From the IMG/VR virus record IMGVR_UViG_2837229570_000001: a stretch of DNA of 64,000 nucleotides; one strand, given 5' to 3'. Source of the stretch: an uncultured virus (IMG/VR IMGVR_UViG_2837229570_000001). Taxonomy: Duplodnaviria > Heunggongvirae > Uroviricota > Caudoviricetes. Positions 1 through 64,000 of the stretch are shown here, piece after piece. The notes under the pieces are model-generated. The model was not told where the DNA came from. It saw only the letters and a program-made list of their open reading frames with translations, and did no database searches. Numbering within the stretch: position 1 is the stretch's first letter; each line of letters begins with the position of its first letter. A program made the position numbers and the translations under genes.

Positions 1-360
1 TCACATCTGCTGGCTCATGGCCTGGTCGGGAGCGTCGCCTTTCTGTTCCTGCTGCTCCTGGAGCTTCTGCTCGTAGGCGTCGTTGACGGCATCCACCAGA
101 GCGTTCCGGGCTTCGGCGGTGATGGCATGGAAGGTGTCGTTGTACTTGGTCTCACCGTTTTTCTTGTAGGAGTCCTGGGGCATGGAGATGAAACGGCCCT
201 TGTCGGACTCGATGACCCGGATGCCGTGGACGGCAAAGGCCCCGCCGATGGTAGCGCTGGCAAAGGCTTTGGTCTTGAAATCTCCGTCCACCAGACGGTC
301 GATCCGCGCCTCCACCTGGGGCGTGGTGGTTTCCTGCTGTTTCTTTTTGGTCGCTGCCAT
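1..360 (-). CDS. SpoVG-family nucleic-acid-binding protein
   Basis: KAFASATIGGAFAVHGIRVIESDKGRFISMP..YNDTFHAIT matches the SpoVG pattern. AGGAG RBS precedes the ATG at 360. Confidence 0.8.
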   Translation of the reverse strand: MAATKKKQQETTTPQVEARIDRLVDGDFKTKAFASATIGGAFAVHGIRVIESDKGRFISMPQDSYKKNGETKYNDTFHAITAEARNALVDAVNDAYEQKLQEQQEQKGDAPDQAMSQQM

Positions 361-380
361 GGTTATCAAGCTCCTTTCAC

Positions 381-1109
381 TCACATGGATGGGGTTGTCA
401 TGCCGGCAGATTCGGCAGGATCTTCCCGCCGGATCTGTTCCAGGCTTTCTCTTGCCCAGTCGGGCAGATGTTCTTCCTTGAGAATGCCGATGAAATCGCT
501 CCGGTTCCACCGGGTTCGCTCCCCGTCACCGAGGCAGGTGGCGTATACCGCTCTGCCCGCAGCGTTGGGGGCGCAGCCGAAGCCGCCGGTCGCCAGCCAG
601 AGCTGATTCTCCGGCGCCCAATAGGACTCCTTCAGCGTGAATGGACTCATTACCAGCACCTTGCCCTCCAGCTCCTGCCCGGTCATATCGTCGCAGTGGG
701 AGCGCACAAACATCCCAAGCGCATCCTGGGCGTCGCGAAACTCATTTACGAAGATGTCCAGAACACCGACGTGACTTTCCACCATGAACTCATAGTTTCG
801 GTCGCTGCGGGGGATAAAGGTCGCAGCGGCCCATTCCTTGTTCCGGCGGCTGAAGCGCCCATCCTCCGGTTTCAGCTGAATGGTTGCGGCCAGCACCCAT
901 CCCACACGCTTGAAGCCAAAGTCCTCGATGACGCCCCTGGCGCAGTCGTGACTCAGGTGCATCCCATCAAAGCCCTTGCGGATGGCCTCCTCGATGGCCT
1001 GCTTACAGGCGATGTTCTCCAAGTGGCTTGCCCGCCAGAGAGCCACCTCGTTTTGCCGTTTGGCCTCGGAGATGGAACTGAGGTAGAGGTAGGCGTGATC
1101 CTTAGTCAT
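381..1109 (-). CDS. DUF3849-like ICE protein
   Basis: WRASHLENIACKQAIEEAI..DGRFSRRNKEWA and ATGGFGC motifs. Start reassigned to MTKDH. Confidence 0.7.
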   Translation of the reverse strand: MTKDHAYLYLSSISEAKRQNEVALWRASHLENIACKQAIEEAIRKGFDGMHLSHDCARGVIEDFGFKRVGWVLAATIQLKPEDGRFSRRNKEWAAATFIPRSDRNYEFMVESHVGVLDIFVNEFRDAQDALGMFVRSHCDDMTGQELEGKVLVMSPFTLKESYWAPENQLWLATGGFGCAPNAAGRAVYATCLGDGERTRWNRSDFIGILKEEHLPDWARESLEQIRREDPAESAGMTTPSM

Positions 1110-1608
1110 CGTCCTCGTCCTCATCCAGCTCCATGACTGCCTTGACCAGCTTCTCGAAATCGACCCTGTCGATGCCGAGCTGTTCCAGGCTCTTGTCCAG
1201 CTCGGACGCCCACTTGGTCTTGCGATCATCGGATACCACCAGAACAGCGCCGTCCACGCTGACCACACGGAGGTTGTCGTGCAGGATGCCGGCATCCGCA
1301 AAGGCCTCCGCAGGAATGGGCAGCATATCCTCGCCGCAGCCAGAACAACCGTCGCACGGGTCCGCATCGCCCTCCTGCTTCTCCCATCCGGCCATCATAT
1401 CCGCCCACAGGCTGTTGACCAGACGAATCAGCGCCATCATAGCGGTGGCTTTCTCCACCGGCTCCATCTCCTGCTTGAGCAGGACAATGGCGTTTTCCAG
1501 GATATGCATCTCCAGCGTTTCCTCCCGCTCGAGGCCGCTCAGGGTGAGGGCCGCCGGCTGGATAACGGCCTTGCCGTCGTTGGTGTACTTGATAAAGGTC
1601 ATCTTCAT
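1102..1608 (-). CDS. Hypothetical protein (possibly AbrB-like)
   Basis: 168-aa ORF translationally coupled to both neighbours. Confidence 0.55.
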   Translation of the reverse strand: MKMTFIKYTNDGKAVIQPAALTLSGLEREETLEMHILENAIVLLKQEMEPVEKATAMMALIRLVNSLWADMMAGWEKQEGDADPCDGCSGCGEDMLPIPAEAFADAGILHDNLRVVSVDGAVLVVSDDRKTKWASELDKSLEQLGIDRVDFEKLVKAVMELDEDEDDD

Positions 1609-2588
1609 TCCTCCGTTTTATCAGATTTTGTTTTCGGTTCGTGGATCAGCGTGTAGCGCCCGTCGTCTTCCTCCGCGGCTGACAGATTGAAAATGCTGAG
1701 CTGCCAATGCCTTGCGGAGTTATAGAGACGGGGATCGTAGTTGGTGATGACGATCTCCTCGTATTCGCTTCCGGCTTTCTGGGACATACTGTTGGGGCGT
1801 GTGGTGTAGAAGATGTAAAACTCCTTGTACAGATCTACGATGAAGGGGCAGTAGTTGTAGGAAACCATCACAAACCCCTGGCACTCCAGAAGCGCATCGT
1901 GGAGGCGCTGGTGGCCTTCCTTGGGAAAGCCCACCGCATAGCAGTCCTCCGCATCGTAGTAAGGCGGGTCACAGTAGAAGAATGCGTCTTCCCGGTCATA
2001 TTGGCGGATGAGGTCGACGCAGTCCTTGTTCTCGATGACCACCTCCGCCAGTCTGCGTGAGCACTCCCAGACCAGATGGAAAAAGCGGCGGATGTCGCAG
2101 GATTTTCCGGCGAAGGACTTTGCGCCGCCGCTGAAGCTGTACCGGATAAGCTTGAAATAGTCAGCAGCCCGCCGCACATCTCCGCGAGGCGCTCGTTCCA
2201 GCATCATCCTTCGGATGGTTTTGGCATCCGGCGGTTCCAGATATCGCTGGGTCAGTTCCATCTCCTCGTCCAGATAGTCATCGGTGAATTCCTCACGGGA
2301 GAAAAACTTATACAGCACATTGAAGTCATCACGGGTGTTCAGCGGCAGGAAGCCAAGCTCCAGAAGGAGCGCCATGGTTCTGTTTTTGACACAGCAGAAC
2401 AGATTGGTCAGGTCGCCGTTGAAATCGTTATAAACCTCCATGCATCCCTGCTGGATCGGACGGCTCAGTGTTACTGTCCCGCTGCCGCCGAACACATCGA
2501 TAAACCGGGAATAGCGCGAGGGGGACAGCTTGTGGATCAGCCAGAGCAGCTTGCTTTTGCCTCCCACCCAGGGGATGAAGCTTTTCAA
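1605..2588 (-). CDS. Dam/D12-class N6-adenine DNA methyltransferase
   Basis: PWVGGKSKL, DVFGGSG, YNDFN and YCDPPY motifs. Confidence 0.9.
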   Translation of the reverse strand: MKSFIPWVGGKSKLLWLIHKLSPSRYSRFIDVFGGSGTVTLSRPIQQGCMEVYNDFNGDLTNLFCCVKNRTMALLLELGFLPLNTRDDFNVLYKFFSREEFTDDYLDEEMELTQRYLEPPDAKTIRRMMLERAPRGDVRRAADYFKLIRYSFSGGAKSFAGKSCDIRRFFHLVWECSRRLAEVVIENKDCVDLIRQYDREDAFFYCDPPYYDAEDCYAVGFPKEGHQRLHDALLECQGFVMVSYNYCPFIVDLYKEFYIFYTTRPNSMSQKAGSEYEEIVITNYDPRLYNSARHWQLSIFNLSAAEEDDGRYTLIHEPKTKSDKTEE

Positions 2589-2923
2589 GCGGTATCACCT
2601 CCCTCCAGAGGGAGGGATATCTGGCCGCTGTCGGTAAATTGCTCCAACGCTTTTGTGAGGCCGCGCTCCGCATGGGCGATCTTCTTGATCCTGCTTCGGA
2701 GCTGCCGGATCGTCCTCCGCAGCTCCTCCTCGGTGCCGGCGTAATAATAGCCGGCATCAGAGCTGCAAATGGGGATGCCGTCCCCGCGCAGGCTGTTGAT
2801 CAACCGTCGCAGGTCGGGTCCGCGGATCTGAAAAGCGGCCTCCAGCTCACGGCTGGGGACGACTCTCAGCTCACCGCAGTGATACTCCTTCAGGTGTTTG
2901 GCAATAGGGTTGTCCGTCGTCAT
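2585..2923 (-). CDS. Winged-HTH protein
   Basis: SRELE..DLRRLINSLRGDGIPICS..GYYYA. Confidence 0.6.
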   Translation of the reverse strand: MTTDNPIAKHLKEYHCGELRVVPSRELEAAFQIRGPDLRRLINSLRGDGIPICSSDAGYYYAGTEEELRRTIRQLRSRIKKIAHAERGLTKALEQFTDSGQISLPLEGGDTA

Positions 2924-2961
2924 GAAGACTCCTTTCCGGGACAGTTACCCGGAAAGAGCGC

Positions 2962-3003
2962 AAAAAAAGAAGGGGCCGTTCGTCCCTTTCGGGTAACGGC
3001 CCC
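2962..3003 (-). terminator. Rho-independent terminator
   Basis: GGGGCCGTT/AACGGCCCC stem followed by a T-run on the minus strand. Confidence 0.6.
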
Positions 3004-3079
3004 TGTAGCTTTCAGGCTATTTGACTCTTTTTATTTCATCACCTCCGTTGCGGCGAAGACTGGTCTGTGCGGCAGCTTT

Positions 3080-4120
3080 TCACATGGACATGGTCGGCTC
3101 CATCTCCGGCTGACTGTACTCATAGACCGGCTCTGTGCCGTTCCAGGATACAAACCCATGTTCTGCGGCGGACAGGCCCATGCGCTTCATTCTCTGATTG
3201 GCATAGCCCTCAGCGTCAAAGCAGGAGGCGAGCAGTTCGTCCTTGGGATAGATGCCATCCCGTTTTGCCAGCTCTTTTCCGAAATCGACAAGATCCATGT
3301 CACGGGGCATGAAGTGATAGCAGTGGAGGTTCTGCGCCAGATCTAAGGCGTAATCCAGGCGGTGGCAGTCCTCCAGCTCCATGACTGCCTGCCACTTATC
3401 CAGCCATTTGGGTTCTCCCTGTCCCTGCTCGCCCCAGATGTAACCAAAGTCGATGGCATGGCGGACAAGTTCCGACGCGGAGCCGTACTGGGAGAGGATG
3501 TCCTTCAGCTGCGGGAGGCAGCAGTCCACATCCACAGCAATGCACTCGGTCACGGATTCGACCTCCAGTGCGTCCAGCGCCAGGAGAAGTTCGTCCGGGT
3601 GTGCGGCGTCCATGTATTCGCCGGTGTCCGGGAAGCCCACCCACACGCCGTCCATGTTGGTTCGGCTGGCCAGCTTGACTCGGATGCCGTAGTCACCTTT
3701 GTCGGGATTCATCGAAGGGTTACTGTCCAGAAACGGATCGATTAAAGAGGTGCCCTTGATAAAGTGCCCGTCGCAGAAAGTGTTTCCGCCCTTTTGGCGG
3801 TAAGCCGCACCCACTTTTTCCGGGTCAAGAAACTCCCGCGCTTGATCAGAGGGACGCTGGATCTGCTCCATGATGAATTTGCCCAGCTGAACATCATCCC
3901 CGGCCCCATAGAACAGATCATAGTGATCCAATTGACTTGCAATCAGCATCACATCGCAGGTCATCCTCGGCTGCTCGATCTGCATTGCTCCGCGGAACAG
4001 AAGGCTTTCTTTTACCGTCATGTTCTCGAATCGCCGTTCCAGCCAGTCGTGTTGGGATTTGGTCATTTCAAAACCGTCCAGAAGATCCAGGAGTTGCCTG
4101 GTTTGCCGACTCGCCATCAC
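3080..4120 (-). CDS. ArdA-like acidic antirestriction protein
   Basis: Acidic ORF with FDAEGY and AEHGFV motifs resembling the ArdA C-terminal domain. Confidence 0.45.
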   Translation of the reverse strand: MMASRQTRQLLDLLDGFEMTKSQHDWLERRFENMTVKESLLFRGAMQIEQPRMTCDVMLIASQLDHYDLFYGAGDDVQLGKFIMEQIQRPSDQAREFLDPEKVGAAYRQKGGNTFCDGHFIKGTSLIDPFLDSNPSMNPDKGDYGIRVKLASRTNMDGVWVGFPDTGEYMDAAHPDELLLALDALEVESVTECIAVDVDCCLPQLKDILSQYGSASELVRHAIDFGYIWGEQGQGEPKWLDKWQAVMELEDCHRLDYALDLAQNLHCYHFMPRDMDLVDFGKELAKRDGIYPKDELLASCFDAEGYANQRMKRMGLSAAEHGFVSWNGTEPVYEYSQPEMEPTMSM

Positions 4121-5295
4121 ATCATCTCCATTCCGGCATTTTCTGCCTGTGTTTCTTCATTGCGGATCGGCTCGCCATCTCTGCGCTGAACCAGCCCGTA
4201 GGGGGTCAGCAGAGCGTTGTGTGCTGCCATGACATCCTGACCATAGTTGTAGAGGACGACGTGCTTCTGCAGAATGGACCGGGAATGCTCATCCACAATG
4301 AAGCGAAGTTCCTCTATGGCTACCTCCTCGGGGGTTCGCTGATCAGGCTCGAGCAGATAGTCATCCAGATTTTCCGCAATCTGGACAGCGGCAGCGATAT
4401 CGTGACAATCTGCCGCAAGGATAACTGCCTTGAATTTGGAAAGTTCTCCTTGTGTGCTCAGCTCCTTAAAGCATTTGGCCAACTCGTTCAGTCCATGGAT
4501 ATCGTCGCAGTCCGTGTTTTCCAGAAGCGCAGGCATCGCGCTGTCCTCCACCTGGAAGACCATTTCCGACCAGGAGGCGCCTCCGCAAGCCTCCAGCACG
4601 GCATCCAGCCGTTCCTGCGTGGCTGGCAGATCCAGACACATCATGTTATCCGGCTGCTCATTGGAGTGGAAGGGATACCTGCCGACCGTCAGGCGGATGC
4701 CGTATTCCGGCGCTTCGGGAAGCAAGGCCAGGCTGTCATATACCTGCTTCAGCTCGGTGTGCTGCGTGACATACCCGCCGCTTGCGAAAACGCCGCCCTC
4801 CTCAAACCTGGCTTTTCTTCCGAGCATCTCAAAGTCAAGATACTCGAAGATGGAATCCGGAACTTTTTCCAGGGCAGGGATGAAATCGTTCTCCGCATAG
4901 AACCTGCCGAGCTGCTCGTCCGTCGTGGCGTTGACCACATGACAGCAGTCTGCGCTGTAGGCCAGGTCGATCATGGTGGCAACGCTGATGGGACCGTATT
5001 TTTTGGCCACCTCCATGTTGAACAGCCCTTCGAAGGCCGTTCTTTCTCTGCCGTTCATCTGTCCCAGGCAGGTTGCCAGCGCATTGAGCTGATACAGATC
5101 GCATTCATGGGTCAGATGGACATGGAGGAACTGAAAACCATGGTGTTCAAGGAATTCCCACCTCGGCTTGTCGCCCAATGTCATTTGGAGCTTGTCCAGT
5201 GCGTCCGAAAGGCCATAGTAGGTAGCCGGAAGCTCCAGATCGCACCACCGATCCGTTTTTCCGCCGAACAGCTCCACACGGAACACTTCATTCAA
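4117..5295 (-). CDS. ArdA-like acidic antirestriction protein (two-domain)
   Basis: [12 protein letters not shown] and [13 protein letters not shown] motifs. Confidence 0.55.
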
Positions 5296-6277
5296 GGGTC
5301 ATCCCTCCCATTTGGGGCCTGTAGTCCTCCTCATATTTGGCGGGATCGGCACCGGGGACATCCCAGCCACACATACTGCCCACTTCCATAGCCTGGCGCT
5401 GGATGGGGTTGACTCCCAGCTTTTCATTCATCTTATCCGCCAGCTCCACATTTTGCTCCTTGTCGCCGGTGTCCCAATCGGAGGGGTAGTAGCCGGACTC
5501 GCCCCGGCGGATACAGATGAGGTCACCGGTGGACTTGAGAGTCGAGAAGCACATCTCCGGCAGCCCCTCCGCCACTCTGGGCGCGAAGCGTTCTGCCTCG
5601 GTCTGGATGTCCCAATCATCCTCCACGCTCCACAGATGGACATACAGCTCATCGTCGCCGGCGCAGATCTCCCGCTGTTCGAAGCCCTCGCCCCAGCCAT
5701 CCGACGCCTGTCCGGAGATATACTCTTTCAGGGTGATCAGTTCCTCCGGGGTGAGGGTGCCAACCACGCGGCACTCGGCAACACCCCAGAGCTGGCCGTT
5801 CCGATCCTCAACGGTGAACACGACAGATTTGACCTTCTGGTTGACGCTGTCATCCTCGCCATACCAGTGCATGATGCCGCTCTCGGATTCTTCCGGCATC
5901 CGGTTGTTGATCAGAGCCCTGAGGATCTCGCCTTCATAGACCCGCAGCGACCTCCCGTCCAACTGAGTGCAGTCATCCTCCATCTCTCCATACTCGTTGC
6001 GGGTGTAGAGATCCGCTGTCAGGGGCATATACAGCTTCAGCGTGGTAGGCTCGGGCGGCAGCACAGAGAAGCTGTCCTCTCCTATGGTCAGCGCCAGGGT
6101 TCTGCCATTGTCCCACTTCATGTGGAACTGGCCGGCATCGTCGATGTAGTCCAGAGTCCCCGTGCTGCCCGGCTCCAGCGGGGCATAGGGGTCTTTCATC
6201 TCTCTGAGCTTGATCCTTGAGCCTGCGGGAAACTGTTCTCGGAGAAAGCTCAACCACTCTCTCGGAATTTCTCTCAT
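5288..6277 (-). CDS. DUF4314-domain protein
   Basis: [42 protein letters not shown]. Confidence 0.75.
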
Positions 6278-7134
6278 GATAATCCTCCCATTGTCATGCC
6301 CTGCTGGGGCGTATTCTGCTCCAACTCCAATCGGAGCGTTTCTACTGCTGCGGCGACCTCCGGGTCGCACTTGAAGCTGTCCAGCTTCAAGTGGTCTGTA
6401 AAGAATTGCTGTTCCCCATCCAGAGAGCGTACCAGATCCACCGTGGCGATTCCGTCTTTAGTGACGCCAATCCGTTTCTCTGGACGGTCGCTGCCCAGAT
6501 AGGTGTGGATGGCCTCCTCCAAGGTCAGATCCCGGAAGATATGTTCTCCAGAGGTGTTGCAGTCAGTAATCACGAACCAGGCGTAGGTGTGGGGCAGAGT
6601 TTGGTCGGCAGCATCCTGCATGGCTTTGATGCCCTTTTCCGTCAGGCCGTAATTACAGGCTCGCCTTGGGTTATCTTCTCCGGCAAAGTCCAGCAGGATA
6701 TCATCCACCGCTTTGCAGATGTCCGGGTTCTCGGTCAGGAGCTTGTAGCGGAAGCCGGTAGTGGACATATAGTATGCGGCATAGTCTAATTTTTCGAAGT
6801 GCGGCTCCTCACAGGTCTGAACCAGTGCTTCTAAGGTTTGAGGATTCCGCAGGACATTCAAATACACATCTTTTCCGCGTGATACAAGCCAGAGCCGAAA
6901 ACTTGAGAATCCTTCTTCCTCGCTGTGGATGCCAAGCTCGAGGCTTTTGTCCCAGAGGTCGCTCCGGTAGGCGGCCCGGCCATACTCATTCAAAATTTCC
7001 TGCCAGTCCAGAATATCTTCTCTCTCGCGGTGGAGAAGGGCCTCTACGATCCTGCAGAAGTAGGTTTCTTGATCATGATCCTGCATGGATCGGTTTGTCT
7101 CATCAATGATTTGCCAGAATTGCTCTTTTTTCAT
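6274..7134 (-). CDS. DUF4240-like N-terminus joined to a second ICE-type domain
   Basis: [25 protein letters not shown] is DUF4240-like. AAGGAG RBS. Confidence 0.55.
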
Positions 7135-7210
7135 TGCTTCTCCTTCTCTATAGTACGAATGATCAACAAAATAAAGCATGGTTTTCGTCTTTCCTCGATT
7201 ACCGGATGGC

Positions 7211-7948
7211 TCAGGTCATGCGCATTTCAAATTCCGGCTCCGGGGACTCCATGATCTGTTCCAAGTGCTGCGGGTCTACGATGACCTCGCTTTCATTTCT
7301 GCCTGTGAACAGAGCCAGGATGTGTTCCTTTCGAATCTGCGCTTCATACACCGTTCCCTCCTCACCGAAGCGGTGGGCAAACCAGTCCGCCGTTTTCCGG
7401 TCCAGTGTCCAGGACAGCGCCCTGACATTTTTGGCGTTGTAGGGGGTAACGCCCCGATAGACCGTCACCGTATCCTCCAGCGCCTGGTGTGCGGCGCGCT
7501 CCTCCTCGTCCATCAGGGACTCCGGAGGGACGGATTGGAACAAGGCCACCAGTTCTCGTTTGCTCACATTGCAGTCCTGATTGGGGCATTCCTCCTGTGT
7601 CCAGGCGGTGGATAAGAGCTGTCCCAGATCCTTCTCCGAGAGAGCGGAGGCGGCAAATTTGATAAAAGTCAGATAATAGGGCGGGTTGAGCAGTACGAAA
7701 ATCTGATGGACATTTTCGGCGCTGTCTATCTGCTCCCCAACCTTTCTGCGCCACCTTGTGCAGTCATCCGAATTGTTGATCAGGTCGACCATGGAGAGGC
7801 TCCCATCCTCATTCCGAAGCGCGGAGATCCCGGAGTTTGTGAAGGGGTGGCTGACGATCACCGGGGAGAGGGCCGTTTCCTGGATCTGCACATCGAGGAG
7901 GGTGTGCGCCACCAGCTTTACGCGGAGCAGATCGGTTTCACGGGGCAT
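7211..7948 (-). CDS. Hypothetical protein (R-S-E pattern reminiscent of ADP-ribosyltransferase folds)
   Basis: TVYRG..LSWTLD..A.WFA.R..NESEVIV. Confidence 0.5.
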   Translation of the reverse strand: MPRETDLLRVKLVAHTLLDVQIQETALSPVIVSHPFTNSGISALRNEDGSLSMVDLINNSDDCTRWRRKVGEQIDSAENVHQIFVLLNPPYYLTFIKFAASALSEKDLGQLLSTAWTQEECPNQDCNVSKRELVALFQSVPPESLMDEEERAAHQALEDTVTVYRGVTPYNAKNVRALSWTLDRKTADWFAHRFGEEGTVYEAQIRKEHILALFTGRNESEVIVDPQHLEQIMESPEPEFEMRMT

Positions 7949-9069
7949 CAGGAAAGGCCTCCCATCTCCATCGCCTGGGTTTCCTCAGCGAAGGGGCTGC
8001 TGCATCGGCGGATCAGGCCAAACTCGGTTCGCCGGACTCCTTCCTCCGCCATAGTGTCCTCACCCAGCTTCTCGAAATCCATATACCCGTCGATGGTATC
8101 AATCAGCTCGTCATCAGCACCGATGCGCCGAAGGACTGCTTGCCCGTATTCGTAGGTGTCCTCCGTGATACGCTCATAGTCGTCCAGATTCATGGCATAT
8201 CGAAGAGCATCCTGCATGGTTTCCGGCCGCTCCACAGAAAGAACCGACAGGTATTTCATCAGCTCGCCGTCTTCAAGCTGCATCCCCTCGATGGCCCAAG
8301 CCAATTCGTTTGCATCTTCCACGCATACTCCCGTGGTGGGAATGTGCTCGTCCATATAGGGAACGGAAAACGACACCTTGGTTACTGCTGCCTCTGCAAA
8401 ACAATCGATTCCCAGTGTTCTTTTTACTCGCTCCAATTCTTCCTTCGTTGCCGGAAGGCAGATACTCACTTGCGCTTGGGAAGAGGAGAGGTCAAGCTGG
8501 ATCTTCGATTTTTTCTCTCTGACAAGCTCATCATCCTGCTTGCGGAGCACATAGCCGGCATAGGTATAGACACCGCCATGCTCGGCATAGTATTCTGCGC
8601 CGATTTTTGCGAAGTCCAGGTAGGGCCAGGCTGCTTCGGGGAATCTGGGATCGCCCTGAATCTGACCGGCAACAGCGACATAACGGCCAAGCGTCACATC
8701 TGAATTGACATTGGGAATGAGGATATAGTCCGACACCTGTTCCGCCACACGAATCATATCGTTCAGATCATTGATGCTGTTGCCATCCAAGGCGCCGGCA
8801 TAGATGTTCCGTTCGCGGGAGTCCATTTTGGCAATGATGCTCGAAAGCTGATTCAGCTGTGCAAGCTGCGTTCTGGAATCAGGGTCGAGTCCGCTGAGGT
8901 ACGACGGCAGATTGGCGATCACGCTTTTGATCTCGACGATCTCTGTTTTTCCTGCTCTGCTGGCCTCATCAAGCTGGCTGGCCGCTTCTGTCATAGCGTC
9001 ATGAGATGCGGGCAAATTGAGCGGGACAATGACAGGACTCCCACTTCGTTTCATGAAAAGTCGGATCAT
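7948..9069 (-). CDS. ArdA-like acidic antirestriction protein
   Basis: YLDFAKIG..AGYV and YMDFEKLG..TEFGLIRR motifs. Confidence 0.55.
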   Translation of the reverse strand: MIRLFMKRSGSPVIVPLNLPASHDAMTEAASQLDEASRAGKTEIVEIKSVIANLPSYLSGLDPDSRTQLAQLNQLSSIIAKMDSRERNIYAGALDGNSINDLNDMIRVAEQVSDYILIPNVNSDVTLGRYVAVAGQIQGDPRFPEAAWPYLDFAKIGAEYYAEHGGVYTYAGYVLRKQDDELVREKKSKIQLDLSSSQAQVSICLPATKEELERVKRTLGIDCFAEAAVTKVSFSVPYMDEHIPTTGVCVEDANELAWAIEGMQLEDGELMKYLSVLSVERPETMQDALRYAMNLDDYERITEDTYEYGQAVLRRIGADDELIDTIDGYMDFEKLGEDTMAEEGVRRTEFGLIRRCSSPFAEETQAMEMGGLS

Positions 9070-10268
9070 GTCATTCCTCCCATCTGAACCCCCTGTTCCC
9101 GCTGGCACTGATCCATCGGATCTTCTGCCATCAGTTCCTCCAGATCTACTGTGCCAACATAGGCGATGTAGCCTCGGTCGGTAAACACGCCCGACTGATA
9201 GTCCATGTGCTGCAGGCCATACCGCTCGTAGTCATAAAACTCGTCCAGATTGGGGTCATACTCAAAATGGCCGGATCTCTGAATCATGTATTTCCCATAT
9301 TCCTCGGGGGTATGAGCGCCGGAGGCGAATTCAAACAGATCCATGTTTTCCGCCAGACGGCGGATCTGGCTGGCGTTTTCCGGCTTGGCCATGCTTACTG
9401 CCGCTCCCAACTTCTTGCGGTCATGAATCGAAAACTTCTCCACAGCCAGCGCCAGCTCATTGAGTTCGTGGATGTTATCGCACTGGAAGTCCAGTGCTAC
9501 ATCCACTTCCTCTGGGAATGAACTGTCAGCTATAAAGAGGCGCATATCCTTTGGGTCAGCAATGCCGGAACGCTGCATGGCGCGCTCAATTTGTCCTTTT
9601 GATGCAGGGAGATAGATCCAGGTCACATTCCTGCTGTTCTCCTGCTCCCACCGGGAGGATATCCCGATAGCAGTCATATCGGCCTCATAGTGGTAGCAGG
9701 GCAGGTGCTTCCCATCATAGAGCTGTGAAAGCTGCACGCCGTTGTCATAGACCACTCCGTAGCGGGTGATAGTCCCCTCATTGTCCTCAATCAACAGGAC
9801 AGCGGTTTCCACTCCGTCCAGCTGTTCCAGTTCTTCCATGCTGGCACACCCGCCATGGATGTTCATGTAGTGATCACGGCCAACCTCTTTCAAATTTGTG
9901 AAGTCCGTGATCACCGTCGCCTGCTGACAGCAGAAGGTCAGGTTGATGAGATCCTTCATGCTGGTGAGATTCAGCTTTTCAGCCATCGCCTGAAATTGCG
10001 AAAACTCGCCCACAGTAAAGCTGTCCAGCCGCTTGGCCAGATAGTCCAGCTCGTCCAGATTGACCTTGGTGCTCACCAGCCGATTCAGCACGGGCCATGC
10101 GCTGTCGAGGGAGTCCAAGCGGCAGTCGGCTTCAGAGGTATCGCCGATCTCCATTGCCTCCAACAGCGCAACGCAGTGGTCGTATTGATTTCTGGGAATG
10201 GGAAGAGGGATCGTCGCAACACCGTATTCCGGGTGGTCGGCGTTGCTCAGAACTGCTTCCATCATCAC
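9066..10268 (-). CDS. ArdA-like acidic antirestriction protein
   Basis: NLDELDYLAKRLDSF and FYDYERYG..FTDRGYI motifs. Confidence 0.6.
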   Translation of the reverse strand: MMMEAVLSNADHPEYGVATIPLPIPRNQYDHCVALLEAMEIGDTSEADCRLDSLDSAWPVLNRLVSTKVNLDELDYLAKRLDSFTVGEFSQFQAMAEKLNLTSMKDLINLTFCCQQATVITDFTNLKEVGRDHYMNIHGGCASMEELEQLDGVETAVLLIEDNEGTITRYGVVYDNGVQLSQLYDGKHLPCYHYEADMTAIGISSRWEQENSRNVTWIYLPASKGQIERAMQRSGIADPKDMRLFIADSSFPEEVDVALDFQCDNIHELNELALAVEKFSIHDRKKLGAAVSMAKPENASQIRRLAENMDLFEFASGAHTPEEYGKYMIQRSGHFEYDPNLDEFYDYERYGLQHMDYQSGVFTDRGYIAYVGTVDLEELMAEDPMDQCQREQGVQMGGMT

Positions 10269-10279
10269 ATTGCATCACC

Positions 10280-10960
10280 TTACTTTCCTTCAAAATTCAA
10301 AATCGCATCTCCGTACTTGGCCAGAAGCAGAGCGCAGACAATCAGGTAGAACGCCTCATCTGTGACCAATTCGGGGGATGCGAGATCGGCAAGAGTGATA
10401 TTGCGGCTGCCGGTGGAGATGGCTTTGGCCGCCTGATAAACACTGTACAGTTCCGGCTGGATGCCAGAAAGCTGGACGGACTGGAAGTCAAATCCGCAGG
10501 CATCAAACTTCCAGATCATCCTGCGCCAGATATCCTCATACGCCGTGAGAAGAAACAGTGCGGCCAGGTTACGGTTCGGCATTCGAAAACAGCGCTCACG
10601 TCAGTGCTGCCAGCGCTCACGATGACTATCGCTCAGGAAAAATTCAATGGAGCAGCCATTGAAACTCCTCTCTAACCGGGCCTGAAGCTGCGCTCCAGCT
10701 TCAGGGAAGAAGCAATCCCTGACAAACTCGTTGAGGTCAATCGCACCAGCCACGATCCGTTCATCCAGACAGACGCACTGCTCCAAAGGGCAGGGATGAT
10801 TGCGTCTGAAGTTCATGCAGTATGGGCACTCCATGTCATCTCTGCTATATTGAAAACCGGGATAGTATCGGCCATGGCCTCTGGGCTTGAAATAGGGCGG
10901 GGTCATCATCTGCTGTTCCATCTGGCACAGCGGTGTATCCCGCATGAAGTAGCGTGTCAT
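10280..10960 (-). pseudogene. DUF6075-like gene interrupted by an in-frame TGA at 10601-10603
   Basis: ORFs 10601-10960 and 10280-10582 share a frame and read ..HRERWQH*RERCFRMPNRNLAALFLL. The second ATG has no RBS. Confidence 0.6.
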
Positions 10961-11400
10961 AAGGTCATGCCCATCCCTTTCTGCTTGATTTCGCAATCGT
11001 CTTCCCTGATTCCCTCATTCTCCTCCGTATCGCTTTTCTGGCCGGGCATAAGGCATTCGCCCGGATAAAGCTCCATTTCGTACAGCACGCTGTTATCACC
11101 GCTTCTGCGGTCAAGAACCTTGATGGTCGTGCCCTCAAATAAATAGTTGGATGCCTTTTCGAAATCAGAGCGGAATCCCTTCCCGTAATTACAGGTCGAA
11201 TACTGATGAGTCGGCTGATCCTTGACCACGGAATAGTAAGCGTTGGTCTGAACCTCAGTCACCACCCGTACAAGCCCGACCAGGGCAGGGTGCTTGCTAT
11301 GGCTGGTTGCCACCAACTCTGTCCCGGGGCGGATACAGCGTTTCAACTCAGCCAGGTTTTTGATGCGCAGCGGCGCTTTTTGTTCGTTCTTTTGATCCAA
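10957..11400 (-). CDS. Hypothetical protein
   Basis: 147-aa ORF with AGGAGG RBS. Confidence 0.6.
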   Translation of the reverse strand: MDQKNEQKAPLRIKNLAELKRCIRPGTELVATSHSKHPALVGLVRVVTEVQTNAYYSVVKDQPTHQYSTCNYGKGFRSDFEKASNYLFEGTTIKVLDRRSGDNSVLYEMELYPGECLMPGQKSDTEENEGIREDDCEIKQKGMGMTL

Positions 11401-11431
11401 TCTTCAATCCTCCTGTCTGGTTTGAGGCAAT

Positions 11432-11469
11432 AAAAAAGCGCCGGAGTCTTATTTCTAAAACTCCGGCGC
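11432..11469 (-). terminator. Rho-independent terminator
   Basis: GCGCCGGAGT/ACTCCGGCGC stem plus T6 on the minus strand. Confidence 0.6.
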
Positions 11470-11476
11470 CTGAATA

Positions 11477-12151
11477 TTACATGATCGGTTCCTGGTTGTA
11501 GGGTTCCATGGGGTGTTGCTCCTGCTCTCTTATGCGCTCCAGAGCATCGGGAGCTGCAATGGCAATCTGCTCCTGAACGCCCCGTATGCACTTTTCCTGC
11601 TCGGCAGTCAAGTCATAACCAGCGTCTAAGGTGTCAGAGCAGCACCGGTAGATTTCGATAAGCTGCTCCTGATTGAAGATTTGCTGTTTGGAAATGAGGC
11701 CGGCGCGGATGGCGAAGTCCTGCTTGGCACCTGCATAGTTTTCCTGAAAGTAATTGCCCTGATTGAGACCTGTGCGGTCGAAGCTCCAGTCCCATGTGAC
11801 GAATTGAACGCCAAGCCGGGTGGGATGGGCAGCCAGCACGGCTCCGTTGAAGTCAGCCAGCAGGCGGTAGTCACCGGTCAGGCTCTGGGCTTGCAGGGGC
11901 GGAGCCTGTTCCAGCAGCGTCATGTACTCCCGCACGGTGCAGGCCAGATCGGTGGCTCGCTCACAGGCTCGTTCCCGTTCCGGCGTCGCTACATCCACCT
12001 GCCAGTAGCGAACGCCTCCGTCCGCTGTGATCCGGCAGAGGGGGAGACCATCCCACTCCACAGGAAGCAATTCATCCTGTTCCGGCTGCGGAGTGAATCC
12101 CTCACGGTGGAGAGCGGTGCGAAGCTCCTGAAAAAACTGTTCTCGGTTCAT
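11477..12151 (-). CDS. Hypothetical ICE protein
   Basis: 224-aa ORF with AGGAGG RBS and FVTW..G.Y..Y..AK.DFA.R.GL motif. Confidence 0.65.
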   Translation of the reverse strand: MNREQFFQELRTALHREGFTPQPEQDELLPVEWDGLPLCRITADGGVRYWQVDVATPERERACERATDLACTVREYMTLLEQAPPLQAQSLTGDYRLLADFNGAVLAAHPTRLGVQFVTWDWSFDRTGLNQGNYFQENYAGAKQDFAIRAGLISKQQIFNQEQLIEIYRCCSDTLDAGYDLTAEQEKCIRGVQEQIAIAAPDALERIREQEQHPMEPYNQEPIM

Positions 12152-12169
12152 TTACTACCTCCTGATATT

Positions 12170-12318
12170 TAGTGCCCTTTTTGAATTTGTCTGAAAGCAA
12201 AAAGGGCGCCAATCTGATGGCCCGTCGTGACCAACAAATTGACGCCTCAAATTTTGTGTATTCTATTGATAGAAAAATAGCGCCCTTTTTGAAAATTGAT
12301 GCTTCAAAAAGGGCGCTA
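12170..12318. promoter_or_regulatory. Two inverted-repeat pairs built from one 16-bp motif, upstream of the ICE operon
   Basis: TAGCGCCCTTTTTGAA (12278-12293) and its perfect complement (12303-12318). A degenerate pair lies at 12170-12185/12197-12210. Confidence 0.55.
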
Positions 12319-12491
12319 CATGGTTTCTGGTTTTGCCAACCTCCGAGAAGAGGGGGTTCGAATCCCACCAGTTAGGGGGAAACAGCGGTTGGCATCTATG
12401 GAATCATCCGTGAATTTTTGAGCTGAAAAAGCCCGGAAACGGTTGATGCCACTGGCTTTTCGCCAGTGGCATCTATACCGTTTTGATTTTA

Positions 12492-12499
12492 TGGTGGAG
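12492..12499. repeat. Left att core (TGGTGGAG)
   Basis: Identical to the tmRNA 3' terminus. The reconstituted attP has GGGTTCG..CACT / AGTG..CGAACCC dyad symmetry. Confidence 0.8.
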
Positions 12500-12597
12500 C
12501 GAGTGCAACGGTAGACGAACCCTTTAAGCCCACAGTGATAGTGTTTGCGTCCTCTATTCTCCTGTGCATCCAGAATATCAGCGCGAAATAATGTCAA

Positions 12598-12650
12598 TAA
12601 AAAACGCCCCGGCTGCCGTGCTTGATTCCACGGTGGCCGGGGCGTTCTTC
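12598..12650. terminator. Bidirectional terminator at the prophage left end
   Basis: 18-bp stem 12603-12620/12629-12646 with an A-run on the left and CTT on the right. Confidence 0.75.
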
Positions 12651-12653
12651 AAA

Positions 12654-12992
12654 TTATTCGTTTACTTCCGCAAGCTGCTCGCGGTCGAGGTTTTTCTTTC
12701 GCTTCTCGGTATCGCCCATTTCATCCATAGCCTTTTGCAACTCGCCGTTCCAGTAGCAATGCGGCTCGGCTTTTTCGTGGGCTTTGATGCCATGATGAAT
12801 CCAGAAAAGCGCCCGGCTGATATTGTGCTGCAGCTCGTCGTCCAGCTTGTACCGCCGTTCCCGGCGTTCCTGTTCCTGCTTCTTCTTTTCCTGCGCCTCT
12901 TTCAAGGCGCTTTCCACAAGGAACTTCATAACTACCGTGGCAATGCCGGTGCTTGCCAGCACGGAAGCAACGACCGTTAAGACGGTGTTCAT
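12654..12992 (-). CDS. Small membrane protein (holin-like)
   Basis: N-terminal TM helix plus charged coiled coil, located in the lysis module. Confidence 0.55.
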   Translation of the reverse strand: MNTVLTVVASVLASTGIATVVMKFLVESALKEAQEKKKQEQERRERRYKLDDELQHNISRALFWIHHGIKAHEKAEPHCYWNGELQKAMDEMGDTEKRKKNLDREQLAEVNE

Positions 12993-13083
12993 TGTTCAGT
13001 CCTCCAACACTACGGAAAATAATGCCGCAATGGGAATCAGATTGTATGCCCAAACGGCAATCCGGGCAAAGATGCCTTTGCGC

Positions 13084-13413
13084 TTACTCGCCATCTTTGC
13101 CGCCCTCCTTGTCGCTTTCGCCGTGATACGCCACCGCAAACATTTTGATAGCGTCATAAATACTCTGGCACGCGCTCTGCACCCGGCTATCATTCATAAT
13201 CATAGAGATCAGTCGGGGGAGGTATGCTTTCACCTGCGCCACGACCCATGCCATTTTCTCCGGGCCTGTCGCCAGCTCCTTGTTCAAGTACGCCTGATAG
13301 ATCATCTGCGCCGCATAGATCATGGCGTTGCCCCAAGCCGCGACGGCAGCCACCAGCAGGGCGACCAGCACCGGCATCAGCAGAGTAATAAGGGTGTTCA
13401 AAATCTGTTCCAT
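13084..13413 (-). CDS. Holin-like protein (LL-H-like)
   Basis: N-terminal TM helix, AAQ....TGPEK motif. Confidence 0.6.
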   Translation of the reverse strand: MEQILNTLITLLMPVLVALLVAAVAAWGNAMIYAAQMIYQAYLNKELATGPEKMAWVVAQVKAYLPRLISMIMNDSRVQSACQSIYDAIKMFAVAYHGESDKEGGKDGE

Positions 13414-13434
13414 AAAGTCCTCCTATTCTTTCCG

Positions 13435-13719
13435 CTATCCCGCCGCGCCGGTGTCCTCGTCTGAACTGCCGGGCGTTGGGGTTTCTGTGTTCTGTTTTTT
13501 TCTGGATTTCAGCCAGTAGACCGCCACCGTGGCGATCAACTCACTTCCCCAAAAGTGGAAGCCATACTGGAAGTAGGAATCCGGGATGGTGTCGAAGCGG
13601 AAACACCAGATCAGCAGCGGGCCGCAGGTCATAACCAGCCCGGCGACCACGCACATCAGCACGATCAAGTCCAAATCGCTGCGGCGATTTTTCTGTTTCT
13701 TCCTTTTGCGCTTCTTCAT
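13435..13719 (-). CDS. Two-TM membrane protein of the lysis module
   Basis: Basic N-terminus and two hydrophobic helices. Confidence 0.55.
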   Translation of the reverse strand: MKKRKRKKQKNRRSDLDLIVLMCVVAGLVMTCGPLLIWCFRFDTIPDSYFQYGFHFWGSELIATVAVYWLKSRKKQNTETPTPGSSDEDTGAAG

Positions 13720-13730
13720 GGCAGCCTCCG

Positions 13731-15065
13731 TTATTTCAGGTACGCGCTGCTCACCCAGCCGGTCTTACTGCCTGCAGCAACATAGAACCACTTCACGCCG
13801 TTGGTAACAGCGTAAAAGCCGTACCATATAACGCCCGTGCCCTTGCCCAGCGTGGTAATGATGCCGTACTTGTCCTTGGTCGTTCCGGCGATCTTCTCTG
13901 CGCTGGGGCCATACCGCAGATTCAGGTTTTCGGTCGTGGTGAAGCGTTTCCCGCCCTTTGCGCTGCTGTCGTGGAGGGGTGCCGCCGCCATCTTGGTAAT
14001 GGTGGCCGTCTGCACGCTGGCGGCAGAGCTGGCCGATTCTACGGTAGCGCCGTCTTTGACAGCGGGATTGTAGATAAACCCCAAGAATGTGTAGCCGCTT
14101 CCCGCTCCCCAGTTTCCGTTGCCCTTTTTGCGGGTCTTTGTCCAGAACGGGGTCTTGCTGCCGTAACCGCTTTCCGATGTCACGATCTCCGTCGCGCTGA
14201 TGATCTTCTCCACAATGGCGACATGGCCCGCGCCGTCGGAGCCATTCAGCGTCGCGCCCTTACGCCACACCATGCAAGCGCCCAGCTTCGGGGTCTGCCC
14301 GGTGGCGAGGCCCCCGGCATACTGCATGAAGTTCTCCGCGTTCACCGGGCGCAGGTATTTGCAGCACCCATACCCGCCGATCTCGTTGAACCGGCCATAG
14401 GCATAGCCTACGCAGTTGGAGAGGACATTGCAGGCGGCATCCGTCGGGCTGCCCTTGATCGCGTCGGAGTAGCCCCCGGCGCTCTTTGTGATGTAATACT
14501 TGTTCCCGGCCTCCGGCCTGCTCAATCTCGGTTTGAACGACATGGTGGGTTCCTCCTTTGGTGCCGCACCAGAGTATTTGTCGTAATACTTCTGGCCGTA
14601 GCTTGCGCGCCTGATCTTGACAGCCTCGCTCTGATCGGCAGGGCGCTCAAATTCTAAAAGCACCTTGTCGGACGCGGCGCGTACCGACTTGGCGCTTTTC
14701 AGAGTGGAGCACACGCCGGAATACCCGGCGATCTCCTTTATCAAGAAATCAAGCTGCATATCAAGGTCGCCGATGGATTTGCCCTTGCTCTTGGCGAAAT
14801 CCAGCAGGGCTTTCTTGCGGGCGGGGTATGTCCACTGGGCAAGACCATAGCCCGCGCAGTCTTTCGCAAAGTTCGCGTAGGTGCCCTTATCCACCGCCGC
14901 CGTGTATGCCGCGTCGTTCATCCCCAGCTTTTTTTCGTAGGTGTTCTGCAGGTTGGTCGGCGACAATGCGCTTTCCGCATACAGATTTCCCATCAGACCG
15001 GCAATGCCGAAATCGTTGTACCCGGCAGCTTTGAGCCGCTGCCAGATTCTTTCCTCTGTGGTCAT
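13731..15065 (-). CDS. Endolysin: tail-type lysozyme + CHAP + SH3-like domains
   Basis: GIAGLMGNLYAES..GYGLAQWT..FERP; NCVGYAYGR..GAGHVAIVE; C-terminal TGWVSSAYL. Confidence 0.85.
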   Translation of the reverse strand: MTTEERIWQRLKAAGYNDFGIAGLMGNLYAESALSPTNLQNTYEKKLGMNDAAYTAAVDKGTYANFAKDCAGYGLAQWTYPARKKALLDFAKSKGKSIGDLDMQLDFLIKEIAGYSGVCSTLKSAKSVRAASDKVLLEFERPADQSEAVKIRRASYGQKYYDKYSGAAPKEEPTMSFKPRLSRPEAGNKYYITKSAGGYSDAIKGSPTDAACNVLSNCVGYAYGRFNEIGGYGCCKYLRPVNAENFMQYAGGLATGQTPKLGACMVWRKGATLNGSDGAGHVAIVEKIISATEIVTSESGYGSKTPFWTKTRKKGNGNWGAGSGYTFLGFIYNPAVKDGATVESASSAASVQTATITKMAAAPLHDSSAKGGKRFTTTENLNLRYGPSAEKIAGTTKDKYGIITTLGKGTGVIWYGFYAVTNGVKWFYVAAGSKTGWVSSAYLK

Positions 15066-15076
15066 GCTTTCTCCTT

Positions 15077-15265
15077 TCACGGGATGTCGGGCAGCTCGTC
15101 GCAGCCGATCAATGCGCGGTATGCCTTGTCCGCCTCCGCGATCTCGTCCCTCCCGGTTTCAACATCGCCCAGCTCCGCAAGGCGCGTTGCAAGCGCAGAG
15201 ATAATCCGCGCCTGTGTTTCCGTCAGGGCTTCCAGCTCCGCAATGATCTGTAAATGGCTGCTCAT
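15077..15265 (-). CDS. Small hypothetical helical protein
   Basis: MSSHLQIIAELE..., ATGA-coupled to the XkdX-like gene. Confidence 0.55.
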   Translation of the reverse strand: MSSHLQIIAELEALTETQARIISALATRLAELGDVETGRDEIAEADKAYRALIGCDELPDIP

Positions 15266-15417
15266 TCGTAACTCTCCCCGGTGATGCGTTCGTATTCCTC
15301 CGGCGTGATGCCCTTGCCGGGCTTTGCCTCGTTCAGCTTGACCCACCCCCGCAGGGTTTCGCGGGTGATGTAGCCCAGCTTCCACTTGGTTTCCAGCATC
15401 TCATACTTTGCGCTCAC
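15262..15417 (-). CDS. XkdX-family protein (not in the ORF track)
   Basis: GTG start after GGAGG: MSAKYEMLETKWKLGYITRETLRGWV..GITPEEYERITGESYE. Confidence 0.7.
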   Translation of the reverse strand: MSAKYEMLETKWKLGYITRETLRGWVKLNEAKPGKGITPEEYERITGESYE

Positions 15418-15432
15418 GGTTCATACCTCCTT

Positions 15433-15702
15433 TCACAGCATGGCGATTGCCAGCTCGATATTGCTCAACGACTGCTGCACGCCTTGGATGGCGGGCGAGA
15501 GCATCATGTAGTATTCCTCGCGGGTATACTCCCTCTGCTCATAGACCCACTCCGTCACGGTGATGGCGGTGTCACCCTCGCCGCGTGTGGTCGTTTCCTG
15601 CCGGATGTTTTTCCGCTCATACACCGTGGTTTCGCTGCTGGTGGTGTCGATGGTGGCGGGTTCCTCCGCGCGGCTGTCGTGTACGGTCTTAAACTCGGTC
15701 AT
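15433..15702 (-). CDS. Tail-fibre chaperone-like small protein
   Basis: 89 aa, located between the RT and XkdX genes. Confidence 0.5.
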   Translation of the reverse strand: MTEFKTVHDSRAEEPATIDTTSSETTVYERKNIRQETTTRGEGDTAITVTEWVYEQREYTREEYYMMLSPAIQGVQQSLSNIELAIAML

Positions 15703-16829
15703 GTTGCACTCATTCCTTTCCGCTTTTTCTTTTCTGCCGCTGCAATCCGTCGCTTGCAGTAGTGGATAGAAACCTTTGGCTTAATGTAGGTCAGATAATA
15801 CCCATACGCATCTGCGTGTTTGAACACGCCCGCCCGGCTTACCATGCTTGCGGAATCATGCCGGGTATATCGCTTCTTCTTGTGGATGTGATTGGCTTTC
15901 GCCCGTGTCCGCTTCAAGATGGATTTCCGAATGGTCACACGGTCGCGGTGTATCACAAATCCCAGCGCATTGACAGCGCGGCCTTTAGCCCTGCGCTTCC
16001 AGCGCCGTTCTTCTTCCACCGTCATGCCCTCCGGCTTTTTCTTCTTCTCGAAGCGGTACACCTGCCAATCGTCCTTGATGCGCAGATGCAATCTTTGCTG
16101 CAGGAATAGTTCGATCTGCTGCTCCATGCGGTGCAGCTCTTTCTTGTTCCTGTGGAAGATGAAAAGATTATCCATGTAGCGCAGATAGTGGTCGGGCTTT
16201 AGAACCTGCAACACGAAATTATCAAACTCGCTCATGTAGAGGTTTGCCAGCCACGGGGACGGATAAAAGCCTTTCGGCAGTCCCGGCCCAAACGCATCAA
16301 TGATGCGGAAAAGCACTTCTTTGAAACGCTTGTCCCGAATCAGCTTGTCCAGCTTGGCCTTTAACAGCTCCGTGTCGATGCTGTCATAGAACTTCCGCAC
16401 ATCGCCCTCGAATACATAAAAGCGTTTGTCCCCGTACTCGTTCCGCCACCGGGTCATAACCTTTACCGCGCCATGCGTCCCGCGCTGCGGCAGGGAGCCA
16501 TAAGCGTATCGGTATAGCCTCGGTATGATGATAGGCCGGAGCTGCCGCACGACCATGTGATGCACGATCTGTTCATCATCAAAGCGCGGCTTCACGATCT
16601 CGCGTTCCTTTTTGTGGCTGCCCTCCTGCAGCTTTTGCCTTTCGTGATGGGGCGGATACCATTCCCCGCGCTCGATCTTCTGGCATATCCGTTCAGCCAC
16701 TTCCTCCTTGTGCTCCAAAATGTGTTGCACGGATGGTCTGTCTTTCTTGTGCTGCGCCGCTTCTTCGATGGATGCAGCCGCCTCTTGGCGTTCCATCATC
16801 ATAGCGAACAGCCCATTGAAACTTTTCAA
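15699..16829 (-). CDS. DGR reverse transcriptase
   Basis: K.REI..P, YAYGSLPQRGTH, GDVRKFYDSI, GLPKGFYPSPWLANLY and LRYMDN motifs. Likely TTG start at 16829. Adjacent to TR. Confidence 0.9.
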   Translation of the reverse strand: MKSFNGLFAMMMERQEAAASIEEAAQHKKDRPSVQHILEHKEEVAERICQKIERGEWYPPHHERQKLQEGSHKKEREIVKPRFDDEQIVHHMVVRQLRPIIIPRLYRYAYGSLPQRGTHGAVKVMTRWRNEYGDKRFYVFEGDVRKFYDSIDTELLKAKLDKLIRDKRFKEVLFRIIDAFGPGLPKGFYPSPWLANLYMSEFDNFVLQVLKPDHYLRYMDNLFIFHRNKKELHRMEQQIELFLQQRLHLRIKDDWQVYRFEKKKKPEGMTVEEERRWKRRAKGRAVNALGFVIHRDRVTIRKSILKRTRAKANHIHKKKRYTRHDSASMVSRAGVFKHADAYGYYLTYIKPKVSIHYCKRRIAAAEKKKRKGMSAT

Positions 16830-16979
16830 GAGAGTTTTCCCTTTCTTATCCCCTCCGCGACGATGGGTGCCCATGCACTTACTGGCCGCGCCTCTTGACA
16901 GGTTAATTTTCAGAACTGTGCTGCGGAAATATGTTCACATTGTTGGGATAGCGACTATCCCGTAATGAAAGGGGCAAGG

Positions 16980-17087
16980 AAAGCGACGCGCCGATGTTCC
17001 ACCTCGCATTGCCAGACACATTGTTCACATTCAGGTAGCGCCCGCATTTCGAGCCGTTGTCGCAGTTGCCGCCGACAATCGGCACGG
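16980..17087 (-). repeat. DGR template repeat (TR)
   Basis: 108-nt ungapped match to 17213-17320. All 15 mismatches are at TR adenines; AAY-rich. Confidence 0.95.
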
Positions 17088-17147
17088 CAGGGTAGGAGCT
17101 GGACAAGCACGGTTTTCGTGAACATATTCCCTTATCATTCGGTTTTT

Positions 17148-17184
17148 ATGGGCGTTCCGCCCATGCGGGGGATGGCTCCCCCGC
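17148..17184 (-). promoter_or_regulatory. DGR homing hairpins downstream of VR
   Basis: GCGGGGGA-N4-TCCCCCGC (17165-17184) abutting ATGGGCG-N3-CGCCCAT (17148-17164). Confidence 0.75.
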
Positions 17185-17192
17185 TCCCCCTA

Positions 17193-18671
17193 TTAAGAGG
17201 GATTTTGTAAGAAAAGCGACGCGCCGATGTACCACCCCGCAGCGCCAGACACAGCGCCCACAGCCAGGTAGCGCCCGCAGTTCGAGCCGTCGGCGCAGGC
17301 GCCGCCGACAATCGGCACGGACACGATGGTCGGGTTGTAATAATGGAAATCACAATCGTAGGTGGTATCGCTGCCGGTCAGGTCGGTAGGGAACAAGCCC
17401 TGCTCCGTCTGCTGGGCGTTTTTCACCCAGCCGCCGCCCGTCGCCGTGGCGTTGATGCCCTTACGGATAGCTTCGTACCCTGCGCCGGTCAGGTTGTAGC
17501 CGCCGTCCTCCGGGGTCATTTTCGCCTTGTAGGTGCCGTTGTCATAGATCAGGCCCACGATTCTGTCCCAGCGGTCGCCCCAGAAGTTTTCCATGTGGAA
17601 TACCTTGACGCTGTGCGTGGTATCAGAATAGCCGAAGAACTGCCCGCTGGTATTCAGCGCGCCGGTGGTCAGCAGGTCAGCAGCGGAGCTGCCGCCGGTG
17701 GTATGCCCCTGCCCGAAAACAGCCTGAATGTTGGTGCTTTTGCCCAGCAGCACCAGCAGATCGTGAATGAGGTTCCAGAACGCCCATGTTTCGATTGTCC
17801 ATGCCGAGCCGTTGGCCTGCGCCGCCGTCACTTCCTGCGTGGCGTTCAGGCTGTTCACGGGAGCCTGCCCCGAAAGGGAGCGCAGCTTCGTGTCGATCTT
17901 GCTGCCCTCGAACATCGCGCCGTAGGCAAACGGCGTAATGCTGCCGTCCGGGCGGGTGTGGGCGTAAGCATGGTAGCTCTCGTCATACTGGCTCTCGCAG
18001 AAGATCACATAGCGATAGCCGTTCTCATGGTATCGCTTCACCCATACCAGCGGGATAGCCGACATGGCGTTACCAGCAAACGCGGTGTTTGCAACATCAC
18101 TGTCCGCACCCGTGACCGCCCGTTTGGCGTAATTGTTCGGGTCAAGCTGATATGCCACGCTGCCGTCGTTGTTGACCATGCAGGGGAAGTTGTCGCGCAC
18201 GACCCAGAAATCCGCCCAGCTTCCATAGCTGAACGCGCCGGTGGAAAAATTCATCCCCGCCGGGGTCATGCCCACCGCGTCGAAAAGATATTCCACGCGG
18301 GAACTCGGATTGCTCTCGCTCTCTTTCACGCGGTAGCCGTACCGCTTCGGGCGCTGGCCGCGCAGCTCGGAGAGGATGGTATCGGCCTTGCTGCTGATGT
18401 TGTTCGCCGTGTTCTGCACATTGTCCACCTTTCCGCTGGTGGTCTCCACGGTGGTTTTCACGCTTGCGACTTTGGTATCGGTGCCCTCCACGGTGGTTTT
18501 CACGCTGGCGACCTTGTTGCCGGTGTCCTCCACTGTGGTTTTCACGCTGCCGACTTTCGCGCCGGTGTCCTCCACGGTGGTTTTCACGCTTACAACTTTG
18601 GCGTTGGTGTTCTCCACGGTGGATTTCACGCTATCCAGCGTTGCCTTATCTGCGACATAGGTTTTGCTCAT
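17193..18671 (-). CDS. DGR target: tail-fibre/receptor-binding protein with a C-type-lectin (Mtd-like) C-terminus
   Basis: Follows the tail-fibre collar gene; MENFWGDRW motif; ends in the VR. Confidence 0.85.
   Translation of the reverse strand: MSKTYVADKATLDSVKSTVENTNAKVVSVKTTVEDTGAKVGSVKTTVEDTGNKVASVKTTVEGTDTKVASVKTTVETTSGKVDNVQNTANNISSKADTILSELRGQRPKRYGYRVKESESNPSSRVEYLFDAVGMTPAGMNFSTGAFSYGSWADFWVVRDNFPCMVNNDGSVAYQLDPNNYAKRAVTGADSDVANTAFAGNAMSAIPLVWVKRYHENGYRYVIFCESQYDESYHAYAHTRPDGSITPFAYGAMFEGSKIDTKLRSLSGQAPVNSLNATQEVTAAQANGSAWTIETWAFWNLIHDLLVLLGKSTNIQAVFGQGHTTGGSSAADLLTTGALNTSGQFFGYSDTTHSVKVFHMENFWGDRWDRIVGLIYDNGTYKAKMTPEDGGYNLTGAGYEAIRKGINATATGGGWVKNAQQTEQGLFPTDLTGSDTTYDCDFHYYNPTIVSVPIVGGACADGSNCGRYLAVGAVSGAAGWYIGASLFLQNPS
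17213..17320 (-). repeat. DGR variable repeat (VR) at the 3' end of the target gene
   Basis: Encodes VPIVGGACADGSNCGRYLAVGAVSGAAGWYIGASL, versus TR VPIVGGNCDNGSKCGRYLNVNNVSGNARWNIGASL. Confidence 0.95.
18423..18632 (-). repeat. Five 42-bp (14-aa) tandem repeats, SVKTTVExTxxKVx
   Basis: CTCCAC recurs at 18444, 18486, 18528, 18570 and 18612. Confidence 0.85.
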
Positions 18672-18684
18672 GGTGCTTTCCTCC

Positions 18685-19281
18685 TTAATCGGTCACGATA
18701 TACACGCCGCCCGCGTCATAGCCCATCTTGAACGCAACGGTATTGCCCTCGTCCAGATCGACCTTTTTATCGAACAGGGCCTTATGCGATGCGTCGCCCT
18801 CGTCATGTGCTTTGATGGCTGCCGTCAGAGCTGCCGTCGTCGCCAACGCCGATGCGTCGATGGTCACCCGCAGCGTGCCGCCGGTGTTGGCGAACTCCAA
18901 AAGCCCGTAGAATGTATAAACATAGTCGGGCACGCTTTCCTTGCTGGGGATTTCCACGCCTGCGGCGGTGTCCGTCTGAAACAGCGCGATCATCTTTTCC
19001 GCGCCGCTCCCCAGCTTTGCCCACACGCCAAATTGGTTCAGGGCATAGCCCAAGGTCTGCGGGGTCACCTGCAGTTGCAGCTTTTGCCCCTGCGCTGTCG
19101 TTTTGTTGGACAGGATGCTGGCCGCCTGCTTCTCGTCCACAAGCGCCGTCTGCGCCAGCATGGCCGTTTCGCTCACGCGGCCCGTTCCCGCCGCCGCGCG
19201 GGTTATGGTCAGCGTTTTGCCCGTCGTCCACTGTGCCAGCAGCTCGCTTCCGCTGTTGGTGATAACGCCTTTCCAAGCCAC
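18685..19281 (-). CDS. Tail fibre/collar N-terminal protein
   Basis: ITNSG..LLA..LTITRAAAGTG..GYALNQFGVWA. Confidence 0.7.
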   Translation of the reverse strand: MAWKGVITNSGSELLAQWTTGKTLTITRAAAGTGRVSETAMLAQTALVDEKQAASILSNKTTAQGQKLQLQVTPQTLGYALNQFGVWAKLGSGAEKMIALFQTDTAAGVEIPSKESVPDYVYTFYGLLEFANTGGTLRVTIDASALATTAALTAAIKAHDEGDASHKALFDKKVDLDEGNTVAFKMGYDAGGVYIVTD

Positions 19282-19295
19282 AGTATCATTCCTCC

Positions 19296-19889
19296 TTAAA
19301 ACTTTGCTGCGGTGCCGTAGTCAACGATGGACGCACCCGCAATGGCCGCCGTGCCGTATACCGTTGCGGTGCCGCCCGCGTCGTAATACTCCACTTCTTC
19401 AAGGTGGGCGCTGAATCGTTTGGCCGTGGCAAGCCTGCGTTCGATCTCCGCAAGGCTCATCATCTGAAACTTTTCCCGTTCCTCCACGGTGGTAATGTTC
19501 ACGCGCAGGCGGAATTTGCCGTGGGTGCTGCCGTACTCATACCATTCTTCCAGCGTCGTGCCCGGATAGATGGCATCGGCCTGCGTCTTTGCCGCGCCCA
19601 CGGTTCCCATCGTCCGGCGGATATTCAAAGCCGTTTTGACAATGCGCCGCTTCTGCTCAATGTCGTACTCGGTGTCGTACCAGTCGATTTTCCAGTTGAC
19701 GGCCAGCGCGTCAAGCACTTCCTCCGCCACAAGGTCGATGGCGGTATAGATTTGGCTGCCGTCGATGTAGTCCATCGTCTTTTTATGCAGCTCCGCTACG
19801 GCAAGAGAGAGCGCCATTGCCCACGGCTGTTCCCGAAGAACGCGGGGCAGGCCGTCCGCGATCTGCGCGTCTCGCAGGCTTTTAATCAT
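19296..19889 (-). CDS. Baseplate protein, P2 gpI-like
   Basis: VLDALA..W..DWYD..KR.IVK....GT..A..EWYEY. Confidence 0.8.
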   Translation of the reverse strand: MIKSLRDAQIADGLPRVLREQPWAMALSLAVAELHKKTMDYIDGSQIYTAIDLVAEEVLDALAVNWKIDWYDTEYDIEQKRRIVKTALNIRRTMGTVGAAKTQADAIYPGTTLEEWYEYGSTHGKFRLRVNITTVEEREKFQMMSLAEIERRLATAKRFSAHLEEVEYYDAGGTATVYGTAAIAGASIVDYGTAAKF

Positions 19890-21039
19890 CCTCCATCCCT
19901 CCATAGGTGGCGGTGACACCGGCGCACTTGGGCAGCTCCGTGTTCTGCACCGCCGCGTCCGCCGGTGCGGTCAGCTTCACCCGCTTGGCTCCGGCTTCCC
20001 GCAGGCGGGCGATCAGCTCCGTGGGGTTGATGTCCCGGCCCAGCTTCCGTTGCCATGTCTGGAAGTCCGTCACCGCCGCCGCGACACGGCTTTGAATCTC
20101 GCTGGCGCTGCGCTGGTCGCTCTCGGCAATCCAGTAGGTGAACGCGATGGAGTAATCTACCTCCGCCGGGGCAATGCAGGTCACATGATCGCACAGCGGG
20201 CGGATGGTTTCGTCGGACAGGTGGGCGGCCATTTCCGCCAGCTCCGTGCTGTTGGGGATGCGCAGCCCCTCCGCGTCCTCGATCACAAAGTAGATGTTTA
20301 CCTCGTCCGGCTCCGGCGTTGTGATGCGCACATCCGCTACATCGCCCCGCCACTCCCGGGCGTAGTATTCGTAGGCATCCCTCGGCCCCGCGCAGCTATA
20401 CACGCTGGGAGCCAGATAGATGCGCCGGGTCAGGCTGTCGTCGTCCTCTGCGTCAAGGCCGCCGGTGCTGGGTGTGGTATTGCTCACGCTGGCGATGTAA
20501 GGGATGGGGTCAACCAGCAGCTTGATACCACCGGCAAGGATGCCGTTGCTGCCCGCTCCGGCTTCCTCCGCCTGCACCACTACATCCGCATACTCCGCGC
20601 CCGGCGCGACTTCCGCGTATTCCAGCGTATTGAAATACTTCCCGTCCTCGGTCTTGACCCGCGTGCCCGCCGGGATGGGTACGGCATCGCTCCGGGCTTC
20701 CGACAGAGTGAACCGCACCGCCGCCGTGGCCTTGTTCGGTTCCTTGCGCGTCAGGCCCACCAGCGCGGCCAGCGCATCCAGCGCGTCGCCGGTGCTGGTT
20801 TTCAGCATTTCCATCCGGCCCTTTGCGTCGGCATATTGCATCGTCTGATACTCCATGGCGCAAAAGGCTTTTATCAGCAGGTTCACCGTGTCCGCGTCGC
20901 CGATCTCCGGGTCTTTCCCGGTCAACTCCCGGTAATACTTCGTGTAAAGCTCCCGCAGTTGATCTTCTGTTTCCTGCAGGGTCATGTTCTCGATGAAGCT
21001 CAATTCCGGGCAGTTCGCCAATTCACTGATATTAGACAA
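19882..21039 (-). CDS. Baseplate J-like protein
   Basis: G.ALDALA, GG.DAEDDDSL.RR, AGPRDAY and RPLCDHV motifs. Confidence 0.9.
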   Translation of the reverse strand: MSNISELANCPELSFIENMTLQETEDQLRELYTKYYRELTGKDPEIGDADTVNLLIKAFCAMEYQTMQYADAKGRMEMLKTSTGDALDALAALVGLTRKEPNKATAAVRFTLSEARSDAVPIPAGTRVKTEDGKYFNTLEYAEVAPGAEYADVVVQAEEAGAGSNGILAGGIKLLVDPIPYIASVSNTTPSTGGLDAEDDDSLTRRIYLAPSVYSCAGPRDAYEYYAREWRGDVADVRITTPEPDEVNIYFVIEDAEGLRIPNSTELAEMAAHLSDETIRPLCDHVTCIAPAEVDYSIAFTYWIAESDQRSASEIQSRVAAAVTDFQTWQRKLGRDINPTELIARLREAGAKRVKLTAPADAAVQNTELPKCAGVTATYGGMEDD

Positions 21040-21346
21040 GCTCGATCACCACCTTTGGGGTCATAGTTCCGTCCTGCGATTGTCCCGCAGTCCACTCCAC
21101 GCGGGCAACGCTTGCCCGCGGCTCATATCGTTCTGTCTTTCGCACATACTCCGCCACCAGCAGCACTTTCGCGTTTTCCTGCGGGTGGTCGAGGATGCTT
21201 GCGTCAATACCGAAATCCCGGTCTAACGCCTGTTCTCCGGCCACGGTGTTATAAAGCACCTGCAGATTGCGGTAGACTTCTTTTGCCGTGCTGTCAAGCG
21301 CCGTGCCCGCCTCGATCTCAATGATCGGGTCTTTGATCGTTACCAT
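21032..21346 (-). CDS. Baseplate wedge gp25/gpW-like
   Basis: GEQALDRDFG..RYEPRA. Confidence 0.8.
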   Translation of the reverse strand: MVTIKDPIIEIEAGTALDSTAKEVYRNLQVLYNTVAGEQALDRDFGIDASILDHPQENAKVLLVAEYVRKTERYEPRASVARVEWTAGQSQDGTMTPKVVIELV

Positions 21347-21356
21347 GGCCGCCTCC

Positions 21357-21758
21357 TTACAGATATTCTTCGATGTTCAGGCTCACCTTGCACTCGACCA
21401 GCGCCCCGCCGGAGATCACTGCGTCCCACGAATCACTGACGCTTACCAGCTTAAACGGATAGGGGGATAGCGGCGCGCTGCCGATGATGAACCAATCGAC
21501 ATATCCGTTTTCCGCCGCCATCTGAAGATGCCGCAGCGTACTCCGTGGATTCACGCCATCCTGCGCCCGCAAGAGAATATCAAACTGATAGCTTTTCAGC
21601 TTCGGGGCCACAAACTGGCTCCGGCTTTTTCTGCCGATCACATCATGCACAGCCCACTCGCCGCCTGTACTTCCTTTCAGGCCGGAGGGTGTCAAGATGC
21701 GCCGATTGCTCACGGTGAAAACCATTCCCAAATAGCTGCCTAATGCCAATCCATTCAC
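21357..21758 (-). CDS. Tail protein, P2 gpU-like
   Basis: WAVHDVIGRK..QFVAP..L.IEEY. Confidence 0.75.
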   Translation of the reverse strand: MNGLALGSYLGMVFTVSNRRILTPSGLKGSTGGEWAVHDVIGRKSRSQFVAPKLKSYQFDILLRAQDGVNPRSTLRHLQMAAENGYVDWFIIGSAPLSPYPFKLVSVSDSWDAVISGGALVECKVSLNIEEYL

Positions 21759-21764
21759 CCCCTG

Positions 21765-22649
21765 TTACGGCTTCGGCGCGCTGGTGTCAGCGCCCAAGTT
21801 GCCCGTGTGCTTGTGCTTCGTCAGCTTAATGCTGCCGATCTCAACCTCGCCTGACGCGCCCTTGATATTGACCTCCGGGGCCTCCATGCTGACTTTGGTT
21901 GGGCTGGTGATGCTCACATCCCCCGCCGCGCTGATCGTCACGGTTGCGCCGTTGATGGTCAGGGTCACATCCCCGGTCACGGTTTTTTCCACCTTGCCGG
22001 TCACGGTTTCCTTGATGTCGCCCTCATAGATGCGCTCCACCTTGGCCTTGTAGGTTTCCTTGTCGTCGCCGGTGACAGAAAGCGCCCGCTTCCCGCCCAC
22101 CGCCTCGCTTATGGAGCCGTTGGCTTCCAGACTGATAAAGCCGCCCGCCTCCATGGTGATGTTGGTTCCTGCGATGATGCCCACGCCTGTTTTGGCGGTG
22201 ACGCTGGCGCTGGCCCCGGTACTTTTGAGCTGGATTTGACCGCCCGCAATAAAGCTCGCCGCGCCCTTTGCCTCGTCGTATATTTCGCCGTTGCAGTTTC
22301 GCCCGGTTCGCTTGTCCACATACTGCGTAAAAACGCCCGTGTTCTCGTCGTAGCGGTCATACGCCTGCCCTTTGGTATTGCTGTATTCCTTGCGGTACAG
22401 CCCCCGGTAGCCCTCCGCCGGTTTGTTGGTCTTGTTCCAGACCGTGCCGGTGGTCGTGGCCGCCACTGTGCCGTTGCTGTTGTGGCTCACGCTGACGATC
22501 TGCCCAATCACCGGCATTTTATATTCGCCGTTGGACATGGCGTTGATCTGCCGGGTCACGCTCTTGCCGCGATCAAAGTAGGTGACTTCATAGGTTCCGG
22601 CCTTATAGTCAATGGCGCTCACGCGCCCTGTTCTGTTGGTCGATGCCAT
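21765..22649 (-). CDS. Baseplate spike, gpV-like
   Basis: R.GRVSAID..MPVIGQ.V, beta-helix repeats, C-terminal HKH..TSAP. Confidence 0.8.
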   Translation of the reverse strand: MASTNRTGRVSAIDYKAGTYEVTYFDRGKSVTRQINAMSNGEYKMPVIGQIVSVSHNSNGTVAATTTGTVWNKTNKPAEGYRGLYRKEYSNTKGQAYDRYDENTGVFTQYVDKRTGRNCNGEIYDEAKGAASFIAGGQIQLKSTGASASVTAKTGVGIIAGTNITMEAGGFISLEANGSISEAVGGKRALSVTGDDKETYKAKVERIYEGDIKETVTGKVEKTVTGDVTLTINGATVTISAAGDVSITSPTKVSMEAPEVNIKGASGEVEIGSIKLTKHKHTGNLGADTSAPKP

Positions 22650-22659
22650 GGCTGCCTCC

Positions 22660-24360
22660 TTACCTTGTCCCGTTCCCGGCGCTGCCTCCGCCGCAATAAC
22701 TGGCAGGCACCCAGCCGGTCACATTCTGCCCCACAGGCAGCTTCCCGCACCGGGCGGCGCTGTTGGTAATGCGATACCGCCCGTTTATCAGGATGCCGTC
22801 ATAGAAGTAATAAGTGCCGCTCTTTGTGCCCGCCTTGTTGGTCGCGGTGCTGGAAACATAGAGCGGGGCTTTGTTCAGTGTGACCGCCGCCCCGGCAACA
22901 GCACCCGCCGCCGCGCTGGCGGCATTTGCCGCCGGGCTGGTGGTTTCATAGGTGCTGCTGTAATTCTCCTTGCTTTCCGCCGCCGTTTTCTGATATTCGA
23001 TCTTGCCGCCCACATCCCAGTGATGGAATCCCGGACGCACGGCGCTGGCCTCGATCTGCGTTTCATATCCGCCTCGGCTGACCTTGTGGGTCACTTTGTC
23101 CACAAAGTATTTCCCGTTCAGCCCGCCGTTTTCCCCGTCTCCGTAGCCGGTCAGGAGAATGTTCATGGCTGCGCTGATGTGCCACGCGCCCGGCATGGTG
23201 AATCTGATCTTGATTTGCCCGTGGTTGGCGTTGTTGATCTCGGCGCAGAGCTGCACGCTCGCATCGTAGACGCTGGAAGCCCTGCGGTTCACGCTCTTGG
23301 TGTGGGTGCCGCCGCCGACGCTGCAGGAAATATCGCAGTCCTTGTCCGGGTCGGTGTAGTCGAAATATCCGCCGGTGTAGGTGCCAAACAGCGTCGTTCG
23401 ATACGAAAAGCTGCCCGGCTTGATCTGCGTGCGGTCAACGGTGACGGCAGCCCGCTTTTCCTTGTAGCGCTCCCGGTCATATATCCACAGCCGGGATGCG
23501 TAAACTTTCAAGATCAGGCCGTAATTCTTGCACAGCTCATTGAGATAGCTGCTGTCGGTGCCGTCCTGTTCGTCGCTTTCGATGTCGTAGTCGTCGGCAT
23601 CGAAAGCGAATTGCAGGCCGTACCGGGCGGCTATGGTGCTGGCTATGCGCTTAATGGATGTGTTTTTCCACACATATTCCCGCTCCAACTCCGAGAAATC
23701 GGTGTTGCTGGGCTTGCTCACGCCGCCGATCTGCAAAGTTGTCGGCGCGTCCGAAAACGAGATGTCGTCCAGTACGAACAGCCCGCAGTGGATGGCGCGT
23801 GTGTCCCCGGTGCTGTCCCAGTCCCGCCCGACGATGCGTGGAGAAAGGGTAGCCCCCTTGTTTGGCATCCAGCCCCGCAGCCACTTTCCATCCTGCGCAT
23901 CCAGCGTAATGTCTACGCTGTCGCTGTTGTCTGCCGCGCTGTCAACATAGGTCAGGCTCTCCACATACTCCGCGATGTCGGTGCCGGTTTTCTTTGCGGC
24001 AGCGGTCTTGCTCTCTGCCGCACCAGCAGAGGTAATGCCTTTGCAGTCAGCATCGTTTACCCACCCGGTCACATTCTGTCCGACAGGCTTTTTACCCACC
24101 CGCGACAAAAGGTTGGTGATCCTGCGTCTGCCGTTGATCACAGCGCTGTCGTAGAGATAGTACACGCCCGTTTTGTGGGCAGACGGCTTATTGGTAGTGC
24201 TGGACGCATACAGCGGCGCATTGTTCAGCGTCACCGTCTGCCCGGCCACTGTCGCCGTGCCCTGCGCTGCCGCCTGCGTCGAACCGCTCTGTGCCGCCGC
24301 CTGCGCTAAATTGGCGTTGATGTAGAAAACTTCCAGAGATACGCTTCTGCCTTTCCTCAT
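22660..24360 (-). CDS. Baseplate hub/late control gpD-like protein with two extra domains
   Basis: LTYVDSA..SDSV, CGLFVLD and LNGKYFVDKVTH motifs; duplicated ..RRITN..VTGWV domain. Confidence 0.8.
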   Translation of the reverse strand: MRKGRSVSLEVFYINANLAQAAAQSGSTQAAAQGTATVAGQTVTLNNAPLYASSTTNKPSAHKTGVYYLYDSAVINGRRRITNLLSRVGKKPVGQNVTGWVNDADCKGITSAGAAESKTAAAKKTGTDIAEYVESLTYVDSAADNSDSVDITLDAQDGKWLRGWMPNKGATLSPRIVGRDWDSTGDTRAIHCGLFVLDDISFSDAPTTLQIGGVSKPSNTDFSELEREYVWKNTSIKRIASTIAARYGLQFAFDADDYDIESDEQDGTDSSYLNELCKNYGLILKVYASRLWIYDRERYKEKRAAVTVDRTQIKPGSFSYRTTLFGTYTGGYFDYTDPDKDCDISCSVGGGTHTKSVNRRASSVYDASVQLCAEINNANHGQIKIRFTMPGAWHISAAMNILLTGYGDGENGGLNGKYFVDKVTHKVSRGGYETQIEASAVRPGFHHWDVGGKIEYQKTAAESKENYSSTYETTSPAANAASAAAGAVAGAAVTLNKAPLYVSSTATNKAGTKSGTYYFYDGILINGRYRITNSAARCGKLPVGQNVTGWVPASYCGGGSAGNGTR

Positions 24361-24566
24361 AAGCTCGCCTCAAACTTCCATGGGGGCTGCAGTCCGTCCC
24401 GTTCTTCTTCCAGTTCCGGGGTGGCAAGCACCACCCCGGAGCCAAAGATGAATGTGTCGATGTGCTGCGGATTCGCGGCCATAAGCACATCCGCGTGGTA
24501 TTCGTCCCCGTATACTTCCTTGGCGATCATGTCCCATGTATCGCCGCTCTTGGTCGTGTATGCCAT
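24357..24566 (-). CDS. Tail protein X (LysM-like)
   Basis: YTTKSGDTWDMIA..YG..LMAANP..PPWK. Confidence 0.85.
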   Translation of the reverse strand: MAYTTKSGDTWDMIAKEVYGDEYHADVLMAANPQHIDTFIFGSGVVLATPELEEERDGLQPPWKFEASL

Positions 24567-24578
24567 AGCTGCCTCCCG

Positions 24579-27500
24579 TCAATAGGCCGTCCGCATCCTG
24601 CGGTGCTGCATCTGCTCATACCATTCCTCAAACTGGCTGCGCATTTCCGCGATGGCCTGCTCCATGACAGAGGCATCCGCATTGCCCTGAATGATGATCT
24701 GCGGCGCAAAGGTCATGCTCTCGCCGCCGGGGTATGCGCCCCAGCCCTGATCGTCCCGCTCGATCTCGTCCAGCTTCACAGCGTTCACGCCCAGCATACG
24801 GCCCGCCTGCTCCCACAGGGAGATATTGCGCGCCCGCTCGCTGGATTTGAAGCTGATAACCGCCTCGCGCCCGGCTTCGCCCGCGATACTCGGCCCGGCA
24901 GTAAAGCCGCCCCGGGCAAGCATGGGGATTTCCGGGATATTGATGGAGAACGATTTGCCGCCGATCAGCGGCACCCAGTCCGGGATAGTCAAGCCCAGCT
25001 TATTGATGCCGGAAATAGCGGAGTTGATAAGGGAGATCACCGCGTTAATGGGAGTTTTGCACAGCGTCACCAGCGCGTCGAAAGCGTTGCCGAACACCTG
25101 CTTGATGCCGTCCCACGCCTGCTGCCAGTTGCCCGTGAACACGCCGGTGATAAAGGAGATCAGGCCGTCAAAGATGCCCTTGATATTCGCCATAAGGGCG
25201 CTGATGCCCTGTGCGAATACCGAGAACGCGGACAGCACTGCCGGGATGGCGACGCTGCCGATGTTGAGGATGATCTGGATGATAGCCTCGATGATGGGCA
25301 TGGCCGTCTGAATGGCAGAGCCAATGAGCTGCATCCCGGTCATAACCGCAGAGCCGATGCCGGAAATAATGCTGGCGATGGTCGGTGCCGCCGACGCGAA
25401 CATGGTCACGATGGTGGGCAGCACGGTTTGTGTGATGAATGTAAACGCCCGCTCAATGATGGGCTGTACGGTGTTTACCGAGAAAGAAACGAGCTGGCCG
25501 ACAACGCCCATGACGGACTGGATGATCTGCACCACGCCGTCAAAGGCGGCAAGGCCATTCTCCTGCCCGCCGAAGATGGTAGACAGCAATCCGCCCTTGC
25601 CCAGCGCCCCGGAAAACATTTCCCGCAGCGGTGCCAGCGCGTTTGCCACGCCGCCCTCTTGGAACAGCCCGGATATGAACTGACCAACGCCCTTGATCTT
25701 GTCGGTGAATGTGTCGAATATCACAAGGCCCTTTTCCCCGAACACATTGCCGACGATGCCCCGTATATCTTCCAGATGGTCGCCGAGGATGCTTACCACG
25801 GCAATGATGCCGCTGATCGCGCCCACCACGGGAGCCGCGCCCGCAAGCAGGCTTCCGAAGCCTCCCGCGATAGGCCCCCAGATGCTTCCCATCAAACCGG
25901 CACTGCCGCGCAGCAATCCGCCCGCCAGTTGCCCGCCTTTGGAATTGGCGAGGATATTGCCGTTGATGATGGCGCTCGCGCCGATGCCAGCGATACCCTT
26001 GCGGAGCGGAAGCGTCGCCGCGCTCAAAAGGCCGCCGATGCCGCTCTTGGCTGCCGCCGCCTTGCCGCCGATGAACCCGCCAGCTTTGTTCAGCAGCCCG
26101 CCCAAGAACTGTCCCGGTTTCGTGCCTCCGATCACGCTGCCCAGATTGCCCAAAGACGACCCGATGCCGCCGAGGTATTGTCCCGCTCGCGTGCCACCCA
26201 GAATACTTCCGATACTCTGATAGCCCGAAAGCAGCCCCGGTGTACCCGCCGCCGTTTGAAGCAGGCCGGTAGTGCCACGGAGGCCATTGCCGGAAATCAG
26301 GCTGGACAGCGTAGCGCCCAGTGTGGCCCGCAGGCCATTACTGCCCGCCGCGCCGGAGAAAGCGGAGATCGCTCCCGCTCCTGCCGCCGCCGCGCTCTGC
26401 CCGCCGGTAAAGAGGTTTTTCACACCGCCCAGCAGGCCGCCCAGCTTCCGCCCCTTTTCCTGCCCGGCACCGCCCGCAAACAGGCTTCCCATGCCGCCTT
26501 TGCCGGTCAACAGGGTTCCGATGCCGCGCGCCGCGCCCTCGATCTGCGGGGCGAATTTCATGCCGAGGAAAGCCGCGCCGATACCCTCAATGACCTTGAT
26601 TACCTTGTCGCCGTTGTTGACCAGATAATCAAGCGCCTGCTGGATGTAGGGCATGGCGGTTTTCAGCGCTTCTCCCGCCGATGCCACCCCGTTTGAAAGC
26701 AGCTTTGCCGCCGAGGTCGCCAGCGCGGTAAGCTCCGGCATATTCTTCCGTAGTCCGTTCATCGTGTCGATCATCATAAGAGAGAACTCTTTTTTGACCG
26801 GCAGGAATTGCGTTCCGATGTCGATTTTCAAAGCATCAAAGGAGTTTTTCATCATCGTGTCGATAGCGTCGCTGGTGCTCGCCTTGATGATAAATTCTCG
26901 CTCCATGCTGCCGCCGTAAAGGGCGGGGTCGGACACCATTTTCAGCGCGTCCGTAAATGTGGATAGGTTGCCGGTCAGCTTGGCCGCGCCCTTGATGGCC
27001 CACTGTCCAAACAGGGTATTCAAGGTCGCTACCTGCCGGGAAGCATCCATGTTGCCGATTCTTTCCAGCACATCCAGCATCGTGCCGGTCGCATCGGTCT
27101 GCATGGCCCTTGCCACGCCGGAGGCGGTAAGCCCCAGCTCCGCCCATGCCTCTTTCTGCTTTTTGGTGGCGCTCTCGCCCTTGGACATATTGACCAGCAT
27201 ACGGCTGATGCTGGTGCTTGCCACGCTGGAATCAACGCCCATCGCCAGCATAGCGTCTGCCAGCGCTGCGGTGGATGCTGCGTCCATGCCTGCGATGTCG
27301 CCGAGGGATGCCGCGCTGTTCACGACTTCGGCGATCTCCGCCGCCGTGGTAGCGCTGTTCGCGCCTAAGTAGTTGATCTGGTCAAACAGCACCATGACCT
27401 GCTCATGGGTCATGTTCAGAGATTTTTCCCATTTGGCCGCCCAGTTACCGGCCTGATCTGCGGTGATGTCCATAGCCGTGCCGACCATGGCAACATCTTT

Positions 27501-27989
27501 CAGGAAACCGCCGATATTGCCGTTGCTGTCATAGGCAATCAGATCGCTCATACTCTTGCCGGACTGACCGGCGGCAGCGGCCAGCTTGGTTAAGTCCTCC
27601 GCCGTCATGGGAATTTGGGTGGAGAGGTCAAGCAGGGCATTGGACATTTCTTTGTAGTTCTGCTGGAATGTCCGCCCGTTTCCGCCGTCCGCAGCGCCCC
27701 AAATGTTGTTGCTGATCTTGCCGGTTTTGTCGGCGAGGCCGTCAACATATTTGACAACATCGGCCATGCTTTTCTCGAAGCTCTCCGCCTCTTTTGTGCA
27801 TTTGCCCAGCGCAACAACAGTTCCCGCCGCCAGCGCGCCCATCGCCGCAAGGCCAACCGTGCCCATGCGGCTCATATTCTGGGAAAGGCTGCTGATCTGT
27901 CCATTTGCCGAGCTGATGGCCGCCGTCAGGCTCTTGTCCATGTGCCCGGCAATCCAGATGCTTAATTTTAGCGTTTTATCGCCCGCCAT
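24579..27989 (-). CDS. Tape measure protein
   Basis: 1136 aa, Ala/Gly-rich; FE.SMADV.K, IP.LARGG and GEAGREAVI motifs. Confidence 0.92.
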   Translation of the reverse strand: MAGDKTLKLSIWIAGHMDKSLTAAISSANGQISSLSQNMSRMGTVGLAAMGALAAGTVVALGKCTKEAESFEKSMADVVKYVDGLADKTGKISNNIWGAADGGNGRTFQQNYKEMSNALLDLSTQIPMTAEDLTKLAAAAGQSGKSMSDLIAYDSNGNIGGFLKDVAMVGTAMDITADQAGNWAAKWEKSLNMTHEQVMVLFDQINYLGANSATTAAEIAEVVNSAASLGDIAGMDAASTAALADAMLAMGVDSSVASTSISRMLVNMSKGESATKKQKEAWAELGLTASGVARAMQTDATGTMLDVLERIGNMDASRQVATLNTLFGQWAIKGAAKLTGNLSTFTDALKMVSDPALYGGSMEREFIIKASTSDAIDTMMKNSFDALKIDIGTQFLPVKKEFSLMMIDTMNGLRKNMPELTALATSAAKLLSNGVASAGEALKTAMPYIQQALDYLVNNGDKVIKVIEGIGAAFLGMKFAPQIEGAARGIGTLLTGKGGMGSLFAGGAGQEKGRKLGGLLGGVKNLFTGGQSAAAAGAGAISAFSGAAGSNGLRATLGATLSSLISGNGLRGTTGLLQTAAGTPGLLSGYQSIGSILGGTRAGQYLGGIGSSLGNLGSVIGGTKPGQFLGGLLNKAGGFIGGKAAAAKSGIGGLLSAATLPLRKGIAGIGASAIINGNILANSKGGQLAGGLLRGSAGLMGSIWGPIAGGFGSLLAGAAPVVGAISGIIAVVSILGDHLEDIRGIVGNVFGEKGLVIFDTFTDKIKGVGQFISGLFQEGGVANALAPLREMFSGALGKGGLLSTIFGGQENGLAAFDGVVQIIQSVMGVVGQLVSFSVNTVQPIIERAFTFITQTVLPTIVTMFASAAPTIASIISGIGSAVMTGMQLIGSAIQTAMPIIEAIIQIILNIGSVAIPAVLSAFSVFAQGISALMANIKGIFDGLISFITGVFTGNWQQAWDGIKQVFGNAFDALVTLCKTPINAVISLINSAISGINKLGLTIPDWVPLIGGKSFSINIPEIPMLARGGFTAGPSIAGEAGREAVISFKSSERARNISLWEQAGRMLGVNAVKLDEIERDDQGWGAYPGGESMTFAPQIIIQGNADASVMEQAIAEMRSQFEEWYEQMQHRRMRTAY

Positions 27990-28776
27990 TCGTCTGCCAC
28001 CTCACTGTTCAGCGCAATAAACTCATGGATGGGCAATTTCAAGTAAAAGTCCACGCCTGTTCTGGTCACGGCGGAAAGCCTGATCGCTGCTTTCCGCAGC
28101 GCCTTGGCCCCGCCTTTTACTCGAAAAAACCCGCGTCGTTTACCGCGTTCTTGACTTTGAGCACTTCATCCAAAGGCAGGCCGGTGAAAAATTCCTCCGG
28201 CAGCCCCGTTGCCATGCTCGCCAGCTCACAGGCAAACAGGTAGTTGAAAGCGGTATCTGTCACCATGAAGCCCGCCCGCACAATGCGGTTTTCCGCCTCG
28301 CTTTCGTGCAGGCTGTTCAGGTCGGCAATACCATTCAGGTCAACTTCGGTATAGGTCTTGCCCTTGAACTGATACGGCTGGTTCAGCTTCATCACATGGT
28401 TGATCGTCATGCCGTCGTCTGCCCGGATGAACGCCATCACGGTTCCCGTCACCCGTCTGCTCACCCGGCGCGGTGCCAGCTTGAAGAACTCAACGGGCAG
28501 CCCCGTGGCACGGACAGCCAGCTTGCGGGCAAACGCGGTAGTGGTTTCGCAAAGCAGCGAGGCCGCTACCTCCTGCTCGTTGAAAAGCTCCCGCTGCGCG
28601 TCCACCGCGTCCTGAATGGTCAGCTCTTTCAGCCGCCCCATGTCGATCTCGCTGTATTCCTTGCCCTCAAAGAGATAGGGAGTGTTCAGCGTGATAACGC
28701 CCTCCCGCTCCGTCGCAGTCTGCTCCGCCTCGGCGGCGATGTTTTCAGCCGCTTCCACTTTCTTTTCCTGTGCCAT
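27968..28776 (-). CDS. Tail assembly chaperone (28117-28776) with a predicted -1 frameshift extension to 27968
   Basis: GGT TTT TTC GAG TAA at 28117-28131. The -1 frame stays open: RVKGGAKALRKAAIRLS..DFYLKLP..EWRAIKR*. Confidence 0.75.
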
Positions 28777-28850
28777 TGTTAGGCTCCTTTCTGTGTGATT
28801 TTCGATATATGGAAAATAGCCCGCCCCCAAATTGGAGGCGGGCTTTCGCA

Positions 28851-29375
28851 TCAGATCAGGCTTTTCACGCCTGCCAGCATATCCACGCCGTTGACCTTGT
28901 AAACGCCGTTCAGCTTATCGACTTCGAGAAGCTGGTTGCCGTCCACTTCGATCATCAGGTAGGTAAGCTCGATGGTAACGGTCGCTTCCATCGCCTCGCC
29001 CTTTTCCACCTTGCCGGGGTTCAGCTTTTTCACGCGGCCCATTTCCACCACGCGCAGGCCCTTAAAGGCATAGCCGCCGGTCTTATCGTAGACCTGCTGG
29101 GCGGCGCGGAAAGTCAGATTGACCACAGACAGGGGGTTGAGCATATCCATGGCGGAGGAATACAGCGTGTTGAACTGGATTTCCTGCTCCATGCTCTCAA
29201 ACTGTCCAATGGTGGGGCTGTCCAGCTCGCCGTTGACACCCACGCCGGAAACGGTGCTGGTTTTCATGTTGACCTCCGGCAGCGTGGCGGAAGCGGCCAC
29301 GCCGATCATCTTCGTGCCGTCGAGGTAAACATTGTAGTCGTTGATCTTTTCGGGGATGTAGTTATTGGAAATCAT
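28851..29375 (-). CDS. Major tail tube protein
   Basis: LP......G.G..GELD.P..G..ESME; EVDKLN..YKVNGVD. Confidence 0.9.
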   Translation of the reverse strand: MISNNYIPEKINDYNVYLDGTKMIGVAASATLPEVNMKTSTVSGVGVNGELDSPTIGQFESMEQEIQFNTLYSSAMDMLNPLSVVNLTFRAAQQVYDKTGGYAFKGLRVVEMGRVKKLNPGKVEKGEAMEATVTIELTYLMIEVDGNQLLEVDKLNGVYKVNGVDMLAGVKSLI

Positions 29376-29393
29376 GGTCTGTTACCTCCCTTG

Positions 29394-30845
29394 TCAGTTC
29401 AGCGCGGCAGAGAGGGCATTGGGGTCAAACTCGATGATGTCCTCAATGTTTTCCGCCGGGGTGTAAGGGGTGATGTACTGATGGAAAGTCAACTTTCCGT
29501 TCAGCAGATCAGTGGTGGGGTTCTCGTCCTCGTTGAAAACGATCTCATACCGGGCGCACACACCACGGGCGACAAAGCCGTTGCCACGGACATTCTCGCT
29601 GTCCACAATGGCCTCGATCAGCCGCTTGTTGGCGGGGCTGTCCACCCGCTGGAAGTAGGTCAGGATGAAGCTGTTGGCCGCCCAAGTCAGGAAACGGCGC
29701 ACGCTGAACCAGCGATCTTTCGGGTCGCTGTTGCCCGGATAGGCAGCGGTGTTGTTGCCCCACAGACGGAAGCCGTTCATGTTCAGGAAAGTAGCCACGC
29801 CAAAGCTGTTGATGGTGTTGGCCTGCTCCTGATCGAGAACAACTTCGGTGCCGTCCGGCAGGCAGGCAGCGGACACCGCCAGCGCCTTGTTGGAGGGGCT
29901 GACATTGGGGGTGTCGTCGTTGACGGCATCCGTGTAGGCCGTGAGGGCGGCAGCCAGAGCGGAGCCGCTGTAAACGACCTTGCCCACCTTGGCATAGGGC
30001 CAGACGGCATAGGCGCTGGGGGAGCTGACAGCCTGCTTCTCCTTGGCGGTTTTCACATCGGTATACTTAGTCGCGCCGTTCTCGCCGGTGTTGATGTCCA
30101 CGATGCACACCGCGCCGAACACGCCGTTGATCTCGCGGGTCTTTGCCTGCAGAGCGGCGGCCACGGTGGCATCCTCGGAAAAGCGGGGCGCGATCAGGAT
30201 GCCGGGGGTCATGGACAGCTTGGGATAGATCTGTCTCACCACTTCAAGGCCGGTCTCCTTGCCGGTGGACACATCCACGCCGCCCACAATGTCGGCAGCG
30301 GTAACCTTGCTGGGGTCGATCTTCTTGCCGGTCACGGTCAGGGTGGCGGCCTGTTCGCCAGCGCCGCCGGAGATCAGCACGATATTGGCGGTGCCGTCGT
30401 CGTTGAAAGCCACGGTGTAGTCCTTATCCTTTTCCAGCGTAGTGCTTTCCTTTTTCACGGTCAGCTCGCCGGGGATAACGCCCACCACATCCAGCACCGC
30501 CACACCGGCATTGACGGGAACGGTGGTGCTGCTGATGTCAGCCGTGTGCTTGGCCGGGTCAAGCACATTGATCAGCACCAGAGGGCCGGAGCCTACCACG
30601 CTGAAATTGGCGCTGATAGCTTCGCAAAGAGTGAACTTGGCGAAGTCCTTGTCGTAGCCGACAGCGGCCACGGCTTCCTTGTAGTTATTCACCAGCAGCG
30701 GCACATTGACCGCCTCGGCGGGGTTGTCCAGCATATTCACAGGGGCGGTGCCCACAATGACCTGCAGACCGGCGGTGCCGGTGATCGGTGCGCTCATGCT
30801 GGTGGCCTGCTCGCTGGTGTAAACACCATGCTTGTAAGTGCCCAT
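29394..30845 (-). CDS. Tail sheath protein
   Basis: YKHGVY, SPSNK, LWGN.TAAYP and TPAE.I motifs. Confidence 0.92.
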   Translation of the reverse strand: MGTYKHGVYTSEQATSMSAPITGTAGLQVIVGTAPVNMLDNPAEAVNVPLLVNNYKEAVAAVGYDKDFAKFTLCEAISANFSVVGSGPLVLINVLDPAKHTADISSTTVPVNAGVAVLDVVGVIPGELTVKKESTTLEKDKDYTVAFNDDGTANIVLISGGAGEQAATLTVTGKKIDPSKVTAADIVGGVDVSTGKETGLEVVRQIYPKLSMTPGILIAPRFSEDATVAAALQAKTREINGVFGAVCIVDINTGENGATKYTDVKTAKEKQAVSSPSAYAVWPYAKVGKVVYSGSALAAALTAYTDAVNDDTPNVSPSNKALAVSAACLPDGTEVVLDQEQANTINSFGVATFLNMNGFRLWGNNTAAYPGNSDPKDRWFSVRRFLTWAANSFILTYFQRVDSPANKRLIEAIVDSENVRGNGFVARGVCARYEIVFNEDENPTTDLLNGKLTFHQYITPYTPAENIEDIIEFDPNALSAALN

Positions 30846-30859
30846 AGTTGTTTTCCTCC

Positions 30860-31186
30860 TTACAGTTCAGATTTGATCTTGTTATACAGGATGCTTTCGG
30901 CGGTGCCGGGAATCTCGACACGGCGGCGAACCTCCGCAAACAGATCAATAGGAACGACCAGCCCGGCAGCCGCCGGGTGTTCGTTCAGAAACGCACGCAG
31001 CGCCTCCGGCAGCTCGCCGGGGTAAACGGTGAACTGGCGGGCCACGCCGCGCACGCTGGGGCCGCAGTAAACGCGGCAGCAGGGCTTCGCAGCCTCCGCC
31101 GCCGTTTCCTTTACCTCTGCGGCCTCCGTCTGCGCTTCCCGCGCTTCGACGGCCTCCGCCGCCGCGATATTCTTTTTCGCGCTCAT
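30860..31186 (-). CDS. Small virion-associated hypothetical protein
   Basis: VYCGPS motif; position before the sheath gene. Confidence 0.55.
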   Translation of the reverse strand: MSAKKNIAAAEAVEAREAQTEAAEVKETAAEAAKPCCRVYCGPSVRGVARQFTVYPGELPEALRAFLNEHPAAAGLVVPIDLFAEVRRRVEIPGTAESILYNKIKSEL

Positions 31187-31200
31187 AAGTTGGTCCTTTC

Positions 31201-31728
31201 TCACAAGAGCCGGTACAGCTCCGTGTCCTGCGTCATGGATGGGGCGGTGCATTTGAGGAAGCAGGCCCCGAAATAGTACGGGTGACTGTCCTCGGTCTGC
31301 AAAGCCCATGTGATAGGTTTCTTCACCGTGAACGCGCCGCCGAAATACGGCGCGGTGCATACCCGCTGCACGATGTCCTCCTTGATGTTGGCGACATCTT
31401 GGAAGCCCTCGCGCTCGGTGCCCGTGTCGTAGGCGCACACAGTCAGGGAAAATTCGACCTCCTGCGGGCTGTCGTCGTCAGGAATCTGCCCGCCGATCAT
31501 CCGCACAACGATGTAGGGAGCCGCCGCCGCGTCCGTGTCCGCGTCCTCGTCGTTTTCTTCGGGGATAGGCAAGTCCTGCTTGTAGACTTTCAGGGGCTTT
31601 CGCCCGTTCTGCCCGTTGTATTTCTTCCCCTTGAAAAGCTCGGTCAGCATCTCGATCATTGCGTCTTGGCAGAGCTGTGCGGTTCTTCCGATACCCGCAG
31701 CCTCCACGGAATTTTTGTAGTCGTTCAT
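31201..31728 (-). CDS. Tail terminator-like protein
   Basis: Position; YKQDLP, PYIVVR and HPYYFG motifs. Confidence 0.6.
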   Translation of the reverse strand: MNDYKNSVEAAGIGRTAQLCQDAMIEMLTELFKGKKYNGQNGRKPLKVYKQDLPIPEENDEDADTDAAAAPYIVVRMIGGQIPDDDSPQEVEFSLTVCAYDTGTEREGFQDVANIKEDIVQRVCTAPYFGGAFTVKKPITWALQTEDSHPYYFGACFLKCTAPSMTQDTELYRLL

Positions 31729-31731
31729 GGG

Positions 31732-32427
31732 TTACGCCCTCCCGGATTTTGCAAGCACTTTCTGTACCTGTGCATTGAGGCGGTCGTGCAAAAATTCTTC
31801 CACATCCGGCTCAACCTCCGGCCAGATCGTGCGGTGCATGGCCGTGGCGCTGGGGCTTCCCAGCGTCACCAGCTTTTCAACATTGCCGTCCGCGTTCCGC
31901 CACCGGGGGCGGCCCTTTGCGGTCAGGTTATTGCCGGAGCTGGAACCGATCACACGCTGCACCATGCCGATGTGCCCGGATTTGAACTCCGCCAAAAATG
32001 CCTTGCCCCTGTTTCCCTCTCCGGGCAGCGGCTTCATGCTGCTGGCTTTCAGCACCTTGCCATACCAGACATCGGGGCCGTTGACCCACTGTGTCCCGGT
32101 ATAGTGCGTCGGGTACGGGGGATTGGTCAGGAAATAACCCAGATCATTGCGCATCTTGGCAATGTGGATTTCAGCGGAAAGGCTCTTATTGGTGGCTTTC
32201 TTGCGCTGCACAAGGTCTTTCAGGTGGCGCTTGCCCGCCGCGTTTACGGCATATCGCGCCTTGGCTTTGGCGATCATCAGCTTGCGGGCCTCTCTGGCCG
32301 TGGCGTTGATGGCGACTTTTGCCGCCGCCGGGGTTTTCCGTTTCAGGTCACCCAGCGCCCGCTCCACGGTGTCCAGCCCGTCTACCGTGATCGTCATATT
32401 GCCCGCGTCATAGGTAATACTGCTCAT
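31732..32427 (-). CDS. Minor tail Z-like protein
   Basis: AINATA, KAFLA.FKSGH.G and GSPS motifs. Confidence 0.7.
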   Translation of the reverse strand: MSSITYDAGNMTITVDGLDTVERALGDLKRKTPAAAKVAINATAREARKLMIAKAKARYAVNAAGKRHLKDLVQRKKATNKSLSAEIHIAKMRNDLGYFLTNPPYPTHYTGTQWVNGPDVWYGKVLKASSMKPLPGEGNRGKAFLAEFKSGHIGMVQRVIGSSSGNNLTAKGRPRWRNADGNVEKLVTLGSPSATAMHRTIWPEVEPDVEEFLHDRLNAQVQKVLAKSGRA

Positions 32428-32834
32428 TGACGCACCCGCTTCATCGTCATGCGATACACGCCCGCCTCGTCCTCGCAGCTCTTGATCTCGTAAGTGCGGG
32501 TCTTGCCGTCGCCTATGCCCAAGATCAGTTGCTTACCGACTTTCGGCTTGGGGCCGTAGTCCTCGGCGCGGATATACAGGATGGAGTATGCCGCGTAAAG
32601 GCCGGTGTCGAAGTTCTGCTTCGCGCCCGCCTCCCAGTGGCTCGAATGTTCTTTCAGGGTGCTTTCTTCCAGCACGATCAAACATTCTTTGCCGTCCACC
32701 GTGCGCCGTTCCGCGTGCTCGCCGCCGTTGAAGAACGCGAGGGAAATATCCGCCGCAGCGCAGTCTTTGAATGTGGGGGGCTTCCAGCCGTCCGCCGCGT
32801 TCTCATATTTCTGGTTCAGTTCAAACAGCGCCAT
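32424..32834 (-). CDS. Head-tail joining protein
   Basis: TFKD...DI...FFN..E.A motif; position after the capsid gene. Confidence 0.6.
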   Translation of the reverse strand: MALFELNQKYENAADGWKPPTFKDCAAADISLAFFNGGEHAERRTVDGKECLIVLEESTLKEHSSHWEAGAKQNFDTGLYAAYSILYIRAEDYGPKPKVGKQLILGIGDGKTRTYEIKSCEDEAGVYRMTMKRVRQ

Positions 32835-32851
32835 AGTTCCCTCCAAAGCAG

Positions 32852-32883
32852 AACCCTCGCCGGTTTCCCGGCGAGGGTCTTTT
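32852..32883. terminator. Stem-loop after the major capsid gene
   Basis: ACCCTCGCCGG/CCGGCGAGGGT. Confidence 0.55.
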
Positions 32884-32885
32884 CA

Positions 32886-33938
32886 TCAGCAGACGGTGGC
32901 TACCAGCCAGCTATCCGCCTTGTCGGGGATGGGCAGGGGGTGAGCCTGCAGCTCGATCATGCGGCGGTCAGGGTGATGCTCCACATAGCTGCGCAGAACG
33001 CGGTCAGTCTGTGCCGTCACCCACTGGCCGCTGGCATCCTCGATGTAGGTGCAAGCGCCGTAGCCCAGCATGAAGTTGGCCGCAGAGGAAATCATAATGA
33101 CCATCTTATCGGGGATAAGAGGCTTGGTTTCCTCGTTCTCCGGGTCAGTCCAATCATCCAGATAGACTTCCCGATATTCGTAGATGTCCACATTGGGCTT
33201 GTTCAGGTGGGCGATGTAACGCACGCCGTTGGGCAAATCCTTGGGATGGATGATGCCCATTTCCACGCGGCGATTGTCCAGCTTCTTCTGCACATCCTCG
33301 TCCGCGAGGAACAGTTTCAGAGCCTCCTTGCCCATGATAACCATGTCCACATTGGTAAAGCCGTTGACCAGCACCCGGCTCTCCCACTCGTCCAGATTGT
33401 CAAGGATTTTGGCGGCGCTCTGGCCCCAGCGGGCGGTGCCGGACAGCGTGACCTTGTTGGTGAAACCGAAGTCGATCACTTCATCCACGCCGTCGCCCAC
33501 AATGGGAATCTGGCCGGTGGTGATGGCCTGAACAGCCATCCATTCCTCCCGGCGCGTGGTCGCATCGTTCAGGTCGTTGTACTCGTCCATGAGCTTCTGC
33601 GCGGCCCGCTGGGCGGGGGTCATGCCGCTGTAAATGTCCTCGCCGGGCAGGCGGGTCATAAGCTGGTCAGCGGTGCTTATGGTGTAGGGATTGACCAGAG
33701 GGGGCTTGTAGCTCTCGGTCTGGTAGCCGCTGGATTTCAGCACCTTGCCGCCGACGCGGGGGTGGACAAAGGCTGCCATGCGGCGGCCGCCTTTCTTGAT
33801 GTCGATGTCCACCCGCTCGGTGACAAAGTTCTTGCGGTTGGTGAAAAAGGTATCACGGAAAAAGGTGTGGACAGGGGGAGCCTGACGCACGACCTCCGCC
33901 AGATAGCGCGGAGTGTAGATGTTCACTTCATTGGGCAT
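32886..33938 (-). CDS. Major capsid protein (lambda gpE family)
   Basis: TFFRDTFF, RRMAAFV.P, TRREEWMA and HPLPIP motifs. Confidence 0.92.
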   Translation of the reverse strand: MPNEVNIYTPRYLAEVVRQAPPVHTFFRDTFFTNRKNFVTERVDIDIKKGGRRMAAFVHPRVGGKVLKSSGYQTESYKPPLVNPYTISTADQLMTRLPGEDIYSGMTPAQRAAQKLMDEYNDLNDATTRREEWMAVQAITTGQIPIVGDGVDEVIDFGFTNKVTLSGTARWGQSAAKILDNLDEWESRVLVNGFTNVDMVIMGKEALKLFLADEDVQKKLDNRRVEMGIIHPKDLPNGVRYIAHLNKPNVDIYEYREVYLDDWTDPENEETKPLIPDKMVIMISSAANFMLGYGACTYIEDASGQWVTAQTDRVLRSYVEHHPDRRMIELQAHPLPIPDKADSWLVATVC

Positions 33939-33951
33939 TTTTTCTTCCTCC

Positions 33952-34305
33952 TTACTTCAAGAAGATGCCCAGATTCCGCAGGGCAACTTCGATGTCGGCA
34001 GCGGCAACGCCGCTGGGCAGGGCCAGACCGTCGGCAAAAAACTCGCCGGACAGGTAGATGATCGCGTCCTCGCCGCTCTCGGCAGCCTCGGCGGTGATGC
34101 CGTACAGGCCGGTGGTGGAGAGGGGATGGGAACCGTCCACGGCGGCAATGGCTTTCACCTTGCCGTCGTTGCCCAGCAGCACGGGGGCGTGGGCGGCCAG
34201 AGCGGCACCCGCCACCTTAACGGCGGTGGCAATGCCGATGGTCGTACCGGCCACGAAATAATCAGGCTGGGTGCCGAAAGTCTGCTTCGCCAAATTCATG
34301 CTCAT
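33952..34305 (-). CDS. Head decoration protein
   Basis: YGI.A..Y.SGEF..L..LR..GIFLK. Confidence 0.75.
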   Translation of the reverse strand: MSMNLAKQTFGTQPDYFVAGTTIGIATAVKVAGAALAAHAPVLLGNDGKVKAIAAVDGSHPLSTTGLYGITAEAAESGEDAIIYLSGEFFADGLALPSGVAAADIEVALRNLGIFLK

Positions 34306-34319
34306 AACTGCATCCTCCT

Positions 34320-35426
34320 TTACTTCTTGCCCAGACCCTTGATGGCATCCATGAACTCGTCATTTCCGCCGGTGGGGGTGGGCTGATTTCCTACGCCGTC
34401 AACGCCGCTGCCCGCCGCGTCGTTGGCTGCGCCCGCCAGATAGGTAGCGCCCTTGGTCTTGGCGTTCTTCACCATAGCCATAGCGTAGTCGCTGGCGCTG
34501 ATGGGCTTGGTGAACTTGGCCTCATTGGTCACTGCCTCGCTGCCGGGCAGGGCCATTTCCTCGATGTCGCGGATACGCTGGCGCTCTGCGTCCTCCGCCC
34601 GCTTTTCCGCCGCCTGCTCGATCTGGTCTACCAGCGTGGGATATGCGCTGCGCAGATCGTCCACGGTCTTGATTTCGTTTGCCATTTCTGTTACCTCCTT
34701 ATGGCAAGTTGTGTTCTCCGGCACGCCTGCCGGGCCGTTATTTACAAAACTGCTGGCGGCGGGGTCTGCTGCCAAGCTGTCCTGTACGAATTTGGGTGCC
34801 TTATCAAAAGGCAGGTGCATGTCAATGCTGTTGACGAACAGCACGCCGCCGCGATTTTCCACGACGGTATTTTCTTCGCCCACCAGCTCGTCCACAAAGC
34901 CGTTTGCCTTGGCCTGCTCGCCCGTCCACCAGCTCGTCGCATCCATCCATGCGGCAACCTCGTCTTTGGGCTTGCAGGTCTTTTTGGCGTAGAGGGTCAC
35001 GATGTTATCCCGGATGGTGGTCAGCGCGTCAATGTACTGCTGCATGGTCACGGCATCCACATAATCGCAAATGCCCATCCGCACGGGATGCACCATGTAG
35101 GTGCTGTCCGCCGCCGCCTCGACCTTGTTGCAATGGCAGGCAACGATGGTAGCGGCGCTGGCGCACAGGCCGTCAATGTGGGCCACTACCTCCGCCGCGT
35201 GCTGTTCCAGCAGATTGCCGATGGCCTGCGCGGCGAATACATCACCGCCGCCGCTGTTGATGCGCACCGTAATGCGGCTCACCGCGCCCAGCGCGTTCAG
35301 ATCGTCCGCAAACTGCTTCGGGGTCACTTCATCGCCCCACCAACTGCTGTCTGCAATGTCGCCGTAAAGCAGCAGCTCCGCGCTGCCTCCGGCCATGTTG
35401 CGAAATTGCCAAAACTTTTTAGGCAT
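34320..35426 (-). CDS. ClpP-like head maturation protease/scaffold
   Basis: RINSGGGDVF, IDGLCASAAT and YMVHP motifs. Confidence 0.9.
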   Translation of the reverse strand: MPKKFWQFRNMAGGSAELLLYGDIADSSWWGDEVTPKQFADDLNALGAVSRITVRINSGGGDVFAAQAIGNLLEQHAAEVVAHIDGLCASAATIVACHCNKVEAAADSTYMVHPVRMGICDYVDAVTMQQYIDALTTIRDNIVTLYAKKTCKPKDEVAAWMDATSWWTGEQAKANGFVDELVGEENTVVENRGGVLFVNSIDMHLPFDKAPKFVQDSLAADPAASSFVNNGPAGVPENTTCHKEVTEMANEIKTVDDLRSAYPTLVDQIEQAAEKRAEDAERQRIRDIEEMALPGSEAVTNEAKFTKPISASDYAMAMVKNAKTKGATYLAGAANDAAGSGVDGVGNQPTPTGGNDEFMDAIKGLGKK

Positions 35427-37020
35427 CGCCATTTCCTCCCGTCTTGATCTGCGGTTTTGTGATCTCGTCAACCTCCCGCTTTTGGGCGGCCTCGATCTTC
35501 CGCTGTTTGATATTGGCGCTGTAACTGCCGCCGGTCATTTGGGCGGCTTCTTCCTCCGCCGTGGAGAAACCGGCGTCCACCCGCTGCACCGCCGCGTTGA
35601 CCTCCTGCACCGGGTTCAGATTGGTGCGGGCAGGGCCGTTCCAGACACATTCCGTATATGCCTTGCGGATTGCCGGGTCGTCAAAGAATCCGGGGGCGTT
35701 GATGCGCCCGCGCGCCACGGCCTCGGCAAACCATTCCTCATAGATCGGGCGGCAGAAATCGTCCACGAATCCGTCACGCTGCATCTGGCAGGTGCGCCAA
35801 AACTCGTTGAGCGCGCCCCGCGCCGCGCTGTAAGAGGTCGTGAACTGCTTCATCATCACTTCCAGCGGAATTTCCAGAGCCGCGCCGATCTGCTTCAACA
35901 TGGCATTGGTGAAAGCGTCATAACCGGCATTGGGGTGCTTGGGGTCTGCGAAATTGACGGTTTCGCCGGGGTTCAGCCCGATAATAGCCGCAGGCCCCAG
36001 CTCAATGCTGCTGGTATCCGCGCTGTCTACCTGCTGTTCCTGCGGCAGCATTTCACCGAACGGCCTTGCGTCCGTTGCAGTTTCCGACTGTACGAACACG
36101 GTAAACATGGAGCTGATAACCGCCGCCATGATCTCCGCGTCCGTGTAGCGCCCAAGCTGCTTGATGGCTTCCAGCACGGGGGCCAGCATGGGCACGCCCC
36201 GGCGCTGCCCGATGCGCTCCCGGTCGATGATGTGCAGCACATTTCGCCGCCCTGTCTCCGCGCCGTATGCCTCCACCCGCTGCCAGCGCATTTCCTCCGG
36301 GCGCACCGTCCCGAAATTGGAGAGCGGATGCCGGTTGCAAATCCAGTAGGCGACCACCATGCCGTCCGCGTCTGTTTCAACGCCCTGCACAATGCTTGTG
36401 ACCTTATGCCCCTGCACTTCGCAGGGGGAAAGCCTGTCAAAGCCGTTCGGGCTGCATACCCGGTCAGCCTCCACCAGCCGTACCCGCAGATCGTATGGCT
36501 GCCCGGTCTGATGCTTCATGGGCAGCAGCGCGATTGCGTCACCGTTCATGCAATAGCTCAAAAACGCGAGCCGCTGCAGCTTGTAGAAGTTATCCACCCG
36601 GTCGGCATCGCAGATCGGCGTATCAGCCCACAGGGCAAATTCCCGCACGATCTGCTCCCGCAGTGCGCCCGTCTGTTCGTCGGTCAGCTTCAAATACGCG
36701 CCGTCGATCTGCGGCGCAGGGGTCAAGCCACCGGCTACAACATTGGTGCGCATGGTTTTCAGGGCTGCCGTTGCGGCGGGAACGCCCATATAAGCATCCC
36801 TGCTTCTCTGCCGCAGGACATTGATGTTGTCCTCGATGTCCTCTTTTGCGCTGCCGCCGAAATACTCCCAGCCGCGCATACTCTTTTTGGTCACATTGGC
36901 ACCGTAATTGCCGTAGCCGCTGTTGATGATGGATAGAGCCTGCCGGGCGGCAGCTCTCTTTGCCGCGTGTACCGGCGCAACGGTAGCGATGGCCCTGTCA
37001 AGGATATTCGGTTTTGCCAT
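35419..37020 (-). CDS. Portal protein (lambda family)
   Basis: LRQRSRD, R.GQRRGVP.LAP and SYSAAR motifs. Confidence 0.92.
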   Translation of the reverse strand: MAKPNILDRAIATVAPVHAAKRAAARQALSIINSGYGNYGANVTKKSMRGWEYFGGSAKEDIEDNINVLRQRSRDAYMGVPAATAALKTMRTNVVAGGLTPAPQIDGAYLKLTDEQTGALREQIVREFALWADTPICDADRVDNFYKLQRLAFLSYCMNGDAIALLPMKHQTGQPYDLRVRLVEADRVCSPNGFDRLSPCEVQGHKVTSIVQGVETDADGMVVAYWICNRHPLSNFGTVRPEEMRWQRVEAYGAETGRRNVLHIIDRERIGQRRGVPMLAPVLEAIKQLGRYTDAEIMAAVISSMFTVFVQSETATDARPFGEMLPQEQQVDSADTSSIELGPAAIIGLNPGETVNFADPKHPNAGYDAFTNAMLKQIGAALEIPLEVMMKQFTTSYSAARGALNEFWRTCQMQRDGFVDDFCRPIYEEWFAEAVARGRINAPGFFDDPAIRKAYTECVWNGPARTNLNPVQEVNAAVQRVDAGFSTAEEEAAQMTGGSYSANIKQRKIEAAQKREVDEITKPQIKTGGNGDA

Positions 37021-37031
37021 GCTCCGCCTCC

Positions 37032-37268
37032 TTACACATCACGGGGGCAGAAGTGAAACAGGCGGTTTCTGCCACCCGCTTTTTCTTCGGCCTCCGCTTC
37101 TGCCAGCTTCTTGCCCCAGTATTCCATTTCCTCCCGTATCTCTTTGAGGTTCGCCCTCGTCAGCATACGGGTGCCGATTTGGTAGCTCTGCCCGGTTGCC
37201 ACGCTTTCCTCGGCGGCAAGCCAAGTGTTTAACTTCTGCTGGCAAAGCTCCTTTGTGAAAATAGCCAT
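37032..37268 (-). CDS. Head completion protein (gpW/DUF6148-like)
   Basis: GQSYQIGTRMLTRANL. Confidence 0.8.
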   Translation of the reverse strand: MAIFTKELCQQKLNTWLAAEESVATGQSYQIGTRMLTRANLKEIREEMEYWGKKLAEAEAEEKAGGRNRLFHFCPRDV

Positions 37269-39109
37269 TATCCGATTCCTCCGTTCAATCGTCTGCGTCC
37301 CTGCCGCTGCTTGGGCGGGGCGGCGGCTTCCTGTCTCAACTGCACGGGGTTGGCGATTTCAAGGGCCGCCGTGGCGTAATTGCGCAGGTCAAGGGGTTCA
37401 TTTCGCTTGTATTTCTCGTCTTTCAGCACCCACATGGTCGTCATGCGCCCCTTGCGGAATCGCGTCACCAGCTTTTCGCTGGTCAGTCCACGGAAATAAA
37501 GCTCGTCATATCCCGCTTCCTCCGCCGCCGGGAAATGGCAGTAGTTCGGCCCCTTGGTCTTATGGGCAAGCCGCTTGTAAAGCAGCGCCTTGCCCGCGTC
37601 AACGCCGAGGATGAACAGTGGTGCCTTGACCCGGTTGTTGGTGGACGGGTCTCTGATGTATGGAACATCCGCGCCGCCCTTGCCCTTGATGGCAAGCACG
37701 CGCCGGTCATATCGCTCTTTGCAGAACGAGTAAACCGCGTTGGCATGGTGGCCGCCGCTGTCCACGCAGCAGGCCAATATGCGCATGGGCGTACCGTCTT
37801 TTTTGTAGAACGCGCTCAACAAGAAAGCGTCAAGGTCGTTCCACACCTGTTCTTTCAGCAGGTCGCCGTATATCTTCTGATAGCGGATGCCCCAGCTCTC
37901 CTTGCCGATGCCCCAGCCGACCACTTCAACCTCAAAGCGATCATCCTGCACATCGACACCGGCTGTCAGCACCAGCACATCGTCCGGCACTTCCGCCTCA
38001 TAGATTTCCCGCCGCTGGAACAGGTCGCCGTCCTCCAACTGCTCGCCCTGTTCCTCCCATGTCTCGCCCAGCTCCGTGTTGACCCAGACTTTCATGCCCT
38101 CCGGGTTTCCCTGTTCAAGCTGTTCATGGGCAACGGCAAACTTCTGCACGATCTCGTTCCACCCGCAAAAGGTGGAAGCAAGGGTGTTCAGGTGGAAGCC
38201 CCGCGCCTCCGCCGTCGGATTTTCCGCCACGAAGCGCCCGCGTTTGCTGGCTTTCTTCCATGCGTATTCGCTGCTCAAAACGCCGCAGCGCTCGCAGGCG
38301 TATTCCACCGGCGCGGAGAGATCGTCTTTATCGAACTTGACCCCGCCCCACACAAGGGGCTGATAGTGCCCGCACTCTGGGCACGGTACATTCCATTCCT
38401 CCCGCGTGGACTGATTGAACTCTGTTTCAATGCGGCTGTGTCCCTTGATAACCGGGGTGCTGACCATAACGGTTTTCTTGTCCCAAAAGGTCGTCTGCCG
38501 CTTCTGGGCAAGGCTCAAAGGGTCGCCCTCGGTTCCGGCGCTGGTGGGGTATCGGTCTACCTCGTCGGCCAGCAGAACTTTGATCGGGCGGCTGGCAAGG
38601 CCGGTAGCACTGTTTGCGCCTACGATGGTGATGTGCCCGCCGGGGAAATTCTTTTTCAAGATCGTGTTCCCGGAGTATCGGCTTTTGGTATCGACCTTAT
38701 CCCGCAGCTCCGGCGTGTCCCGCAGCATAGGTGCAAGGCGGTCTTTGGAAAAGGTCTGCCCCATGTCCAATGTCGGCTGCATGACCAGCATCGGGGCGGG
38801 GGCGTAATCCATGTAGTAGCCGATGGTGTTCAGGATAAAGGCATCCGTTTTGCCGATCTGCGCAGCGGACATGATAACCACCTTGCGCACATGGGGGTCG
38901 CCGATGGCATCCATGATCTCCCTCTGATACGGGGCTTTGTCTGTGTGCCAGCGTCCCGGCTCCGCGCTGCTCTCCGCCGATAGCATCCTGTATCGGTCTG
39001 CCCACTGGGAAAGCGTCAGCTCCGGCGGCGGTTTCAACACCGCCACACATCGGGCCAGCATTTCCAGCGTGCTTTCCGGGATGTCAACGGTGCTGTTCCG
39101 GCTTGGCAT
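37268..39109 (-). CDS. Terminase large subunit (GpA family)
   Basis: SAQIGKT Walker A, LADEVD, GVDVQD and RNEPLD motifs. Confidence 0.95.
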   Translation of the reverse strand: MPSRNSTVDIPESTLEMLARCVAVLKPPPELTLSQWADRYRMLSAESSAEPGRWHTDKAPYQREIMDAIGDPHVRKVVIMSAAQIGKTDAFILNTIGYYMDYAPAPMLVMQPTLDMGQTFSKDRLAPMLRDTPELRDKVDTKSRYSGNTILKKNFPGGHITIVGANSATGLASRPIKVLLADEVDRYPTSAGTEGDPLSLAQKRQTTFWDKKTVMVSTPVIKGHSRIETEFNQSTREEWNVPCPECGHYQPLVWGGVKFDKDDLSAPVEYACERCGVLSSEYAWKKASKRGRFVAENPTAEARGFHLNTLASTFCGWNEIVQKFAVAHEQLEQGNPEGMKVWVNTELGETWEEQGEQLEDGDLFQRREIYEAEVPDDVLVLTAGVDVQDDRFEVEVVGWGIGKESWGIRYQKIYGDLLKEQVWNDLDAFLLSAFYKKDGTPMRILACCVDSGGHHANAVYSFCKERYDRRVLAIKGKGGADVPYIRDPSTNNRVKAPLFILGVDAGKALLYKRLAHKTKGPNYCHFPAAEEAGYDELYFRGLTSEKLVTRFRKGRMTTMWVLKDEKYKRNEPLDLRNYATAALEIANPVQLRQEAAAPPKQRQGRRRLNGGIG

Positions 39110-39224
39110 GGCCTTTCTCCTTTACGCAGAACGGAAAGAGGCACAGGTATTTCCGATCATCCACTTTCCGCCCCCAGACGCATCCCTTGCACTTGCACTT
39201 GTCTTTCTTCTCATTCTTCGCCAT
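39084..39224 (-). CDS. Small Cys-rich hypothetical protein (not in the ORF track)
   Basis: MAKNEKKDKCKCKGCVWG..CLFPFC; fills the gap between the terminase genes. Confidence 0.4.
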   Translation of the reverse strand: MAKNEKKDKCKCKGCVWGRKVDDRKYLCLFPFCVKEKGHAKPEQHR

Positions 39225-39693
39225 CTCCGTCACCGTCCCTTGCGGCAAAAGCCACGCGGTAATCGCTCAATTCCTCCAACGCCTCGTCGATAGCCTGTTT
39301 CAGCTCGTCAAAAATGGCGGTTTGGTTTCCGCCCATGCTGGCAAGCGTGGGGGAGAGCTTGGCGGGCAGCGCAAGGAAGCGCCCACGGATATTCAAAAAC
39401 ACGGTTTTCAATCCGGCTTCAATGTCCTGCGTGCGGTGCAGCTCGCCCATCCGCAGCTTGTTTTCCATCTCCGCCGCCTCGCGTTTGGCGCGGGTCAGCC
39501 CCGCCCGCTCGTCGTTGAGATTGATCTTCCCGCTGCCATTGCGCAGGAAAGTAATGTATTTCGTCACCGTCGCCTGCAGGTCGTAAAGCCCCGGCTGCTT
39601 TTCGGAGATCACGCCCTCGTCCCGGAGCTGCCGCACCCGGCGCTCGGTCAAACCCAGCCATGCCGCCACGACCTTACTTGTGTATAGCTTCAT
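39211..39693 (-). CDS. Terminase small subunit (Nu1-like)
   Basis: A.WLGLT.RRVRQL..EG.I HTH; ERA.L.RAKRE.AE. Confidence 0.85.
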   Translation of the reverse strand: MKLYTSKVVAAWLGLTERRVRQLRDEGVISEKQPGLYDLQATVTKYITFLRNGSGKINLNDERAGLTRAKREAAEMENKLRMGELHRTQDIEAGLKTVFLNIRGRFLALPAKLSPTLASMGGNQTAIFDELKQAIDEALEELSDYRVAFAARDGDGDGEE

Positions 39694-40460
39694 TCCGCGT
39701 CAACCTCCACGCCCTCGTCCGTTTCATCCTCCGGGCCTCCCACATCGAACGCGCCGGTGGCCCTCATGCGCATAATGTCGAGGCGTTCCCGCTCCAACGC
39801 CATGCGCTTTTCGCTCTCTTCCAGCGCACGCAGGCTGTCGGCAATCTTGGTAATGCGCCCCTGCACCTTGTAAAGCGCCTCCTGCAGTTTCATGCTTCTT
39901 GCAAAGGCGCTGTCCTTGGTATACATGCCCATGTTCTGATTTGCGCCGTCCTGCTTCTTATCGCCGCGCCCGCCGGGCACGCGCATATCAAGCAGGCTGC
40001 TGATGTGCAGGGTGTCCTCCGGCTCCGCCTCATACTGGGCGATCTTCTCCAATATGCGGTGCTCCCGCACCTTGGCGATTTTCAACTCATGTTCCAGTGC
40101 TTCCTTGCTCCCGGTGGGCGTAAGCTGTACGATCTCCCTCTCCGAATCGGTGAGCATATCAAAAAAGATGGTGCTGTAAGCTCCATCCTTTTCCGCGTTC
40201 TTATTCCCCAGCGGCGCGCCCTCATGGCTGCCCGCCGCGTTTTTATGACCGGCGCTGTTCTTGTTGCCCGGCTGCCCGCCCCGCTTTTTCTTCGGTAGGT
40301 CGGCATCCCATTTGTCAGCCGCTTTCCAATTCCGCAAGGTCTGATAGGTCACGCCCAGCGCATCGGCCAGCTCGCGCAGGTTCACTTTCTCGCCCCGCGC
40401 CTTTCGGGCGATGTAATCAGCCTTGGCGGTGTCGCGCTTCTCGCTCCGCTTCGGCATCAT
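39690..40460 (-). CDS. Terminase-small-subunit-related HTH protein
   Basis: LRELA..LGV..TLRNWK..DKW, GGQPGNKN and GNKNAEK motifs. Confidence 0.75.
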   Translation of the reverse strand: MMPKRSEKRDTAKADYIARKARGEKVNLRELADALGVTYQTLRNWKAADKWDADLPKKKRGGQPGNKNSAGHKNAAGSHEGAPLGNKNAEKDGAYSTIFFDMLTDSEREIVQLTPTGSKEALEHELKIAKVREHRILEKIAQYEAEPEDTLHISSLLDMRVPGGRGDKKQDGANQNMGMYTKDSAFARSMKLQEALYKVQGRITKIADSLRALEESEKRMALERERLDIMRMRATGAFDVGGPEDETDEGVEVDAE

Positions 40461-41199
40461 CACACCCCCAAAATAGACGGCGCACCCCACTTGGCCTACC
40501 TGAATACCCCGCGTAGGGACGCAAGGCTTCGGCCAAAACAGGGCGCACCAATAACAAAGCCCGCAGCGTTTTAAGCTGTGGGCCTGTTCTTCACGCTATG
40601 AATATATCATGGAAAACCTGTCAAAGTTGCCAACTCTCAAAAATTTTTCTTGCCCTCCCGCCGCCGCGTCACTTTTTACTTGACCGCCTCCCGGCGCAAG
40701 CGCCCTCAAAACACCGTAAGCCCTTGCGGCTGCTGCATTTCTTTACTTGCCTGCAATTTGCCGCCCCCAGCAAAATGGTTTTCGATGTTTTGTCGATCTC
40801 ACCATTTCGTTGACCTCGCCAAAATGGCGAAGCGCCGCGCCCGCTGGTTCCGCTTCGGTGCCCTCATGCCCCCGGTGGTGCCCATTGATTTGCCCCTCCC
40901 GCGTTTTTTGAACCCCCTCCTATTTTCCGCCGCCCCGCCGGGGAAGCCCTAAAAAAATGTTCACACCTACAAAACTTTTGCGCTTCTGAACCCGTAAGGC
41001 ATCGCGCGGGCGCGCGCAGTACCTACGCGCGTGCGCAGGTATAAAATCGCGCGCGTTTATATATCGCGTGGGCGTTTGAAAGTCGCGGGCGGGTGCGGCG
41101 GGCGGTCATTGCTTCGGCGGTGTGCCGGTGGTGGGCTGCTGCTGGTGCTGCTGGTGCTGGTGTTTGTGCCGGTGCTGGCGGTTGTGCCGGTGGTGCTGC

Positions 41200-41468
41200 T
41201 GGTGCCGGTGGTGATCGTCGGCGCGGCTGCCGGTGGTGAGGCTGCCGGGCGGGGCTGGTGATCTGCTGGCTGCCGGTGGTGCCGGTGATCGTCGGCGCGG
41301 CTGCCGTTGGTGAGGCCGTCGGGCGGGGCTGGTGATCCGCTGGCTGCCGGTGGTGCCGGTGATCGTCGGCGCGGCTGCCGTTGGTGAGGCCGTCGGGCGG
41401 GGCTGGTGATCCGCTGGCTGCCGGTGGTGCCGGTGATCGTCGGCGCGGCTGCCGGTGGTGAGGCCGTC
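41200..41468. repeat. Non-coding 74-bp GC-rich tandem repeat (~3.5 copies)
   Basis: GATCGTCGGCGCGGCTGCC at 41213, 41287, 41361 and 41435. Confidence 0.9.
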
Positions 41469-41675
41469 TGGCGGGGCCGCCAGTGTCGCCGGGGAAGTAT
41501 TTACCGCGCGCGGTATCGTCTCCCGAAAGGCTATATAATACGCCCCCTATACCCCCCAGCACAGCGTTTTAACAGAAATTCACCACGGGAAAAGCAACGC
41601 CCCAGCGGAGCCGCCGAAAAATTTTTCCCCCTACGGGGGAACATCCCCGCCCCGAAAAAAATTTCAAAAAAACGC

Positions 41676-41735
41676 TTGACATTTACACGGCACCGTGTTA
41701 CATTCATGGCACAGCAAGCGACACGGCACCGTGTC
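41676..41735 (+). promoter_or_regulatory. Strong sigma-A promoter with two ACACGGCACCGTGT operators
   Basis: A-rich UP element, TTGACA-17-TACATT with extended TG. Palindromes at 41685-41698 and 41720-41735. Confidence 0.8.
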
Positions 41736-41771
41736 AAACGAAAAACGAAAAATCATCAGGAGGTTTTCACC

Positions 41772-42185
41772 ATGACGAACAACGAGATTATTTTTGAGAC
41801 TGTCCGCAGCAGCTTCACCCCCGCCCAGCTCGCCGATCTGGTCAACGCGACTTTCACCGCTGACCAGCTCAACGCCCGCCGCGCTGGCGTAAAGATCACC
41901 GTCGCCGAGGGCAGCGACGAAACCCCGGAAAGCGTGTTTAACGCCATGCTGGCCGCCGAGACTTTCCACACTTTCGCCGAGTGGAAGCGCATGGGGTACA
42001 GCGTGAAAAAGGGACAGCACGCCGCGCTTGTGTGCAATCTCTGGAAGTACACCGACAAGCCCGGCAAGGCCGCCCGCGAGGCCGCCGCCGCTGCTGGCGA
42101 GGATGCCCCGGAAAGCGACCCGCATTTTTACATGGCAAAGGCGCATCTTTTCCACGCCTTGCAGGTGGATAAGATCAGCAAGTGA
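41772..42185 (+). CDS. ArdC-like N-terminal (ssDNA-binding) domain protein
   Basis: HTFAEWKRMGYSVKKGQHA....LWK..LF...QV; AGGAGG RBS. Confidence 0.7.
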   Translation: MTNNEIIFETVRSSFTPAQLADLVNATFTADQLNARRAGVKITVAEGSDETPESVFNAMLAAETFHTFAEWKRMGYSVKKGQHAALVCNLWKYTDKPGKAAREAAAAAGEDAPESDPHFYMAKAHLFHALQVDKISK

Positions 42186-42195
42186 CCCCAGCGAC

Positions 42196-42242
42196 GCGGA
42201 CACTTTAGCAGGGCTGCACCGCACAAAGCAACCCCGCCCCAG
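42196..42242 (+). ncRNA. Motif A copy 1 (unassigned structured element, candidate ribozyme)
   Basis: Three intergenic copies with a compensatory change. Confidence 0.6.
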
Positions 42243-42286
42243 CCCATCGGGCATGAATCAAAATCAAACTTTGGAGGTTTTCAATT

Positions 42287-43216
42287 ATGGCAAAGCAAAA
42301 TTATTATGGCAGCTTCAACCCCAGCGCCGCCGCAAAGGCTCTGAAAATGGCCGACCGCTATTTCTGCCAGATCACCGAGGACGGCACAATTTACGCCGGT
42401 TCCGGCTATGTGCTTTTCAAGCTGACCCCCCACGACTACGCCGCCATTGTTCAGCCCGTCGCCTGCTGCGAGGCTGGCAACTGGACGATTGACCGCAACG
42501 GCAAGAGCGAAAGCAACATTGACGCGGCGCGCATCTTCTCCGAGGCCGTCAAGACCGCACAGAACGCCGCCGATCTGCAGTCCTGCCCGCTGGTTATCAA
42601 CTGCAAGAAAGACAAAAACCCCGCCGCCGCCTACTACAACGCCGAGGCCGATTTTGTAGCCCTTTACAATCCCGCATATCTCGCCGCTTTCCCCGGCGCG
42701 GCCATCCGCGCAAGCTCCGCTTGCAGCCCCGCGATCATGTATAACGGCGGGGAGGCCGTCGGGCTGGTAATGCCTATCCGCGCCGAACCCAAAGCCGCCC
42801 GCGCCGTTAAGGCATACTTTACCGAGGCCGACGACGACAACGACAACAACGCCGAGGCCGAGAAGCTGCGCGGCCAGTTGGCCGCCCGGAACGCCGAGCT
42901 GCTGGAAGCCCGCGACAAGATCAAAGCCCTGCGCGGTGAGATCAACGACCTGCAAGCGGAGGTTTGCGAGCTGTCCACCGTCAGCGCCGAGGCCGTGCCC
43001 GCCGCCGACAACAAGCCGGAACCCAAAACCGCCGCCGAGATCATCGCGGCGCGCTGGGCAGAGGTTGACGGCCTGACCGCAACTATCAAGGGCGCGCAGA
43101 CCGCCGCGCCGGTGGTGTGGCTTGCCGGTGACACAAAACCCCATGCAAAAGCCATCGAGGCCGACGGCGGCAAGTGGAGCGCCAAAAAGAACGCCTATTA
43201 TTTCCGCGTCGCCTGA
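42287..43216 (+). CDS. Hypothetical multidomain protein
   Basis: 309 aa; GLVMP.R, coiled coil, WL.GDTKPH..G.KWS.KK.A.Y. Confidence 0.7.
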   Translation: MAKQNYYGSFNPSAAAKALKMADRYFCQITEDGTIYAGSGYVLFKLTPHDYAAIVQPVACCEAGNWTIDRNGKSESNIDAARIFSEAVKTAQNAADLQSCPLVINCKKDKNPAAAYYNAEADFVALYNPAYLAAFPGAAIRASSACSPAIMYNGGEAVGLVMPIRAEPKAARAVKAYFTEADDDNDNNAEAEKLRGQLAARNAELLEARDKIKALRGEINDLQAEVCELSTVSAEAVPAADNKPEPKTAAEIIAARWAEVDGLTATIKGAQTAAPVVWLAGDTKPHAKAIEADGGKWSAKKNAYYFRVA

Positions 43217-43220
43217 CACA

Positions 43221-43293
43221 ACCCGCAAGGCCGACGGCATCCGCCGCCGCTGGTGCAAGCCCAGCCGCCCCACCGGGGCGGGCGCTCATGGGT
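43221..43293 (+). ncRNA. Twister-sister self-cleaving ribozyme, copy 1
   Basis: ACCCGCAAGGCCGACGGCATCCGCCGCCGCTGGTGCAAGCCCAGCC-hairpin-GGGCGCTCATGGGT matches, from memory, the four-way-junction twister-sister ribozyme. Confidence 0.85.
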
Positions 43294-43329
43294 CACAATC
43301 CAAACCAAAAAAACAGGAGGTAAAACACT

Positions 43330-43929
43330 ATGATGCTTGAAGAATTTGAAAGCCGTACCGGCTTTTATCCCACCCGCGACCTTTACAGCCGAATTGAAGC
43401 GGCTTACATGGAAAGCGGACTTGACAAAGACAGCTTTTGCGCCGCGTACAAAGAAAACCGCGACGGCATAGCGGAGGCAATCGCACGGGATGCCGCTTTT
43501 GATGAAATCAAGGCCGCCACCCAGCGAGAAAGCGAAATCAAGAAGCTGCAAGAGCAGGTCGCCCAGCTTACAAAACAGCTTGATCGGGAACTCGAATGGA
43601 AGCCCTACGAACTGTCGCAGAATGTGCCGCAAGCAGATTATGCAAAGCTTGCCGCCGGTGCCGAAAGCGGGCTATGCGCTCACTACATGACCGACGAGGA
43701 AGCAATCAAATGGATTTGTGACGAGTTTGATTTTGACCCGGCAAAGATCACGATCATTCACGAAGTCCCGGAATACGAAATCAACCGTCACAACCAGCTC
43801 CGCAAAACTGGGAAAATGTACGACTGCCGCCCGGTTTACTGTGCTACCGATTATCACTACATCCGCTTCAACACAAAGCGCTGGTTCTATGAGGTCTGGA
43901 ACGGCCAGCTCCGCCCGTTCTACGCATAA
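43330..43929 (+). CDS. Hypothetical protein
   Basis: 199 aa; MMLEEFE.RTG..Y..IE..YM....DKD.FC; AGGAGG RBS. Confidence 0.7.
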   Translation: MMLEEFESRTGFYPTRDLYSRIEAAYMESGLDKDSFCAAYKENRDGIAEAIARDAAFDEIKAATQRESEIKKLQEQVAQLTKQLDRELEWKPYELSQNVPQADYAKLAAGAESGLCAHYMTDEEAIKWICDEFDFDPAKITIIHEVPEYEINRHNQLRKTGKMYDCRPVYCATDYHYIRFNTKRWFYEVWNGQLRPFYA

Positions 43930-43935
43930 CCCACA

Positions 43936-44009
43936 ACCCGCAAGGCCGACGGCATCCGCCGCCGCTGGTGCAAGCCCAGCCGCCCCCGCCGGGGCGGGCG
44001 CTCATGGGT
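43936..44009 (+). ncRNA. Twister-sister self-cleaving ribozyme, copy 2
   Basis: Identical to copy 1 except for the loop of the last hairpin. Confidence 0.85.
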
Positions 44010-44044
44010 CACAACCCAAAACCACAAAACAGGAGGTTTTCATC

Positions 44045-44488
44045 ATGGCAGCAACAACACGCCCCATCCCCGGCATCTTCTCCAAGGTTCCCGGCGGCTA
44101 CGCACAGCAGATCAACGAGCAGACAACGCTTTTTGTCCCGGATATGTGCGCCGCCAGTTTTAACCCCGACACCGGCGATCTTCGCGGCTACGCTCCCGAC
44201 TATGAAGCGCTGGAAGCTGCAAAGGCTCCCGCCGTCCACGCTGACAAACCCGGCGAATATTCCTATTGCTACGAAATGCAAAAGGCTCCAACGGGCTGCG
44301 ACTTCGCCGCCGATCTCTCCTATTACGGCAAGCACTACTTTCTCCGGCCACTCCGCGACGATCTCCCGCAGCTCCACGGGCGCGGCATCAGCTACGATGA
44401 AAAGCGTAACACCTATACGGTCACGCTCCGCGCCTATGAGAAGCTCAAAGAGCAATACCGCATCCGATACGAAACCTGCCTTGATTGA
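44045..44488 (+). CDS. Hypothetical protein
   Basis: 147 aa from MAATTRPIPG; AGGAGG RBS. Confidence 0.7.
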   Translation: MAATTRPIPGIFSKVPGGYAQQINEQTTLFVPDMCAASFNPDTGDLRGYAPDYEALEAAKAPAVHADKPGEYSYCYEMQKAPTGCDFAADLSYYGKHYFLRPLRDDLPQLHGRGISYDEKRNTYTVTLRAYEKLKEQYRIRYETCLD

Positions 44489-44495
44489 CCCCCAC

Positions 44496-44544
44496 CCGGA
44501 CACTTTCGCGGGGCTGCACCGGCACACAAAGCAACCCCACCCCA
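44496..44544 (+). ncRNA. Motif A copy 2
   Basis: CCGGACACTTTCGCGGGGCTGCACCGG..AAAGCAACCCC. Confidence 0.6.
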
Positions 44545-44589
44545 TAAGCAAAACCCAAAACCCAAAAATCCAAAACGGAGGTACACAAA

Positions 44590-45504
44590 ATGTCTGTTAC
44601 TTACTACCCGATCAACGAGGACACCGCCCGCAACGCGCATTACATGGTACACATGAGCGACTACAAGCCCGGCAGCGCCACGGCCGGCTACCGCGCCGCC
44701 GTGGACGAGGCCGCCGCGCTGGTGGAGGCGCAGAAAGCCAAGGTCAGCCCCTACTATCACGACAAGCTGGACGGCCTGCTTGACCGCTACGCCCGCCGCC
44801 TTGCCGAGTGGACGAACGACTACAACCGCAATCAGGCCAGCTATCCCAGCCAGTTTATTTCCGGGGCGGGCGGCTTCAATATGCGCAAGCACAACAAGCA
44901 GATGGCGCGGGAAGATACCCTCTGGAAAGAGTACGACGAGATCAAAGCCCTGCTGCACAAGATGGAAAGTGTCGGCACCGGCCCGGTCGATCTGGCAGAC
45001 CCCCACGCCCGTGAAATCCTCACCGACCAGCTCCAAAAGCTCCAAGCCCGGCTTGACCGCAACAAGGCTATGAACGCCTATTATCGCAAGCACAAATCCT
45101 TTGCCGGTTTCCCGGAGCTGACCGACGAGGCCGCCGCCCGGCTCGATGCACAATTTGCCGAAACCCGGCAGCAGTGCCCGTGGATTGACAAGCCGTGCCC
45201 CGACTATGAATTGACCAGCCTGCGCGGCAAGATTAAGCGCGTGGAAGAACGCATTGCGGAGCTGGACAAACGCGCCCAGCAGGCGGAGCAGCCCGCCGAC
45301 AACACAGCTTTCCCCGGCGGCGAGATCGTCCGCAATCTGGAAGCCGACCGGCTGCAGATCATCTTCGACGAAAAGCCCGACGAGGACACCCGCGCCGCCC
45401 TGAAACAAAACGGCTTCCGCTGGTCGCCCCGGTACGGCGCATGGCAGCGCCAGTTGACCCAAAACGCAGAATCCGCCGCCCGCCGCGCTCTTGGCCTGAA
45501 ATAA
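44590..45504 (+). CDS. DUF3560-like/polyvalent-type protein
   Basis: PS..ISGAG.F..RK; N.EADRLQIIFD.KPD..R..LK.NGFRWSP..AWQRQLT. Confidence 0.65.
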   Translation: MSVTYYPINEDTARNAHYMVHMSDYKPGSATAGYRAAVDEAAALVEAQKAKVSPYYHDKLDGLLDRYARRLAEWTNDYNRNQASYPSQFISGAGGFNMRKHNKQMAREDTLWKEYDEIKALLHKMESVGTGPVDLADPHAREILTDQLQKLQARLDRNKAMNAYYRKHKSFAGFPELTDEAAARLDAQFAETRQQCPWIDKPCPDYELTSLRGKIKRVEERIAELDKRAQQAEQPADNTAFPGGEIVRNLEADRLQIIFDEKPDEDTRAALKQNGFRWSPRYGAWQRQLTQNAESAARRALGLK

Positions 45505-45548
45505 TCAAAAGCCCGCCCCGGAGGTAACGAGGGCAGAAAGGACATAAA

Positions 45549-45743
45549 ATGTGTCTTACACAGCAGAACGCCGCCCAGTTTGTCGGCAAGTCCCTGTTTG
45601 GCGGGCACTTCCATTATTGGCCTCTGCGTGTCATTCAACACAAAAACGGCCTGTATTACTACATTGACCGTTTCGGCGTTATGATGAAATGCCCAGACCA
45701 AAACGACCTTTTCAACGCGGTTTATTTCAGCCGAGCCGAATAA
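45549..45743 (+). CDS. Small hypothetical protein
   Basis: 64 aa; AAAGGA RBS. Confidence 0.55.
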   Translation: MCLTQQNAAQFVGKSLFGGHFHYWPLRVIQHKNGLYYYIDRFGVMMKCPDQNDLFNAVYFSRAE

Positions 45744-45781
45744 CCGCCGCAACCATTTTCGTGACCTCACGAAAAAGATAC

Positions 45782-45828
45782 CCGGACACTTTCGCAGGGC
45801 TGCACCGGCCAAAGCAACCCCGCCCCAG
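45782..45828 (+). ncRNA. Motif A copy 3
   Basis: CCGGACACTTTCGCAGGGCTGCACCGGCCAAAGCAACCCCGCCCC. Confidence 0.6.
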
Positions 45829-45871
45829 AAGCAAAAACCCAAGAACATAACACAAAACGGAGGTACAAACC

Positions 45872-46108
45872 ATGTTCACCGTTCCCGCAGGCACCCCGCT
45901 CTACACAAAAGAGCATGACGGCACCGTACAGCGCTGGTATCTGTTCGGCTGGTACGGCGATACCTTTTCCGTCGCGCCTCGCAAAAACGCCAAGCTGCGC
46001 GACTACAAGCGCTATTATTCCGCCGCCGACATCGGCCAGACTATCTACAAGACCCGCAAAGAGGCCGCCGCCGCGCCCTGTCCCGCCACAGTCTACCAGC
46101 CCCGCTAA
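45872..46108 (+). CDS. Small hypothetical protein
   Basis: 78 aa; GGAGG RBS. Confidence 0.6.
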   Translation: MFTVPAGTPLYTKEHDGTVQRWYLFGWYGDTFSVAPRKNAKLRDYKRYYSAADIGQTIYKTRKEAAAAPCPATVYQPR

Positions 46109-46116
46109 ATCTATCA

Positions 46117-46145
46117 TAGACAGTAACACGACATCGTGTTATAAT
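46117..46145 (+). promoter_or_regulatory. Sigma-A promoter with an AACACGACATCGTGTT operator in its spacer
   Basis: TAGACA-17-TATAAT; palindrome at 46125-46140. Confidence 0.8.
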
Positions 46146-46167
46146 TCATGCACAACGGAGGGATTGC

Positions 46168-46431
46168 ATGGAACACAAATCGCAAGAAGTTTTTCCCGCT
46201 TTTCGCCTCGTCGCCCAGTTCGCCGACGGCCAGCGGCTTCTTTTTGACGGCCTGACGGAGCAGCAAGCCCGGCAGGCCATGGAGGCAGCGCAAACCCAGC
46301 ACGGCGACATTACATGGTGGGACGGCGTGACCGATCAACATTACGAAAATGGCCGCTATTTCGCAACACTGCCCCCGCCGCCAGAGATCACCATGTACGA
46401 TCTGACGGATTATCCCAACAAGGAGGAATGA
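46168..46431 (+). CDS. Small hypothetical protein
   Basis: 87 aa; GGAGG RBS. Confidence 0.6.
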   Translation: MEHKSQEVFPAFRLVAQFADGQRLLFDGLTEQQARQAMEAAQTQHGDITWWDGVTDQHYENGRYFATLPPPPEITMYDLTDYPNKEE

Positions 46432-46434
46432 CCC

Positions 46435-46653
46435 ATGCCCATAGCCGCATCCAAACGCCGCAACAACGATATTTACAACGCCAAGTGTGACCGCATCAGC
46501 GCCCGCCCCTTAAAGCCCGTCGGCAACGCCATCCGCGCCGCCGCGCAGGCCGCCGGGCAGAGCGTGCAGGCGTATGTGCTGCAAGCCTGTGAAGAACGCA
46601 TGACCCGTGAAGGCCGCCCCTTGGAACTGGACAAACCGCCCGATGAAACATGA
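46435..46653 (+). CDS. Ribbon-helix-helix (Arc-like) regulator
   Basis: YNAK.DRIS.R......IRAAA..AGQSV.AYV..A..ERM. Confidence 0.7.
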   Translation: MPIAASKRRNNDIYNAKCDRISARPLKPVGNAIRAAAQAAGQSVQAYVLQACEERMTREGRPLELDKPPDET

Positions 46654-46668
46654 CCCCCGCCGCGCGCA

Positions 46669-46712
46669 AAAACACCCCCGGTAGGCTCTCGACCAGCCCG
46701 CCGGGGGTGTTC
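46669..46712. terminator. Terminator between convergent operons
   Basis: AACACCCCCGG..GGCT / AGCC..CCGGGGGTGTT. Confidence 0.7.
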
Positions 46713-46921
46713 TATTATCCGCGTATTCGCAAATTGTTTTTCCAGCGGCTTTTTGAGCCTGCGGAAACAGCTTCGCGTCGCGCGGTTTGCAATTCTCTTA
46801 ATTTCTGTTTTTGGAACAGTTTTTGACAGTGCTTTTCCCGCCCGCCGGGCGCAGATCATCCCGGCGCGCGGTGCCGGAGGCAATGAGCTTCAAGACCAGC
46901 AGAAAATGACCCGATATACAA

Positions 46922-47404
46922 CTAAACGCGCGCGCGCGTCGCGCGGCCCAAAATCTCGCCGGTTTCCCCCGCATCTTCCAGCGCTTTTCCGAACCGAATC
47001 AGCGCCTTGCTGTCCCAGTGGCGCACAGTGCTGTCCGGCGCGCCGATACGGGCGGAAATTCCGCCCCAACTGTACCCATTGAGATAGCGCATGGTGAGGA
47101 TGTTCTTGTACCTACCGTTCACAGCGTCAAGGGCACTCTGAATGTGCCGCTGGTCGTCCTCCAAAACCTGCACCCGGTTTTCGATCTCCCGGATGCGGTC
47201 AGAGGCCCCGCTTTCCGCAAGTCTGACCACCGCGCTTTCAACCGGGCTGCCCGGCGATGTGCCGTGGGGCATCCCGTCCATGGAGATACCATGCAGGCCG
47301 CAGTATTCGTCCTCCAGCTCCCGGCGCTCCTGCTGCAAAAGCCGCTTCATTTCCGGGATGCTGCGGTAGTACATGATGATCGTTTTCGCGTCTTTCCGCT
47401 GCAT
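46922..47404 (-). CDS. ArpU/RinA-like late transcriptional activator
   Basis: DGMPHG..P.E; IL.MRYL.G.SW..I sigma-4-like HTH; last early gene. Confidence 0.75.
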   Translation of the reverse strand: MQRKDAKTIIMYYRSIPEMKRLLQQERRELEDEYCGLHGISMDGMPHGTSPGSPVESAVVRLAESGASDRIREIENRVQVLEDDQRHIQSALDAVNGRYKNILTMRYLNGYSWGGISARIGAPDSTVRHWDSKALIRFGKALEDAGETGEILGRATRARV

Positions 47405-47426
47405 AATGCTCGCCTCCGTTCCTCTG

Positions 47427-48083
47427 TCAGTCCAGAGTGTCACCAAAGACCGGCGTATCTGCTCCCGCCGTGTCCACATTGCAAGGGCTGTGCATGATCT
47501 GCCCCATTTCCCGTGCCAAAAGCTCATAGCCGTAGTAATCGCCGCTGTCCGCCCACTCACGGAACTGCTGGTAGTTGCCCACGGCCTCCTGCATGACGCA
47601 GGCCACCCGCTCGGCACCAAATCCCAGCGCCTTGTTCATGCCGTAGGCATACAGCTTCGCAACGGTGGCCGCCGCCGCGCGCTGTTCATAGGCCATCGCC
47701 ACATCCCGCTTCTTGGGCAGCTTGTGGATGGGCAGAATGAAGTCTGCCGGGAAGTATGCCGCCGTGTCGGCGGTCAAATCCAGCTCGGCCAGCTCCGGCC
47801 CAGTTTTCTTTTTCCCGTCCACAAGGCGCGGCAAGCCCTCTTTGGTCTGCTGGTAGCGCTCCGCCCGCTCGTTGGCAGCATCCGCCACCCGCTGCAGGCG
47901 CGTTTCTCCAATGCCGTACTTGTCATAGATCGCCGACAGTATGCACATCACAAAGACATCCGCCGTAGCCTTGCGGGCATCGTTTACCCGCTCGCTCTGC
48001 GTCTTTTTCTCCCGCAGAAAGCGCCGTTCCGCCTGTCTGACGGCGTTGTGTCCCCAATATGCAGGTTTACCCTTGTGCTTCAT
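47427..48083 (-). CDS. Hypothetical phage protein
   Basis: 218 aa with duplicated YGIGE.RL / LGFGAERV motif. Confidence 0.6.
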   Translation of the reverse strand: MKHKGKPAYWGHNAVRQAERRFLREKKTQSERVNDARKATADVFVMCILSAIYDKYGIGETRLQRVADAANERAERYQQTKEGLPRLVDGKKKTGPELAELDLTADTAAYFPADFILPIHKLPKKRDVAMAYEQRAAAATVAKLYAYGMNKALGFGAERVACVMQEAVGNYQQFREWADSGDYYGYELLAREMGQIMHSPCNVDTAGADTPVFGDTLD

Positions 48084-48288
48084 TTTCCGCCTCCTGACAG
48101 CCTACCAGCGCCCCGCAGAGGGGGCAGGCGTTGACGCACAGAACATTCAGCCCGCCGCCGGTGGTGGTGCTGTCCATGCACAGGCGCGGTTTGCCGTCCT
48201 CGCCCCACTCCATCCAGAAATCCATGTTGTCCGTGGTGTGCATCTTCTGGTGCCGCTCGCACAGCGGGCACAGTTTTTTTCTTTGCAT
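48067..48288 (-). CDS. Small Zn-finger protein
   Basis: CPLC..CPLCG. Confidence 0.5.
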   Translation of the reverse strand: MQRKKLCPLCERHQKMHTTDNMDFWMEWGEDGKPRLCMDSTTTGGGLNVLCVNACPLCGALVGCQEAENEAQG

Positions 48289-48292
48289 AAAA

Positions 48293-48778
48293 TCACTCCT
48301 TTGCCAGCTTCCGCCACTGGGCATCTTCTTCCTTGCTGTCTGCGGTGATGATTTCCCGGAACTTCCAGCCCAGCGGGCGTACCTGCTCCAAGAAAATCCG
48401 CCGCCGGATATGGTAATCCCGCTGCATCCGCCGGACGAACTTGCTTTTGACCTCCACGATCTCCACGGTGCCGTCGGCATACTCCAAGCGGAAATCCGCC
48501 GTGTAGCGAATGGCGCGCAGTTTTATCCCGTCATACTCGCCCTCCGGGAACAGCACAAAGCGCGGGTGCTGCTCGCATTTCACGATCTCACCCGTTGCCA
48601 TTTTGGGCGCAATGGTGCCTATGTAAAATTCATACTCGCCCCGGCTGTCAAACTCCCGCCCGGTGGCCTTTGCGGCTTTCGCGGCAGCAGAGAGGGAGTT
48701 TCCCGCTCCTTTCGCCCGCCGGGCAAGCTGCTTTTCCGCCTGCGCCCGTGCCCAAGGCGGCAGATCGGACAATTCCAT
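48293..48778 (-). CDS. DUF1064 PD-(D/E)xK nuclease
   Basis: FDSRGE..Y, IRYTADF.L and EIVEVK motifs. Confidence 0.75.
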   Translation of the reverse strand: MELSDLPPWARAQAEKQLARRAKGAGNSLSAAAKAAKATGREFDSRGEYEFYIGTIAPKMATGEIVKCEQHPRFVLFPEGEYDGIKLRAIRYTADFRLEYADGTVEIVEVKSKFVRRMQRDYHIRRRIFLEQVRPLGWKFREIITADSKEEDAQWRKLAKE

Positions 48779-48780
48779 TC

Positions 48781-49653
48781 TCAACGGTTCATCCTCCCAT
48801 TCTTCCGTCCCCGATACGCGCCGTCGGCGGCGGTTTTGAACTCTGCCCGGCGCAAGATCACCAGCGTATGCCGGTGCCCGGTGTTGCTGACCTTTGTTTC
48901 CACCCGGTTCAGGGTGTAGCCCGGATATTTCCGCTCCCAAAATTCCCGGTCGTCGATGTATAGGGTGCTGGCTTCTTCCAGCTTTTTTCGGCTCCACTTG
49001 CTGTCGTTAGGGGGCGGTGTCTTTGGCTTTTCAAGCCCTCGGCTCTGCCTCCACCGGCGGGCGCAGCGCTTGTTCTTGTTGATGTACTGCACAAGCCCCT
49101 CCACGCTGCCGTGGTCGAAATGCAGCCGCTCGCACCGGCAAAGCCCCATCGTTTTTCCGGCGGTGTCTCGCCACAATTCTTCCAGCGTGTCCCGGCTCAA
49201 TCCGTCGGTGTGCTGAATGATGGCGTGGTGGTGGTGGCGGCCGTAGGTAGCCCCCGTTTCGTCGGTGGTGGTGTATTCCGTCGCCATCAGCCACAACGGG
49301 CGCTCAACTCCGTGCTTGTCACACCAGCGGTAGACCCGCCTCATGTATGCCGTCCAGTCCCGATCTACCCGCTCGGTGTCTCCCGGCGCAGGCAGATGGT
49401 CGTCGTCATAGGTGGCCGTCAGAGCATAGTCCTGTTCGGTGAAGTTGGCGTTGACAAGCTGGACGCAATAGCGCTTTGCCCGGTTGTCGTTGTAGGTCTG
49501 CATGGCAAGGGAAGTGGCTTCCTTGCGCTTCGCCCTCCGGCTCGCCCGGTGTTTCTTCGCTGACACAGCATAGAGATCAACTTCCATGTAAGGGGCGGTG
49601 TCGTAGTCTTTCCCGCAGATATGTTTTTGTTCCCGGTAATATATCGCAGACAC
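48781..49653 (-). CDS. HUH-type replication initiator-like protein
   Basis: LVNANF..LTATY, ATE..GRHHHHAII, EELW..G, LVQYINK and RRW.QSRGL motifs. Confidence 0.65.
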   Translation of the reverse strand: MSAIYYREQKHICGKDYDTAPYMEVDLYAVSAKKHRASRRAKRKEATSLAMQTYNDNRAKRYCVQLVNANFTEQDYALTATYDDDHLPAPGDTERVDRDWTAYMRRVYRWCDKHGVERPLWLMATEYTTTDETGATYGRHHHHAIIQHTDGLSRDTLEELWRDTAGKTMGLCRCERLHFDHGSVEGLVQYINKNKRCARRWRQSRGLEKPKTPPPNDSKWSRKKLEEASTLYIDDREFWERKYPGYTLNRVETKVSNTGHRHTLVILRRAEFKTAADGAYRGRKNGRMNR

Positions 49654-49964
49654 AGCTTTACGCCCCTTTCGCGAGATTGCGTTCACCTATGCGGGGGCGT
49701 TGCCCCCGTATTTTGTTATCACGGAGGAATACCCCCCCATTGCTCCGCAGGCAAGGGAGGACAACGCCGGGCGGGGCGTTTCCGCTCTGCATCTGGCCGT
49801 GCAGCATGGCCCCGCCCTCTGTTTTCCCCCCTTGGCCCCTCTTTCCCCGGCTCTGTGGTTCTAAAGTTAAGCACGATATACAAGCCCCATGCGGCCCGCA
49901 GGCCGCATAAGATTTCCGCCGCCGGGGTGGGGTTTTTCATTTTCCGCACCGGCGGCGGGGAGCT

Positions 49965-50192
49965 TCACACATTGATGTACCTGTTCTGGCAGTTCACATT
50001 GTTGCAAAACCGCTCTGTTCCGATCACGCGCAGCGGTTGCCCGCAGAATTGGCAGAAGTTGCCAGCCTGCCGGGGCGGAGCATCGTCCGCGTGCGTGCCG
50101 CCGTATCTCATGCGGTTTATCAGGCACACCACTGACCCCGGCTGCGCCGCCGCGATGCAATGCTCTTTCGCCTTGCAGTTGTAGCACTCCAT
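49965..50192 (-). CDS. Cys-rich Zn-finger protein
   Basis: CxxC motifs. Confidence 0.5.
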   Translation of the reverse strand: MECYNCKAKEHCIAAAQPGSVVCLINRMRYGGTHADDAPPRQAGNFCQFCGQPLRVIGTERFCNNVNCQNRYINV

Positions 50193-50196
50193 GCCG

Positions 50197-50712
50197 TTAC
50201 TCCTTGTCTTTTCTGTTCTCGCAGCCGCCGGGCTGGCACTTGATGCACGGCAGATCGGTCGCGCCGCACACCGTGCCCGCTTCCTTTTCGGCTTCCAGCC
50301 GGTCAGCCAGCCGGGACAGCTTGATACTCTCCCAGTCGGAACAGTCCCCGAAGATCACATGGAGCTGGTTCAACATGATTTCCACATCGGCGCGTTCCTC
50401 GTTGATGGATTCCAGCACCGCCGGGCGTTTGCCGTAACGAATGAATTTCAGCAGGGCCTTGGTCAGCTCCGCCATTTCTTCAACGGCGATAAGGATTTGT
50501 GCGTTGGCACCATAGGTTTGCACAGCCGCCTCATAGAGCGCCATTTCCTGCTGCGCTGCCGTCATGGCTTCATCCGCCGCCGCGAGCTGGGCTTTCAGCG
50601 CCTCCACGCCCATGCGGCAAGCCTCGGTGACTTCTTCCAAACCGCCCTCGCGCTCGTAGTACAGTTCGCGGTGTTCGGGGTTAAGAATTTCAATCGCTCT
50701 CTGAATATCCAT
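50197..50712 (-). CDS. MazG-like NTP pyrophosphohydrolase
   Basis: AVEEMAELTKALLK..INEERADVEIML. Confidence 0.7.
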   Translation of the reverse strand: MDIQRAIEILNPEHRELYYEREGGLEEVTEACRMGVEALKAQLAAADEAMTAAQQEMALYEAAVQTYGANAQILIAVEEMAELTKALLKFIRYGKRPAVLESINEERADVEIMLNQLHVIFGDCSDWESIKLSRLADRLEAEKEAGTVCGATDLPCIKCQPGGCENRKDKE

Positions 50713-51541
50713 TGTGTTCCTCCTTATGTGGCAGCATTTTTGCTGTCGCTTCCACAAAAAATTCCTTTGATCGCTCAAAGCCATAGGCGTTTCGCCCGCA
50801 CTCATAAGCAGCGCGCAAGGTCGAACCACTACCAGCCACTGGGTCGATCACGACATCGCCGGGGTCTGTGAAAATCTCAATCAGTTTTTTCAGCAGCCCA
50901 ACCGGCTTTTGCGTGGGATGAATTTTGGGGTACTCTTTTCCGTCCCGCTCCCACGGGAACCAGTTAAATACCATGTGACCAGTCCCGCGAATGATCTTTC
51001 CTTTATCGTCCCTCTGCGCGCCATTGCGAAACTTTGGCAGCTTGTCCCGATAAAGCACCACCGCGAACTCTGTTGCTCCCACGATACGCATATTGGCTTT
51101 CAGGACTTGCGCGGAATAGTTTTTGCAGAAGAACAGAGGGTAGGAATTTTTGAATCCATACTGTTTCCCGTATTCTGTTACAGTCTGCATCTGCTCATAG
51201 GCACAGAATACGATCATGGCCGGTGCTGTTCCGGGCGCTTTCGGCTCTTTTTTCAACAGGCGGTTGCAAAAGTGCATATACTCTGCGATTTTGAATTGCC
51301 CATCACCGTCAAAGAAAGCCGATTTTGCCAATTTGCTTTCCCCGTTCCTGTTGTCGCCGCCGTTATACCACATCGGATTGCTCCCATAAGCATCGGCTCC
51401 GATGTTGTACGGAATATCAGCAATCACAAGCTGGGCTTTGGGAATGTTATATCTCTTGAAATTCTGGAAATTATCGTGGTACAGCTCGACCTTTATCTCT
51501 TTGCGCTTGCCCTCGATGTGATCTGCCAGCTCATTCCCCAT
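50690..51541 (-). CDS. N4/N6 DNA methyltransferase (beta class)
   Basis: IADIPYN, HPTQKPV and VIDPVAGSGST motifs. Confidence 0.88.
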   Translation of the reverse strand: MGNELADHIEGKRKEIKVELYHDNFQNFKRYNIPKAQLVIADIPYNIGADAYGSNPMWYNGGDNRNGESKLAKSAFFDGDGQFKIAEYMHFCNRLLKKEPKAPGTAPAMIVFCAYEQMQTVTEYGKQYGFKNSYPLFFCKNYSAQVLKANMRIVGATEFAVVLYRDKLPKFRNGAQRDDKGKIIRGTGHMVFNWFPWERDGKEYPKIHPTQKPVGLLKKLIEIFTDPGDVVIDPVAGSGSTLRAAYECGRNAYGFERSKEFFVEATAKMLPHKEEHNGYSESD

Positions 51542-52196
51542 CGGCCATATCCTCCATTTCGACCTGTTCCGGCTCCGCTTCGCCCTCTGCGATCTCCGCC
51601 GCCTCTCCCGCTTCCGCCCGCGCACGCTGGCGGAAAAGCTGCTCGGCGCAAAGTGCCTCAAATTCCTGAAGCTCTGCAAGGAATTTCTCGCTGATAATCT
51701 GCAATGGAAGAATGACTGCCAAGATGCTGAATCCATCCTTGACGGCAATATACCGCGTCCCGCTCGGCAGGCGGCGCACCGTCATTTCCAGATAGTCGCT
51801 ATCTTTCAGCACATCGGACAGCGGGGCAAGATAGTTGTCGTCATAAAAGATCAGCTCGCCGTCGTTGGTGCGCAGGGCGGATGCATATATACCTTTGACT
51901 GCCGCCACCATGGCGACCGGCTTTGTGGCCTGTTCGCCGGGGTCGTAGTCCCGCAGGTTATAACCGATCACATCCCGCGTTTCTTCGCAGTCATATTCCC
52001 GCAGATAAACCTTGTCCATCTGCTTATCGTCAAGGCTCAAAATGGCTCGCGTCTGCTCTCGTCCGCTGAACTCCGGCAGCTCACCGGCGCGATATATCGC
52101 CCCTTTGCAGCCCAGCCATACACCGTCGTTATGTACCCGGAACACACTGCAAAGGCCCTCCCGCCGCACCAGCGCGGCATACTTTGATAGCTTCAT
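51531..52196 (-). CDS. Hypothetical phage protein
   Basis: 221 aa; GGAGG RBS. Confidence 0.6.
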   Translation of the reverse strand: MKLSKYAALVRREGLCSVFRVHNDGVWLGCKGAIYRAGELPEFSGREQTRAILSLDDKQMDKVYLREYDCEETRDVIGYNLRDYDPGEQATKPVAMVAAVKGIYASALRTNDGELIFYDDNYLAPLSDVLKDSDYLEMTVRRLPSGTRYIAVKDGFSILAVILPLQIISEKFLAELQEFEALCAEQLFRQRARAEAGEAAEIAEGEAEPEQVEMEDMADGE

Positions 52197-52509
52197 CGTG
52201 CGCCCTCCTTATCCCATCAGGAACAGCCAGCACAGCTTAATGATCGCCGCAGGGGCGATGATTGCCGCCGCCGACCACAGCGCGGCACCCACCACCAACA
52301 GCGCACCAAACAACAGCGCCAACGCCTCGTTGTTCTCGTTCTTCATAAAGGCTCTACCTCCGCCGGGTATTCCTTGTCCTGATCGTCCCGCTCGGCATCC
52401 TCCCGGACATGGTTCAGAAAGGTTTCCGTCTGCCGCAGGCAGAACGCTTCTTCACCCTCGGCCTGCAGTTCCAAGCCGAAATAGCGCATCGTGATCTTTG
52501 CCATGGCTG

Positions 52510-53049
52510 TTATCTCCTTTCACCGATGGTCACATAGGCCGTTCCCCGGCTGTTGATCTCCATGTCAACAGGGCTGCCGCAGTCCATGCAGATGTGCGTG
52601 TGCTGCTTTGCCGTCAGATTGGTTTTGTAGCGGAAAGTCTTGCCGCATTTACAGTGCATGAACATGGGGCGCAGCTTTTCCAGCGGCGTTTCGTGACCGC
52701 ACTTGCACTTAAAGCCGTAGGTTTCCCGTCGGGCGTTATAGGCTTTGACCTCGCCGCAATCCTCGCACTGAATCATCAGAAAGCCCTTGTACGGCCCCTG
52801 ATCGCTGTCGGGGTTTCGGGGCTGTGCCGGGGTGTCCCATGTATCGCGGCTGCCAAACACCCGCTCCGTCCGGCTCCGGCGCTCCGGCTCCCGCTGGGGT
52901 GCGGTGCTTGCTTTGGCGGGCTGATTATCCAGCCGGACGCTCTCGCCGGTGGCCGTGTCCTCCAAATACACGCCGCCGTCCTTGGCAAACGCCCGCAGCG
53001 CGCCCCGCTGGCACAGCTCCCGCACGCTCTGAATGTTGATGTTCTCCAT
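52510..53049 (-). CDS. Zn-ribbon protein
   Basis: YKGFL.I.CE.CG..C.CG..CKCG..C..CG. Confidence 0.6.
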   Translation of the reverse strand: MENINIQSVRELCQRGALRAFAKDGGVYLEDTATGESVRLDNQPAKASTAPQREPERRSRTERVFGSRDTWDTPAQPRNPDSDQGPYKGFLMIQCEDCGEVKAYNARRETYGFKCKCGHETPLEKLRPMFMHCKCGKTFRYKTNLTAKQHTHICMDCGSPVDMEINSRGTAYVTIGERR

Positions 53050-53060
53050 GGTGTTTCCTC

Positions 53061-53300
53061 CTATTTTCTTTTGAAACTCTTGTATGCCGGGCAGGTTGCC
53101 CAGTGCGGTACAAACGCCACCGTGCCCGTGTTGATCTCCGTCGCGGTGCCGGTGATGGTGTCGCCCTCGTCGGTGATGAAAACCTGATTGCCGCCCTCGG
53201 CCACAAATACCGGCTCCGGGTTGATGGGCATTGCCTTTCCGCTTTTCATCCGCACCCAGTCGATTTCCGTGCCACAGCCTTTACAGATGCTCATAGTCAA
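53061..53300 (-). CDS. Small Zn-binding phage protein
   Basis: CKGCG.EI.W..SGK.MP..HWATCP. Confidence 0.6.
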   Translation of the reverse strand: MTMSICKGCGTEIDWVRMKSGKAMPINPEPVFVAEGGNQVFITDEGDTITGTATEINTGTVAFVPHWATCPAYKSFKRK

Positions 53301-53716
53301 TCCCCCGTGCTGCCGTAGCCGCCGCGATCACGATTGCCCAGCGTTTCCACCGGCGCAAACTCAACAGCCGCCGCTTTCTCCACGATGCGGAATTGACAGA
53401 TGCGCGTGCCTTTGGGAATCTTCACGCCCTCTTTGCGCAGGCACAGGGCGGGGAGGCCCCAAATGTCGCCGTCGCCGCAGTAGTCGTTTTCGATCACGCC
53501 CATGCTGTTTGCCTGAATAATGCCCCACTTCTTAAAGGTAGAGCTGCGCGGGACGACATGGGCATAGTAGCCTTTCGGCAGCTCCATCGACACGCCAAGC
53601 GAAATGATCTTGAAGTCGAGAAAGCCCAGCTCCACATCCTCCGCCGTGGCAAGGTCTACCCATTCGCCGTGACTTTCCGGCAGTGGGTTCCCGTGCGTAT
53701 TGATCTTGATTTCCAT
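53297..53716 (-). CDS. dut: Trimeric dUTPase
   Basis: VDL, PRSS, GVIENDY.G, RICQ and RGGYGSTG motifs. Confidence 0.88.
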   Translation of the reverse strand: MEIKINTHGNPLPESHGEWVDLATAEDVELGFLDFKIISLGVSMELPKGYYAHVVPRSSTFKKWGIIQANSMGVIENDYCGDGDIWGLPALCLRKEGVKIPKGTRICQFRIVEKAAAVEFAPVETLGNRDRGGYGSTGD

Positions 53717-53749
53717 AGCTTCGCCTCCTGATTATTTGAAACCGGCAAA

Positions 53750-53959
53750 TCACTTGAACAATCTCCCGGTTTTCTTCTCTTTGAGCGTTATCCTGCCGAC
53801 GATCTCAAAGCCCGCAAGCTCGGCGATCTGGCGGAACGCATAGATGATGGCCCTGTTTTTCTTCTCGGCCTCGGTTTCCTGTTCGATGATCTCTTTGGTG
53901 CCGTAGTATGCGGTGGGGTCTGCATAGCCCTCCGCGTTCTTCCGTGGATTGCCTGTCAT
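53750..53959 (-). CDS. Small phage protein
   Basis: KNAEGY.DPTAY..GFEIVGRI. Confidence 0.6.
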   Translation of the reverse strand: MTGNPRKNAEGYADPTAYYGTKEIIEQETEAEKKNRAIIYAFRQIAELAGFEIVGRITLKEKKTGRLFK

Positions 53960-54288
53960 GCCGTGCCCCTTTCTTGCTTGGTGTTTCTCCTTTTGCCGTC
54001 GCCGCAGAAATAGTTCTCGTCAAACATTTTCCAATCCGAACTTTCGTGAGGATGGCAAAACTCGCCGTCAGACAGGACGAAGTGCGAGTGAATGTCACAC
54101 CACCCTAATTCTTTGTGGTAATGCTCGCACTCGCGGCAACGCACAACTGGCACCCAGTCTTTCACATTTTCTGCCTGTTGCTTTAGCTGCCTTTCCATCG
54201 TTTCCTCGTTGTGTTCAGCGCACCGAAGATGTGCCAACAATTCCGCTTTTGGTAAGCGCAGCAATGTGGAATCGGCCAGCCTTTTCAT
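53956..54288 (-). CDS. Hypothetical phage protein
   Basis: PVVRC.EC.H..FCGDG. Confidence 0.55.
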   Translation of the reverse strand: MKRLADSTLLRLPKAELLAHLRCAEHNEETMERQLKQQAENVKDWVPVVRCRECEHYHKELGWCDIHSHFVLSDGEFCHPHESSDWKMFDENYFCGDGKRRNTKQERGTA

Positions 54289-55103
54289 TTCCGGCTCCTT
54301 TCCGCATAGAACATATACTGCTGGATAACACCGGCAGTCTGCGGGTACAGCTCCACCGGGAATTTCCCGGCATACTCTCTGGCGATGATCTTCTTTATCC
54401 ATGTGTCCACCGGGAACGCCTCTTTGCGGCCAAGGCCGAACAGGAGGATGCAGTTGCTCACCTTTTCCCCGATGCCGAAGATGCTTTTCAGGTAGGTGTG
54501 CGCCGCCTCGGTGGGCATCTGTTGGATGGCGGCAAGGTCAATTTTTCCGTAGCACACATTTTGCGCGAGGCGGGCGATATACTTGTCCCGGTAGCCCAGC
54601 CCCAGCCCTTGCAGCGCTTGCAGATTGACCAGCGCCGCCGGAGTGGGAAATGTATGGTAGGTGCCATACACGCCCTCCCGCGCCTCTCCCAGCTTTTTGC
54701 ACATGGCCGCAATCGTCTTTTTGATGCGGGGGATGTTGTTGTTTTGGCTGATGATAAACGACACCATGATTTCCCACAGATCGGCGTTGAGGATACGCAG
54801 CCCCGCCGCGCTCTCCGCCGCCGCGCGGAGGTAATGATCTTCCGCCGGAATGGAACGAATGATCGCGCCGTAGTCCGTCCCGGCATCCAGATAATGCCGC
54901 CACCTATTTAATTTGTTATCTTCGCGCCACAGTTCAACGCCACCGTCAACTTGTCCAAGCAACGCTTGATCTGCACCGTCGCACACGATATATGCACCGC
55001 TGGGGAAAGACGGGTGATCGGTCGCTTTCCAACGAAAGCACTGCCCGCTCTCGGCGATCTGCCGGAGATTGCAGTGGTTTGAAATCAGCAAGCATTTCTC
55101 CAT
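54285..55103 (-). CDS. 8-oxoguanine DNA glycosylase (OGG1-like, HhH-GPD)
   Basis: SGQCFRW, SFIISQNNNIPRI, GIGEKVSNC and FPVDTWI motifs. Confidence 0.88.
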   Translation of the reverse strand: MEKCLLISNHCNLRQIAESGQCFRWKATDHPSFPSGAYIVCDGADQALLGQVDGGVELWREDNKLNRWRHYLDAGTDYGAIIRSIPAEDHYLRAAAESAAGLRILNADLWEIMVSFIISQNNNIPRIKKTIAAMCKKLGEAREGVYGTYHTFPTPAALVNLQALQGLGLGYRDKYIARLAQNVCYGKIDLAAIQQMPTEAAHTYLKSIFGIGEKVSNCILLFGLGRKEAFPVDTWIKKIIAREYAGKFPVELYPQTAGVIQQYMFYAERSRK

Positions 55104-55105
55104 GA

Positions 55106-55270
55106 TTACCTCCCGGCGTTGGCCTTTTCGCAGCAGATCACGGCGGCAAGACGGCTCTGCGCCGCGTTAAGCTCCATGATTGCCGCGTCGATATGTTCCG
55201 CGTCCGCGAAAGCAAAGTGGTTTTCCGCCACCCGCAGCGCGGCCAACGCTTCCTTAAATTCAGGTGTCAT
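55106..55270 (-). CDS. YaaL/DUF2508-like protein
   Basis: AENHF.FA...IDAAI.ELNAA. Confidence 0.55.
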   Translation of the reverse strand: MTPEFKEALAALRVAENHFAFADAEHIDAAIMELNAAQSRLAAVICCEKANAGR

Positions 55271-55557
55271 TCGGTTGCCCCCTCTGCAAAAATGATGGGT
55301 TTCCCGACATACTTGCACCACGCATATTCCAGCATCGCGCCCTTGCTTTCTTTGTAGTCAGGGAGGAACATCACCGCGTCCGCCGCCTCCATCATCGCAA
55401 AGCAAATCCGCATATAATCGACCGGGCGTAGCCCGTCGGGATTGTTTGCCGGGTTCAGGGCGATGTGCCCGACCTGTTCCATTTCGTTTGCCGCAGCGCT
55501 GAATTTCTCCTTGTAGTGCGCGTCGCCGGTGATCTTGCCCGATATGTAGATTTTCAT
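55267..55557 (-). CDS. DUF4406 protein
   Basis: MKIYISGKITG..F..A..LNPA..YM.I..S.GA.LE. Confidence 0.8.
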   Translation of the reverse strand: MKIYISGKITGDAHYKEKFSAAANEMEQVGHIALNPANNPDGLRPVDYMRICFAMMEAADAVMFLPDYKESKGAMLEYAWCKYVGKPIIFAEGATE

Positions 55558-56033
55558 TTCTCCGCCCTCCATTCCAAAGCTGGGAGCATGGGCGGCATCT
55601 TGGCTGTCTGGTAGCTCTGCTCGATCTGCGGCATCATGTACTCTCCGACGGTCTGGCCGTTCGGCAGCACGGTATCGTAGAAAAATTCCCGCTCGAATAC
55701 CGAAATGCCCGCTTCACAGGCAGCAAACTTTGCCTTGATCGTCACGGCCAGCGCCCGCCACCGCTGGCGCACTTCCTGTTCGTATGCCTTTTCCTGCTGC
55801 TCCTTGGTGCGAAGTTGCCCCCGCGCCGGGGTGTGGGTGATCTCGCGGTCATTCCTGCTGGGCAGCGGCAGAACAAAGCGTACCTGTCTGCCGTTCATGG
55901 TAAAGCCGATCACCGCCGCCTCGTCTTTCCAGCCGTAAATAAACTGGCTGGCCCCGAAGCGCACAAGTGTCCGCTCGATCTCGTTCCGGCTCTCGCCGGA
56001 AGAAACCGCCGTGTTTTCTGCGTACTTCGCCAA
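55554..56033 (-). CDS. Hypothetical phage protein
   Basis: SR.EIE..L..FGA; RQRWRAL..IKAK..FEREF. Confidence 0.65.
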   Translation of the reverse strand: MAKYAENTAVSSGESRNEIERTLVRFGASQFIYGWKDEAAVIGFTMNGRQVRFVLPLPSRNDREITHTPARGQLRTKEQQEKAYEQEVRQRWRALAVTIKAKFAACEAGISVFEREFFYDTVLPNGQTVGEYMMPQIEQSYQTAKMPPMLPALEWRAEK

Positions 56034-56052
56034 AGTAAACCATCCCTTTCTG

Positions 56053-56965
56053 TCAAAACCATTTCATCTGAATGTCACCATCCAGCATTGACCATTTGAA
56101 AGTCTTGTCGCCCGGCAACAATATCCCGGCATCTTCAAGCGCAAACCGCCGGTCATAATCGTGTACTGTGTGGCCGTCCGGCTTAAAGCTCACTGGGCTG
56201 TCACTGTCCCATTTCATAAGTAATTTCCATAGATCAGGGTACATCTGCCGCAGCTTCCGCATCTGATCTATGCCTTGGTTATGGCAGAACCAGCAACCGC
56301 CGCGCGTAGCCGTCGTGTAAATCGGCGACAATAGCCCGGCGTATTTGCACCATAGGCCGCAATAATCTTCTTCCCATCCCAGTTCTACCAGCGGAAGAAG
56401 TACGCCCGGTTTGGTATGGCGCGCTATTCGCTCCCGCTCGTCAGCCGCTATTCCAAAGTAATGCACAGTATTTGTGTTCGCGCCCCGTGCGGCGCAGGCA
56501 GAAAAGCCCTCTGTTTCAGATCGCTGGTGCACCAATTTCCCTTTATCATCGGGAAGCCTCTTATCAGCGCACCCCCCCCGCGTTATCTAATGGGTTGGTT
56601 TTTAATCTGTCGTTGCACCAAGCGCCTTTCTGATACGGAAATCCCGCCGGACTGCCGCCAGTAAACTTTCCTCCGGGTTTTCTGTTCGGTACATGGTAAA
56701 AAAGCTGTTCGTATGTGCGCTTTGTTCCATCGGCATTTCGCGCGCATATATGTTCAACTTCAATGCCCCATCGGCGTTTTATTTCATCATCCGCATACTG
56801 CTTAAACTCGACCATCGGGGGAGGGTCTGCCGGAATCGTATCGGTTGCCCACACATCAGCGGTTACGATACGATGAAGCGGCCAGCCCAGCAGCTCGATT
56901 GCCCGCAGGCACGCCATGCTGTCTTTGCCATATGAAAGGCTCAATACATATTCTTCCGTAGGCAT
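56053..56965 (-). pseudogene. PAPS-reductase/PP-loop-like gene split at a G8 tract (possibly phase-variable)
   Basis: LSLSYGKDS half and GIAADE..RGGCWFC half lie in different frames; C8 at 56572-56579. Confidence 0.75.
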
Positions 56966-57043
56966 CCCCGCCGCCCTCCTTTGCTTGGTCTTTCTGGGCC
57001 GGTGCTGTTTTGTGCCCGCACAACCGGCCAAAGCGGGATGTAT

Positions 57044-57701
57044 TTATTCGGAATTAGTGCGGCAATCTCCTGCCCATTGGCTTGCCATCGCTTCGGCAAA
57101 TCCTTTGCAAAGTTTGCTTCTATTGGCCTGCCGATCTTTTCCACCTTTCATAAACCATGTTCCTGCTTCATGGCAGTTACATTCCGGGATTACGATATTG
57201 GTTGGTATAAGTTCAGGGAGGCCGTACAGCCATAGGAGCGTTTTTTTACTCCATTTGTGGCCGAATTGAAACGGTTGAATTGCCTGCGTCGGCGGGGGGT
57301 ATTCAAATATCTTTGATGGCGTAGGGTTTTCGATTGCAATTTTCTCGCACTCGGCGTGGCGTATTGCTTCAAACAGCGCCTTACCACACATGCCCTTGTA
57401 GTATCGTTCAACATTCAGGTGATGGTGCCGGAACAGGTGCTTTGCGCCTGCATTTGTGGTATAGGTGCAGGGAGGAAAGGCAATAATCATATCCCATTGC
57501 CCGTTAATAACTACCTGCACCCCCCCCCCGCGTGGTAAAGCTGCAGTTCCCATTAAGGAGGGGGAGGCAATCGCCTTGAATGTGCCATTCGTCATGTCCC
57601 CCGGAGCACGGGAGGATGTCGCAGCTATATGCTTCATGTCCAAGCTCCCTTAATGCTATCGTGACCGCTTGGCTTTCCTCGCAAGCAACTAACACCCTCA
57701 T
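57044..57701 (-). pseudogene. C5-cytosine methyltransferase-like gene split at a G10 tract (possibly phase-variable)
   Basis: MRVLVACEESQ..SCD half and FPPCT..IENP..K.T.LW half lie in different frames; C10 at 57520-57529. Confidence 0.8.
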
Positions 57702-58267
57702 TTTCCCGTTACCTCATCACAATGCGTCGCCATCATGTCAGCGAAGTGCAGGAGCATCGCCAGCGGGCAGGCATCGTATGCCTTGCCCAGCGTGTTCCAA
57801 TCTCTTTCTCCGCTGTACGCGCCCATGTGCCAGCGGATTGCCAGCGTTTCATCGTGGGACAGTCTGATAAACTGTTGTGCAATGATAACGCTTTCCTCGC
57901 CATGCCCCAGCAGGCGGGTGTCGTCATAGGTGTACTTCCCGTTGTCCCCAGCGCGGTACTTCCCGATCTTGCACAGGTCATGGAGTAGCGCCGCTACCAT
58001 AGCTTCTTTGGCGTTCACAGCCATAAACGCCGGGGTGTTGCACAGATCGCTCGCGTTCATCGCCACATTGATGGTGTGGCGGCACAGCCCGCCGGGCGTG
58101 TTCAGGTGGTGGCGGGCGCTGGCAGGGGCGGTAAAGAATCCAGCCGATTCCATCCACAGCAGCAGCGCCTTTGCGCCGGGCCGGTCGCCCAAGCACTCCG
58201 CATACATAAGGCGATACTGCTTTTCCGCATCCATTTCAGCGAAATCCATATCAGCAACAATATCCAT
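57698..58267 (-). CDS. HD-domain phosphohydrolase
   Basis: FF.APAS.RHH..GGL..H, LLHDLCK, GHGEES, IRWHMG and ADM motifs. Confidence 0.85.
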   Translation of the reverse strand: MDIVADMDFAEMDAEKQYRLMYAECLGDRPGAKALLLWMESAGFFTAPASARHHLNTPGGLCRHTINVAMNASDLCNTPAFMAVNAKEAMVAALLHDLCKIGKYRAGDNGKYTYDDTRLLGHGEESVIIAQQFIRLSHDETLAIRWHMGAYSGERDWNTLGKAYDACPLAMLLHFADMMATHCDEVTGK

Positions 58268-58268
58268 G

Positions 58269-58757
58269 TCAATCCTCCTTTGGCTTCTCTCGGTAGGCAA
58301 GCCATGTCTTTCCGTATTCAGCAAAGCTAAATTTGTAGCGAGAATAACTCATGTTGTCCGTTGGAGGAAGCTGTGTACCAAAAGTCGGTTGTGGATAGCA
58401 AACCCACACAACGCCGTCAATCTGCCGTAGCTCGTCCAGCGTCAGCGGCACATTGAAAGCGTTGCGATTTGTCACGGTTTCCCGCCCGGCGATAGCAACG
58501 CTCAATTCCGACTTGCTATCGTGCAGTTCCTTGACCAGCGCCGCTTTCTCGTCAGTCAGATTCTCGATCATCCGCCGCAGCGCCGCATTTTCGGTCAGTA
58601 AATTTTCGATGGCATCCGCCGCCGCGATGCTGACTTTGTTTGCGCACTCGCACAGATCATCGGCAGGGTCGTTGCAGGGACATTCTTCACATGAGCTGTT
58701 GACCGCCGAGCAAAGGCGCAAGGCTTTCACGATTTCCGCGTAATCTCCCACGCTCAC
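58269..58757 (-). CDS. Hypothetical phage protein
   Basis: ALR.C..C.ECP..AADAIE; PLTLDELR..YGKTWLAY. Confidence 0.6.
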   Translation of the reverse strand: MSVGDYAEIVKALRLCSAVNSSCEECPCNDPADDLCECANKVSIAAADAIENLLTENAALRRMIENLTDEKAALVKELHDSKSELSVAIAGRETVTNRNAFNVPLTLDELRQIDGVVWVCYPQPTFGTQLPPTDNMSYSRYKFSFAEYGKTWLAYREKPKED

Positions 58758-59077
58758 GCCCCCTGTTCCTGCTCCGCAAAATAGCGCTTCCACTCCTGAC
58801 GGCGGCGTTCCTCCCGCATCGGTGCCTCCCGCTCCCACTGTTCCTGCCGTGCCTGCAGCTTGCGCAGGCGGAAAATGCAGCGTTCAAGACCACAGACAAC
58901 AGCCCAGAGGCAGCGAATCAGCGCGCCGCAGCCCACCATTGCCAGCACTACCAGCCAAAGTGGGGTGCCGCCCTCCGCCCACGCTTCCGGCAGGCAGATG
59001 ATGAACAGCCCGGCCAGAATGACGCAGCATTTCACGCTCTCACGCAGAGCGCACAGCCAAAAGATTTTGCGTTTCAT
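58754..59077 (-). CDS. Small membrane protein
   Basis: Two hydrophobic helices. Confidence 0.55.
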   Translation of the reverse strand: MKRKIFWLCALRESVKCCVILAGLFIICLPEAWAEGGTPLWLVVLAMVGCGALIRCLWAVVCGLERCIFRLRKLQARQEQWEREAPMREERRRQEWKRYFAEQEQGA

Positions 59078-59437
59078 TGTGCTTCCTCCTTATTTTGGGG
59101 ACACCATGCCGGGATGTAGGGCAGGAATCGTTCAACTCCCACCACATATCCACAAGTGCTTCCCGGTGCAAAGCACCGAAAAGCCGTCTTTATTGGTGTC
59201 CATTCTTCCATCTTGATGAAACCGCAGCCCTCGCAGGTCTTTGAAAAGTCGGCCATACCGCCGCGATTATGTATGCTCATTCTGGCGCTCCCGCTCGGCT
59301 TTCCACTTTTCGTAGGCAGCCTGATTTTTCGGGTCGCTGTAAAACCTGTCCATCAGGGCGATCAAACTCCGCGCCTGCCACACGCCGATGATCGGCGGGC
59401 GTTCGGCGGTTATTGCCTGCGGCATTGTCAGCCCTCC

Positions 59438-59602
59438 TTATGCGCCCTGCCGGGCTTCGCTTCCCGCTTTCGCGGCTTCGGCTGCTGTCCCATGAACAAG
59501 GGCGGCTCCCTCGATGATGTAGCCCACTCTTTCCTGCACCGATTCGGGCAGCTTCTTCAACTGCTCGACCATGCGGCGAGCATCCATTTCCTTTTCGCTC
59601 AT
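59438..59602 (-). CDS. First lytic-direction small gene (not in the ORF track)
   Basis: AGGAGG RBS; MSEKEMDARRMVEQLKKLPESVQERVGYIIEG. Confidence 0.6.
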   Translation of the reverse strand: MSEKEMDARRMVEQLKKLPESVQERVGYIIEGAALVHGTAAEAAKAGSEARQGA

Positions 59603-59629
59603 TGCAAACCCTCCTTTTTGGCTTGTCTT

Positions 59630-59734
59630 GTGTCCTATGCCAACCTTGTACCCCCATTATAGTAACCTCTGCCAACTTTGTCAACCCCTTTTTCACATTT
59701 ACCAGTTGACTTTGCCAACATTCTGCATTATACT
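59630..59734. promoter_or_regulatory. Divergent immunity promoters with GTTGAC-N3-GCCAAC-like operators
   Basis: Minus strand TTGACA(59684-59679)-17-TATAAT(59661-59656). Plus strand TTGACT(59706)-17-TATACT(59729). GCCAAC half-sites at 59639, 59671 and 59714. Confidence 0.8.
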
Positions 59735-59759
59735 GTTGTCAAGAAAAGGGGTGAAACGA

Positions 59760-60233
59760 ATGAACGACAGAGTAAAAGAGTTGCGCGCGGCACTTTCTCT
59801 TACATCAGAGGCTTTCGGCGCTCGATTGGGTGTAACAAAGGCTGCTATCAGTAAAATCGAAAACGGCTCGCGCTCCGTCACCGATCAAATGGTTCTCTCT
59901 ATTTGCCGGGAATTTAATGTTAATGAAGCATGGCTGCGCAGTGGGCAGGGTTCCATGTTCCGGCAGGATAGCCAAAGCGTTCTCGACCGAATGGCAGACG
60001 AATACAGCCTGACCCGCCGCGAGCGCGCTGTGATCTCCGCCTTTTTGGAGCTTGATTCTACTGACCGCGCCGCCGTTATGCGCTATGTTGATAATCTGGT
60101 AGATAAGCTGGCACCGACCAGCGCCACCGTTGATGATGCCACCGCCGCCGGGATTGCAGCAATGCAAGACTACGCCCGCATGGTGGCCGAGGAAAAAGAA
60201 GCGGAGGAAAGATCGTCCACATCCGCCGGGTAA
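59760..60233 (+). CDS. XRE-family prophage repressor
   Basis: RVKELR..L.LT..FGARLGVTKAAISKIENG..IC.EFNVNE.WLR.G.G.MF. Confidence 0.88.
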   Translation: MNDRVKELRAALSLTSEAFGARLGVTKAAISKIENGSRSVTDQMVLSICREFNVNEAWLRSGQGSMFRQDSQSVLDRMADEYSLTRRERAVISAFLELDSTDRAAVMRYVDNLVDKLAPTSATVDDATAAGIAAMQDYARMVAEEKEAEERSSTSAG

Positions 60234-60330
60234 TGTTGGATAACGCCGTGAACGATTGGCGGCGCAGGCATAAAAAATAGCCCGCCGGGAAGATTCCCAG
60301 CGGGCTTAATTTTACATAGGGGGTAATCCA

Positions 60331-60933
60331 ATGCGTAAAATATGTTCTATGATAATCGCTTGCTTTTTCGTTTGTAGCTTGTTGGCCGGATGCGGCGGCA
60401 GCAATAAAATCTCTCCGCCGTTCTCGGTTGAAGAGCGAACAGGCTACACCGCCGAAGAAGCCATTTCCTTGTTTGAGGATGCCGGTTTTATCAACATTTC
60501 AACCGAAACGGTTTCCACTATATCAAGCAGCAAGATTGGTAAAGTTGATATGGTTACGATTGACGGCAGCTATACTTTTGGGAAGTACAGCAGTTTTGCG
60601 CCGGATGTCCCGGTTGTTATTTCCTATTATGTGGAGCTGGAAAGGACTGCGCCACAGGATGAAAACCCTGACCAGCGCTATGCTGACCGTCTGGACTATA
60701 CCTTGGAGCAATACACCAGCATGAAAGCCGCCCTTATCGCCTGCGGCGTAACCGAAAACGATGTCAAAGCCGTTGCGCGCATCGGTAGTCACGAAGCCTG
60801 CCTTGTTCTTGGCAACTATTCTTTTACTATCAACTTCAATAATGACTACGAATGTGTGCAGATATGCAATGCTGATGCCGTATTTTATGAAGCCGGTGAA
60901 GTCCTGCTTCTTATTTCTGAATACATCAAGTAG
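60331..60933 (+). CDS. Lipoprotein (lysogenic conversion / superinfection-exclusion candidate)
   Basis: Signal peptide with LAGC lipobox; lower GC; lies between the repressor and integrase genes. Confidence 0.65.
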   Translation: MRKICSMIIACFFVCSLLAGCGGSNKISPPFSVEERTGYTAEEAISLFEDAGFINISTETVSTISSSKIGKVDMVTIDGSYTFGKYSSFAPDVPVVISYYVELERTAPQDENPDQRYADRLDYTLEQYTSMKAALIACGVTENDVKAVARIGSHEACLVLGNYSFTINFNNDYECVQICNADAVFYEAGEVLLLISEYIK

Positions 60934-60944
60934 GGGAGATTGGG

Positions 60945-62537
60945 ATGGCAAAGAAAAAAGAAAGCCCCGCCGCCGGTGAGCGCCTTGCGGCGTACTACCG
61001 ATACAGCGGGGGAGGCGGGCAGACCGAACAGAGCATAGAGGGCCAGCGCCGGGATTGCGAGGCATGGGCAAAAGCCCACGGCATGACGATCTGCCGGGAG
61101 TATATCGACCGGCATATCTCCGGCAAGACGGATAACCGCGCGCAGTTTCAGCGCATGATGGAGGACAGCGACAAGCACGCCTTTGACATCCTGATCTGCT
61201 GGAAAACTGACCGTCTCGCCCGGAACCGCTACGACAGCGCCATTTATAAAAGCCGCCTGCGGAAAAACGGGATAAAGATCGTCTATGCCGCCGAAAGCTC
61301 CGTGGATGGCCCGGAGGGCATCATTCTGGAGGGCTTGATGGAAAGCCTCGCGGAGTATTATAGCGCAGAGCTGTCTCAAAAGCTCCGGCGCGGCATCCGT
61401 GAAAGCGCCTTGAAATGTCATTCTCTCGGCGGCTACCATGCCCTCGGCCTGACCTCCAACAAGAACCATGAATTTGTGATCGACGAAACGCAGGCCCCGA
61501 CTGTGCGCTATATCTTCCAACAGTACGCCGCCGGGCAGTCCTCCGCCGCCATCGTCGCCGATCTCAACGCCAAGGGCAAGCGCACGGCCACCGGCGGGGT
61601 GTTCAACAAAAACAGCATCATGCGCATTGTCACCAATGAGCAGTATATCGGCACCTATATCAGCAAGGCCCACAATGTCCGGGTGGAGAACGCCATCCCC
61701 GCCATTATCGACCGGGAGCTATGGGACAAGGTGCAGGCAATGGTGCAGTATAACCGGGCAGGGAGAGCGCCGCACACCAAGCGCGCCAATTATATGCTTT
61801 CCGGCAAGCTGTTTTGTAAGCTCTGCGACAGCTCTATGAAAGGTATCTCCGGCACCGGCAAGCACGGCGAGAAGCACTATTACTACGCCTGTTCAAAGCA
61901 CACCATCCACCAGTGCGAAAAACACAATATCGAAAAGAGCTATCTTGAAAACCTGATTGCCTCCGCCACCGCTGATTATATCCTTGCCCCCGGCAAGCTG
62001 GAACAGATCGCCGACCGGGTGATTGCCGTCCAGCTCGCCGACCAGCACCGGGAAAATCCCGAAAAAGAAATGTTGGAAGCGGAACTGTCCGAAAATGTCC
62101 GAAAGCAAGATAACATCATGCGCGCCATTGAGGACGGAACCGGCAGCGCCCGGCTCTCTGCCCGGCTGCGTGATCTCGAAGAACAGGAAAGCATACTGCG
62201 CGCCCAACTGGCCGCCATTGATGAACCCGCCGCCGCGCCGGTCTATGACCGTGACCAGCTCATTTTTATGCTGTCCCAATTCCAGCGCGGCCCGGACGAA
62301 CAGGACGAGGAATACAAGCAGCGGCTCATAGATACTTTTGTCCATGCCGTCTATCTCACTGACGAAATAGCCTTTGTGCAATTTAACATAACCGACCCCG
62401 AAAAAGCAGAAAGCACCACGCTCGAAAGCGTGATGCTTGATCTGCTCCACGGTAAACCCATCGCGGAAAACCCCAGTAATTCGGGGCTTTCCGCCGGGTT
62501 CGACCGGGTTTCACTTGGTGGAGGCGGGGGGAGTTGA
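60945..62537 (+). CDS. Large serine recombinase (integrase)
   Basis: AYYRYS..QTEQSIEGQ, DRLARN, LSGKLFC..C and YYYAC motifs; the stop codon lies within tmRNA. Confidence 0.93.
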   Translation: MAKKKESPAAGERLAAYYRYSGGGGQTEQSIEGQRRDCEAWAKAHGMTICREYIDRHISGKTDNRAQFQRMMEDSDKHAFDILICWKTDRLARNRYDSAIYKSRLRKNGIKIVYAAESSVDGPEGIILEGLMESLAEYYSAELSQKLRRGIRESALKCHSLGGYHALGLTSNKNHEFVIDETQAPTVRYIFQQYAAGQSSAAIVADLNAKGKRTATGGVFNKNSIMRIVTNEQYIGTYISKAHNVRVENAIPAIIDRELWDKVQAMVQYNRAGRAPHTKRANYMLSGKLFCKLCDSSMKGISGTGKHGEKHYYYACSKHTIHQCEKHNIEKSYLENLIASATADYILAPGKLEQIADRVIAVQLADQHRENPEKEMLEAELSENVRKQDNIMRAIEDGTGSARLSARLRDLEEQESILRAQLAAIDEPAAAPVYDRDQLIFMLSQFQRGPDEQDEEYKQRLIDTFVHAVYLTDEIAFVQFNITDPEKAESTTLESVMLDLLHGKPIAENPSNSGLSAGFDRVSLGGGGGS

Positions 62538-62871
62538 ACCCCCGTCCGAAAACGTTTGAACGGGAACTTCTCCGGGCGCAGACGGTTTTTTAAGATTCCC
62601 TTCCCCAAGCGCGAGCCGTCACGCTCAGAGGGTCGGTAGCTTCATGATGCATGGTGCGCTCAAAGCTTTGCGCACGCACGGTCCCCACTCAAATGACGCC
62701 CCAATCCGGCTCGTGGGCCTTCCGGTTGGAACGGTCGCGGGCTAGTTAGGCCGCGACGAGTTCGCAGTTATCGTTGTTCTTTAATTTATAAAGAGTGCCC
62801 GTTTTTAGAAGGTCAGGCGCCTTCGCCCGCTATTCCCGCCTCCGCGTCCCCGTCGAAACCGGTACGCCCCC
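62516..62871 (-). ncRNA. ssrA: tmRNA; tag peptide (A)KNNDNCELVAA
   Basis: 5' GGGGGCG pairs with CGCCUCC-ACCA including G3.U; GGUUUCGAC 5' motif; T-arm GGGGGUUCAACUCCCC; smpB nearby. Confidence 0.95.
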
Positions 62872-62879
62872 ATGTCGTC

Positions 62880-63036
62880 GGAGCAAGCTGCGCTCCGTTT
62901 CATCCGCCTAACGGCGGATATACACTCTGCTCCGCTGCTCCGACTCTCCCCGGCAAAGCCGCATTGCTGGGCTCCGCCGGGGTAACGTGGGAACGGGAGC
63001 AAGCTGCGCTCCGTTTCATCCGCCTGACGGCGGAAA
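62880..63036. repeat. REP-like palindromic direct repeat (2 copies)
   Basis: GGAGCAAGCTGCGCTCCGTTTCATCCGCCT(A/G)ACGGCGGA at ~62880 and ~62996. Confidence 0.7.
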
Positions 63037-63059
63037 AACCAAAATTGACGGCTGCCGCC

Positions 63060-63581
63060 TCAGGCCTTCTCCGGCGCGGGATAGTCCACACCGAAGGTCT
63101 CCACGGTGACGGCCTTGATCCGCTGCTCCGCCCGGGGGCGGTCCATGCGGTCCCGGGGCTGGTTCACGATGGCGTCGGCCACGTCCATGCCCTCGGTCAC
63201 CTTGCCGAAGGCCGCGTACTCCCCGTCCAGGTGGGGGGCCTTCTCCACCATGATGAAGAACTGGCTCCCGGCGGAGTTGGGGTTCATGGCCCGGGCCATG
63301 GACAGCACGCCCCGGTCATGCTGGAGGCTGTTCGAAAAGCCGTTGTGGCTGAACTCCCCGCGGATGGAGTAGCCGGGGCCGCCCATGCCGGTGCCGTCCG
63401 GACAGCCGCCCTGGATCATGAAGCCGGGGATCACCCGGTGGAAGATGAGCCCGTTATAAAAGCCGGACTGCACCAGGCTGACAAAATTGTTGACGGTGTT
63501 GGGGGCCACCTCGGGATAGAGTTCGGCCACCATCTTTCCGCCGTTTTCCATCTCAATGGTCACAATGGGGTTCTGGGCCAT
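63060..63581 (-). CDS. Cyclophilin-type peptidyl-prolyl isomerase
   Basis: FHRVIPGFMIQGG, LSMAR, SAGSQFFI and LDGEYAAFG motifs. Confidence 0.93.
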   Translation of the reverse strand: MAQNPIVTIEMENGGKMVAELYPEVAPNTVNNFVSLVQSGFYNGLIFHRVIPGFMIQGGCPDGTGMGGPGYSIRGEFSHNGFSNSLQHDRGVLSMARAMNPNSAGSQFFIMVEKAPHLDGEYAAFGKVTEGMDVADAIVNQPRDRMDRPRAEQRIKAVTVETFGVDYPAPEKA

Positions 63582-63660
63582 GGGAAACACTCCTTTCTGT
63601 TGGGGGAGTATCGTAGAATACCACACTCCCCATGCCGTGTCAAGTGAGAATATGTGGATC

Positions 63661-64000
63661 TTACCGGCGCCGTTCCTTCAGGGTGCGGTCCATCTCCCGC
63701 TTGGCGTCCCGGGCGGCGGCGGCAGAGCGCTTGTCGTAGAGCTTTTTGCCCTTGCACAGGCCCACCGACAGCTTGATGTGGGGCCCGCGGAAATAGACCG
63801 ACAGGGGCACCAGAGCGTAGCCGTCCTGCTTCACCTTGGCGTAGAGCCGGAGAATCTCCCGCTTGTGCATCAGCAGGCGGCGGGGGCGCACCGGGTCCCG
63901 GTTGAAGATATTCCCCTTCTCATAGGGGCTCACATGGAGGCCGTGGACCATCATCTGCCCGTCCTTGATGATGCAGAAGGAGTCCTTCAGATTCACATTG
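63661..64000 (-). CDS. smpB: SsrA-binding protein (5'-truncated by the window)
   Basis: HVSPYEKGN..DP.R.RRLLMHKREI..GKKLYDKR. Confidence 0.95.
   Translation of the reverse strand, partial: NVNLKDSFCIIKDGQMMVHGLHVSPYEKGNIFNRDPVRPRRLLMHKREILRLYAKVKQDGYALVPLSVYFRGPHIKLSVGLCKGKKLYDKRSAAAARDAKREMDRTLKERRR

What the first reader, a model, noticed from the sequence alone, without database searches (positions are those of the whole stretch)
41676..46712. Ribozyme-punctuated, autoregulated accessory operon next to the packaging region (anti-defence island architecture)
Seen: nine plus-strand genes run opposite to the phage backbone. The order is P1-ArdC-like|motif A|309aa|TS|199aa|TS|147aa|motif A|DUF3560-like|small hairpin|64aa|motif A|78aa|P2-87aa-RHH-terminator. 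Nearly every junction has the same layout: structured element, A/C linker, GGAGG, ATG. Established: ArdC-like domains are anti-restriction associated, and a strong promoter with a terminal small repressor is how acr-aca operons are organised. Inference: an immediately expressed host-takeover or anti-defence cassette array whose mRNA is cut into single-gene units. The repeated elements could also act as recombination handles for swapping cassettes.
Basis: partly seen in the sequence, partly recalled or inferred. Interest (0 to 1): 0.8.

Follow-up and report, generated by a model that had tools for sequence, protein, structure and literature searches.

The report
Self-repressed, RNA-punctuated phage entry operon
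A gut-bacterial prophage carries a swappable block of small genes, probably switched on briefly when the phage enters a new cell, in which self-cutting RNAs and an unexplained knotted RNA (RAGATH-5) stand in for each other between genes, which gives a natural test of what such RNAs are for.

Summary
Observation confirmed, with corrections. Nine plus-strand genes lie between a small-terminase gene and the late activator of a Toutatis-like myovirus prophage. Only 2 of 8 junctions hold true ribozymes (twister-sister). 'Motif A' is Rfam RAGATH-5, not known to cleave.

What I found:
(1) One palindromic operator sits twice at P1 and once at P2, and changes with the DNA-reading strand of the Arc-like RHH protein across six classes.
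(2) Among 22 complete islands there are 17 gene orders. Twister-sister, hammerhead and RAGATH-5 swap at the same junctions, and one contig lacks gene 3 through a crossover between the two ribozymes.
(3) RAGATH-5 shows a pseudoknot plus two independently covarying base triples, so it is a sense-strand RNA fold.
(4) P1 lies about 650 bp from a conserved cos-like site and points inward, so this arm is probably injected first.

Anti-defence function is only indirect: a weak ArdC-N hit, a beta-clamp-like fold, and ArdC, YodL and methylase cargo in relatives. No Acr or Aca match. The RNA runs could not show timing or cleavage. Ribozyme-flanked prophage genes (2011) and RHH-repressed ardC regulons (2018) are in print; I did not find the combination. 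New variant of a known kind.

The parts
40988..41024 (-). Bipartite cos-like packaging site (inferred), about 650 bp from P1
   Evidence: Same two-part motif at near-fixed spacing upstream of terS in 33 of 33 loci with enough sequence; lambda gpA-type terminase and lambda-family portal. Likeness to lambda cos is recalled. The pattern also has 4 other matches in the host genome.
41676..41704 (+). Promoter P1 (TTGACA-17-TACATT)
   Evidence: kept in relatives
41685..41698 (.). Operator O1, palindrome ACACG-N4-CGTGT in the P1 spacer
41721..41734 (.). Operator O2, 36 bp downstream of O1
41772..42185 (+). g1, 137 aa, ArdC-N-like ssDNA-binding domain without the MPTase domain
   Evidence: PF08401 E 3.4e-4, below cut-off; PHROG 7245 anti-restriction E 6e-5
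42196..42248 (+). RAGATH-5 copy 1 (motif A): pseudoknot with two base triples
42287..43216 (+). g2, 309 aa: residues 12-166 resemble DnaN beta-clamp domains II-III, then a coiled coil and a small alpha/beta domain
   Evidence: pLDDT 85; Foldseek top hits DnaN, E 8e-3; VIA Z 6.5, rmsd 4.3, 133 aligned. Moderate evidence.
43218..43298 (+). Twister-sister ribozyme 1; predicted cut between C43287 and A43288
   Evidence: C-A step from PMC5660989
43330..43929 (+). g3, 199 aa, widespread family of unknown function; optional cassette
   Evidence: 497 representatives; no PDB match; skipped in contig X7-26
43933..44014 (+). Twister-sister ribozyme 2; predicted cut between C44003 and A44004
44045..44488 (+). 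g4, 147 aa, conserved, two small beta-rich domains, function unknown
   Evidence: best PDB Z 3.8; only uncharacterised viral matches among the significant rows
44496..44551 (+). RAGATH-5 copy 2
44590..45504 (+). g5, 304 aa, PHROG 19458 (labelled 'primase', untested); Atlas neighbours named DUF3560/LPD25
45509..45541 (+). Motif B: small GCCC/GGGC hairpin, possibly a pseudoknot, directly before an AGAAAGG SD; no Rfam match
45549..45743 (+). g6, 64 aa, unknown
45756..45775 (+). Hairpin D
   Evidence: z -3.5; also in L041 and L059
45782..45834 (+). RAGATH-5 copy 3
45872..46108 (+). g7, 78 aa, unknown
46117..46145 (+). Promoter P2 (TAGACA-17-TATAAT) with operator O3 at 46126-46139 in its spacer
46168..46431 (+). 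g8, 87 aa, most conserved island gene, function unknown
46435..46653 (+). g9, 72 aa, Arc-like RHH protein; inferred repressor of P1 and P2
   Evidence: profile hits Arc, E 0.011-0.015, residues 20/22/24 aligning to Arc 9/11/13; strand covaries with operator
46671..46711 (+). Terminal hairpin, probable terminator

Best explanation
This is the phage's establishment ('leading-region') operon. The phage packs from a cos-like site beside P1, so the island is probably the first DNA to enter a cell (inferred from lambda, recalled). With no repressor present, host sigma-A polymerase fires P1 and P2. The RHH protein g9 accumulates, binds the two P1 operators and the one P2 operator, and shuts the block down: a pulse on entry, near silence in the lysogen (inferred; about 0.85 for autoregulation, 0.7 for entry timing). 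Each cargo gene carries a folded RNA just behind its stop codon, then an unstructured A/C leader and a strong SD for the next gene. Twister-sister (or hammerhead in relatives) cuts the transcript, leaving the fold on the upstream gene's 3' end and a fresh leader on the next (about 0.9, family knowledge). RAGATH-5 fills the same slot as a compact triple-stabilised pseudoknot. Most likely it defines and protects message ends against exonucleases rather than cutting itself (about 0.4). This makes each gene's expression independent of its neighbours, so cassettes can be gained, lost and swapped by recombination across the look-alike junctions (variation shown; mechanism inferred). The cargo most likely counters host defences or redirects host DNA metabolism (about 0.55; indirect).
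For: Operator: the exact palindrome occurs 3 times in the genome, all at P1/P2, and in 34 of 34 loci fetched by the RHH gene, with a variable centre. Six strand/operator classes change together. In FP_Toutatis and L060 the RHH gene is divergent from P1 and the operator copies cluster there. Two-operator cargo promoter plus one-operator repressor promoter is the logic shown for Reg576 (PMC6294495). Slots: in 70 sequences all 217 pattern hits lie on the island strand, none on the other. Four gene pairs are joined by different elements in near-identical phages. After g4 relatives: RAGATH-5 54, hammerhead-like 3, TS 3, none 1 of 61. Shuffling: 17 gene orders in 22 complete islands, with flanking genes about 97% identical among the 17-18 closest; 105 of 132 homology-block ends lie in junctions that make up 20% of bases; TS-TS crossover contig. 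RAGATH-5 fold. Position. Cargo in relatives: ArdC-N, MPTase, YodL, DUF4942 methylase, classes reported for early-acting elements (PMC5512222; PMC11541004).
Against: No expression or cleavage data: the four runs are contigs that cover head genes as evenly as the island, so they probably contain DNA. No known anti-defence family matched above cut-off in the window; g1 is below cut-off and lacks MPTase. Only 6 of 74 cargo representatives pass a Pfam cut-off, and one of those is an HTH gene lying upstream of P1. Breakpoints are not enriched in the folded elements themselves (10 of 132 vs 5.5% of bases), and selection alone would favour intergenic breakpoints. Many genes have no element in front (g4 relatives: 60 of 62), so 'single-gene units' is not the rule. 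Several same-slot islands showed no element in my scan (e.g. L039, L044, L050). P2 is near-consensus, unlike Reg576's weak own promoter. RHH similarity is weak in E-value. The cos site and ejection order rest on analogy. Relatives are not independent samples.
Confidence: 0.6

Rival explanations
1. The RNA elements are timers that destroy rather than stabilise: cleavage exposes 5'-OH ends to host RNases (as with glmS), limiting toxic host-takeover genes to a short, graded pulse.
For: glmS cleavage lowers expression (PMC6765202). After a TS cut the downstream piece has only a ~42-nt weakly folded leader.
Against: Very strong SDs and A/C leaders suggest selection for high translation. A triple-stabilised pseudoknot in the same slot looks protective.
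Confidence: 0.17
2. A lysogenic-conversion (moron) block: g9 holds expression at a steady low level in the lysogen and the cargo protects or benefits the host, e.g. by superinfection exclusion.
For: Opposite orientation to the lytic genes, own promoter and terminator, variable content.
Against: No PADLOC defence match beyond a coiled-coil artefact. Twin operators on the promoter imply tight shut-off. The recognisable cargo in relatives belongs to invasion-type classes.
Confidence: 0.13
3. The repeats are kept mainly as recombination handles (PeSL-like); RNA processing is incidental.
For: TS-TS crossover, truncated and chimeric elements in L047 and L059, junction-rich breakpoints, precedent PMC2839356.
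Against: Unrelated sequences (TS, hammerhead, RAGATH-5) replace each other, which recombination does not need. Catalytic cores, compensatory pairs and base triples are conserved.
Confidence: 0.1

Closest known systems
Clustered hammerhead ribozymes flanking single prophage genes (Perreault et al. 2011, PMC3088659; passages read)
   Same: Several ribozymes flank single, variable prophage genes; processing to single-gene mRNAs proposed; ardA among the flanked genes; cleavage shown in vitro.
   Different: Here twister-sister, hammerhead and non-cleaving RAGATH-5 interchange at one fixed locus, with a repressor/operator circuit and a cos-proximal position; none of this is in the passages read.
Reg576 establishment regulon of Bacillus plasmid p576 (PMC6294495; abstract and first part of discussion read)
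   Same: RHH repressor controls an ardC-like gene and itself; two operators at cargo promoters, one at its own; zygotic-induction-like pulse.
   Different: Conjugative plasmid, direct-repeat operator, several separate promoters; no Reg576 entry among the 9 PDB hits of the g9 profile. Here a phage with a palindromic operator and one long RNA-punctuated operon.
acr-aca operons (recalled; cited in PMC11541004)
   Same: Strong early promoter with inverted-repeat operators, small terminal repressor, variable small cargo.
   Different: Repressor is Arc-like RHH on its own promoter; no Acr or Aca family matched.
PeSL cassettes of T4-type phages (PMC2839356; abstract read)
   Same: Repeated intergenic regulatory units mediate gain and loss of accessory genes.
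   Different: Each PeSL is a promoter plus terminator; here there are two promoters and the repeats are post-transcriptional RNA folds.
Toutatisvirus (Faecalibacterium phage FP_Toutatis, MG711466)
   Same: Same slot between terS and the 'Q' gene; homologues of g5 and g8, an ArdC-N-like protein and an RHH gene; 7 RAGATH-5 copies, 6 above cut-off.
   Different: No twister-sister match; RHH gene divergent from P1; different operator. Papers read (PMC5883640; bioRxiv 2024.10.15.618418) contain no 'ribozyme', and the preprint describes another hotspot (tail-integrase, DGR).

Membership tests
Twister-sister ribozyme (RF02681) | Covariance-model score above the curated cut-off, full length, conserved core including the C-A step | tested here: met
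   83.7 and 86.5 bits vs 34; C-A step
Twister-sister ribozyme (RF02681) | Self-cleavage of these copies | not testable with these tools
   only contigs were available
RAGATH-5 (RF02685) | Score above cut-off and covarying hairpin | tested here: met
   64.1, 59.9, 54.3 vs 50; 0 of 500 shuffles reach the covariation score (relatedness caveat)
Self-cleaving ribozyme (for RAGATH-5) | Catalytic self-cleavage | not testable with these tools
   Rfam types it 'ribozyme'; PMC6765202 says further motifs of that screen did not cleave; that RAGATH-5 is one of them is recalled
Reg576-type establishment regulon | RHH repressor | tested here: met
   profile hits Arc, E 0.011-0.015; weak RHH Pfam hits
Reg576-type establishment regulon | Same operator at cargo promoter (two) and repressor promoter (one) | tested here: met
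Reg576-type establishment regulon | On a conjugative plasmid, with dual direct-repeat operator | tested here: not met
   prophage with head, tail and integrase genes; palindromic operator
Reg576-type establishment regulon | Transient derepression after entry | not testable with these tools
   one search gives no timing
acr-aca operon | A known Acr family in the cargo | tested here: inconclusive
   none in Pfam, PHROGs or NCBIfam; unknown Acrs would be missed
acr-aca operon | HTH Aca-family repressor | tested here: not met
   g9 is RHH-like with no Aca hit
ArdC anti-restriction proteins | ArdC-N domain | tested here: inconclusive
   21.3 bits vs cut-off 22.6
ArdC anti-restriction proteins | C-terminal zincin-like MPTase domain | tested here: not met
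   137 aa, no PF18818 hit; present in L051's island
DnaN beta clamp | Three-domain ~370-aa subunit with sequence similarity | tested here: not met
   about 155 residues matching domains II-III by fold only; no HMM hit
Integron-like cassette array | Dedicated recombinase and bottom-strand ssDNA hairpin sites | tested here: not met
   no recombinase among island ORFs; covariation fits sense-strand RNA triples and C.A/U.G wobble exchange
PeSL cassettes | Promoter plus terminator in each repeat | tested here: not met

The most novel reading that the evidence does not exclude
RAGATH-5 is an end-defining RNA device of a kind not described in bacteria or phages: a triple-helix pseudoknot that blocks exonucleases, or a conditional ribozyme that earlier assays missed. 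Together with twister-sister and hammerhead it turns the first-injected, self-repressing anti-defence arm of Toutatis-like phages into independently expressed, swappable cassettes. This would explain the long-noted clustering of bacterial ribozymes with these genes.
Probability: 0.33. Interest if true: 0.85.

Novelty: new variant of a known kind. Interest (0 to 1): 0.63.

Why it matters
A 2019 review states that the reason bacterial self-cleaving ribozymes sit beside certain genes is undetermined, and that motifs from the same screen which did not cleave have unknown function (PMC6765202). Here near-identical phages differ in which element joins the same two genes, which is a natural substitution experiment. 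One relative is a named prophage of F. prausnitzii. The structural model for RAGATH-5 gives exact positions to mutate. A fixed, operator-marked, cos-proximal locus with dozens of unknown cargo families is also a pool of candidate anti-defence genes for abundant gut phages.

Tried and rejected
1. RAGATH-5 folding on the minus strand or as ssDNA. A.C mismatches outnumbered G.U in the first set, and all 98 copies fold lower on minus; but so do 36 of 36 TS controls. A wider set showed C.A/C-G/U.G exchange and parallel Y-R covariation. Rejected.
2. Stop-codon readthrough at the pseudoknot. Downstream genes are not kept in frame, and spacing from the stop varies.
3. Operator as the main prophage-repressor site. 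No copy elsewhere in the window at one mismatch.
4. g8 as a HicB-like or fused domain. No support.
5. Functions of g3 and g4. No informative match; this does not show a new fold.
6. Expression from public runs. Only contigs; no timing or ends. Small-share runs were not used.
7. Motifs B, C and D. No Rfam match at E<=5 in 5 loci holding B and D; motif C was not clearly covered.
8. g2 vs g5 C-terminal likeness. Probability 7%.
9. Family-wide spread. RAGATH-5 was found in 1 of 150 other genomes searched.
10. Whether g2 forms a ring. Left open.
11. The 2015 discovery paper was not held; its figures and supplements may already show the RAGATH-5 pseudoknot and cleavage tests.
12. Earlier-finding look-ups returned nothing.


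Full report
SETTING. The window lies in a 3.22-Mb genome and holds a prophage with lambda gpA-type terminase, lambda-family portal, baseplate genes, a reverse transcriptase beside a tail gene, and a serine integrase next to tmRNA. Named relatives are mostly Oscillospiraceae and other gut Clostridia. FP_Toutatis has the same layout. The finding is a plus-strand block between a terS-like gene and the late activator, both on minus.

OBSERVATION. The nine ORFs, two promoters and terminal hairpin are as described. Rfam identifies two twister-sister ribozymes and three RAGATH-5 motifs, the only copies of either family in the genome. So 2 of 8 junctions carry a proven ribozyme class. Rfam labels RAGATH-5 a ribozyme, but a review says further motifs of that screen did not cleave (PMC6765202, passages). 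That RAGATH-5 is one of them is my recall; the primary paper was not held.

REGULATION. The palindrome ACACG-N4-CGTGT occurs three times in the genome: in the P1 spacer, 36 bp further on, and in the P2 spacer. The count alone is unremarkable. However, it is kept with a variable centre in 34 of 34 loci fetched by the RHH gene and, at the island promoters, in 4 of 35 fetched by terS. More distant phages have other operators in the same twin arrangement. A profile of g9 aligns to P22 Arc (E 0.011-0.015), placing residues 20, 22 and 24 on Arc 9, 11 and 13, which I recall as the DNA-reading positions. These residues change with the operator in six classes: R/S/R, Y/S/R, Y/N/R, N/N/R, Q/N/K and R/T/W. 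S or T at position 22 goes with an outer A and N with an outer G. L548 had an RHH but no matching operator found, and L537 and L547 were truncated. In FP_Toutatis and L060 the RHH gene is divergent from P1 and the operator copies cluster there. This is strong comparative support for autorepression, not proof of binding. The two-plus-one operator logic is that of Reg576, an RHH repressor of ardC and other establishment genes that allows a pulse after transfer (PMC6294495, abstract and discussion part 1; PMC8708921 passages).

POSITION. A two-part motif at near-fixed spacing lies upstream of terS in 33 of 33 loci with enough sequence; in the window it is at 40988-41024, about 650 bp from P1. I read it as cos from the terminase type and a recalled likeness to lambda. 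If so, the island is the last-packaged arm and, by recalled analogy to lambda, the first ejected, with P1 reading inward. This parallels plasmid leading regions, which are rich in anti-defence genes and orphan methylases (PMC11541004, passages). It is inference.

MODULARITY. Of 70 sequences mapped (69 loci plus the window), 22 span P1 to g8. They show 17 gene orders and run from 1.0 to 4.5 kb, while flanking genes of the 17-18 closest are about 97% identical. My gene caller missed some small genes, including window g6, so a few orders may be artefacts. All 217 element hits (RAGATH-5 100, TS 48, hammerhead 12, B 39, C 15, D 3) are on the island strand; where flanks were missing, 'inside' could not be checked. 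Rfam confirms the types in 21 loci. Four gene pairs are joined by different elements in different phages. Elements travel with the upstream gene: behind g4 relatives 60 of 61 have one, in front only 2 of 62. g3 relatives elsewhere mostly lack them (2 of 78 in front, 1 of 80 behind by pattern; 7 of 20 have an Rfam ribozyme within 2.5 kb), though L567 repeats TS-g3-TS. Of 132 homology-block ends among 18 islands, 105 fall in junctions (20% of bases) but only 10 in the folds themselves; these ends are not independent, and selection alone favours intergenic breaks. One contig of run X7 joins 43272 to 43989, with 26 ambiguous letters inside the two TS copies and no depth over g3. This is one contig, and repeat collapse cannot be excluded.

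RAGATH-5. In 98 distinct copies the hairpin and a 5' CGG/loop CCG pseudoknot covary (0 of 500 shuffles). The fourth pseudoknot pair is C-G 58, G-C 17, two other standard pairs and unpaired 21; three of its pairs were fixed by my search pattern. In 119 of 125 distinct cores (6 bulged rows dropped), loop position 5 covaries with stem purine 40 (T/A 42, C/G 73, 4 others; MI 0.74) and position 6 with purine 41 (T/A 72, C/G 42, 5 others; MI 0.77). The cross pairs have MI 0.01. Two independent, parallel pyrimidine-purine covariations are what consecutive major-groove triples (U.A-U, C.G-C) give, and their independence argues against mere descent. With the A-rich third loop this describes a compact H-type pseudoknot on the sense strand. 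132 of 135 copies have a stop triplet within 25 nt upstream (any frame, so partly chance) and 117 an SD and start downstream. FP_Toutatis uses seven copies and no TS. Because it fills the ribozyme slot, I infer it defines or protects RNA ends; a conditional ribozyme remains possible.

CARGO. g1 is ArdC-N-like, below cut-off. The g2 N-terminal half resembles beta-clamp domains II-III, the top fold in two searches but at modest scores (E 8e-3; Z 6.5, rmsd 4.3); it could be a clamp mimic. g5 neighbours are named DUF3560/LPD25. g3, g4, g6, g7 and g8 are unexplained. Among 74 cargo representatives from relatives, Pfam gave ArdC-N, MPTase, YodL, DUF4942 with a methylase region, DUF5688, a DnaJ-like domain and an HTH; most gave nothing. 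ArdC-N, MPTase, YodL and LPD25 are polyvalent-protein domains proposed to act early in invasion (PMC5512222, passages). No Acr or Aca family matched. Anti-defence is therefore plausible but unshown.

RNA DATA. Seven RNA and five possible-RNA runs were listed, all as contigs. The four laid cover structural genes as well as the island and show no ends. They say nothing on timing.

COMPARISON AND NOVELTY. Clustered hammerheads flanking variable single prophage genes, including ardA, were described in 2011 with the same processing proposal (PMC3088659, passages). Repeat-mediated shuffling is known for PeSLs (PMC2839356, abstract). Other notes of this scan report similar punctuated operons, so the theme is common. 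Searches ('RAGATH-5': 0 papers), 57, 98 and 102 did not return a description of this locus, of the RHH-operator covariation, of RAGATH-5 triples or of its interchange with ribozymes. Subscription papers and the 2015 supplements were not visible.

VERDICT. Real, and a new variant of a known kind. Interest 0.63, mainly because it makes the function of RAGATH-5 and of prophage ribozyme clusters directly testable.

Noticed in passing
window 15699-18671 (-): Reverse transcriptase (PHROG 1423) next to a tail protein: probably a diversity-generating retroelement, as reported for Toutatisvirus.
   Followed up: no
window 40481-40547 (-): Rfam DUF3800-VIII RNA directly 5' of the terS-like gene, also in L040, L041, L054 and L056; may belong to late-promoter control.
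   Followed up: no
window 39211-40490 (-): Two tandem genes both match small-terminase families (PHROG 57 and 1889).
   Followed up: no
window 41195-41477: Three to four 74-nt tandem repeats between the cos-like site and P1; this stretch varies in length among relatives.
   Followed up: no
window 45509-45541; L003 9351-9394: Motifs B and C: small hairpins with possible pseudoknots directly before an AGAAAGG SD, 39 and 15 hits in relatives; motif B had no Rfam match.
   Followed up: partly
window 54285-55103 (-): Phage gene with OGG_N and HhH-GPD domains (8-oxoguanine glycosylase-like).
   Followed up: no
window 60945-62871: Serine integrase abutting tmRNA; my short repeat search did not find the matching att copy.
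   Followed up: partly
L054 3853-7776 (-): Island with seven twister-sister ribozymes, one at nearly every junction; a good construct for in vitro tests.
   Followed up: partly
L059 about 6045-6100 (-) and L047 about 3581-3664 (-): Chimeric RAGATH-5/TS element in L059 and a TS overlapping the upstream gene end in L047, probable recombination scars.
   Followed up: partly
L001-type phages upstream of P1 (cluster c17, also L046, L054): A conserved 45-47-aa ORF with its own promoter lies between the cos-like site and P1 in many relatives; I did not find it called in the window.
   Followed up: no
G026:C61:8302-10764: Another cluster of four RAGATH-5 copies in a same-family genome.
   Followed up: no

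Follow-up and report, generated by a model that had tools for sequence, protein, structure and literature searches.

RAGATH-5 (Rfam RF02685) is a catalogued gut-phage motif of unexplained function, and it lies between genes at places where other phages have self-cleaving ribozymes. Its type field in Rfam reads 'Gene; ribozyme'. The twister-sister ribozyme (RF02681) is a proven self-cleaver of ~81 nt, whereas RAGATH-5, at ~46 nt, is not a proven one. A review (PMC6765202) that does not name RAGATH-5 states that the further structures found in the RAGATH screen 'did not cleave in experiments' and have unknown functions.

We scanned the window, a stretch of 64,000 nucleotides, against Rfam using cmscan. 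Three elements of 46-49 bases scored above the RF02685 gathering score of 50 and spanned model positions 1-53 of 53 (Table 1), and no other Rfam family, RF02681 included, matched at these sites even at E ≤ 1. The same three copies, and no others above threshold, were found in the whole 3.22-Mb genome. All carried the GGGC.GC / GC..CCC stem, the ACCG...AAA loop and the flanks 5' CGGAYAC and 3' CCCCA. The copies thus have the 5' sequence, hairpin and tail of the family, as well as the same phage and ribozyme-rich context, with no essential difference; the hairpin loop of copy 2 is 3 nt longer. The pattern SCGGACACTTTMGCRGGGCTGCACCGS occurred exactly at the starts of the three copies and nowhere else in the window, always on the + strand (0.00 matches expected, from 100 shuffles), and allowing up to two mismatches added no further site in the window. 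AAAGCAACCCC was reached 2-5 bases after SCGGACACTTTMGCRGGGCTGCACCGS in each copy. An earlier reading of the sequence alone had noted the same three copies and offered two identities, a new RNA class or an uncharacterised RAGATH-type motif. The latter was correct, and the claim of novelty falls because the copies match a catalogued family.

Table 1. RAGATH-5 copies and neighbouring features in window coordinates. In copy 1, model position n corresponds to 42195 + n.
Feature	Model positions	Coordinates	Strand	Partner or neighbour	Basis or remark
Gene upstream of copy 1		41406..42185	+		Weak ArdC-N / anti-restriction-like match
RAGATH-5 copy 1		42196..42248	+		Core 42196-42241, 46 nt; RF02685, 64.1 bits, and pattern
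Pseudoknot strand S1a (GCGG), copy 1	1-4	42196..42199	+	42219-42222	
Loop-1 pyrimidines UU, copy 1	9, 10	42204..42205	+	A35, A36 (42230-42231)	Putative third strand
Hairpin 5' strand S2a, copy 1	13-22	42208..42217	+	42228-42237 (33-42)	
AAA at hairpin loop end (pseudoknot loop 3), copy 1	30-32	42225..42227	+		Alignment columns invariant
3' tail CCCA, copy 1	43-46	42238..42241	+	Right after closing G13-C42	
Linker and GGAGG, copy 1		42249..42286	+	Before ATG 42287	Read from sequence
Twister-sister ribozyme 1		43218..43298	+		RF02681, 83.7 bits (gathering score 34)
Twister-sister ribozyme 2		43933..44014	+		RF02681, 86.5 bits
RAGATH-5 copy 2		44496..44551	+		Core 44496-44544, 49 nt; RF02685, 54.3 bits, and pattern
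Pseudoknot strand S1a, copy 2	1-4	44496-44499		44519-44522	
Loop-1 pyrimidines, copy 2	9, 10	44504-44505		44533-44534	Putative third strand
3' tail CCCA, copy 2	43-46	44541-44544			
A/C-rich linker, copy 2		44552-44589			Read from sequence
Gene downstream of copy 2		44590..45504	+		phrog_19458, 1.5e-113; PHROG label primase
RAGATH-5 copy 3		45782..45834	+		Core 45782-45827, 46 nt; RF02685, 59.9 bits, and pattern
Pseudoknot strand S1a, copy 3	1-4	45782-45785		45805-45808	
Loop-1 pyrimidines, copy 3	9, 10	45790-45791		45816-45817	Putative third strand
3' tail CCCA, copy 3	43-46	45824-45827			
A/C-rich linker, copy 3		45835-45871			Read from sequence

The three copies belong to a prophage early operon and are on its coding strand. 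The surroundings are prophage genes (terminase, portal, tail genes and a serine integrase adjoining tmRNA), and the element belongs to the tailed dsDNA prophages rather than to conjugative elements. The gene upstream of copy 1 matched phrog_34979 (1.7e-29) and phrog_7245 (anti-restriction, 1.6e-4) and reached 20 bits against Pfam ArdcN, under the cut-off of 22.6; no Pfam family matched the gene downstream of copy 2. Copies 1, 2 and 3 start 10 nt past a TGA (42183-42185), 7 nt past a TGA (44486-44488) and 38 nt past a TAA (45741-45743), respectively. Each is followed on its 3' side by a G/U-poor linker, GGAGG and then an ATG 45-46 nt beyond motif position 46 (42287, 44590 and 45872), and the ribosome-binding site, ~31 nt past the core, is unsequestered. 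A small GCCC-ATC-GGGC hairpin was also observed at 42242-42252, at copy 1. Two twister-sister ribozymes lie within 1.8 kb in equivalent intergenic slots, starting 1-3 nt after their stop codons. The coordinates therefore bear out the arrangement described in the sequence-only reading, in which a stop codon, the RNA, an A/C-rich linker and a ribosome-binding site follow each other as they do for twister-sister.

The same arrangement was observed in relatives. An ORF-ending stop codon lay 1-17 nt upstream of RAGATH-5 in 159 of 171 distinct contexts, with a mode of 6-8 nt (93 contexts), and a start codon lay 30-69 nt past position 46 in 165. Of the 38 loci that encode orthologues of the gene at 44590-45504, we scanned 20 against Rfam to compare the slot across phages. 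RAGATH-5 was directly upstream of the orthologue in six loci (L481, L483, L485, L487, L489 and L498) and twister-sister in two (L495 and L496), while six had a sub-threshold RAGATH-5-like motif with a compensated stem and the remaining six had no RNA element in the slot. The occupant of the slot upstream of orthologous genes thus varies by phage between RAGATH-5 and twister-sister, which strengthens the argument from the ribozyme slot, and the element is dispensable, since six loci have none. RAGATH-5 was above threshold in 20 of 20 viral loci checked. Its distribution is patchy: among 150 other genomes from the same family, one carries RAGATH-5.

Covariation was analysed in 127 distinct relatives, a sample that is redundant, being made up of phage relatives, and partly gathered with patterns that fix many positions. 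The hairpin 13-22/33-42 is the Rfam consensus structure, and RNAalifold recovered its core (16-18/37-39 and 20-22/33-35). Covariation was observed at 20-35, 16-39, 17-38 and 13-42. Pair 20-35 was CG in 65 relatives, UA in 56, UG in 2 and other in 4, and a flip from GC to CG at both 16-39 and 17-38 was present in five rows. The pairs 1-27, 2-26, 3-25 and 4-24 were 94.7% paired in these relatives. Both sides changed at 1-27 (CG 33, GC 31, and AU, UA, GU and UG one each, with 25 other and 34 gaps) and at 2-26 (CG 120, UG 4, GC 3), and pairs 3-25 and 4-24 were invariant GC. In the window, this outer helix reads GCGG/CCGC in copy 1, whereas copies 2 and 3 have CCGG/CCGG. These alignment data support a pseudoknot that ties the 5' end to the loop of the hairpin, in line with the outer helix and the covariation proposed earlier. 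The inner helices proposed with it (GCA/UGC, CUUU/AAAG and GGG/CCC) are complementary in all three copies, but only GGG/CCC survives in the relatives along with the outer helix, and it is simply a part of the main hairpin. CUUU/AAAG, with 72% of cells paired, showed no covariation; GCA/UGC, with 78% paired, lacked it at two of the three pairs, had only mixed pairing at the remaining one, and also clashes with the covarying pair 20-35. The earlier fold was thus half right.

The invariant columns among 128 sequences were G3, G4, A5, G18, G21, C22, A23, C24, C25, A30-32, G33, C34, C37, C44, C45 and A46. The invariance of AAA at 30-32 is tested only by the rows gathered without the patterns that required it. 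These loop adenines probably pack on the short helix in a minor-groove role. CCA was present at 44-46 in 184 of 187 viral matches to a pattern in which CCA was not specified.

Positions 9 and 10 covaried with 35 and 36 in parallel register, and none of 500 shuffles reached the observed score. The combination 9-35 was CG in 65 rows, UA in 59, UG in 2 and other in 1 (126 of 127 rows paired), and 10-36 was UA in 79 and CG in 48, paired in all 127 rows without any U.G. Slid registers gave 2-74% pairing, and an antiparallel alternative (10-36, 11-35) reached 99.6% with U.G allowed, at the cost of 40 U.G. All four combinations of 9,10 with 35,36 were present within single sub-family backgrounds, and two sequences formed a minimal pair that differed only at 9, 10, 35 and 36, with 19-20 the same. 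Furthermore, position 10 tracked purine 36 regardless of base 19, and position 9 tracked 35 better than 20. From this covariation we infer that RAGATH-5 folds as an H-type pseudoknot, in which 1-4 would pair with loop positions 24-27 of the hairpin 13-22/33-42 and the connecting loop 5-12 would run in the hairpin's major groove. Pyrimidines 9 and 10 would then form triples of the U.A-U / C+.G-C type at purines 35 and 36. The relatives thus suggest a compact pseudoknot with a short triple helix. The structure line of the Rfam covariance model, by comparison, has the hairpin only, with neither the pseudoknot nor 9/10-35/36, though the original description may draw both.

The explanation that fits best, and to which we give about an even chance, is that RAGATH-5 is a signal for RNA processing between cistrons, in the role that a self-cleaving ribozyme has elsewhere. 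The polycistronic transcript would be cut at or beside the motif, which would give every downstream cistron a compact structure at its start, ahead of an unstructured linker and a ribosome-binding site of its own. The cutter might be the RNA itself, under conditions not reproduced so far, or a host or phage nuclease recognising the fold and the CCA tail; we lean towards a trans-acting nuclease. Assembled contigs from RNA runs, a form of data that does not reveal ends, gave no sign of cleavage, RNA ends or transcript boundaries at the motif. That RAGATH-5 is a true self-cleaving ribozyme, with the pseudoknot-triplex as a catalytic core cutting its own backbone, seems unlikely to us. It occupies the twister-sister slot and swaps with twister-sister upstream of orthologues, it has near-invariant unpaired bases (A5, C8, A23 and A30-32) and a predicted compact tertiary fold, and Rfam types it as a ribozyme. 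Against this stand the lack of cleavage of the additional RAGATH structures, as stated in PMC6765202, and the failure of many predicted candidates to cleave, as reported in PMC8782182; the name RAGATH-5 was absent from the literature searched. Activity could have been missed if it depends, for instance, on folding during transcription, a cofactor, other flanks or a low pH that would favour C+ triples and A+.C pairs. Another explanation dispenses with the cut: a stable pseudoknot just after the stop codon would block 5'-to-3' exonucleases or stray ribosomes, and would insulate the next ribosome-binding site from upstream sequence. H-type pseudoknots with triplexes are classic mechanical blocks, as in frameshift pseudoknots and nuclease-resistant RNAs. 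The modal stop spacing would place the fold at the leading edge of the terminating ribosome, and a G/U-poor linker follows the motif. However, this spacing may reflect no more than compact intergenic design, as the twister-sisters here lie even closer to their stops. Such an insulator would leave unexplained both the invariant CCA tail and why proven self-cleaving ribozymes take its place in the slot elsewhere, and we consider it distinctly unlikely.

The functional strand could instead be the complement, as an antisense RNA or a DNA hairpin, with the sense reading as a by-product. On the sense strand the hairpin has little stability (-9.8 to -11 kcal/mol, z +0.2 to +1.0), and the complement folds ~10 kcal/mol better (-19.3 to -20.4 kcal/mol, z -0.55 to -1.7). 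Standard pairs fill 96.2% of the hairpin cells on the complement compared with 84.0% on the sense strand, so pairing alone does not settle the strand; at 15-40 and 19-36, A.C/C.A mismatches are frequent on the sense strand and turn into G.U on the complement. However, the orientation of RAGATH-5 relative to the flanking genes is fixed, and the ribozyme found in the slot in its stead lies on the sense strand. H-type geometry would also predict the tracking of 35/36 by 9/10 for a sense major-groove triple but not for a minor-groove loop of the complement. The element is no conjugative one, and no convincing antisense promoter was found nearby. Overall, a functional complement appears highly improbable. 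Least probable of all, to the point that we give it next to no weight, is that the copies serve mainly as homology at cassette boundaries, where recombination would reshuffle the small genes lying in between. Relatives' contigs do join 42252 to 45854, between RAGATH-5 copies 1 and 3, and, from one twister-sister to the other, 43216 to 43932 and 43272 to 43989. But short flanks (21 letters) or low depth weaken two of these joints and the remaining one comes from one contig, so each may be an artefact of assembly, and recombination is expected between any repeats without selection. Moreover, a repeat role would not explain the compensatory changes that keep pairing, and the covariation argues for a folded nucleic acid.

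H-type pseudoknots with major-groove triples are known from the telomerase RNA pseudoknot and the SAM-II and preQ1-II riboswitches. RAGATH-5 would share their topology, with a 5' strand that pairs with the hairpin loop, a pyrimidine-rich first loop placing U with A and C with G in parallel register, and an A-rich last loop. However, it has no sequence relationship or Rfam match to those families, and neither a ligand nor an expression platform is evident. The 3' end invites another comparison. A tRNA-like minihelix substrate of RNase P consists of a G-C-closed helix followed by NCCA, with U preferred at -1. In RAGATH-5, G13-C42 (present in 86 of 121 sequences) closes the hairpin and is followed by C43 and then CCA, and if the pseudoknot stacked on the hairpin, the two would form a long quasi-continuous helix. 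The stem differs in having 10 layers plus the pseudoknot rather than 12 pairs. Other tRNA-like features are lacking: there is no T-loop, ARAGORN found no tRNA-like gene in 40000-52000, and U never occurs at position 12, the neighbour of G13 on its 5' side (of 121 sequences, A 61, G 30, C 7, gap 23). We hold it less likely than not that the triplex-stabilised pseudoknot, with its tRNA-like G-C/NCCA end, lets RNase P or another cellular tRNA-processing nuclease act on the phage's polycistronic mRNA, or else is itself a new self-cleaving class with a triple-helix core. The positional counterpart is the twister-sister ribozyme, which shares the operon and the slot and, in other phages, precedes orthologues of one and the same gene. 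If either of the two ideas is true, RAGATH-5 would do the work of twister-sister in sister phages by a second route unrelated to it in structure, and would offer a direct handle on why phages cut operon transcripts between genes.

We scanned the whole window against Rfam at the curated thresholds and obtained seven matches, among which the three copies of the repeated element were assigned to RAGATH-5 (RF02685), each above the gathering score. The three elements are members of an already known family. The sequence-only reading had proposed an unrecognised motif, either a candidate new self-cleaving RNA or a RAGATH-type element; since RF02685 matched at all three sites, the motif is not unrecognised, and that interpretation is partly supported, through its RAGATH option. 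The repeat itself was recovered as described: the proposed consensus had three exact matches in the window, all on the + strand at the RAGATH-5 starts listed in the table, none being expected by chance, and the sequence continued as claimed. A permissive Rfam scan (E <= 1, 36000-56000) gave no further family at the three sites, and RAGATH-5 copies in the 3.22-Mb genome were limited to these three. The identification is ordinary as a finding, as any Rfam scan gives RAGATH-5 here; what is new from this analysis is a pseudoknot-triplex model, the slot equivalence with twister-sister and a strand caveat.

RNA elements and neighbouring genes in the window
Feature	Position	Strand	Evidence
RAGATH-5 (RF02685) copy 1	42196-42248	+	Rfam 64.1 bits, gathering score 50
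RAGATH-5 (RF02685) copy 2	44496-44551	+	Rfam 54.3 bits, gathering score 50
RAGATH-5 (RF02685) copy 3	45782-45834	+	Rfam 59.9 bits, gathering score 50
Twister-sister (RF02681) 1	43218-43298	+	Rfam 83.7 bits
Twister-sister (RF02681) 2	43933-44014	+	Rfam 86.5 bits
Gene upstream of copy 1	41406-42185		weak ArdC-N / anti-restriction-like match
Gene after copy 2	44590-45504		strong match to PHROG labelled primase
tmRNA	62516-62871	-	Rfam

Pfam matches showed that the window is a tailed prophage, with a large terminase carrying gpA ATPase and nuclease domains, a lambda-type portal, a Clp-type protease, a tape-measure protein, baseplate J, a P2-I tail protein and a tail lysozyme, together with two ArdA-like proteins and a large serine recombinase ending beside the tmRNA gene. 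A conjugative-element or ssDNA reading was ruled out because the region is a tailed prophage. The recombinase gene (60945-62537, +) and the tmRNA gene overlap by 22 bases at their 3' ends, which gives the appearance of prophage integration at ssrA. A reverse-transcriptase domain protein encoded amid the tail and baseplate genes (15699-16874, -) may be part of a diversity-generating retroelement. An anti-restriction-type cluster (7948-10268 and 381-2588, both -) encodes a DUF3849 protein, a D12-class adenine methyltransferase and two ArdA-domain proteins. The prophage also carries a DUF3800-VIII motif, likewise an RNA of unassigned function, at 40481-40547 (-; Rfam 61.6 bits against a gathering score of 40.2); it adjoins a small-terminase-like gene on the minus strand (39690-40490) and extends a little way into the beginning of that gene.

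The operon that contains the RAGATH-5 copies is on the + strand and runs divergently from the structural genes. Its products are largely without an assigned match; protein searches with the product of 44045-44488 gave none. No + strand terminator-like site was found between 41.4 and 46 kb, which fits one long transcript. Every RAGATH-5 and twister-sister element in the window directly follows a stop codon, and downstream of each come a linker poor in G and U, then GGAGG and ATG; this shared arrangement bears out the earlier placement of the motif in ribozyme slots. The two twister-sisters are near-identical and flank the 43330-43929 gene. The gap between the stop codon and copy 3 is unusually long (38 nt) and is filled by a 9-bp inverted repeat, UUUUCGUGA-CC-UCACGAAAA (45756-45775, +); copies 1 and 2 are not preceded by one. 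A riboswitch was ruled out, as neither a terminator nor ribosome-binding-site sequestration was found 3' of the motif, and a tRNA-like gene was ruled out by ARAGORN, which gave no match.

Relatives were sought with a pattern restricted to positions 16-39 (RF02685 numbering, in which copy 1 position n is 42195+n), and at least 170 stretches were found in viral contigs. The pattern specified neither an upstream GGA nor CCA at positions 44-46; among the matches listed, the GGA at its expected distance and the CCA were each present in 184 of the 187 viral matches with enough flank. RAGATH-5 scored above threshold in all 20 viral loci sent to Rfam, again among the matches listed. Most pattern matches in the genome collection were chance matches from high-GC genomes, with GGA in register in only 14 of 125; the genuine ones came from records titled Oscillibacter, Faecalibacterium, Clostridiales and Oscillospiraceae. 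Of 150 further genomes from the family to which the window belongs, one had the motif, as four copies within 2.5 kb, and none of 14 control genomes had it; this is the patchy distribution of an element carried by phages. Its placement relative to genes was regular: a stop codon closed an open frame 1-17 nt before position 1 in 159 of 171 distinct contexts, most often at 6-8 nt (93/171), and a ribosome-binding site and start codon followed 30-69 nt past position 46 in 165/171. The upstream stop was TGA in 109 and TAA in 51 of the 160 contexts in which one was found, and never TAG; the base after it was often C.

Relatives of the primase-like protein encoded after copy 2 were found in 38 viral loci, 20 of which were scanned with Rfam. 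Directly upstream of the primase-like gene, RAGATH-5 was above threshold in six of the 20 and twister-sister in two (L495 and L496, with proteins 62% identical to the query); the other 12 had nothing above threshold there, six carrying a compensated-stem RAGATH-5 variant and six no element. In phage L495, twister-sister occupies each of the three slots present; phage L498 has two RAGATH-5 elements and one twister-sister. This mutual replacement upstream of orthologous genes argues for a job shared by RAGATH-5 and twister-sister. A regex search for twister-sister in the 300 nt around RAGATH-5 matched in 0 of 170 loci, but it also missed the L495 twister-sister found by Rfam, so that count was disregarded. 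In the variant, pairs 16-39 and 17-38 are both flipped, giving CCG...CGG in place of GGG...CCC; it was seen at about 557-602 in each of L467-L488, L497 and L499, and it fills the slot before the primase-like gene in 20 of the 36 loci with upstream sequence. Most variants in the scanned loci fell below the gathering score, so the current Rfam model misses this branch. Contigs of relatives also contained weakly supported joints between RAGATH-5 copies 1 and 3, and between the twister-sisters (43216 to 43932 and 43272 to 43989, skipping the 43330-43929 gene; likewise weakly supported), suggesting that the gene cassettes between motifs are shuffled.

The alignment of matches from pattern searches of genomes and viral contigs, further searches and ortholog loci comprised 128 rows, 127 of them distinct. 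RNAalifold alone recovered the hairpin core of RAGATH-5. Pair 20-35 was CG in 65, UA in 56, UG in 2 and other in 4 of 127 rows, and five rows fell below the Rfam threshold because 16-39 and 17-38 had jointly flipped from GC to CG. The outer helix of the sequence-only reading (1-4 with 24-27) proved to be a pseudoknot joining the 5' end to the hairpin loop, with compensatory changes at 1-27 and 2-26: pairs 3-25 and 4-24 were GC throughout, 2-26 was CG 120, UG 4 and GC 3, and 1-27 was CG 33 and GC 31, with four other standard pairs and 25 non-pairs when 34 short-loop rows were treated as gaps. Two further helices of that reading were rejected as conserved structure. CUUU/AAAG (8-11/30-33) was paired in 72% of cells with no two-sided change (9-32, 61/127; 10-31, 79/127; 11-30, 99/127), AAAG being invariant while positions 9-11 alternate freely between U and C. 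GCA/UGC (13-15/20-22) was paired in 78% of cells, with one-sided variation only at 13-22 and 14-21 and pairing at 15-20 in 65 of 104 rows.

Positions 9 and 10 covary instead with 35 and 36, in parallel register. Pair 9-35 was CG 65, UA 59, UG 2 and other 1, and 10-36 was UA 79 and CG 48 with zero exceptions; none of 500 shuffles reached this score, and a shift of the partner by 1-3 columns lowered pairing to 2-74%. All four combinations of 9,10 with 35,36 were present within single sub-family backgrounds, and one sequence pair differed only at 9, 10, 35 and 36, with 19 and 20 unchanged; no pair of relatives differed solely at 9 or 10. In 72 of 121 sequences a C at position 19 faces A36, and U occurs at 19 only across from G36, so position 10 appears to track purine 36 rather than its Watson-Crick partner, as a Hoogsteen contact would. 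In H-type pseudoknots, loop 1 spans the deep groove of stem 2, parallel to that stem's 3' strand. In RAGATH-5, positions 5-12 would form loop 1 and the hairpin would be stem 2, with purines 35 and 36 on the 3' side of the hairpin. A parallel register with U facing A, C facing G and no wobble is characteristic of U.A-U and C+.G-C major-groove triples, and RAGATH-5 probably adopts an H-type pseudoknot containing two base triples. Antiparallel pairing (10-36/11-35) would leave 99.6% paired if 40 U.G are allowed; however, it is less likely than the triples because 9-35 carries far more information (0.90 vs 0.23 bits) and two isolated pairs make no helix. Compensatory mutants could be designed precisely from such a pseudoknot with two triples, which should also be sensitive to pH.

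The complementary strand has to be weighed as the functional one. The sense-strand hairpins of the three copies (-9.8 to -11 kcal/mol; z +0.2 to +1.0) were no better than shuffled sequences, whereas the complement folds at about -20 kcal/mol; hairpin cells were standard pairs across relatives in 84.0% on the sense strand and 96.2% on the complement, where positions 15-40 and 19-36, often opposed as A.C or C.A on the sense strand, form G.U. However, the orientation of the element relative to the genes is fixed, the slot is otherwise filled by a ribozyme on the sense strand, and the triple logic works on the sense strand only. For these reasons we prefer the sense strand, with the stronger complementary fold kept as a caveat.

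A search for sequencing runs gave 18, all as assembled contigs and none containing half of the query words. In the four that were aligned, three from one pig-gut RNA study and one probably DNA, contigs bridge copy 1, and contigs also bridge the proven twister-sisters, so the bridging carries no information on cleavage. The RAGATH-5 family was originally found through its company with self-cleaving ribozymes, and its Rfam type label is "ribozyme". We found no literature naming RAGATH-5 and no report of its activity in a search of literature other than the 2015 discovery paper, and the word "RAGATH" is absent from the main text of the 2017 follow-up paper. A review reports the additional motifs of the RAGATH screen as non-cleaving in experiments and of unknown function, and adds that some might be ribozymes that lacked activity in the conditions tested (PMC6765202); a 2024 paper gives the functions of the remaining RAGATH motifs as unknown (PMC11061315).

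The chances seem to us about even that RAGATH-5 acts as an intercistronic processing signal, which would stand in for a self-cleaving ribozyme. Within the processing reading, we lean towards recognition by a trans-acting nuclease over self-cleavage, because the near-invariant CCA directly follows the G13-C42 helix end and has no role in the fold; such a tail suggests a specific trans-acting partner. If the job shared with twister-sister is RNA cutting, phages would use catalytic and nuclease-recruiting RNAs interchangeably. The pseudoknot-triplex fold, the slot exchange and the CCA tail make the question of the family's function more testable. The CCA after G13-C42 resembles the NCCA terminus of minihelix substrates of RNase P. 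Counting against this reading, RAGATH-5 has no T-loop, the base before G13 is never U, and ARAGORN detects nothing tRNA-like at the element.

What the first reader, a model, noticed from the sequence alone, without database searches (positions are those of the whole stretch)
43221..44009. Two twister-sister ribozymes bracketing one phage gene
Seen: 43221-43293 and 43936-44009 are near-identical and differ only in a hairpin loop. Established: they match, as I recall it, the four-way-junction twister-sister ribozyme (ACCCGCAAGGCCGACGGC...GCUGGUGCAAG.CCAGCC...GGGCGCUCAUGGGU), which cleaves at C^A. Predicted cuts are 43287/43288 and 44003/44004. Inference: the 199-aa gene is released as a monocistronic 5'-OH mRNA. 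The biological role of this ribozyme class is poorly understood, and here its full genetic context is visible.
Basis: partly seen in the sequence, partly recalled or inferred. Interest (0 to 1): 0.75.

Follow-up and report, generated by a model that had tools for sequence, protein, structure and literature searches.

The report
Twister-sister ribozyme pair in prophage operon
Two genuine self-cutting twister-sister RNAs flank a small phage gene, as part of a five-element array that probably chops one long phage message into single-gene pieces; the arrangement is a known kind whose purpose is still untested.

Summary
Rfam's twister-sister model (RF02681, cut-off 34 bits) hits 43218-43298 (83.7 bits) and 43933-44014 (86.5 bits), both on the + strand. 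The two cores differ only in the P5 loop. The C^A cut sites at 43287/88 and 44003/04 fit the published C62-A63 site.

The pair is not a stand-alone device. It sits in a Toutatis-like prophage beside tmRNA. Five consecutive intergenic gaps of one + strand operon carry RAGATH-5, TS, TS, RAGATH-5, RAGATH-5. These are the only copies in the 3.2-Mb genome.

In 18 related viral loci the layout recurs. The ribozyme lies within 11 nt of a stop codon, and a CA-rich leader of about 40 nt runs to a strong SD-ATG. TS, RAGATH-5 and hammerhead-II swap at the same junctions.

The TS pair marks a gained cassette. Relatives have B-TS-D without the 199-aa gene, and TS plus leader is duplicated around it.

The most likely function is co-transcriptional cutting into single-gene mRNAs. 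This was proposed for hammerheads in 2011 and is not shown here. I file it as a new member of a known kind.

The parts
41676..41704 (+). Promoter-like site (TTGACA-17-TACATT with TG) for the operon. Two copies of the palindrome ACACGGCACCGTGT lie at 41685-41698 and 41721-41734.
   Evidence: consensus scan and exact pattern; function inferred
41772..42185 (+). Gene A, 137 aa, ArdC-N-like (anti-restriction-like). It is just below the Pfam cut-off.
   Evidence: phrog_34979 E 2.5e-30; PF08401 21.3 bits against cut-off 22.6
42196..42248 (+). RAGATH-5 motif no. 1, starting 10 nt after the stop codon of gene A
   Evidence: (64.1 bits, cut-off 50)
42287..43216 (+). Gene B, 309 aa, unknown function, conserved in related modules
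43218..43298 (+). Twister-sister ribozyme 1 (core 43221-43293). The predicted cut is between C43287 and A43288. The model starts 1 nt after the stop codon of gene B.
43288..43329 (+). 42-nt CA-rich leader left on gene C after the cut. UGGGU...AUCCA can form a 5'-terminal hairpin. SD is AGGAGG.
43330..43929 (+). Gene C, 199 aa, conserved hypothetical protein. It is the variable cassette.
43933..44014 (+). Twister-sister ribozyme 2 (core 43936-44009). The predicted cut is between C44003 and A44004. The model starts 3 nt after the stop codon of gene C.
44045..44488 (+). Gene D, 147 aa, unknown function. It is the most conserved ribozyme-flanked gene of the module (67-85% aa identity in many loci).
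44496..44551 (+). RAGATH-5 motif no. 2, starting 7 nt after the stop codon of gene D
   Evidence: (54.3 bits)
44590..45504 (+). Gene E, 304 aa. It matches phrog_19458, annotated 'primase', and is 67.5% nt-identical to the FP_Toutatis 'primase' gene.
45549..45743 (+). Gene F, 64 aa, no family match
45782..45834 (+). RAGATH-5 motif no. 3
   Evidence: 59.9 bits
45872..46108 (+). Gene G, 78 aa, the last gene before the second promoter-like site at 46117-46145

Best explanation
Both elements are intact four-way-junction twister-sister self-cleaving ribozymes. They are transcribed as part of one operon of about 4.4 kb (genes A-G, 41772-46108) in a Toutatis-like prophage. As RNA polymerase passes each ribozyme, it folds and cuts at C^A. 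The upstream mRNA then ends in a compact GC-rich ribozyme body with a 2',3'-cyclic phosphate. The downstream mRNA starts with a 5'-OH and a standard G-poor leader of 41-42 nt. In that leader the freed GGGU strand snaps onto a nearby (A)CCCA to make a 5'-terminal hairpin, followed by a strong SD and ATG. Gene C would thus be released as a 716-nt single-gene RNA (43288-44003). Together with the three RAGATH-5 motifs, the operon is punctuated at five consecutive junctions. The ribozyme-plus-leader unit behaves as a portable insulator that travels with gene cassettes. The near-identical pair exists because cassette C was inserted at the B|D junction with a duplication of that unit. Shown here: ribozyme identity, layout, duplication, cassette polymorphism, and interchangeability of the RNA classes. 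Inferred: transcription as one unit, cleavage in vivo, and effects on stability and translation.
For: Identity: RF02681 scores 83.7 and 86.5 bits against a cut-off of 34, over the full-length model with all core nucleotides. The MFE fold of each core reproduces the four helices. Among 52 TS copies the helices covary. The P1 outer pair is A-U 30, G-C 12, C-G 4, G-U 2 and A-C mismatch 4. The third pair of P4 is U-A 43, C-G 8 and one mismatch. P5 has many compensated variants. The cut site matches C62-A63.

Operon: there is one strong promoter-like site at 41676-41704 and no + strand terminator-like site before 46117.

Layout in the window plus 18 viral loci: the TS model starts -4 to +11 nt from the upstream stop codon in 44 of the 49 cases that have a stop within 150 nt (52 TS in all). 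The distance from the cut to the next SD-ATG is 39-61 nt in 40 of 48 cases, median 43.5. Leaders are 86% A+C against 56% background. The 5'-terminal hairpin appears in the MFE of 38 of 44 cleaved leaders, against 1681 of 4400 shuffled leaders.

Single-gene bracketing: 44 of 57 adjacent element pairs, of which 27 are TS-TS.

Interchangeability: the B|next junction carries TS, RAGATH-5 or hammerhead-II in different loci, and the D|E junction carries TS or RAGATH-5. FP_Toutatis has seven RAGATH-5 matches (six over the cut-off) and no TS in the homologous module.

Cassette gain: L053, L107 and L114 have B-TS-D, and both window TS copies align to their single TS. A metatranscriptome contig joins 43216 to 43932.

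Precedent: clustered hammerheads flank single genes in prophages, were shown to cut in vitro and in E. coli, and processing into single-gene mRNAs was proposed (PMC3088659 passages; review PMC6765202).
Against: There is no direct evidence of transcription or cleavage. All runs that hold the stretch are kept as contigs, which cannot show RNA ends. The leader is G-poor and weakly structured whether or not it is cut, so cleavage is not obviously needed to expose the SD. The selective benefit (stability, stoichiometry, insulation) is therefore conjecture. RAGATH-5 is not known to self-cleave: the review says that further motifs found by this approach did not cleave, and that RAGATH-5 is among them is my recollection. 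Calling all five elements processing sites is thus an assumption. The 18 loci were picked by me, not at random, as multi-copy loci and loci with homologues of the window's genes. They are related to each other, so the counts are descriptive and the shuffle control overstates independence.
Confidence: 0.62

Rival explanations
1. Splicing or circle formation. Cutting at both ribozymes gives a 716-nt RNA with 5'-OH and 2',3'-cyclic-phosphate ends. Its two ends together rebuild one twister-sister P1. Ligation would give a circular gene C mRNA, or would join the outer pieces into a B-TS-D message.
For: The two copies have identical P1 strands, so the ends of the excised piece are complementary. Perreault et al. 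raised this possibility for tandem hammerheads. The X6 contig that joins 43216 to 43932 has exactly the sequence such a splice would give.
Against: No RtcB (PF01139) was found in the 99.98%-complete host genome, while the control rang in 10 of 14 known genomes. In X4 and X6 the gene C interval 43243-43877 has no cover at all, and the joining contig differs from the window at 4 positions. It is better read as a relative that lacks gene C, like the viral loci L053, L107 and L114. Perreault et al. looked for spliced and circular products and found none. The leader hairpin would pull the 5' end away from P1.
Confidence: 0.06
2. The conserved elements matter mainly at the DNA level, as about 100-nt homology patches at which phages exchange gene cassettes. 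RNA cleavage would be incidental or only weakly selected.
For: Homology blocks between the window and other viral loci begin and end at the elements: 43304-43321, 43919-43937, 44494 and 44554. Contig joints at 43216>43932, 44009>44558, 43294>44558 and 42252>45854 all lie at TS or RAGATH-5 borders. Copies within a locus are more alike than copies between loci (mean 0.92 over 69 pairs against 0.87 over 1257), and they share the P5 variant even where P3 differs.
Against: Three unrelated RNA folds, two of them proven ribozyme classes, occupy the same junctions. Each keeps its catalytic core and compensatory base pairs, which selection on DNA homology alone would not maintain. Strand and spacing relative to stop and start codons are fixed. 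I treat cassette exchange as a consequence of the RNA function, not a replacement for it.
Confidence: 0.12
3. Conditional switch. Cleavage is not constitutive but is modulated, for example by the ribosome terminating 1-3 nt upstream and covering P1/L1, or by Mg2+ or a factor. It would set the ratio of coupled to uncoupled expression of the neighbouring genes.
For: The stop codon lies -4 to +11 nt from the ribozyme in 44 of 49 cases. A terminating ribosome would therefore cover the 5' strand of P1 and the conserved GCAAG; the size of the ribosome footprint comes from general knowledge.
Against: The tight spacing can equally be plain genome compaction. No aptamer-like extra domain is present. 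Twister-sister ribozymes cut without cofactors in 2 mM divalent ions.
Confidence: 0.12
4. Inactive relics of a duplication, with no present function.
For: Activity was not tested. One copy could be redundant.
Against: Both copies keep every consensus core position and all pairs, and their only differences lie in a loop. The arrangement is conserved in dozens of phage contigs.
Confidence: 0.03

Closest known systems
Four-way-junction twister-sister ribozyme (Rfam RF02681; structure in Zheng et al. 2017, PMC5660989; discovery paper Weinberg et al. 2015 not held, recalled)
   Same: It gives a full-length model match. It has the same L1 (GCAAG / CGCUCAU) and SL4 loop (GUGCAAGCC), the same four helices, and the same C^A scissile step.
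   Different: Nothing structural differs. Here two copies sit 715 nt apart in a complete bacterial genome, with their promoter, genes and prophage visible.
Clustered hammerhead ribozymes flanking single genes in prophages (Perreault et al. 2011, PMC3088659, passages read)
   Same: Several same-strand ribozymes bracket individual genes whose identity varies. They are linked with anti-restriction genes (ardA there, an ArdC-N-like gene here). Processing of a long phage transcript was proposed.
   Different: The ribozyme class here is twister-sister mixed with RAGATH-5. Cleavage was shown there in vitro and in E. coli, but not here.
RAGATH-5 array of Faecalibacterium phage FP_Toutatis (MG711466)
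   Same: The module is homologous: 'primase'-like gene E, converging on the Q-like regulator, endonuclease and replication genes, with a large serine recombinase. Gaps of about 100 nt between genes are filled by structured RNA.
   Different: Toutatis has seven RAGATH-5 matches and no twister-sister. The ribozyme content is not annotated in the record, and the word 'ribozyme' does not occur in Cornuault et al. 2018.
Synthetic ribozyme insulators placed between promoter or upstream gene and RBS (RiboJ-type parts; recalled, no paper read)
   Same: This is a works-like comparison. A self-cleaving ribozyme directly upstream of a defined leader plus RBS gives every gene the same 5' end whatever lies upstream.
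   Different: The system here is natural, uses a different ribozyme class, and the insulating effect is untested.
Ribozyme-flanked circular RNAs (viroid-like RNAs, retrozymes; Tornado design recalled)
   Same: Two like ribozymes flank a segment and leave 5'-OH and 2',3'-cyclic-phosphate ends.
   Different: The host has no RtcB. The segment is an ordinary SD-led ORF in a DNA phage operon. No circle junction was seen.

Membership tests
Twister-sister ribozyme (RF02681) | Covariance-model score at or above the gathering score (34 bits) over the full model | tested here: met
   83.7 and 86.5 bits, model positions 1-81 of 81, E 7e-18 and 1e-18
Twister-sister ribozyme (RF02681) | Conserved loop nucleotides of L1 (G5 C6 A7 A8 G9; C58 G59 C60 U61 C62 A63 U64) and of the SL4 loop | tested here: met
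   GCAAG, GUGCAAGCC and CGCUCAU are present in both copies. Residue numbering is from PMC5660989 passages.
Twister-sister ribozyme (RF02681) | Four-way junction with helices supported by base pairing and covariation | tested here: met
   No non-canonical pair is flagged. The MFE gives the same helices. P1, P4 and P5 covary among 52 copies.
Twister-sister ribozyme (RF02681) | Site-specific self-cleavage at C^A giving 2',3'-cyclic phosphate and 5'-OH | not testable with these tools
   The runs available were contigs only. This needs a cleavage assay or end mapping.
RAGATH-5 motif (RF02685) | Covariance-model score at or above 50 bits | tested here: met
   64.1, 59.9 and 54.3 bits at 42196, 45782 and 44496
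RAGATH-5 motif (RF02685) | A known biochemical activity | not testable with these tools
   None is known to me. The review states that further motifs from that screen did not cleave.
Ribozyme-punctuated prophage operon (Perreault 2011 type) | Several same-strand self-cleaving RNAs flanking single genes inside a prophage | tested here: met
   The prophage genes are terminase, a large serine recombinase and replication genes. Five same-strand elements are present. Three single-gene intervals lie in the window.
Ribozyme-punctuated prophage operon (Perreault 2011 type) | Processing of the polycistronic RNA at the ribozymes | not testable with these tools
   As above
Integron-like cassette array (considered) | Tyrosine integrase IntI next to the array and attC recombination sites | tested here: not met
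   No ORF between 41400 and 46700 matches an integrase in Pfam or PHROGs. The only recombinase is a serine integrase at 60945-62537. The inter-gene elements are RNA families, not attC.

The most novel reading that the evidence does not exclude
Ribozyme-plus-CA-leader units are natural, portable expression insulators that define the cassette borders of a fast-shuffling accessory module (probably anti-defence) of Toutatis-like gut phages. Three unrelated RNA folds (twister-sister, hammerhead-II, RAGATH-5) are swapped at the same junctions. RAGATH-5, with its covarying 5'-tail/loop pseudoknot, must therefore also be an RNA-processing site: either an unrecognised self-cleaver or a nuclease target. 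After the cut, a conserved product-trap hairpin (GGGU with CCCA) seals the new 5'-OH end. The near-identical TS pair would be the footprint of a recent cassette capture.
Probability: 0.3. Interest if true: 0.6.

Novelty: new member of a known kind. Interest (0 to 1): 0.38.

Why it matters
The biological role of twister-sister and of the other phage-borne self-cleaving RNAs is still open. My searches of the held library found no paper that settles it, and the 2019 review says so. This locus does not change what is known about the kind. It does offer a clean test bed: a complete 3.2-Mb genome with one prophage that holds the genome's only two TS and three RAGATH-5 copies in one operon, close relatives with and without the bracketed cassette, and a published F. 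prausnitzii prophage (FP_Toutatis) that has RAGATH-5 at the equivalent junctions. One end-specific RNA-seq experiment on such a lysogen would show whether TS cuts in vivo, whether RAGATH-5 sites are processed, and what the cut does to neighbouring genes.

Tried and rejected
1. RNA evidence. The look-up of sequencing runs listed 17 runs, none holding half of the words, and all were kept as Logan contigs. Laying X4, X6, X1 and X2 gave no table of molecule starts or ends, so cleavage could not be tested. The absence of cover over gene C in X4 and X6 is used only together with the joining contig.

2. Primary discovery paper. Weinberg et al. 2015 is not held, either by DOI or by PMC4509812. What I say about RAGATH-5 being inactive, and about the original genomic contexts of TS, rests on reviews and on recall.

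3. Paper searches. 'twister-sister' + 'RAGATH' and 'twister-sister' + 'prophage' + 'self-cleaving' gave 0 papers. Two k-turn/JAR3D papers concern RAGATH-18 only. Weinberg 2017 has no RAGATH text. The phage hot-spot preprint describes a different Toutatisvirus hot spot, between tail genes and integrase.

4. Function of gene C. It has 348 homologues, all unnamed and without Pfam domains. The AlphaFold model is confident (pLDDT 92.2). Foldseek against PDB gave 0 matches at E <= 0.001, and VIA-align wide gave a best Z of 5.1 on the long helix only. No function can be assigned.

5. Genes D, F and G have no Pfam or PHROG match. Gene I gives only sub-threshold ribbon-helix-helix-like hits.

6. Earlier findings by place returned nothing for this genome.

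7. The Rfam 'evalue' scan of 20000-64000 added no further ribozyme, only a sub-threshold ylbH hit.

Full report
OBSERVATION. Cores 43221-43293 and 43936-44009 are identical except for the P5 loop, ACC versus CGCC. The repeat extends from 43217 to 43321 and from 43932 to 44037, through the leader to the Shine-Dalgarno sequence, at 91-95% identity. Rfam's twister-sister model (RF02681, gathering score 34 bits) matches 43218-43298 at 83.7 bits and 43933-44014 at 86.5 bits. Both matches are on the + strand, cover the full-length model, and have no non-canonical pair flagged. A scan of the whole 3,224,506-base, single-contig genome finds only these two. In the other 14 genomes of the genus no match reaches the cut-off; one scores 29.2 bits. 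The passages I read of Zheng et al. 2017 (PMC5660989) place the scissile step at C62-A63 within C58-G59-C60-U61-C62-A63-U64, opposite G5-C6-A7-A8-G9. The ORF between the copies is 43330-43929, 199 aa.

SURROUNDINGS. The window holds a prophage.
- The terminase large subunit is at 37268-39109 (-) and terminase small-subunit genes are at 39211-40490 (-).
- Replication, endonuclease, methylase and dUTPase genes lie on the - strand between 47400 and 58300.
- A CI-like HTH gene and a large serine recombinase (60945-62537) abut tmRNA at 62516-62871.
- Gene E is 67.5% nt-identical to the 'primase' gene of Faecalibacterium phage FP_Toutatis. The gene order around it is the same, and Toutatis-type prophages use a large serine recombinase (table in Cornuault et al. 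2018).

The ribozymes lie in the only + strand block of the prophage. I read its genes as:
- A: 41772-42185, ArdC-N-like; PF08401 scores 21.3 bits, just under its 22.6 cut-off, and phrog_34979 gives E 2.5e-30.
- B: 42287-43216.
- C: 43330-43929.
- D: 44045-44488.
- E: 44590-45504.
- F: 45549-45743.
- G: 45872-46108.
- H and I follow.

Rfam also finds three RAGATH-5 motifs at 42196-42248, 44496-44551 and 45782-45834. These are again the only ones in the genome. The five consecutive junctions therefore read:
- A|B: RAGATH-5
- B|C: TS
- C|D: TS
- D|E: RAGATH-5
- F|G: RAGATH-5

A strong promoter-like site (TTGACA-17-TACATT, 41676-41704) with two copies of the palindrome ACACGGCACCGTGT precedes gene A. 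No + strand terminator-like site lies between it and a second promoter-like site at 46117-46145. One A-G transcript of about 4.4 kb is therefore plausible but not shown.

RELATED SEQUENCES. Many stretches hold two to five matches. I chose 18 loci, taking multi-copy ones and ones with homologues of the window's genes, so they are not a random sample. Rfam found 50 TS, 19 RAGATH-5, 2 hammerhead-II and 1 DUF3800-VIII in them, and within each locus all ribozymes are on one strand.

With the window included there are 52 TS and 22 RAGATH-5.
- The TS model starts -4 to +11 nt from the upstream stop codon in 44 of the 49 cases with a stop within 150 nt. The other five are at 18, 18, 56, 59 and 98 nt, and three have no such stop.
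- The distance from the cut to the next SD-preceded start is 39-61 nt in 40 of 48 cases, median 43.5. The window's values are 42 and 41.
- RAGATH-5 shows the same placement: stop-to-motif distance is -13 to +15 nt in 21 of 22 cases.
- Leaders behind all three RNA classes are 86% A+C against a 56% background and end in AGGAGG-like SDs.
- Of 57 adjacent element pairs, 44 enclose a single predicted ORF. Twenty-seven of these are TS-TS.

Two twister-sisters bracketing one gene is therefore the usual state of these arrays. The gene most often bracketed is D, not C.

INTERCHANGEABILITY. The gene order A-B-(variable)-D-E-...-H-I is conserved, but the RNA class at a junction is not. After B comes TS (window, L024, L072, L053, L065), RAGATH-5 (L061) or hammerhead-II (L077, L006). 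Between D and E comes RAGATH-5 (window) or TS (L076, L019, L079, L016, L012). FP_Toutatis has seven RAGATH-5 matches, six over the cut-off, in its homologous module and no TS. This is the logic by which the RAGATH motifs were found. The 2019 review states that further structures from that screen did not cleave and have unknown function. That RAGATH-5 is one of them is my recollection.

THE PAIR IS A CASSETTE DUPLICATION.
- Gene C is rare near TS. Among the loci it appears only in L039.
- Eight viral loci encode homologues of C (46-65% identity). Five have a ribozyme-family hit within about 500 nt: one TS, three hammerhead-II of which two are over the cut-off, and one twister-P5 just under it. 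None is bracketed on both sides.
- Viral loci L053, L107 and L114 carry B-TS-D, and both window TS copies align to their single TS. In L053 the two HSPs overlap by 117 nt.
- A contig of a pig-gut metatranscriptome run (X6) joins 43216 to 43932 with 55 shared letters. X4 and X6 have no cover over 43243-43877.
- Other contig joints (44009>44558, 43294>44558, 42252>45854) and the blastn block ends (43304-43321, 43919-43937, 44494, 44554) fall at the RNA elements.
- Copies within a locus are more alike than copies between loci (mean identity 0.92 over 69 pairs against 0.87 over 1257). Some share the P5 variant while differing in P3.

I read this as recombination at the conserved ribozyme-leader units, which moves cassettes in and out. 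C is a recent gain.

MECHANISM. The best reading is the one proposed for clustered prophage hammerheads by Perreault et al. 2011. Those flank single genes of varying identity. They cut in vitro and in E. coli. They are linked to ardA. [quoted passage not shown]

Applied here, the cut leaves gene B's and gene C's mRNAs ending in a GC-rich ribozyme body. The MFE of each core is -36 to -37 kcal/mol, although that is no better than shuffles of the same GC-rich composition. Genes C and D receive a 5'-OH leader.

One detail I did not find in the papers I read. In the cleaved leader, the freed P1 strand (U)GGGU pairs with a nearby (A)CCCA to form a hairpin that starts at nucleotide 2. This occurs in the MFE of 38 of 44 TS leaders, against 38% of shuffled leaders (1681 of 4400). 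The sequences are related to each other, so this is a hint. Such a hairpin would hinder re-association with P1. By analogy with 5'-terminal stem-loops known to stabilise bacterial mRNAs (general knowledge, not tested), it could also protect the new end.

Because the leader is G-poor with or without the cut, unmasking of the SD is unlikely to be the point. Insulation of each cassette from its upstream neighbour and separate decay rates are the more likely benefits (inference).

RIVALS. Circular or spliced RNA is possible in principle because the two P1 halves match. However, the host lacks RtcB (control positive in 10 of 14 genomes). The C-less contig is better explained as a C-less relative. 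Perreault et al. did not detect such products. A purely DNA-level role does not explain conserved catalytic cores and compensatory pairs in three different folds. A translation-coupled switch is allowed by the tight spacing between stop codon and ribozyme but has no specific support.

WHAT WAS NOT POSSIBLE. Cleavage in vivo or in vitro could not be tested. The discovery paper of twister-sister and RAGATH-5 (Weinberg et al. 2015) is not held. Gene C has no assignable function despite a confident model.

VERDICT. The functional inference is reasonable, already in print for the sister case of hammerheads, and untested here. This is a new member of a known kind. Its value is as a tractable test bed and for the accompanying RAGATH-5 elements, not as a new kind of system.

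Noticed in passing
window 42196-42248, 44496-44551, 45782-45834; alignment A2 (29 RAGATH-5 copies from the window, viral loci and FP_Toutatis): The conserved 5' tail NCGG of RAGATH-5 can pair with CCGN in its hairpin loop, forming a pseudoknot. The outer pair covaries (C-G 12, G-C 7, G-U 1, U-A 1, unpaired 2, gaps 6). The second pair is C-G 27, G-C 1. 97% of cells are paired, against at most 50% when the partner is slid. I could not check whether Rfam or the 2015 paper already draws this pseudoknot.
   Followed up: partly
L142 (FP_Toutatis MG711466, record 13983-24770): 1489-1544, 1973-2024, 2606-2655, 3167-3216, 4213-4265, 4819-4868, 5831-5884: A published F. prausnitzii prophage carries seven RAGATH-5 matches (six over the cut-off) in successive intergenic gaps of about 100 nt. 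None is annotated in the record.
   Followed up: partly
window 40481-40547 (-): A DUF3800-VIII RNA (61.6 bits, cut-off 40.2) overlaps the start of the terminase small-subunit gene (39690-40490, -). A promoter-like site lies at 40633-40606 (-). It looks like the leader of the late/packaging operon rather than a partner of a DUF3800 gene. L081 has one in the same relative position.
   Followed up: no
window 41128-41477: Between the terS promoter region and the ribozyme operon lie a run of 9-nt repeats (41128-41219) and three to four 74-nt tandem repeats (41195-41477). They might be iterons or a packaging site; this was not examined.
   Followed up: no
window 46117-46145 and 46126-46139: A second + strand promoter-like site (TAGACA-17-TATAAT, 11 of 12) lies before genes H and I. 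It contains ACACGACATCGTGT, a 2-mismatch relative of the palindrome at the first promoter, which suggests one regulator for both. Gene I (46435-46653) gives only sub-threshold ribbon-helix-helix-like hits.
   Followed up: partly
window 60945-62537 (+) and 62516-62871 (-): The 3' end of the large serine recombinase gene overlaps the 3' end of tmRNA by 22 nt. The prophage therefore appears to be integrated at the tmRNA gene.
   Followed up: no
window 56053-56535 (-) and 56564-57031 (-): Two adjacent ORFs match successive parts of PHROG 424 ('PAPS reductase'; profile positions 268-383 and 150-259). This could be a split gene or a two-gene form.
   Followed up: no
L008 3197-4846 (oriented coordinates), L079, L081: Some viral contigs carry four to six twister-sister copies in a row. 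In L008 all four cores are identical.
   Followed up: partly
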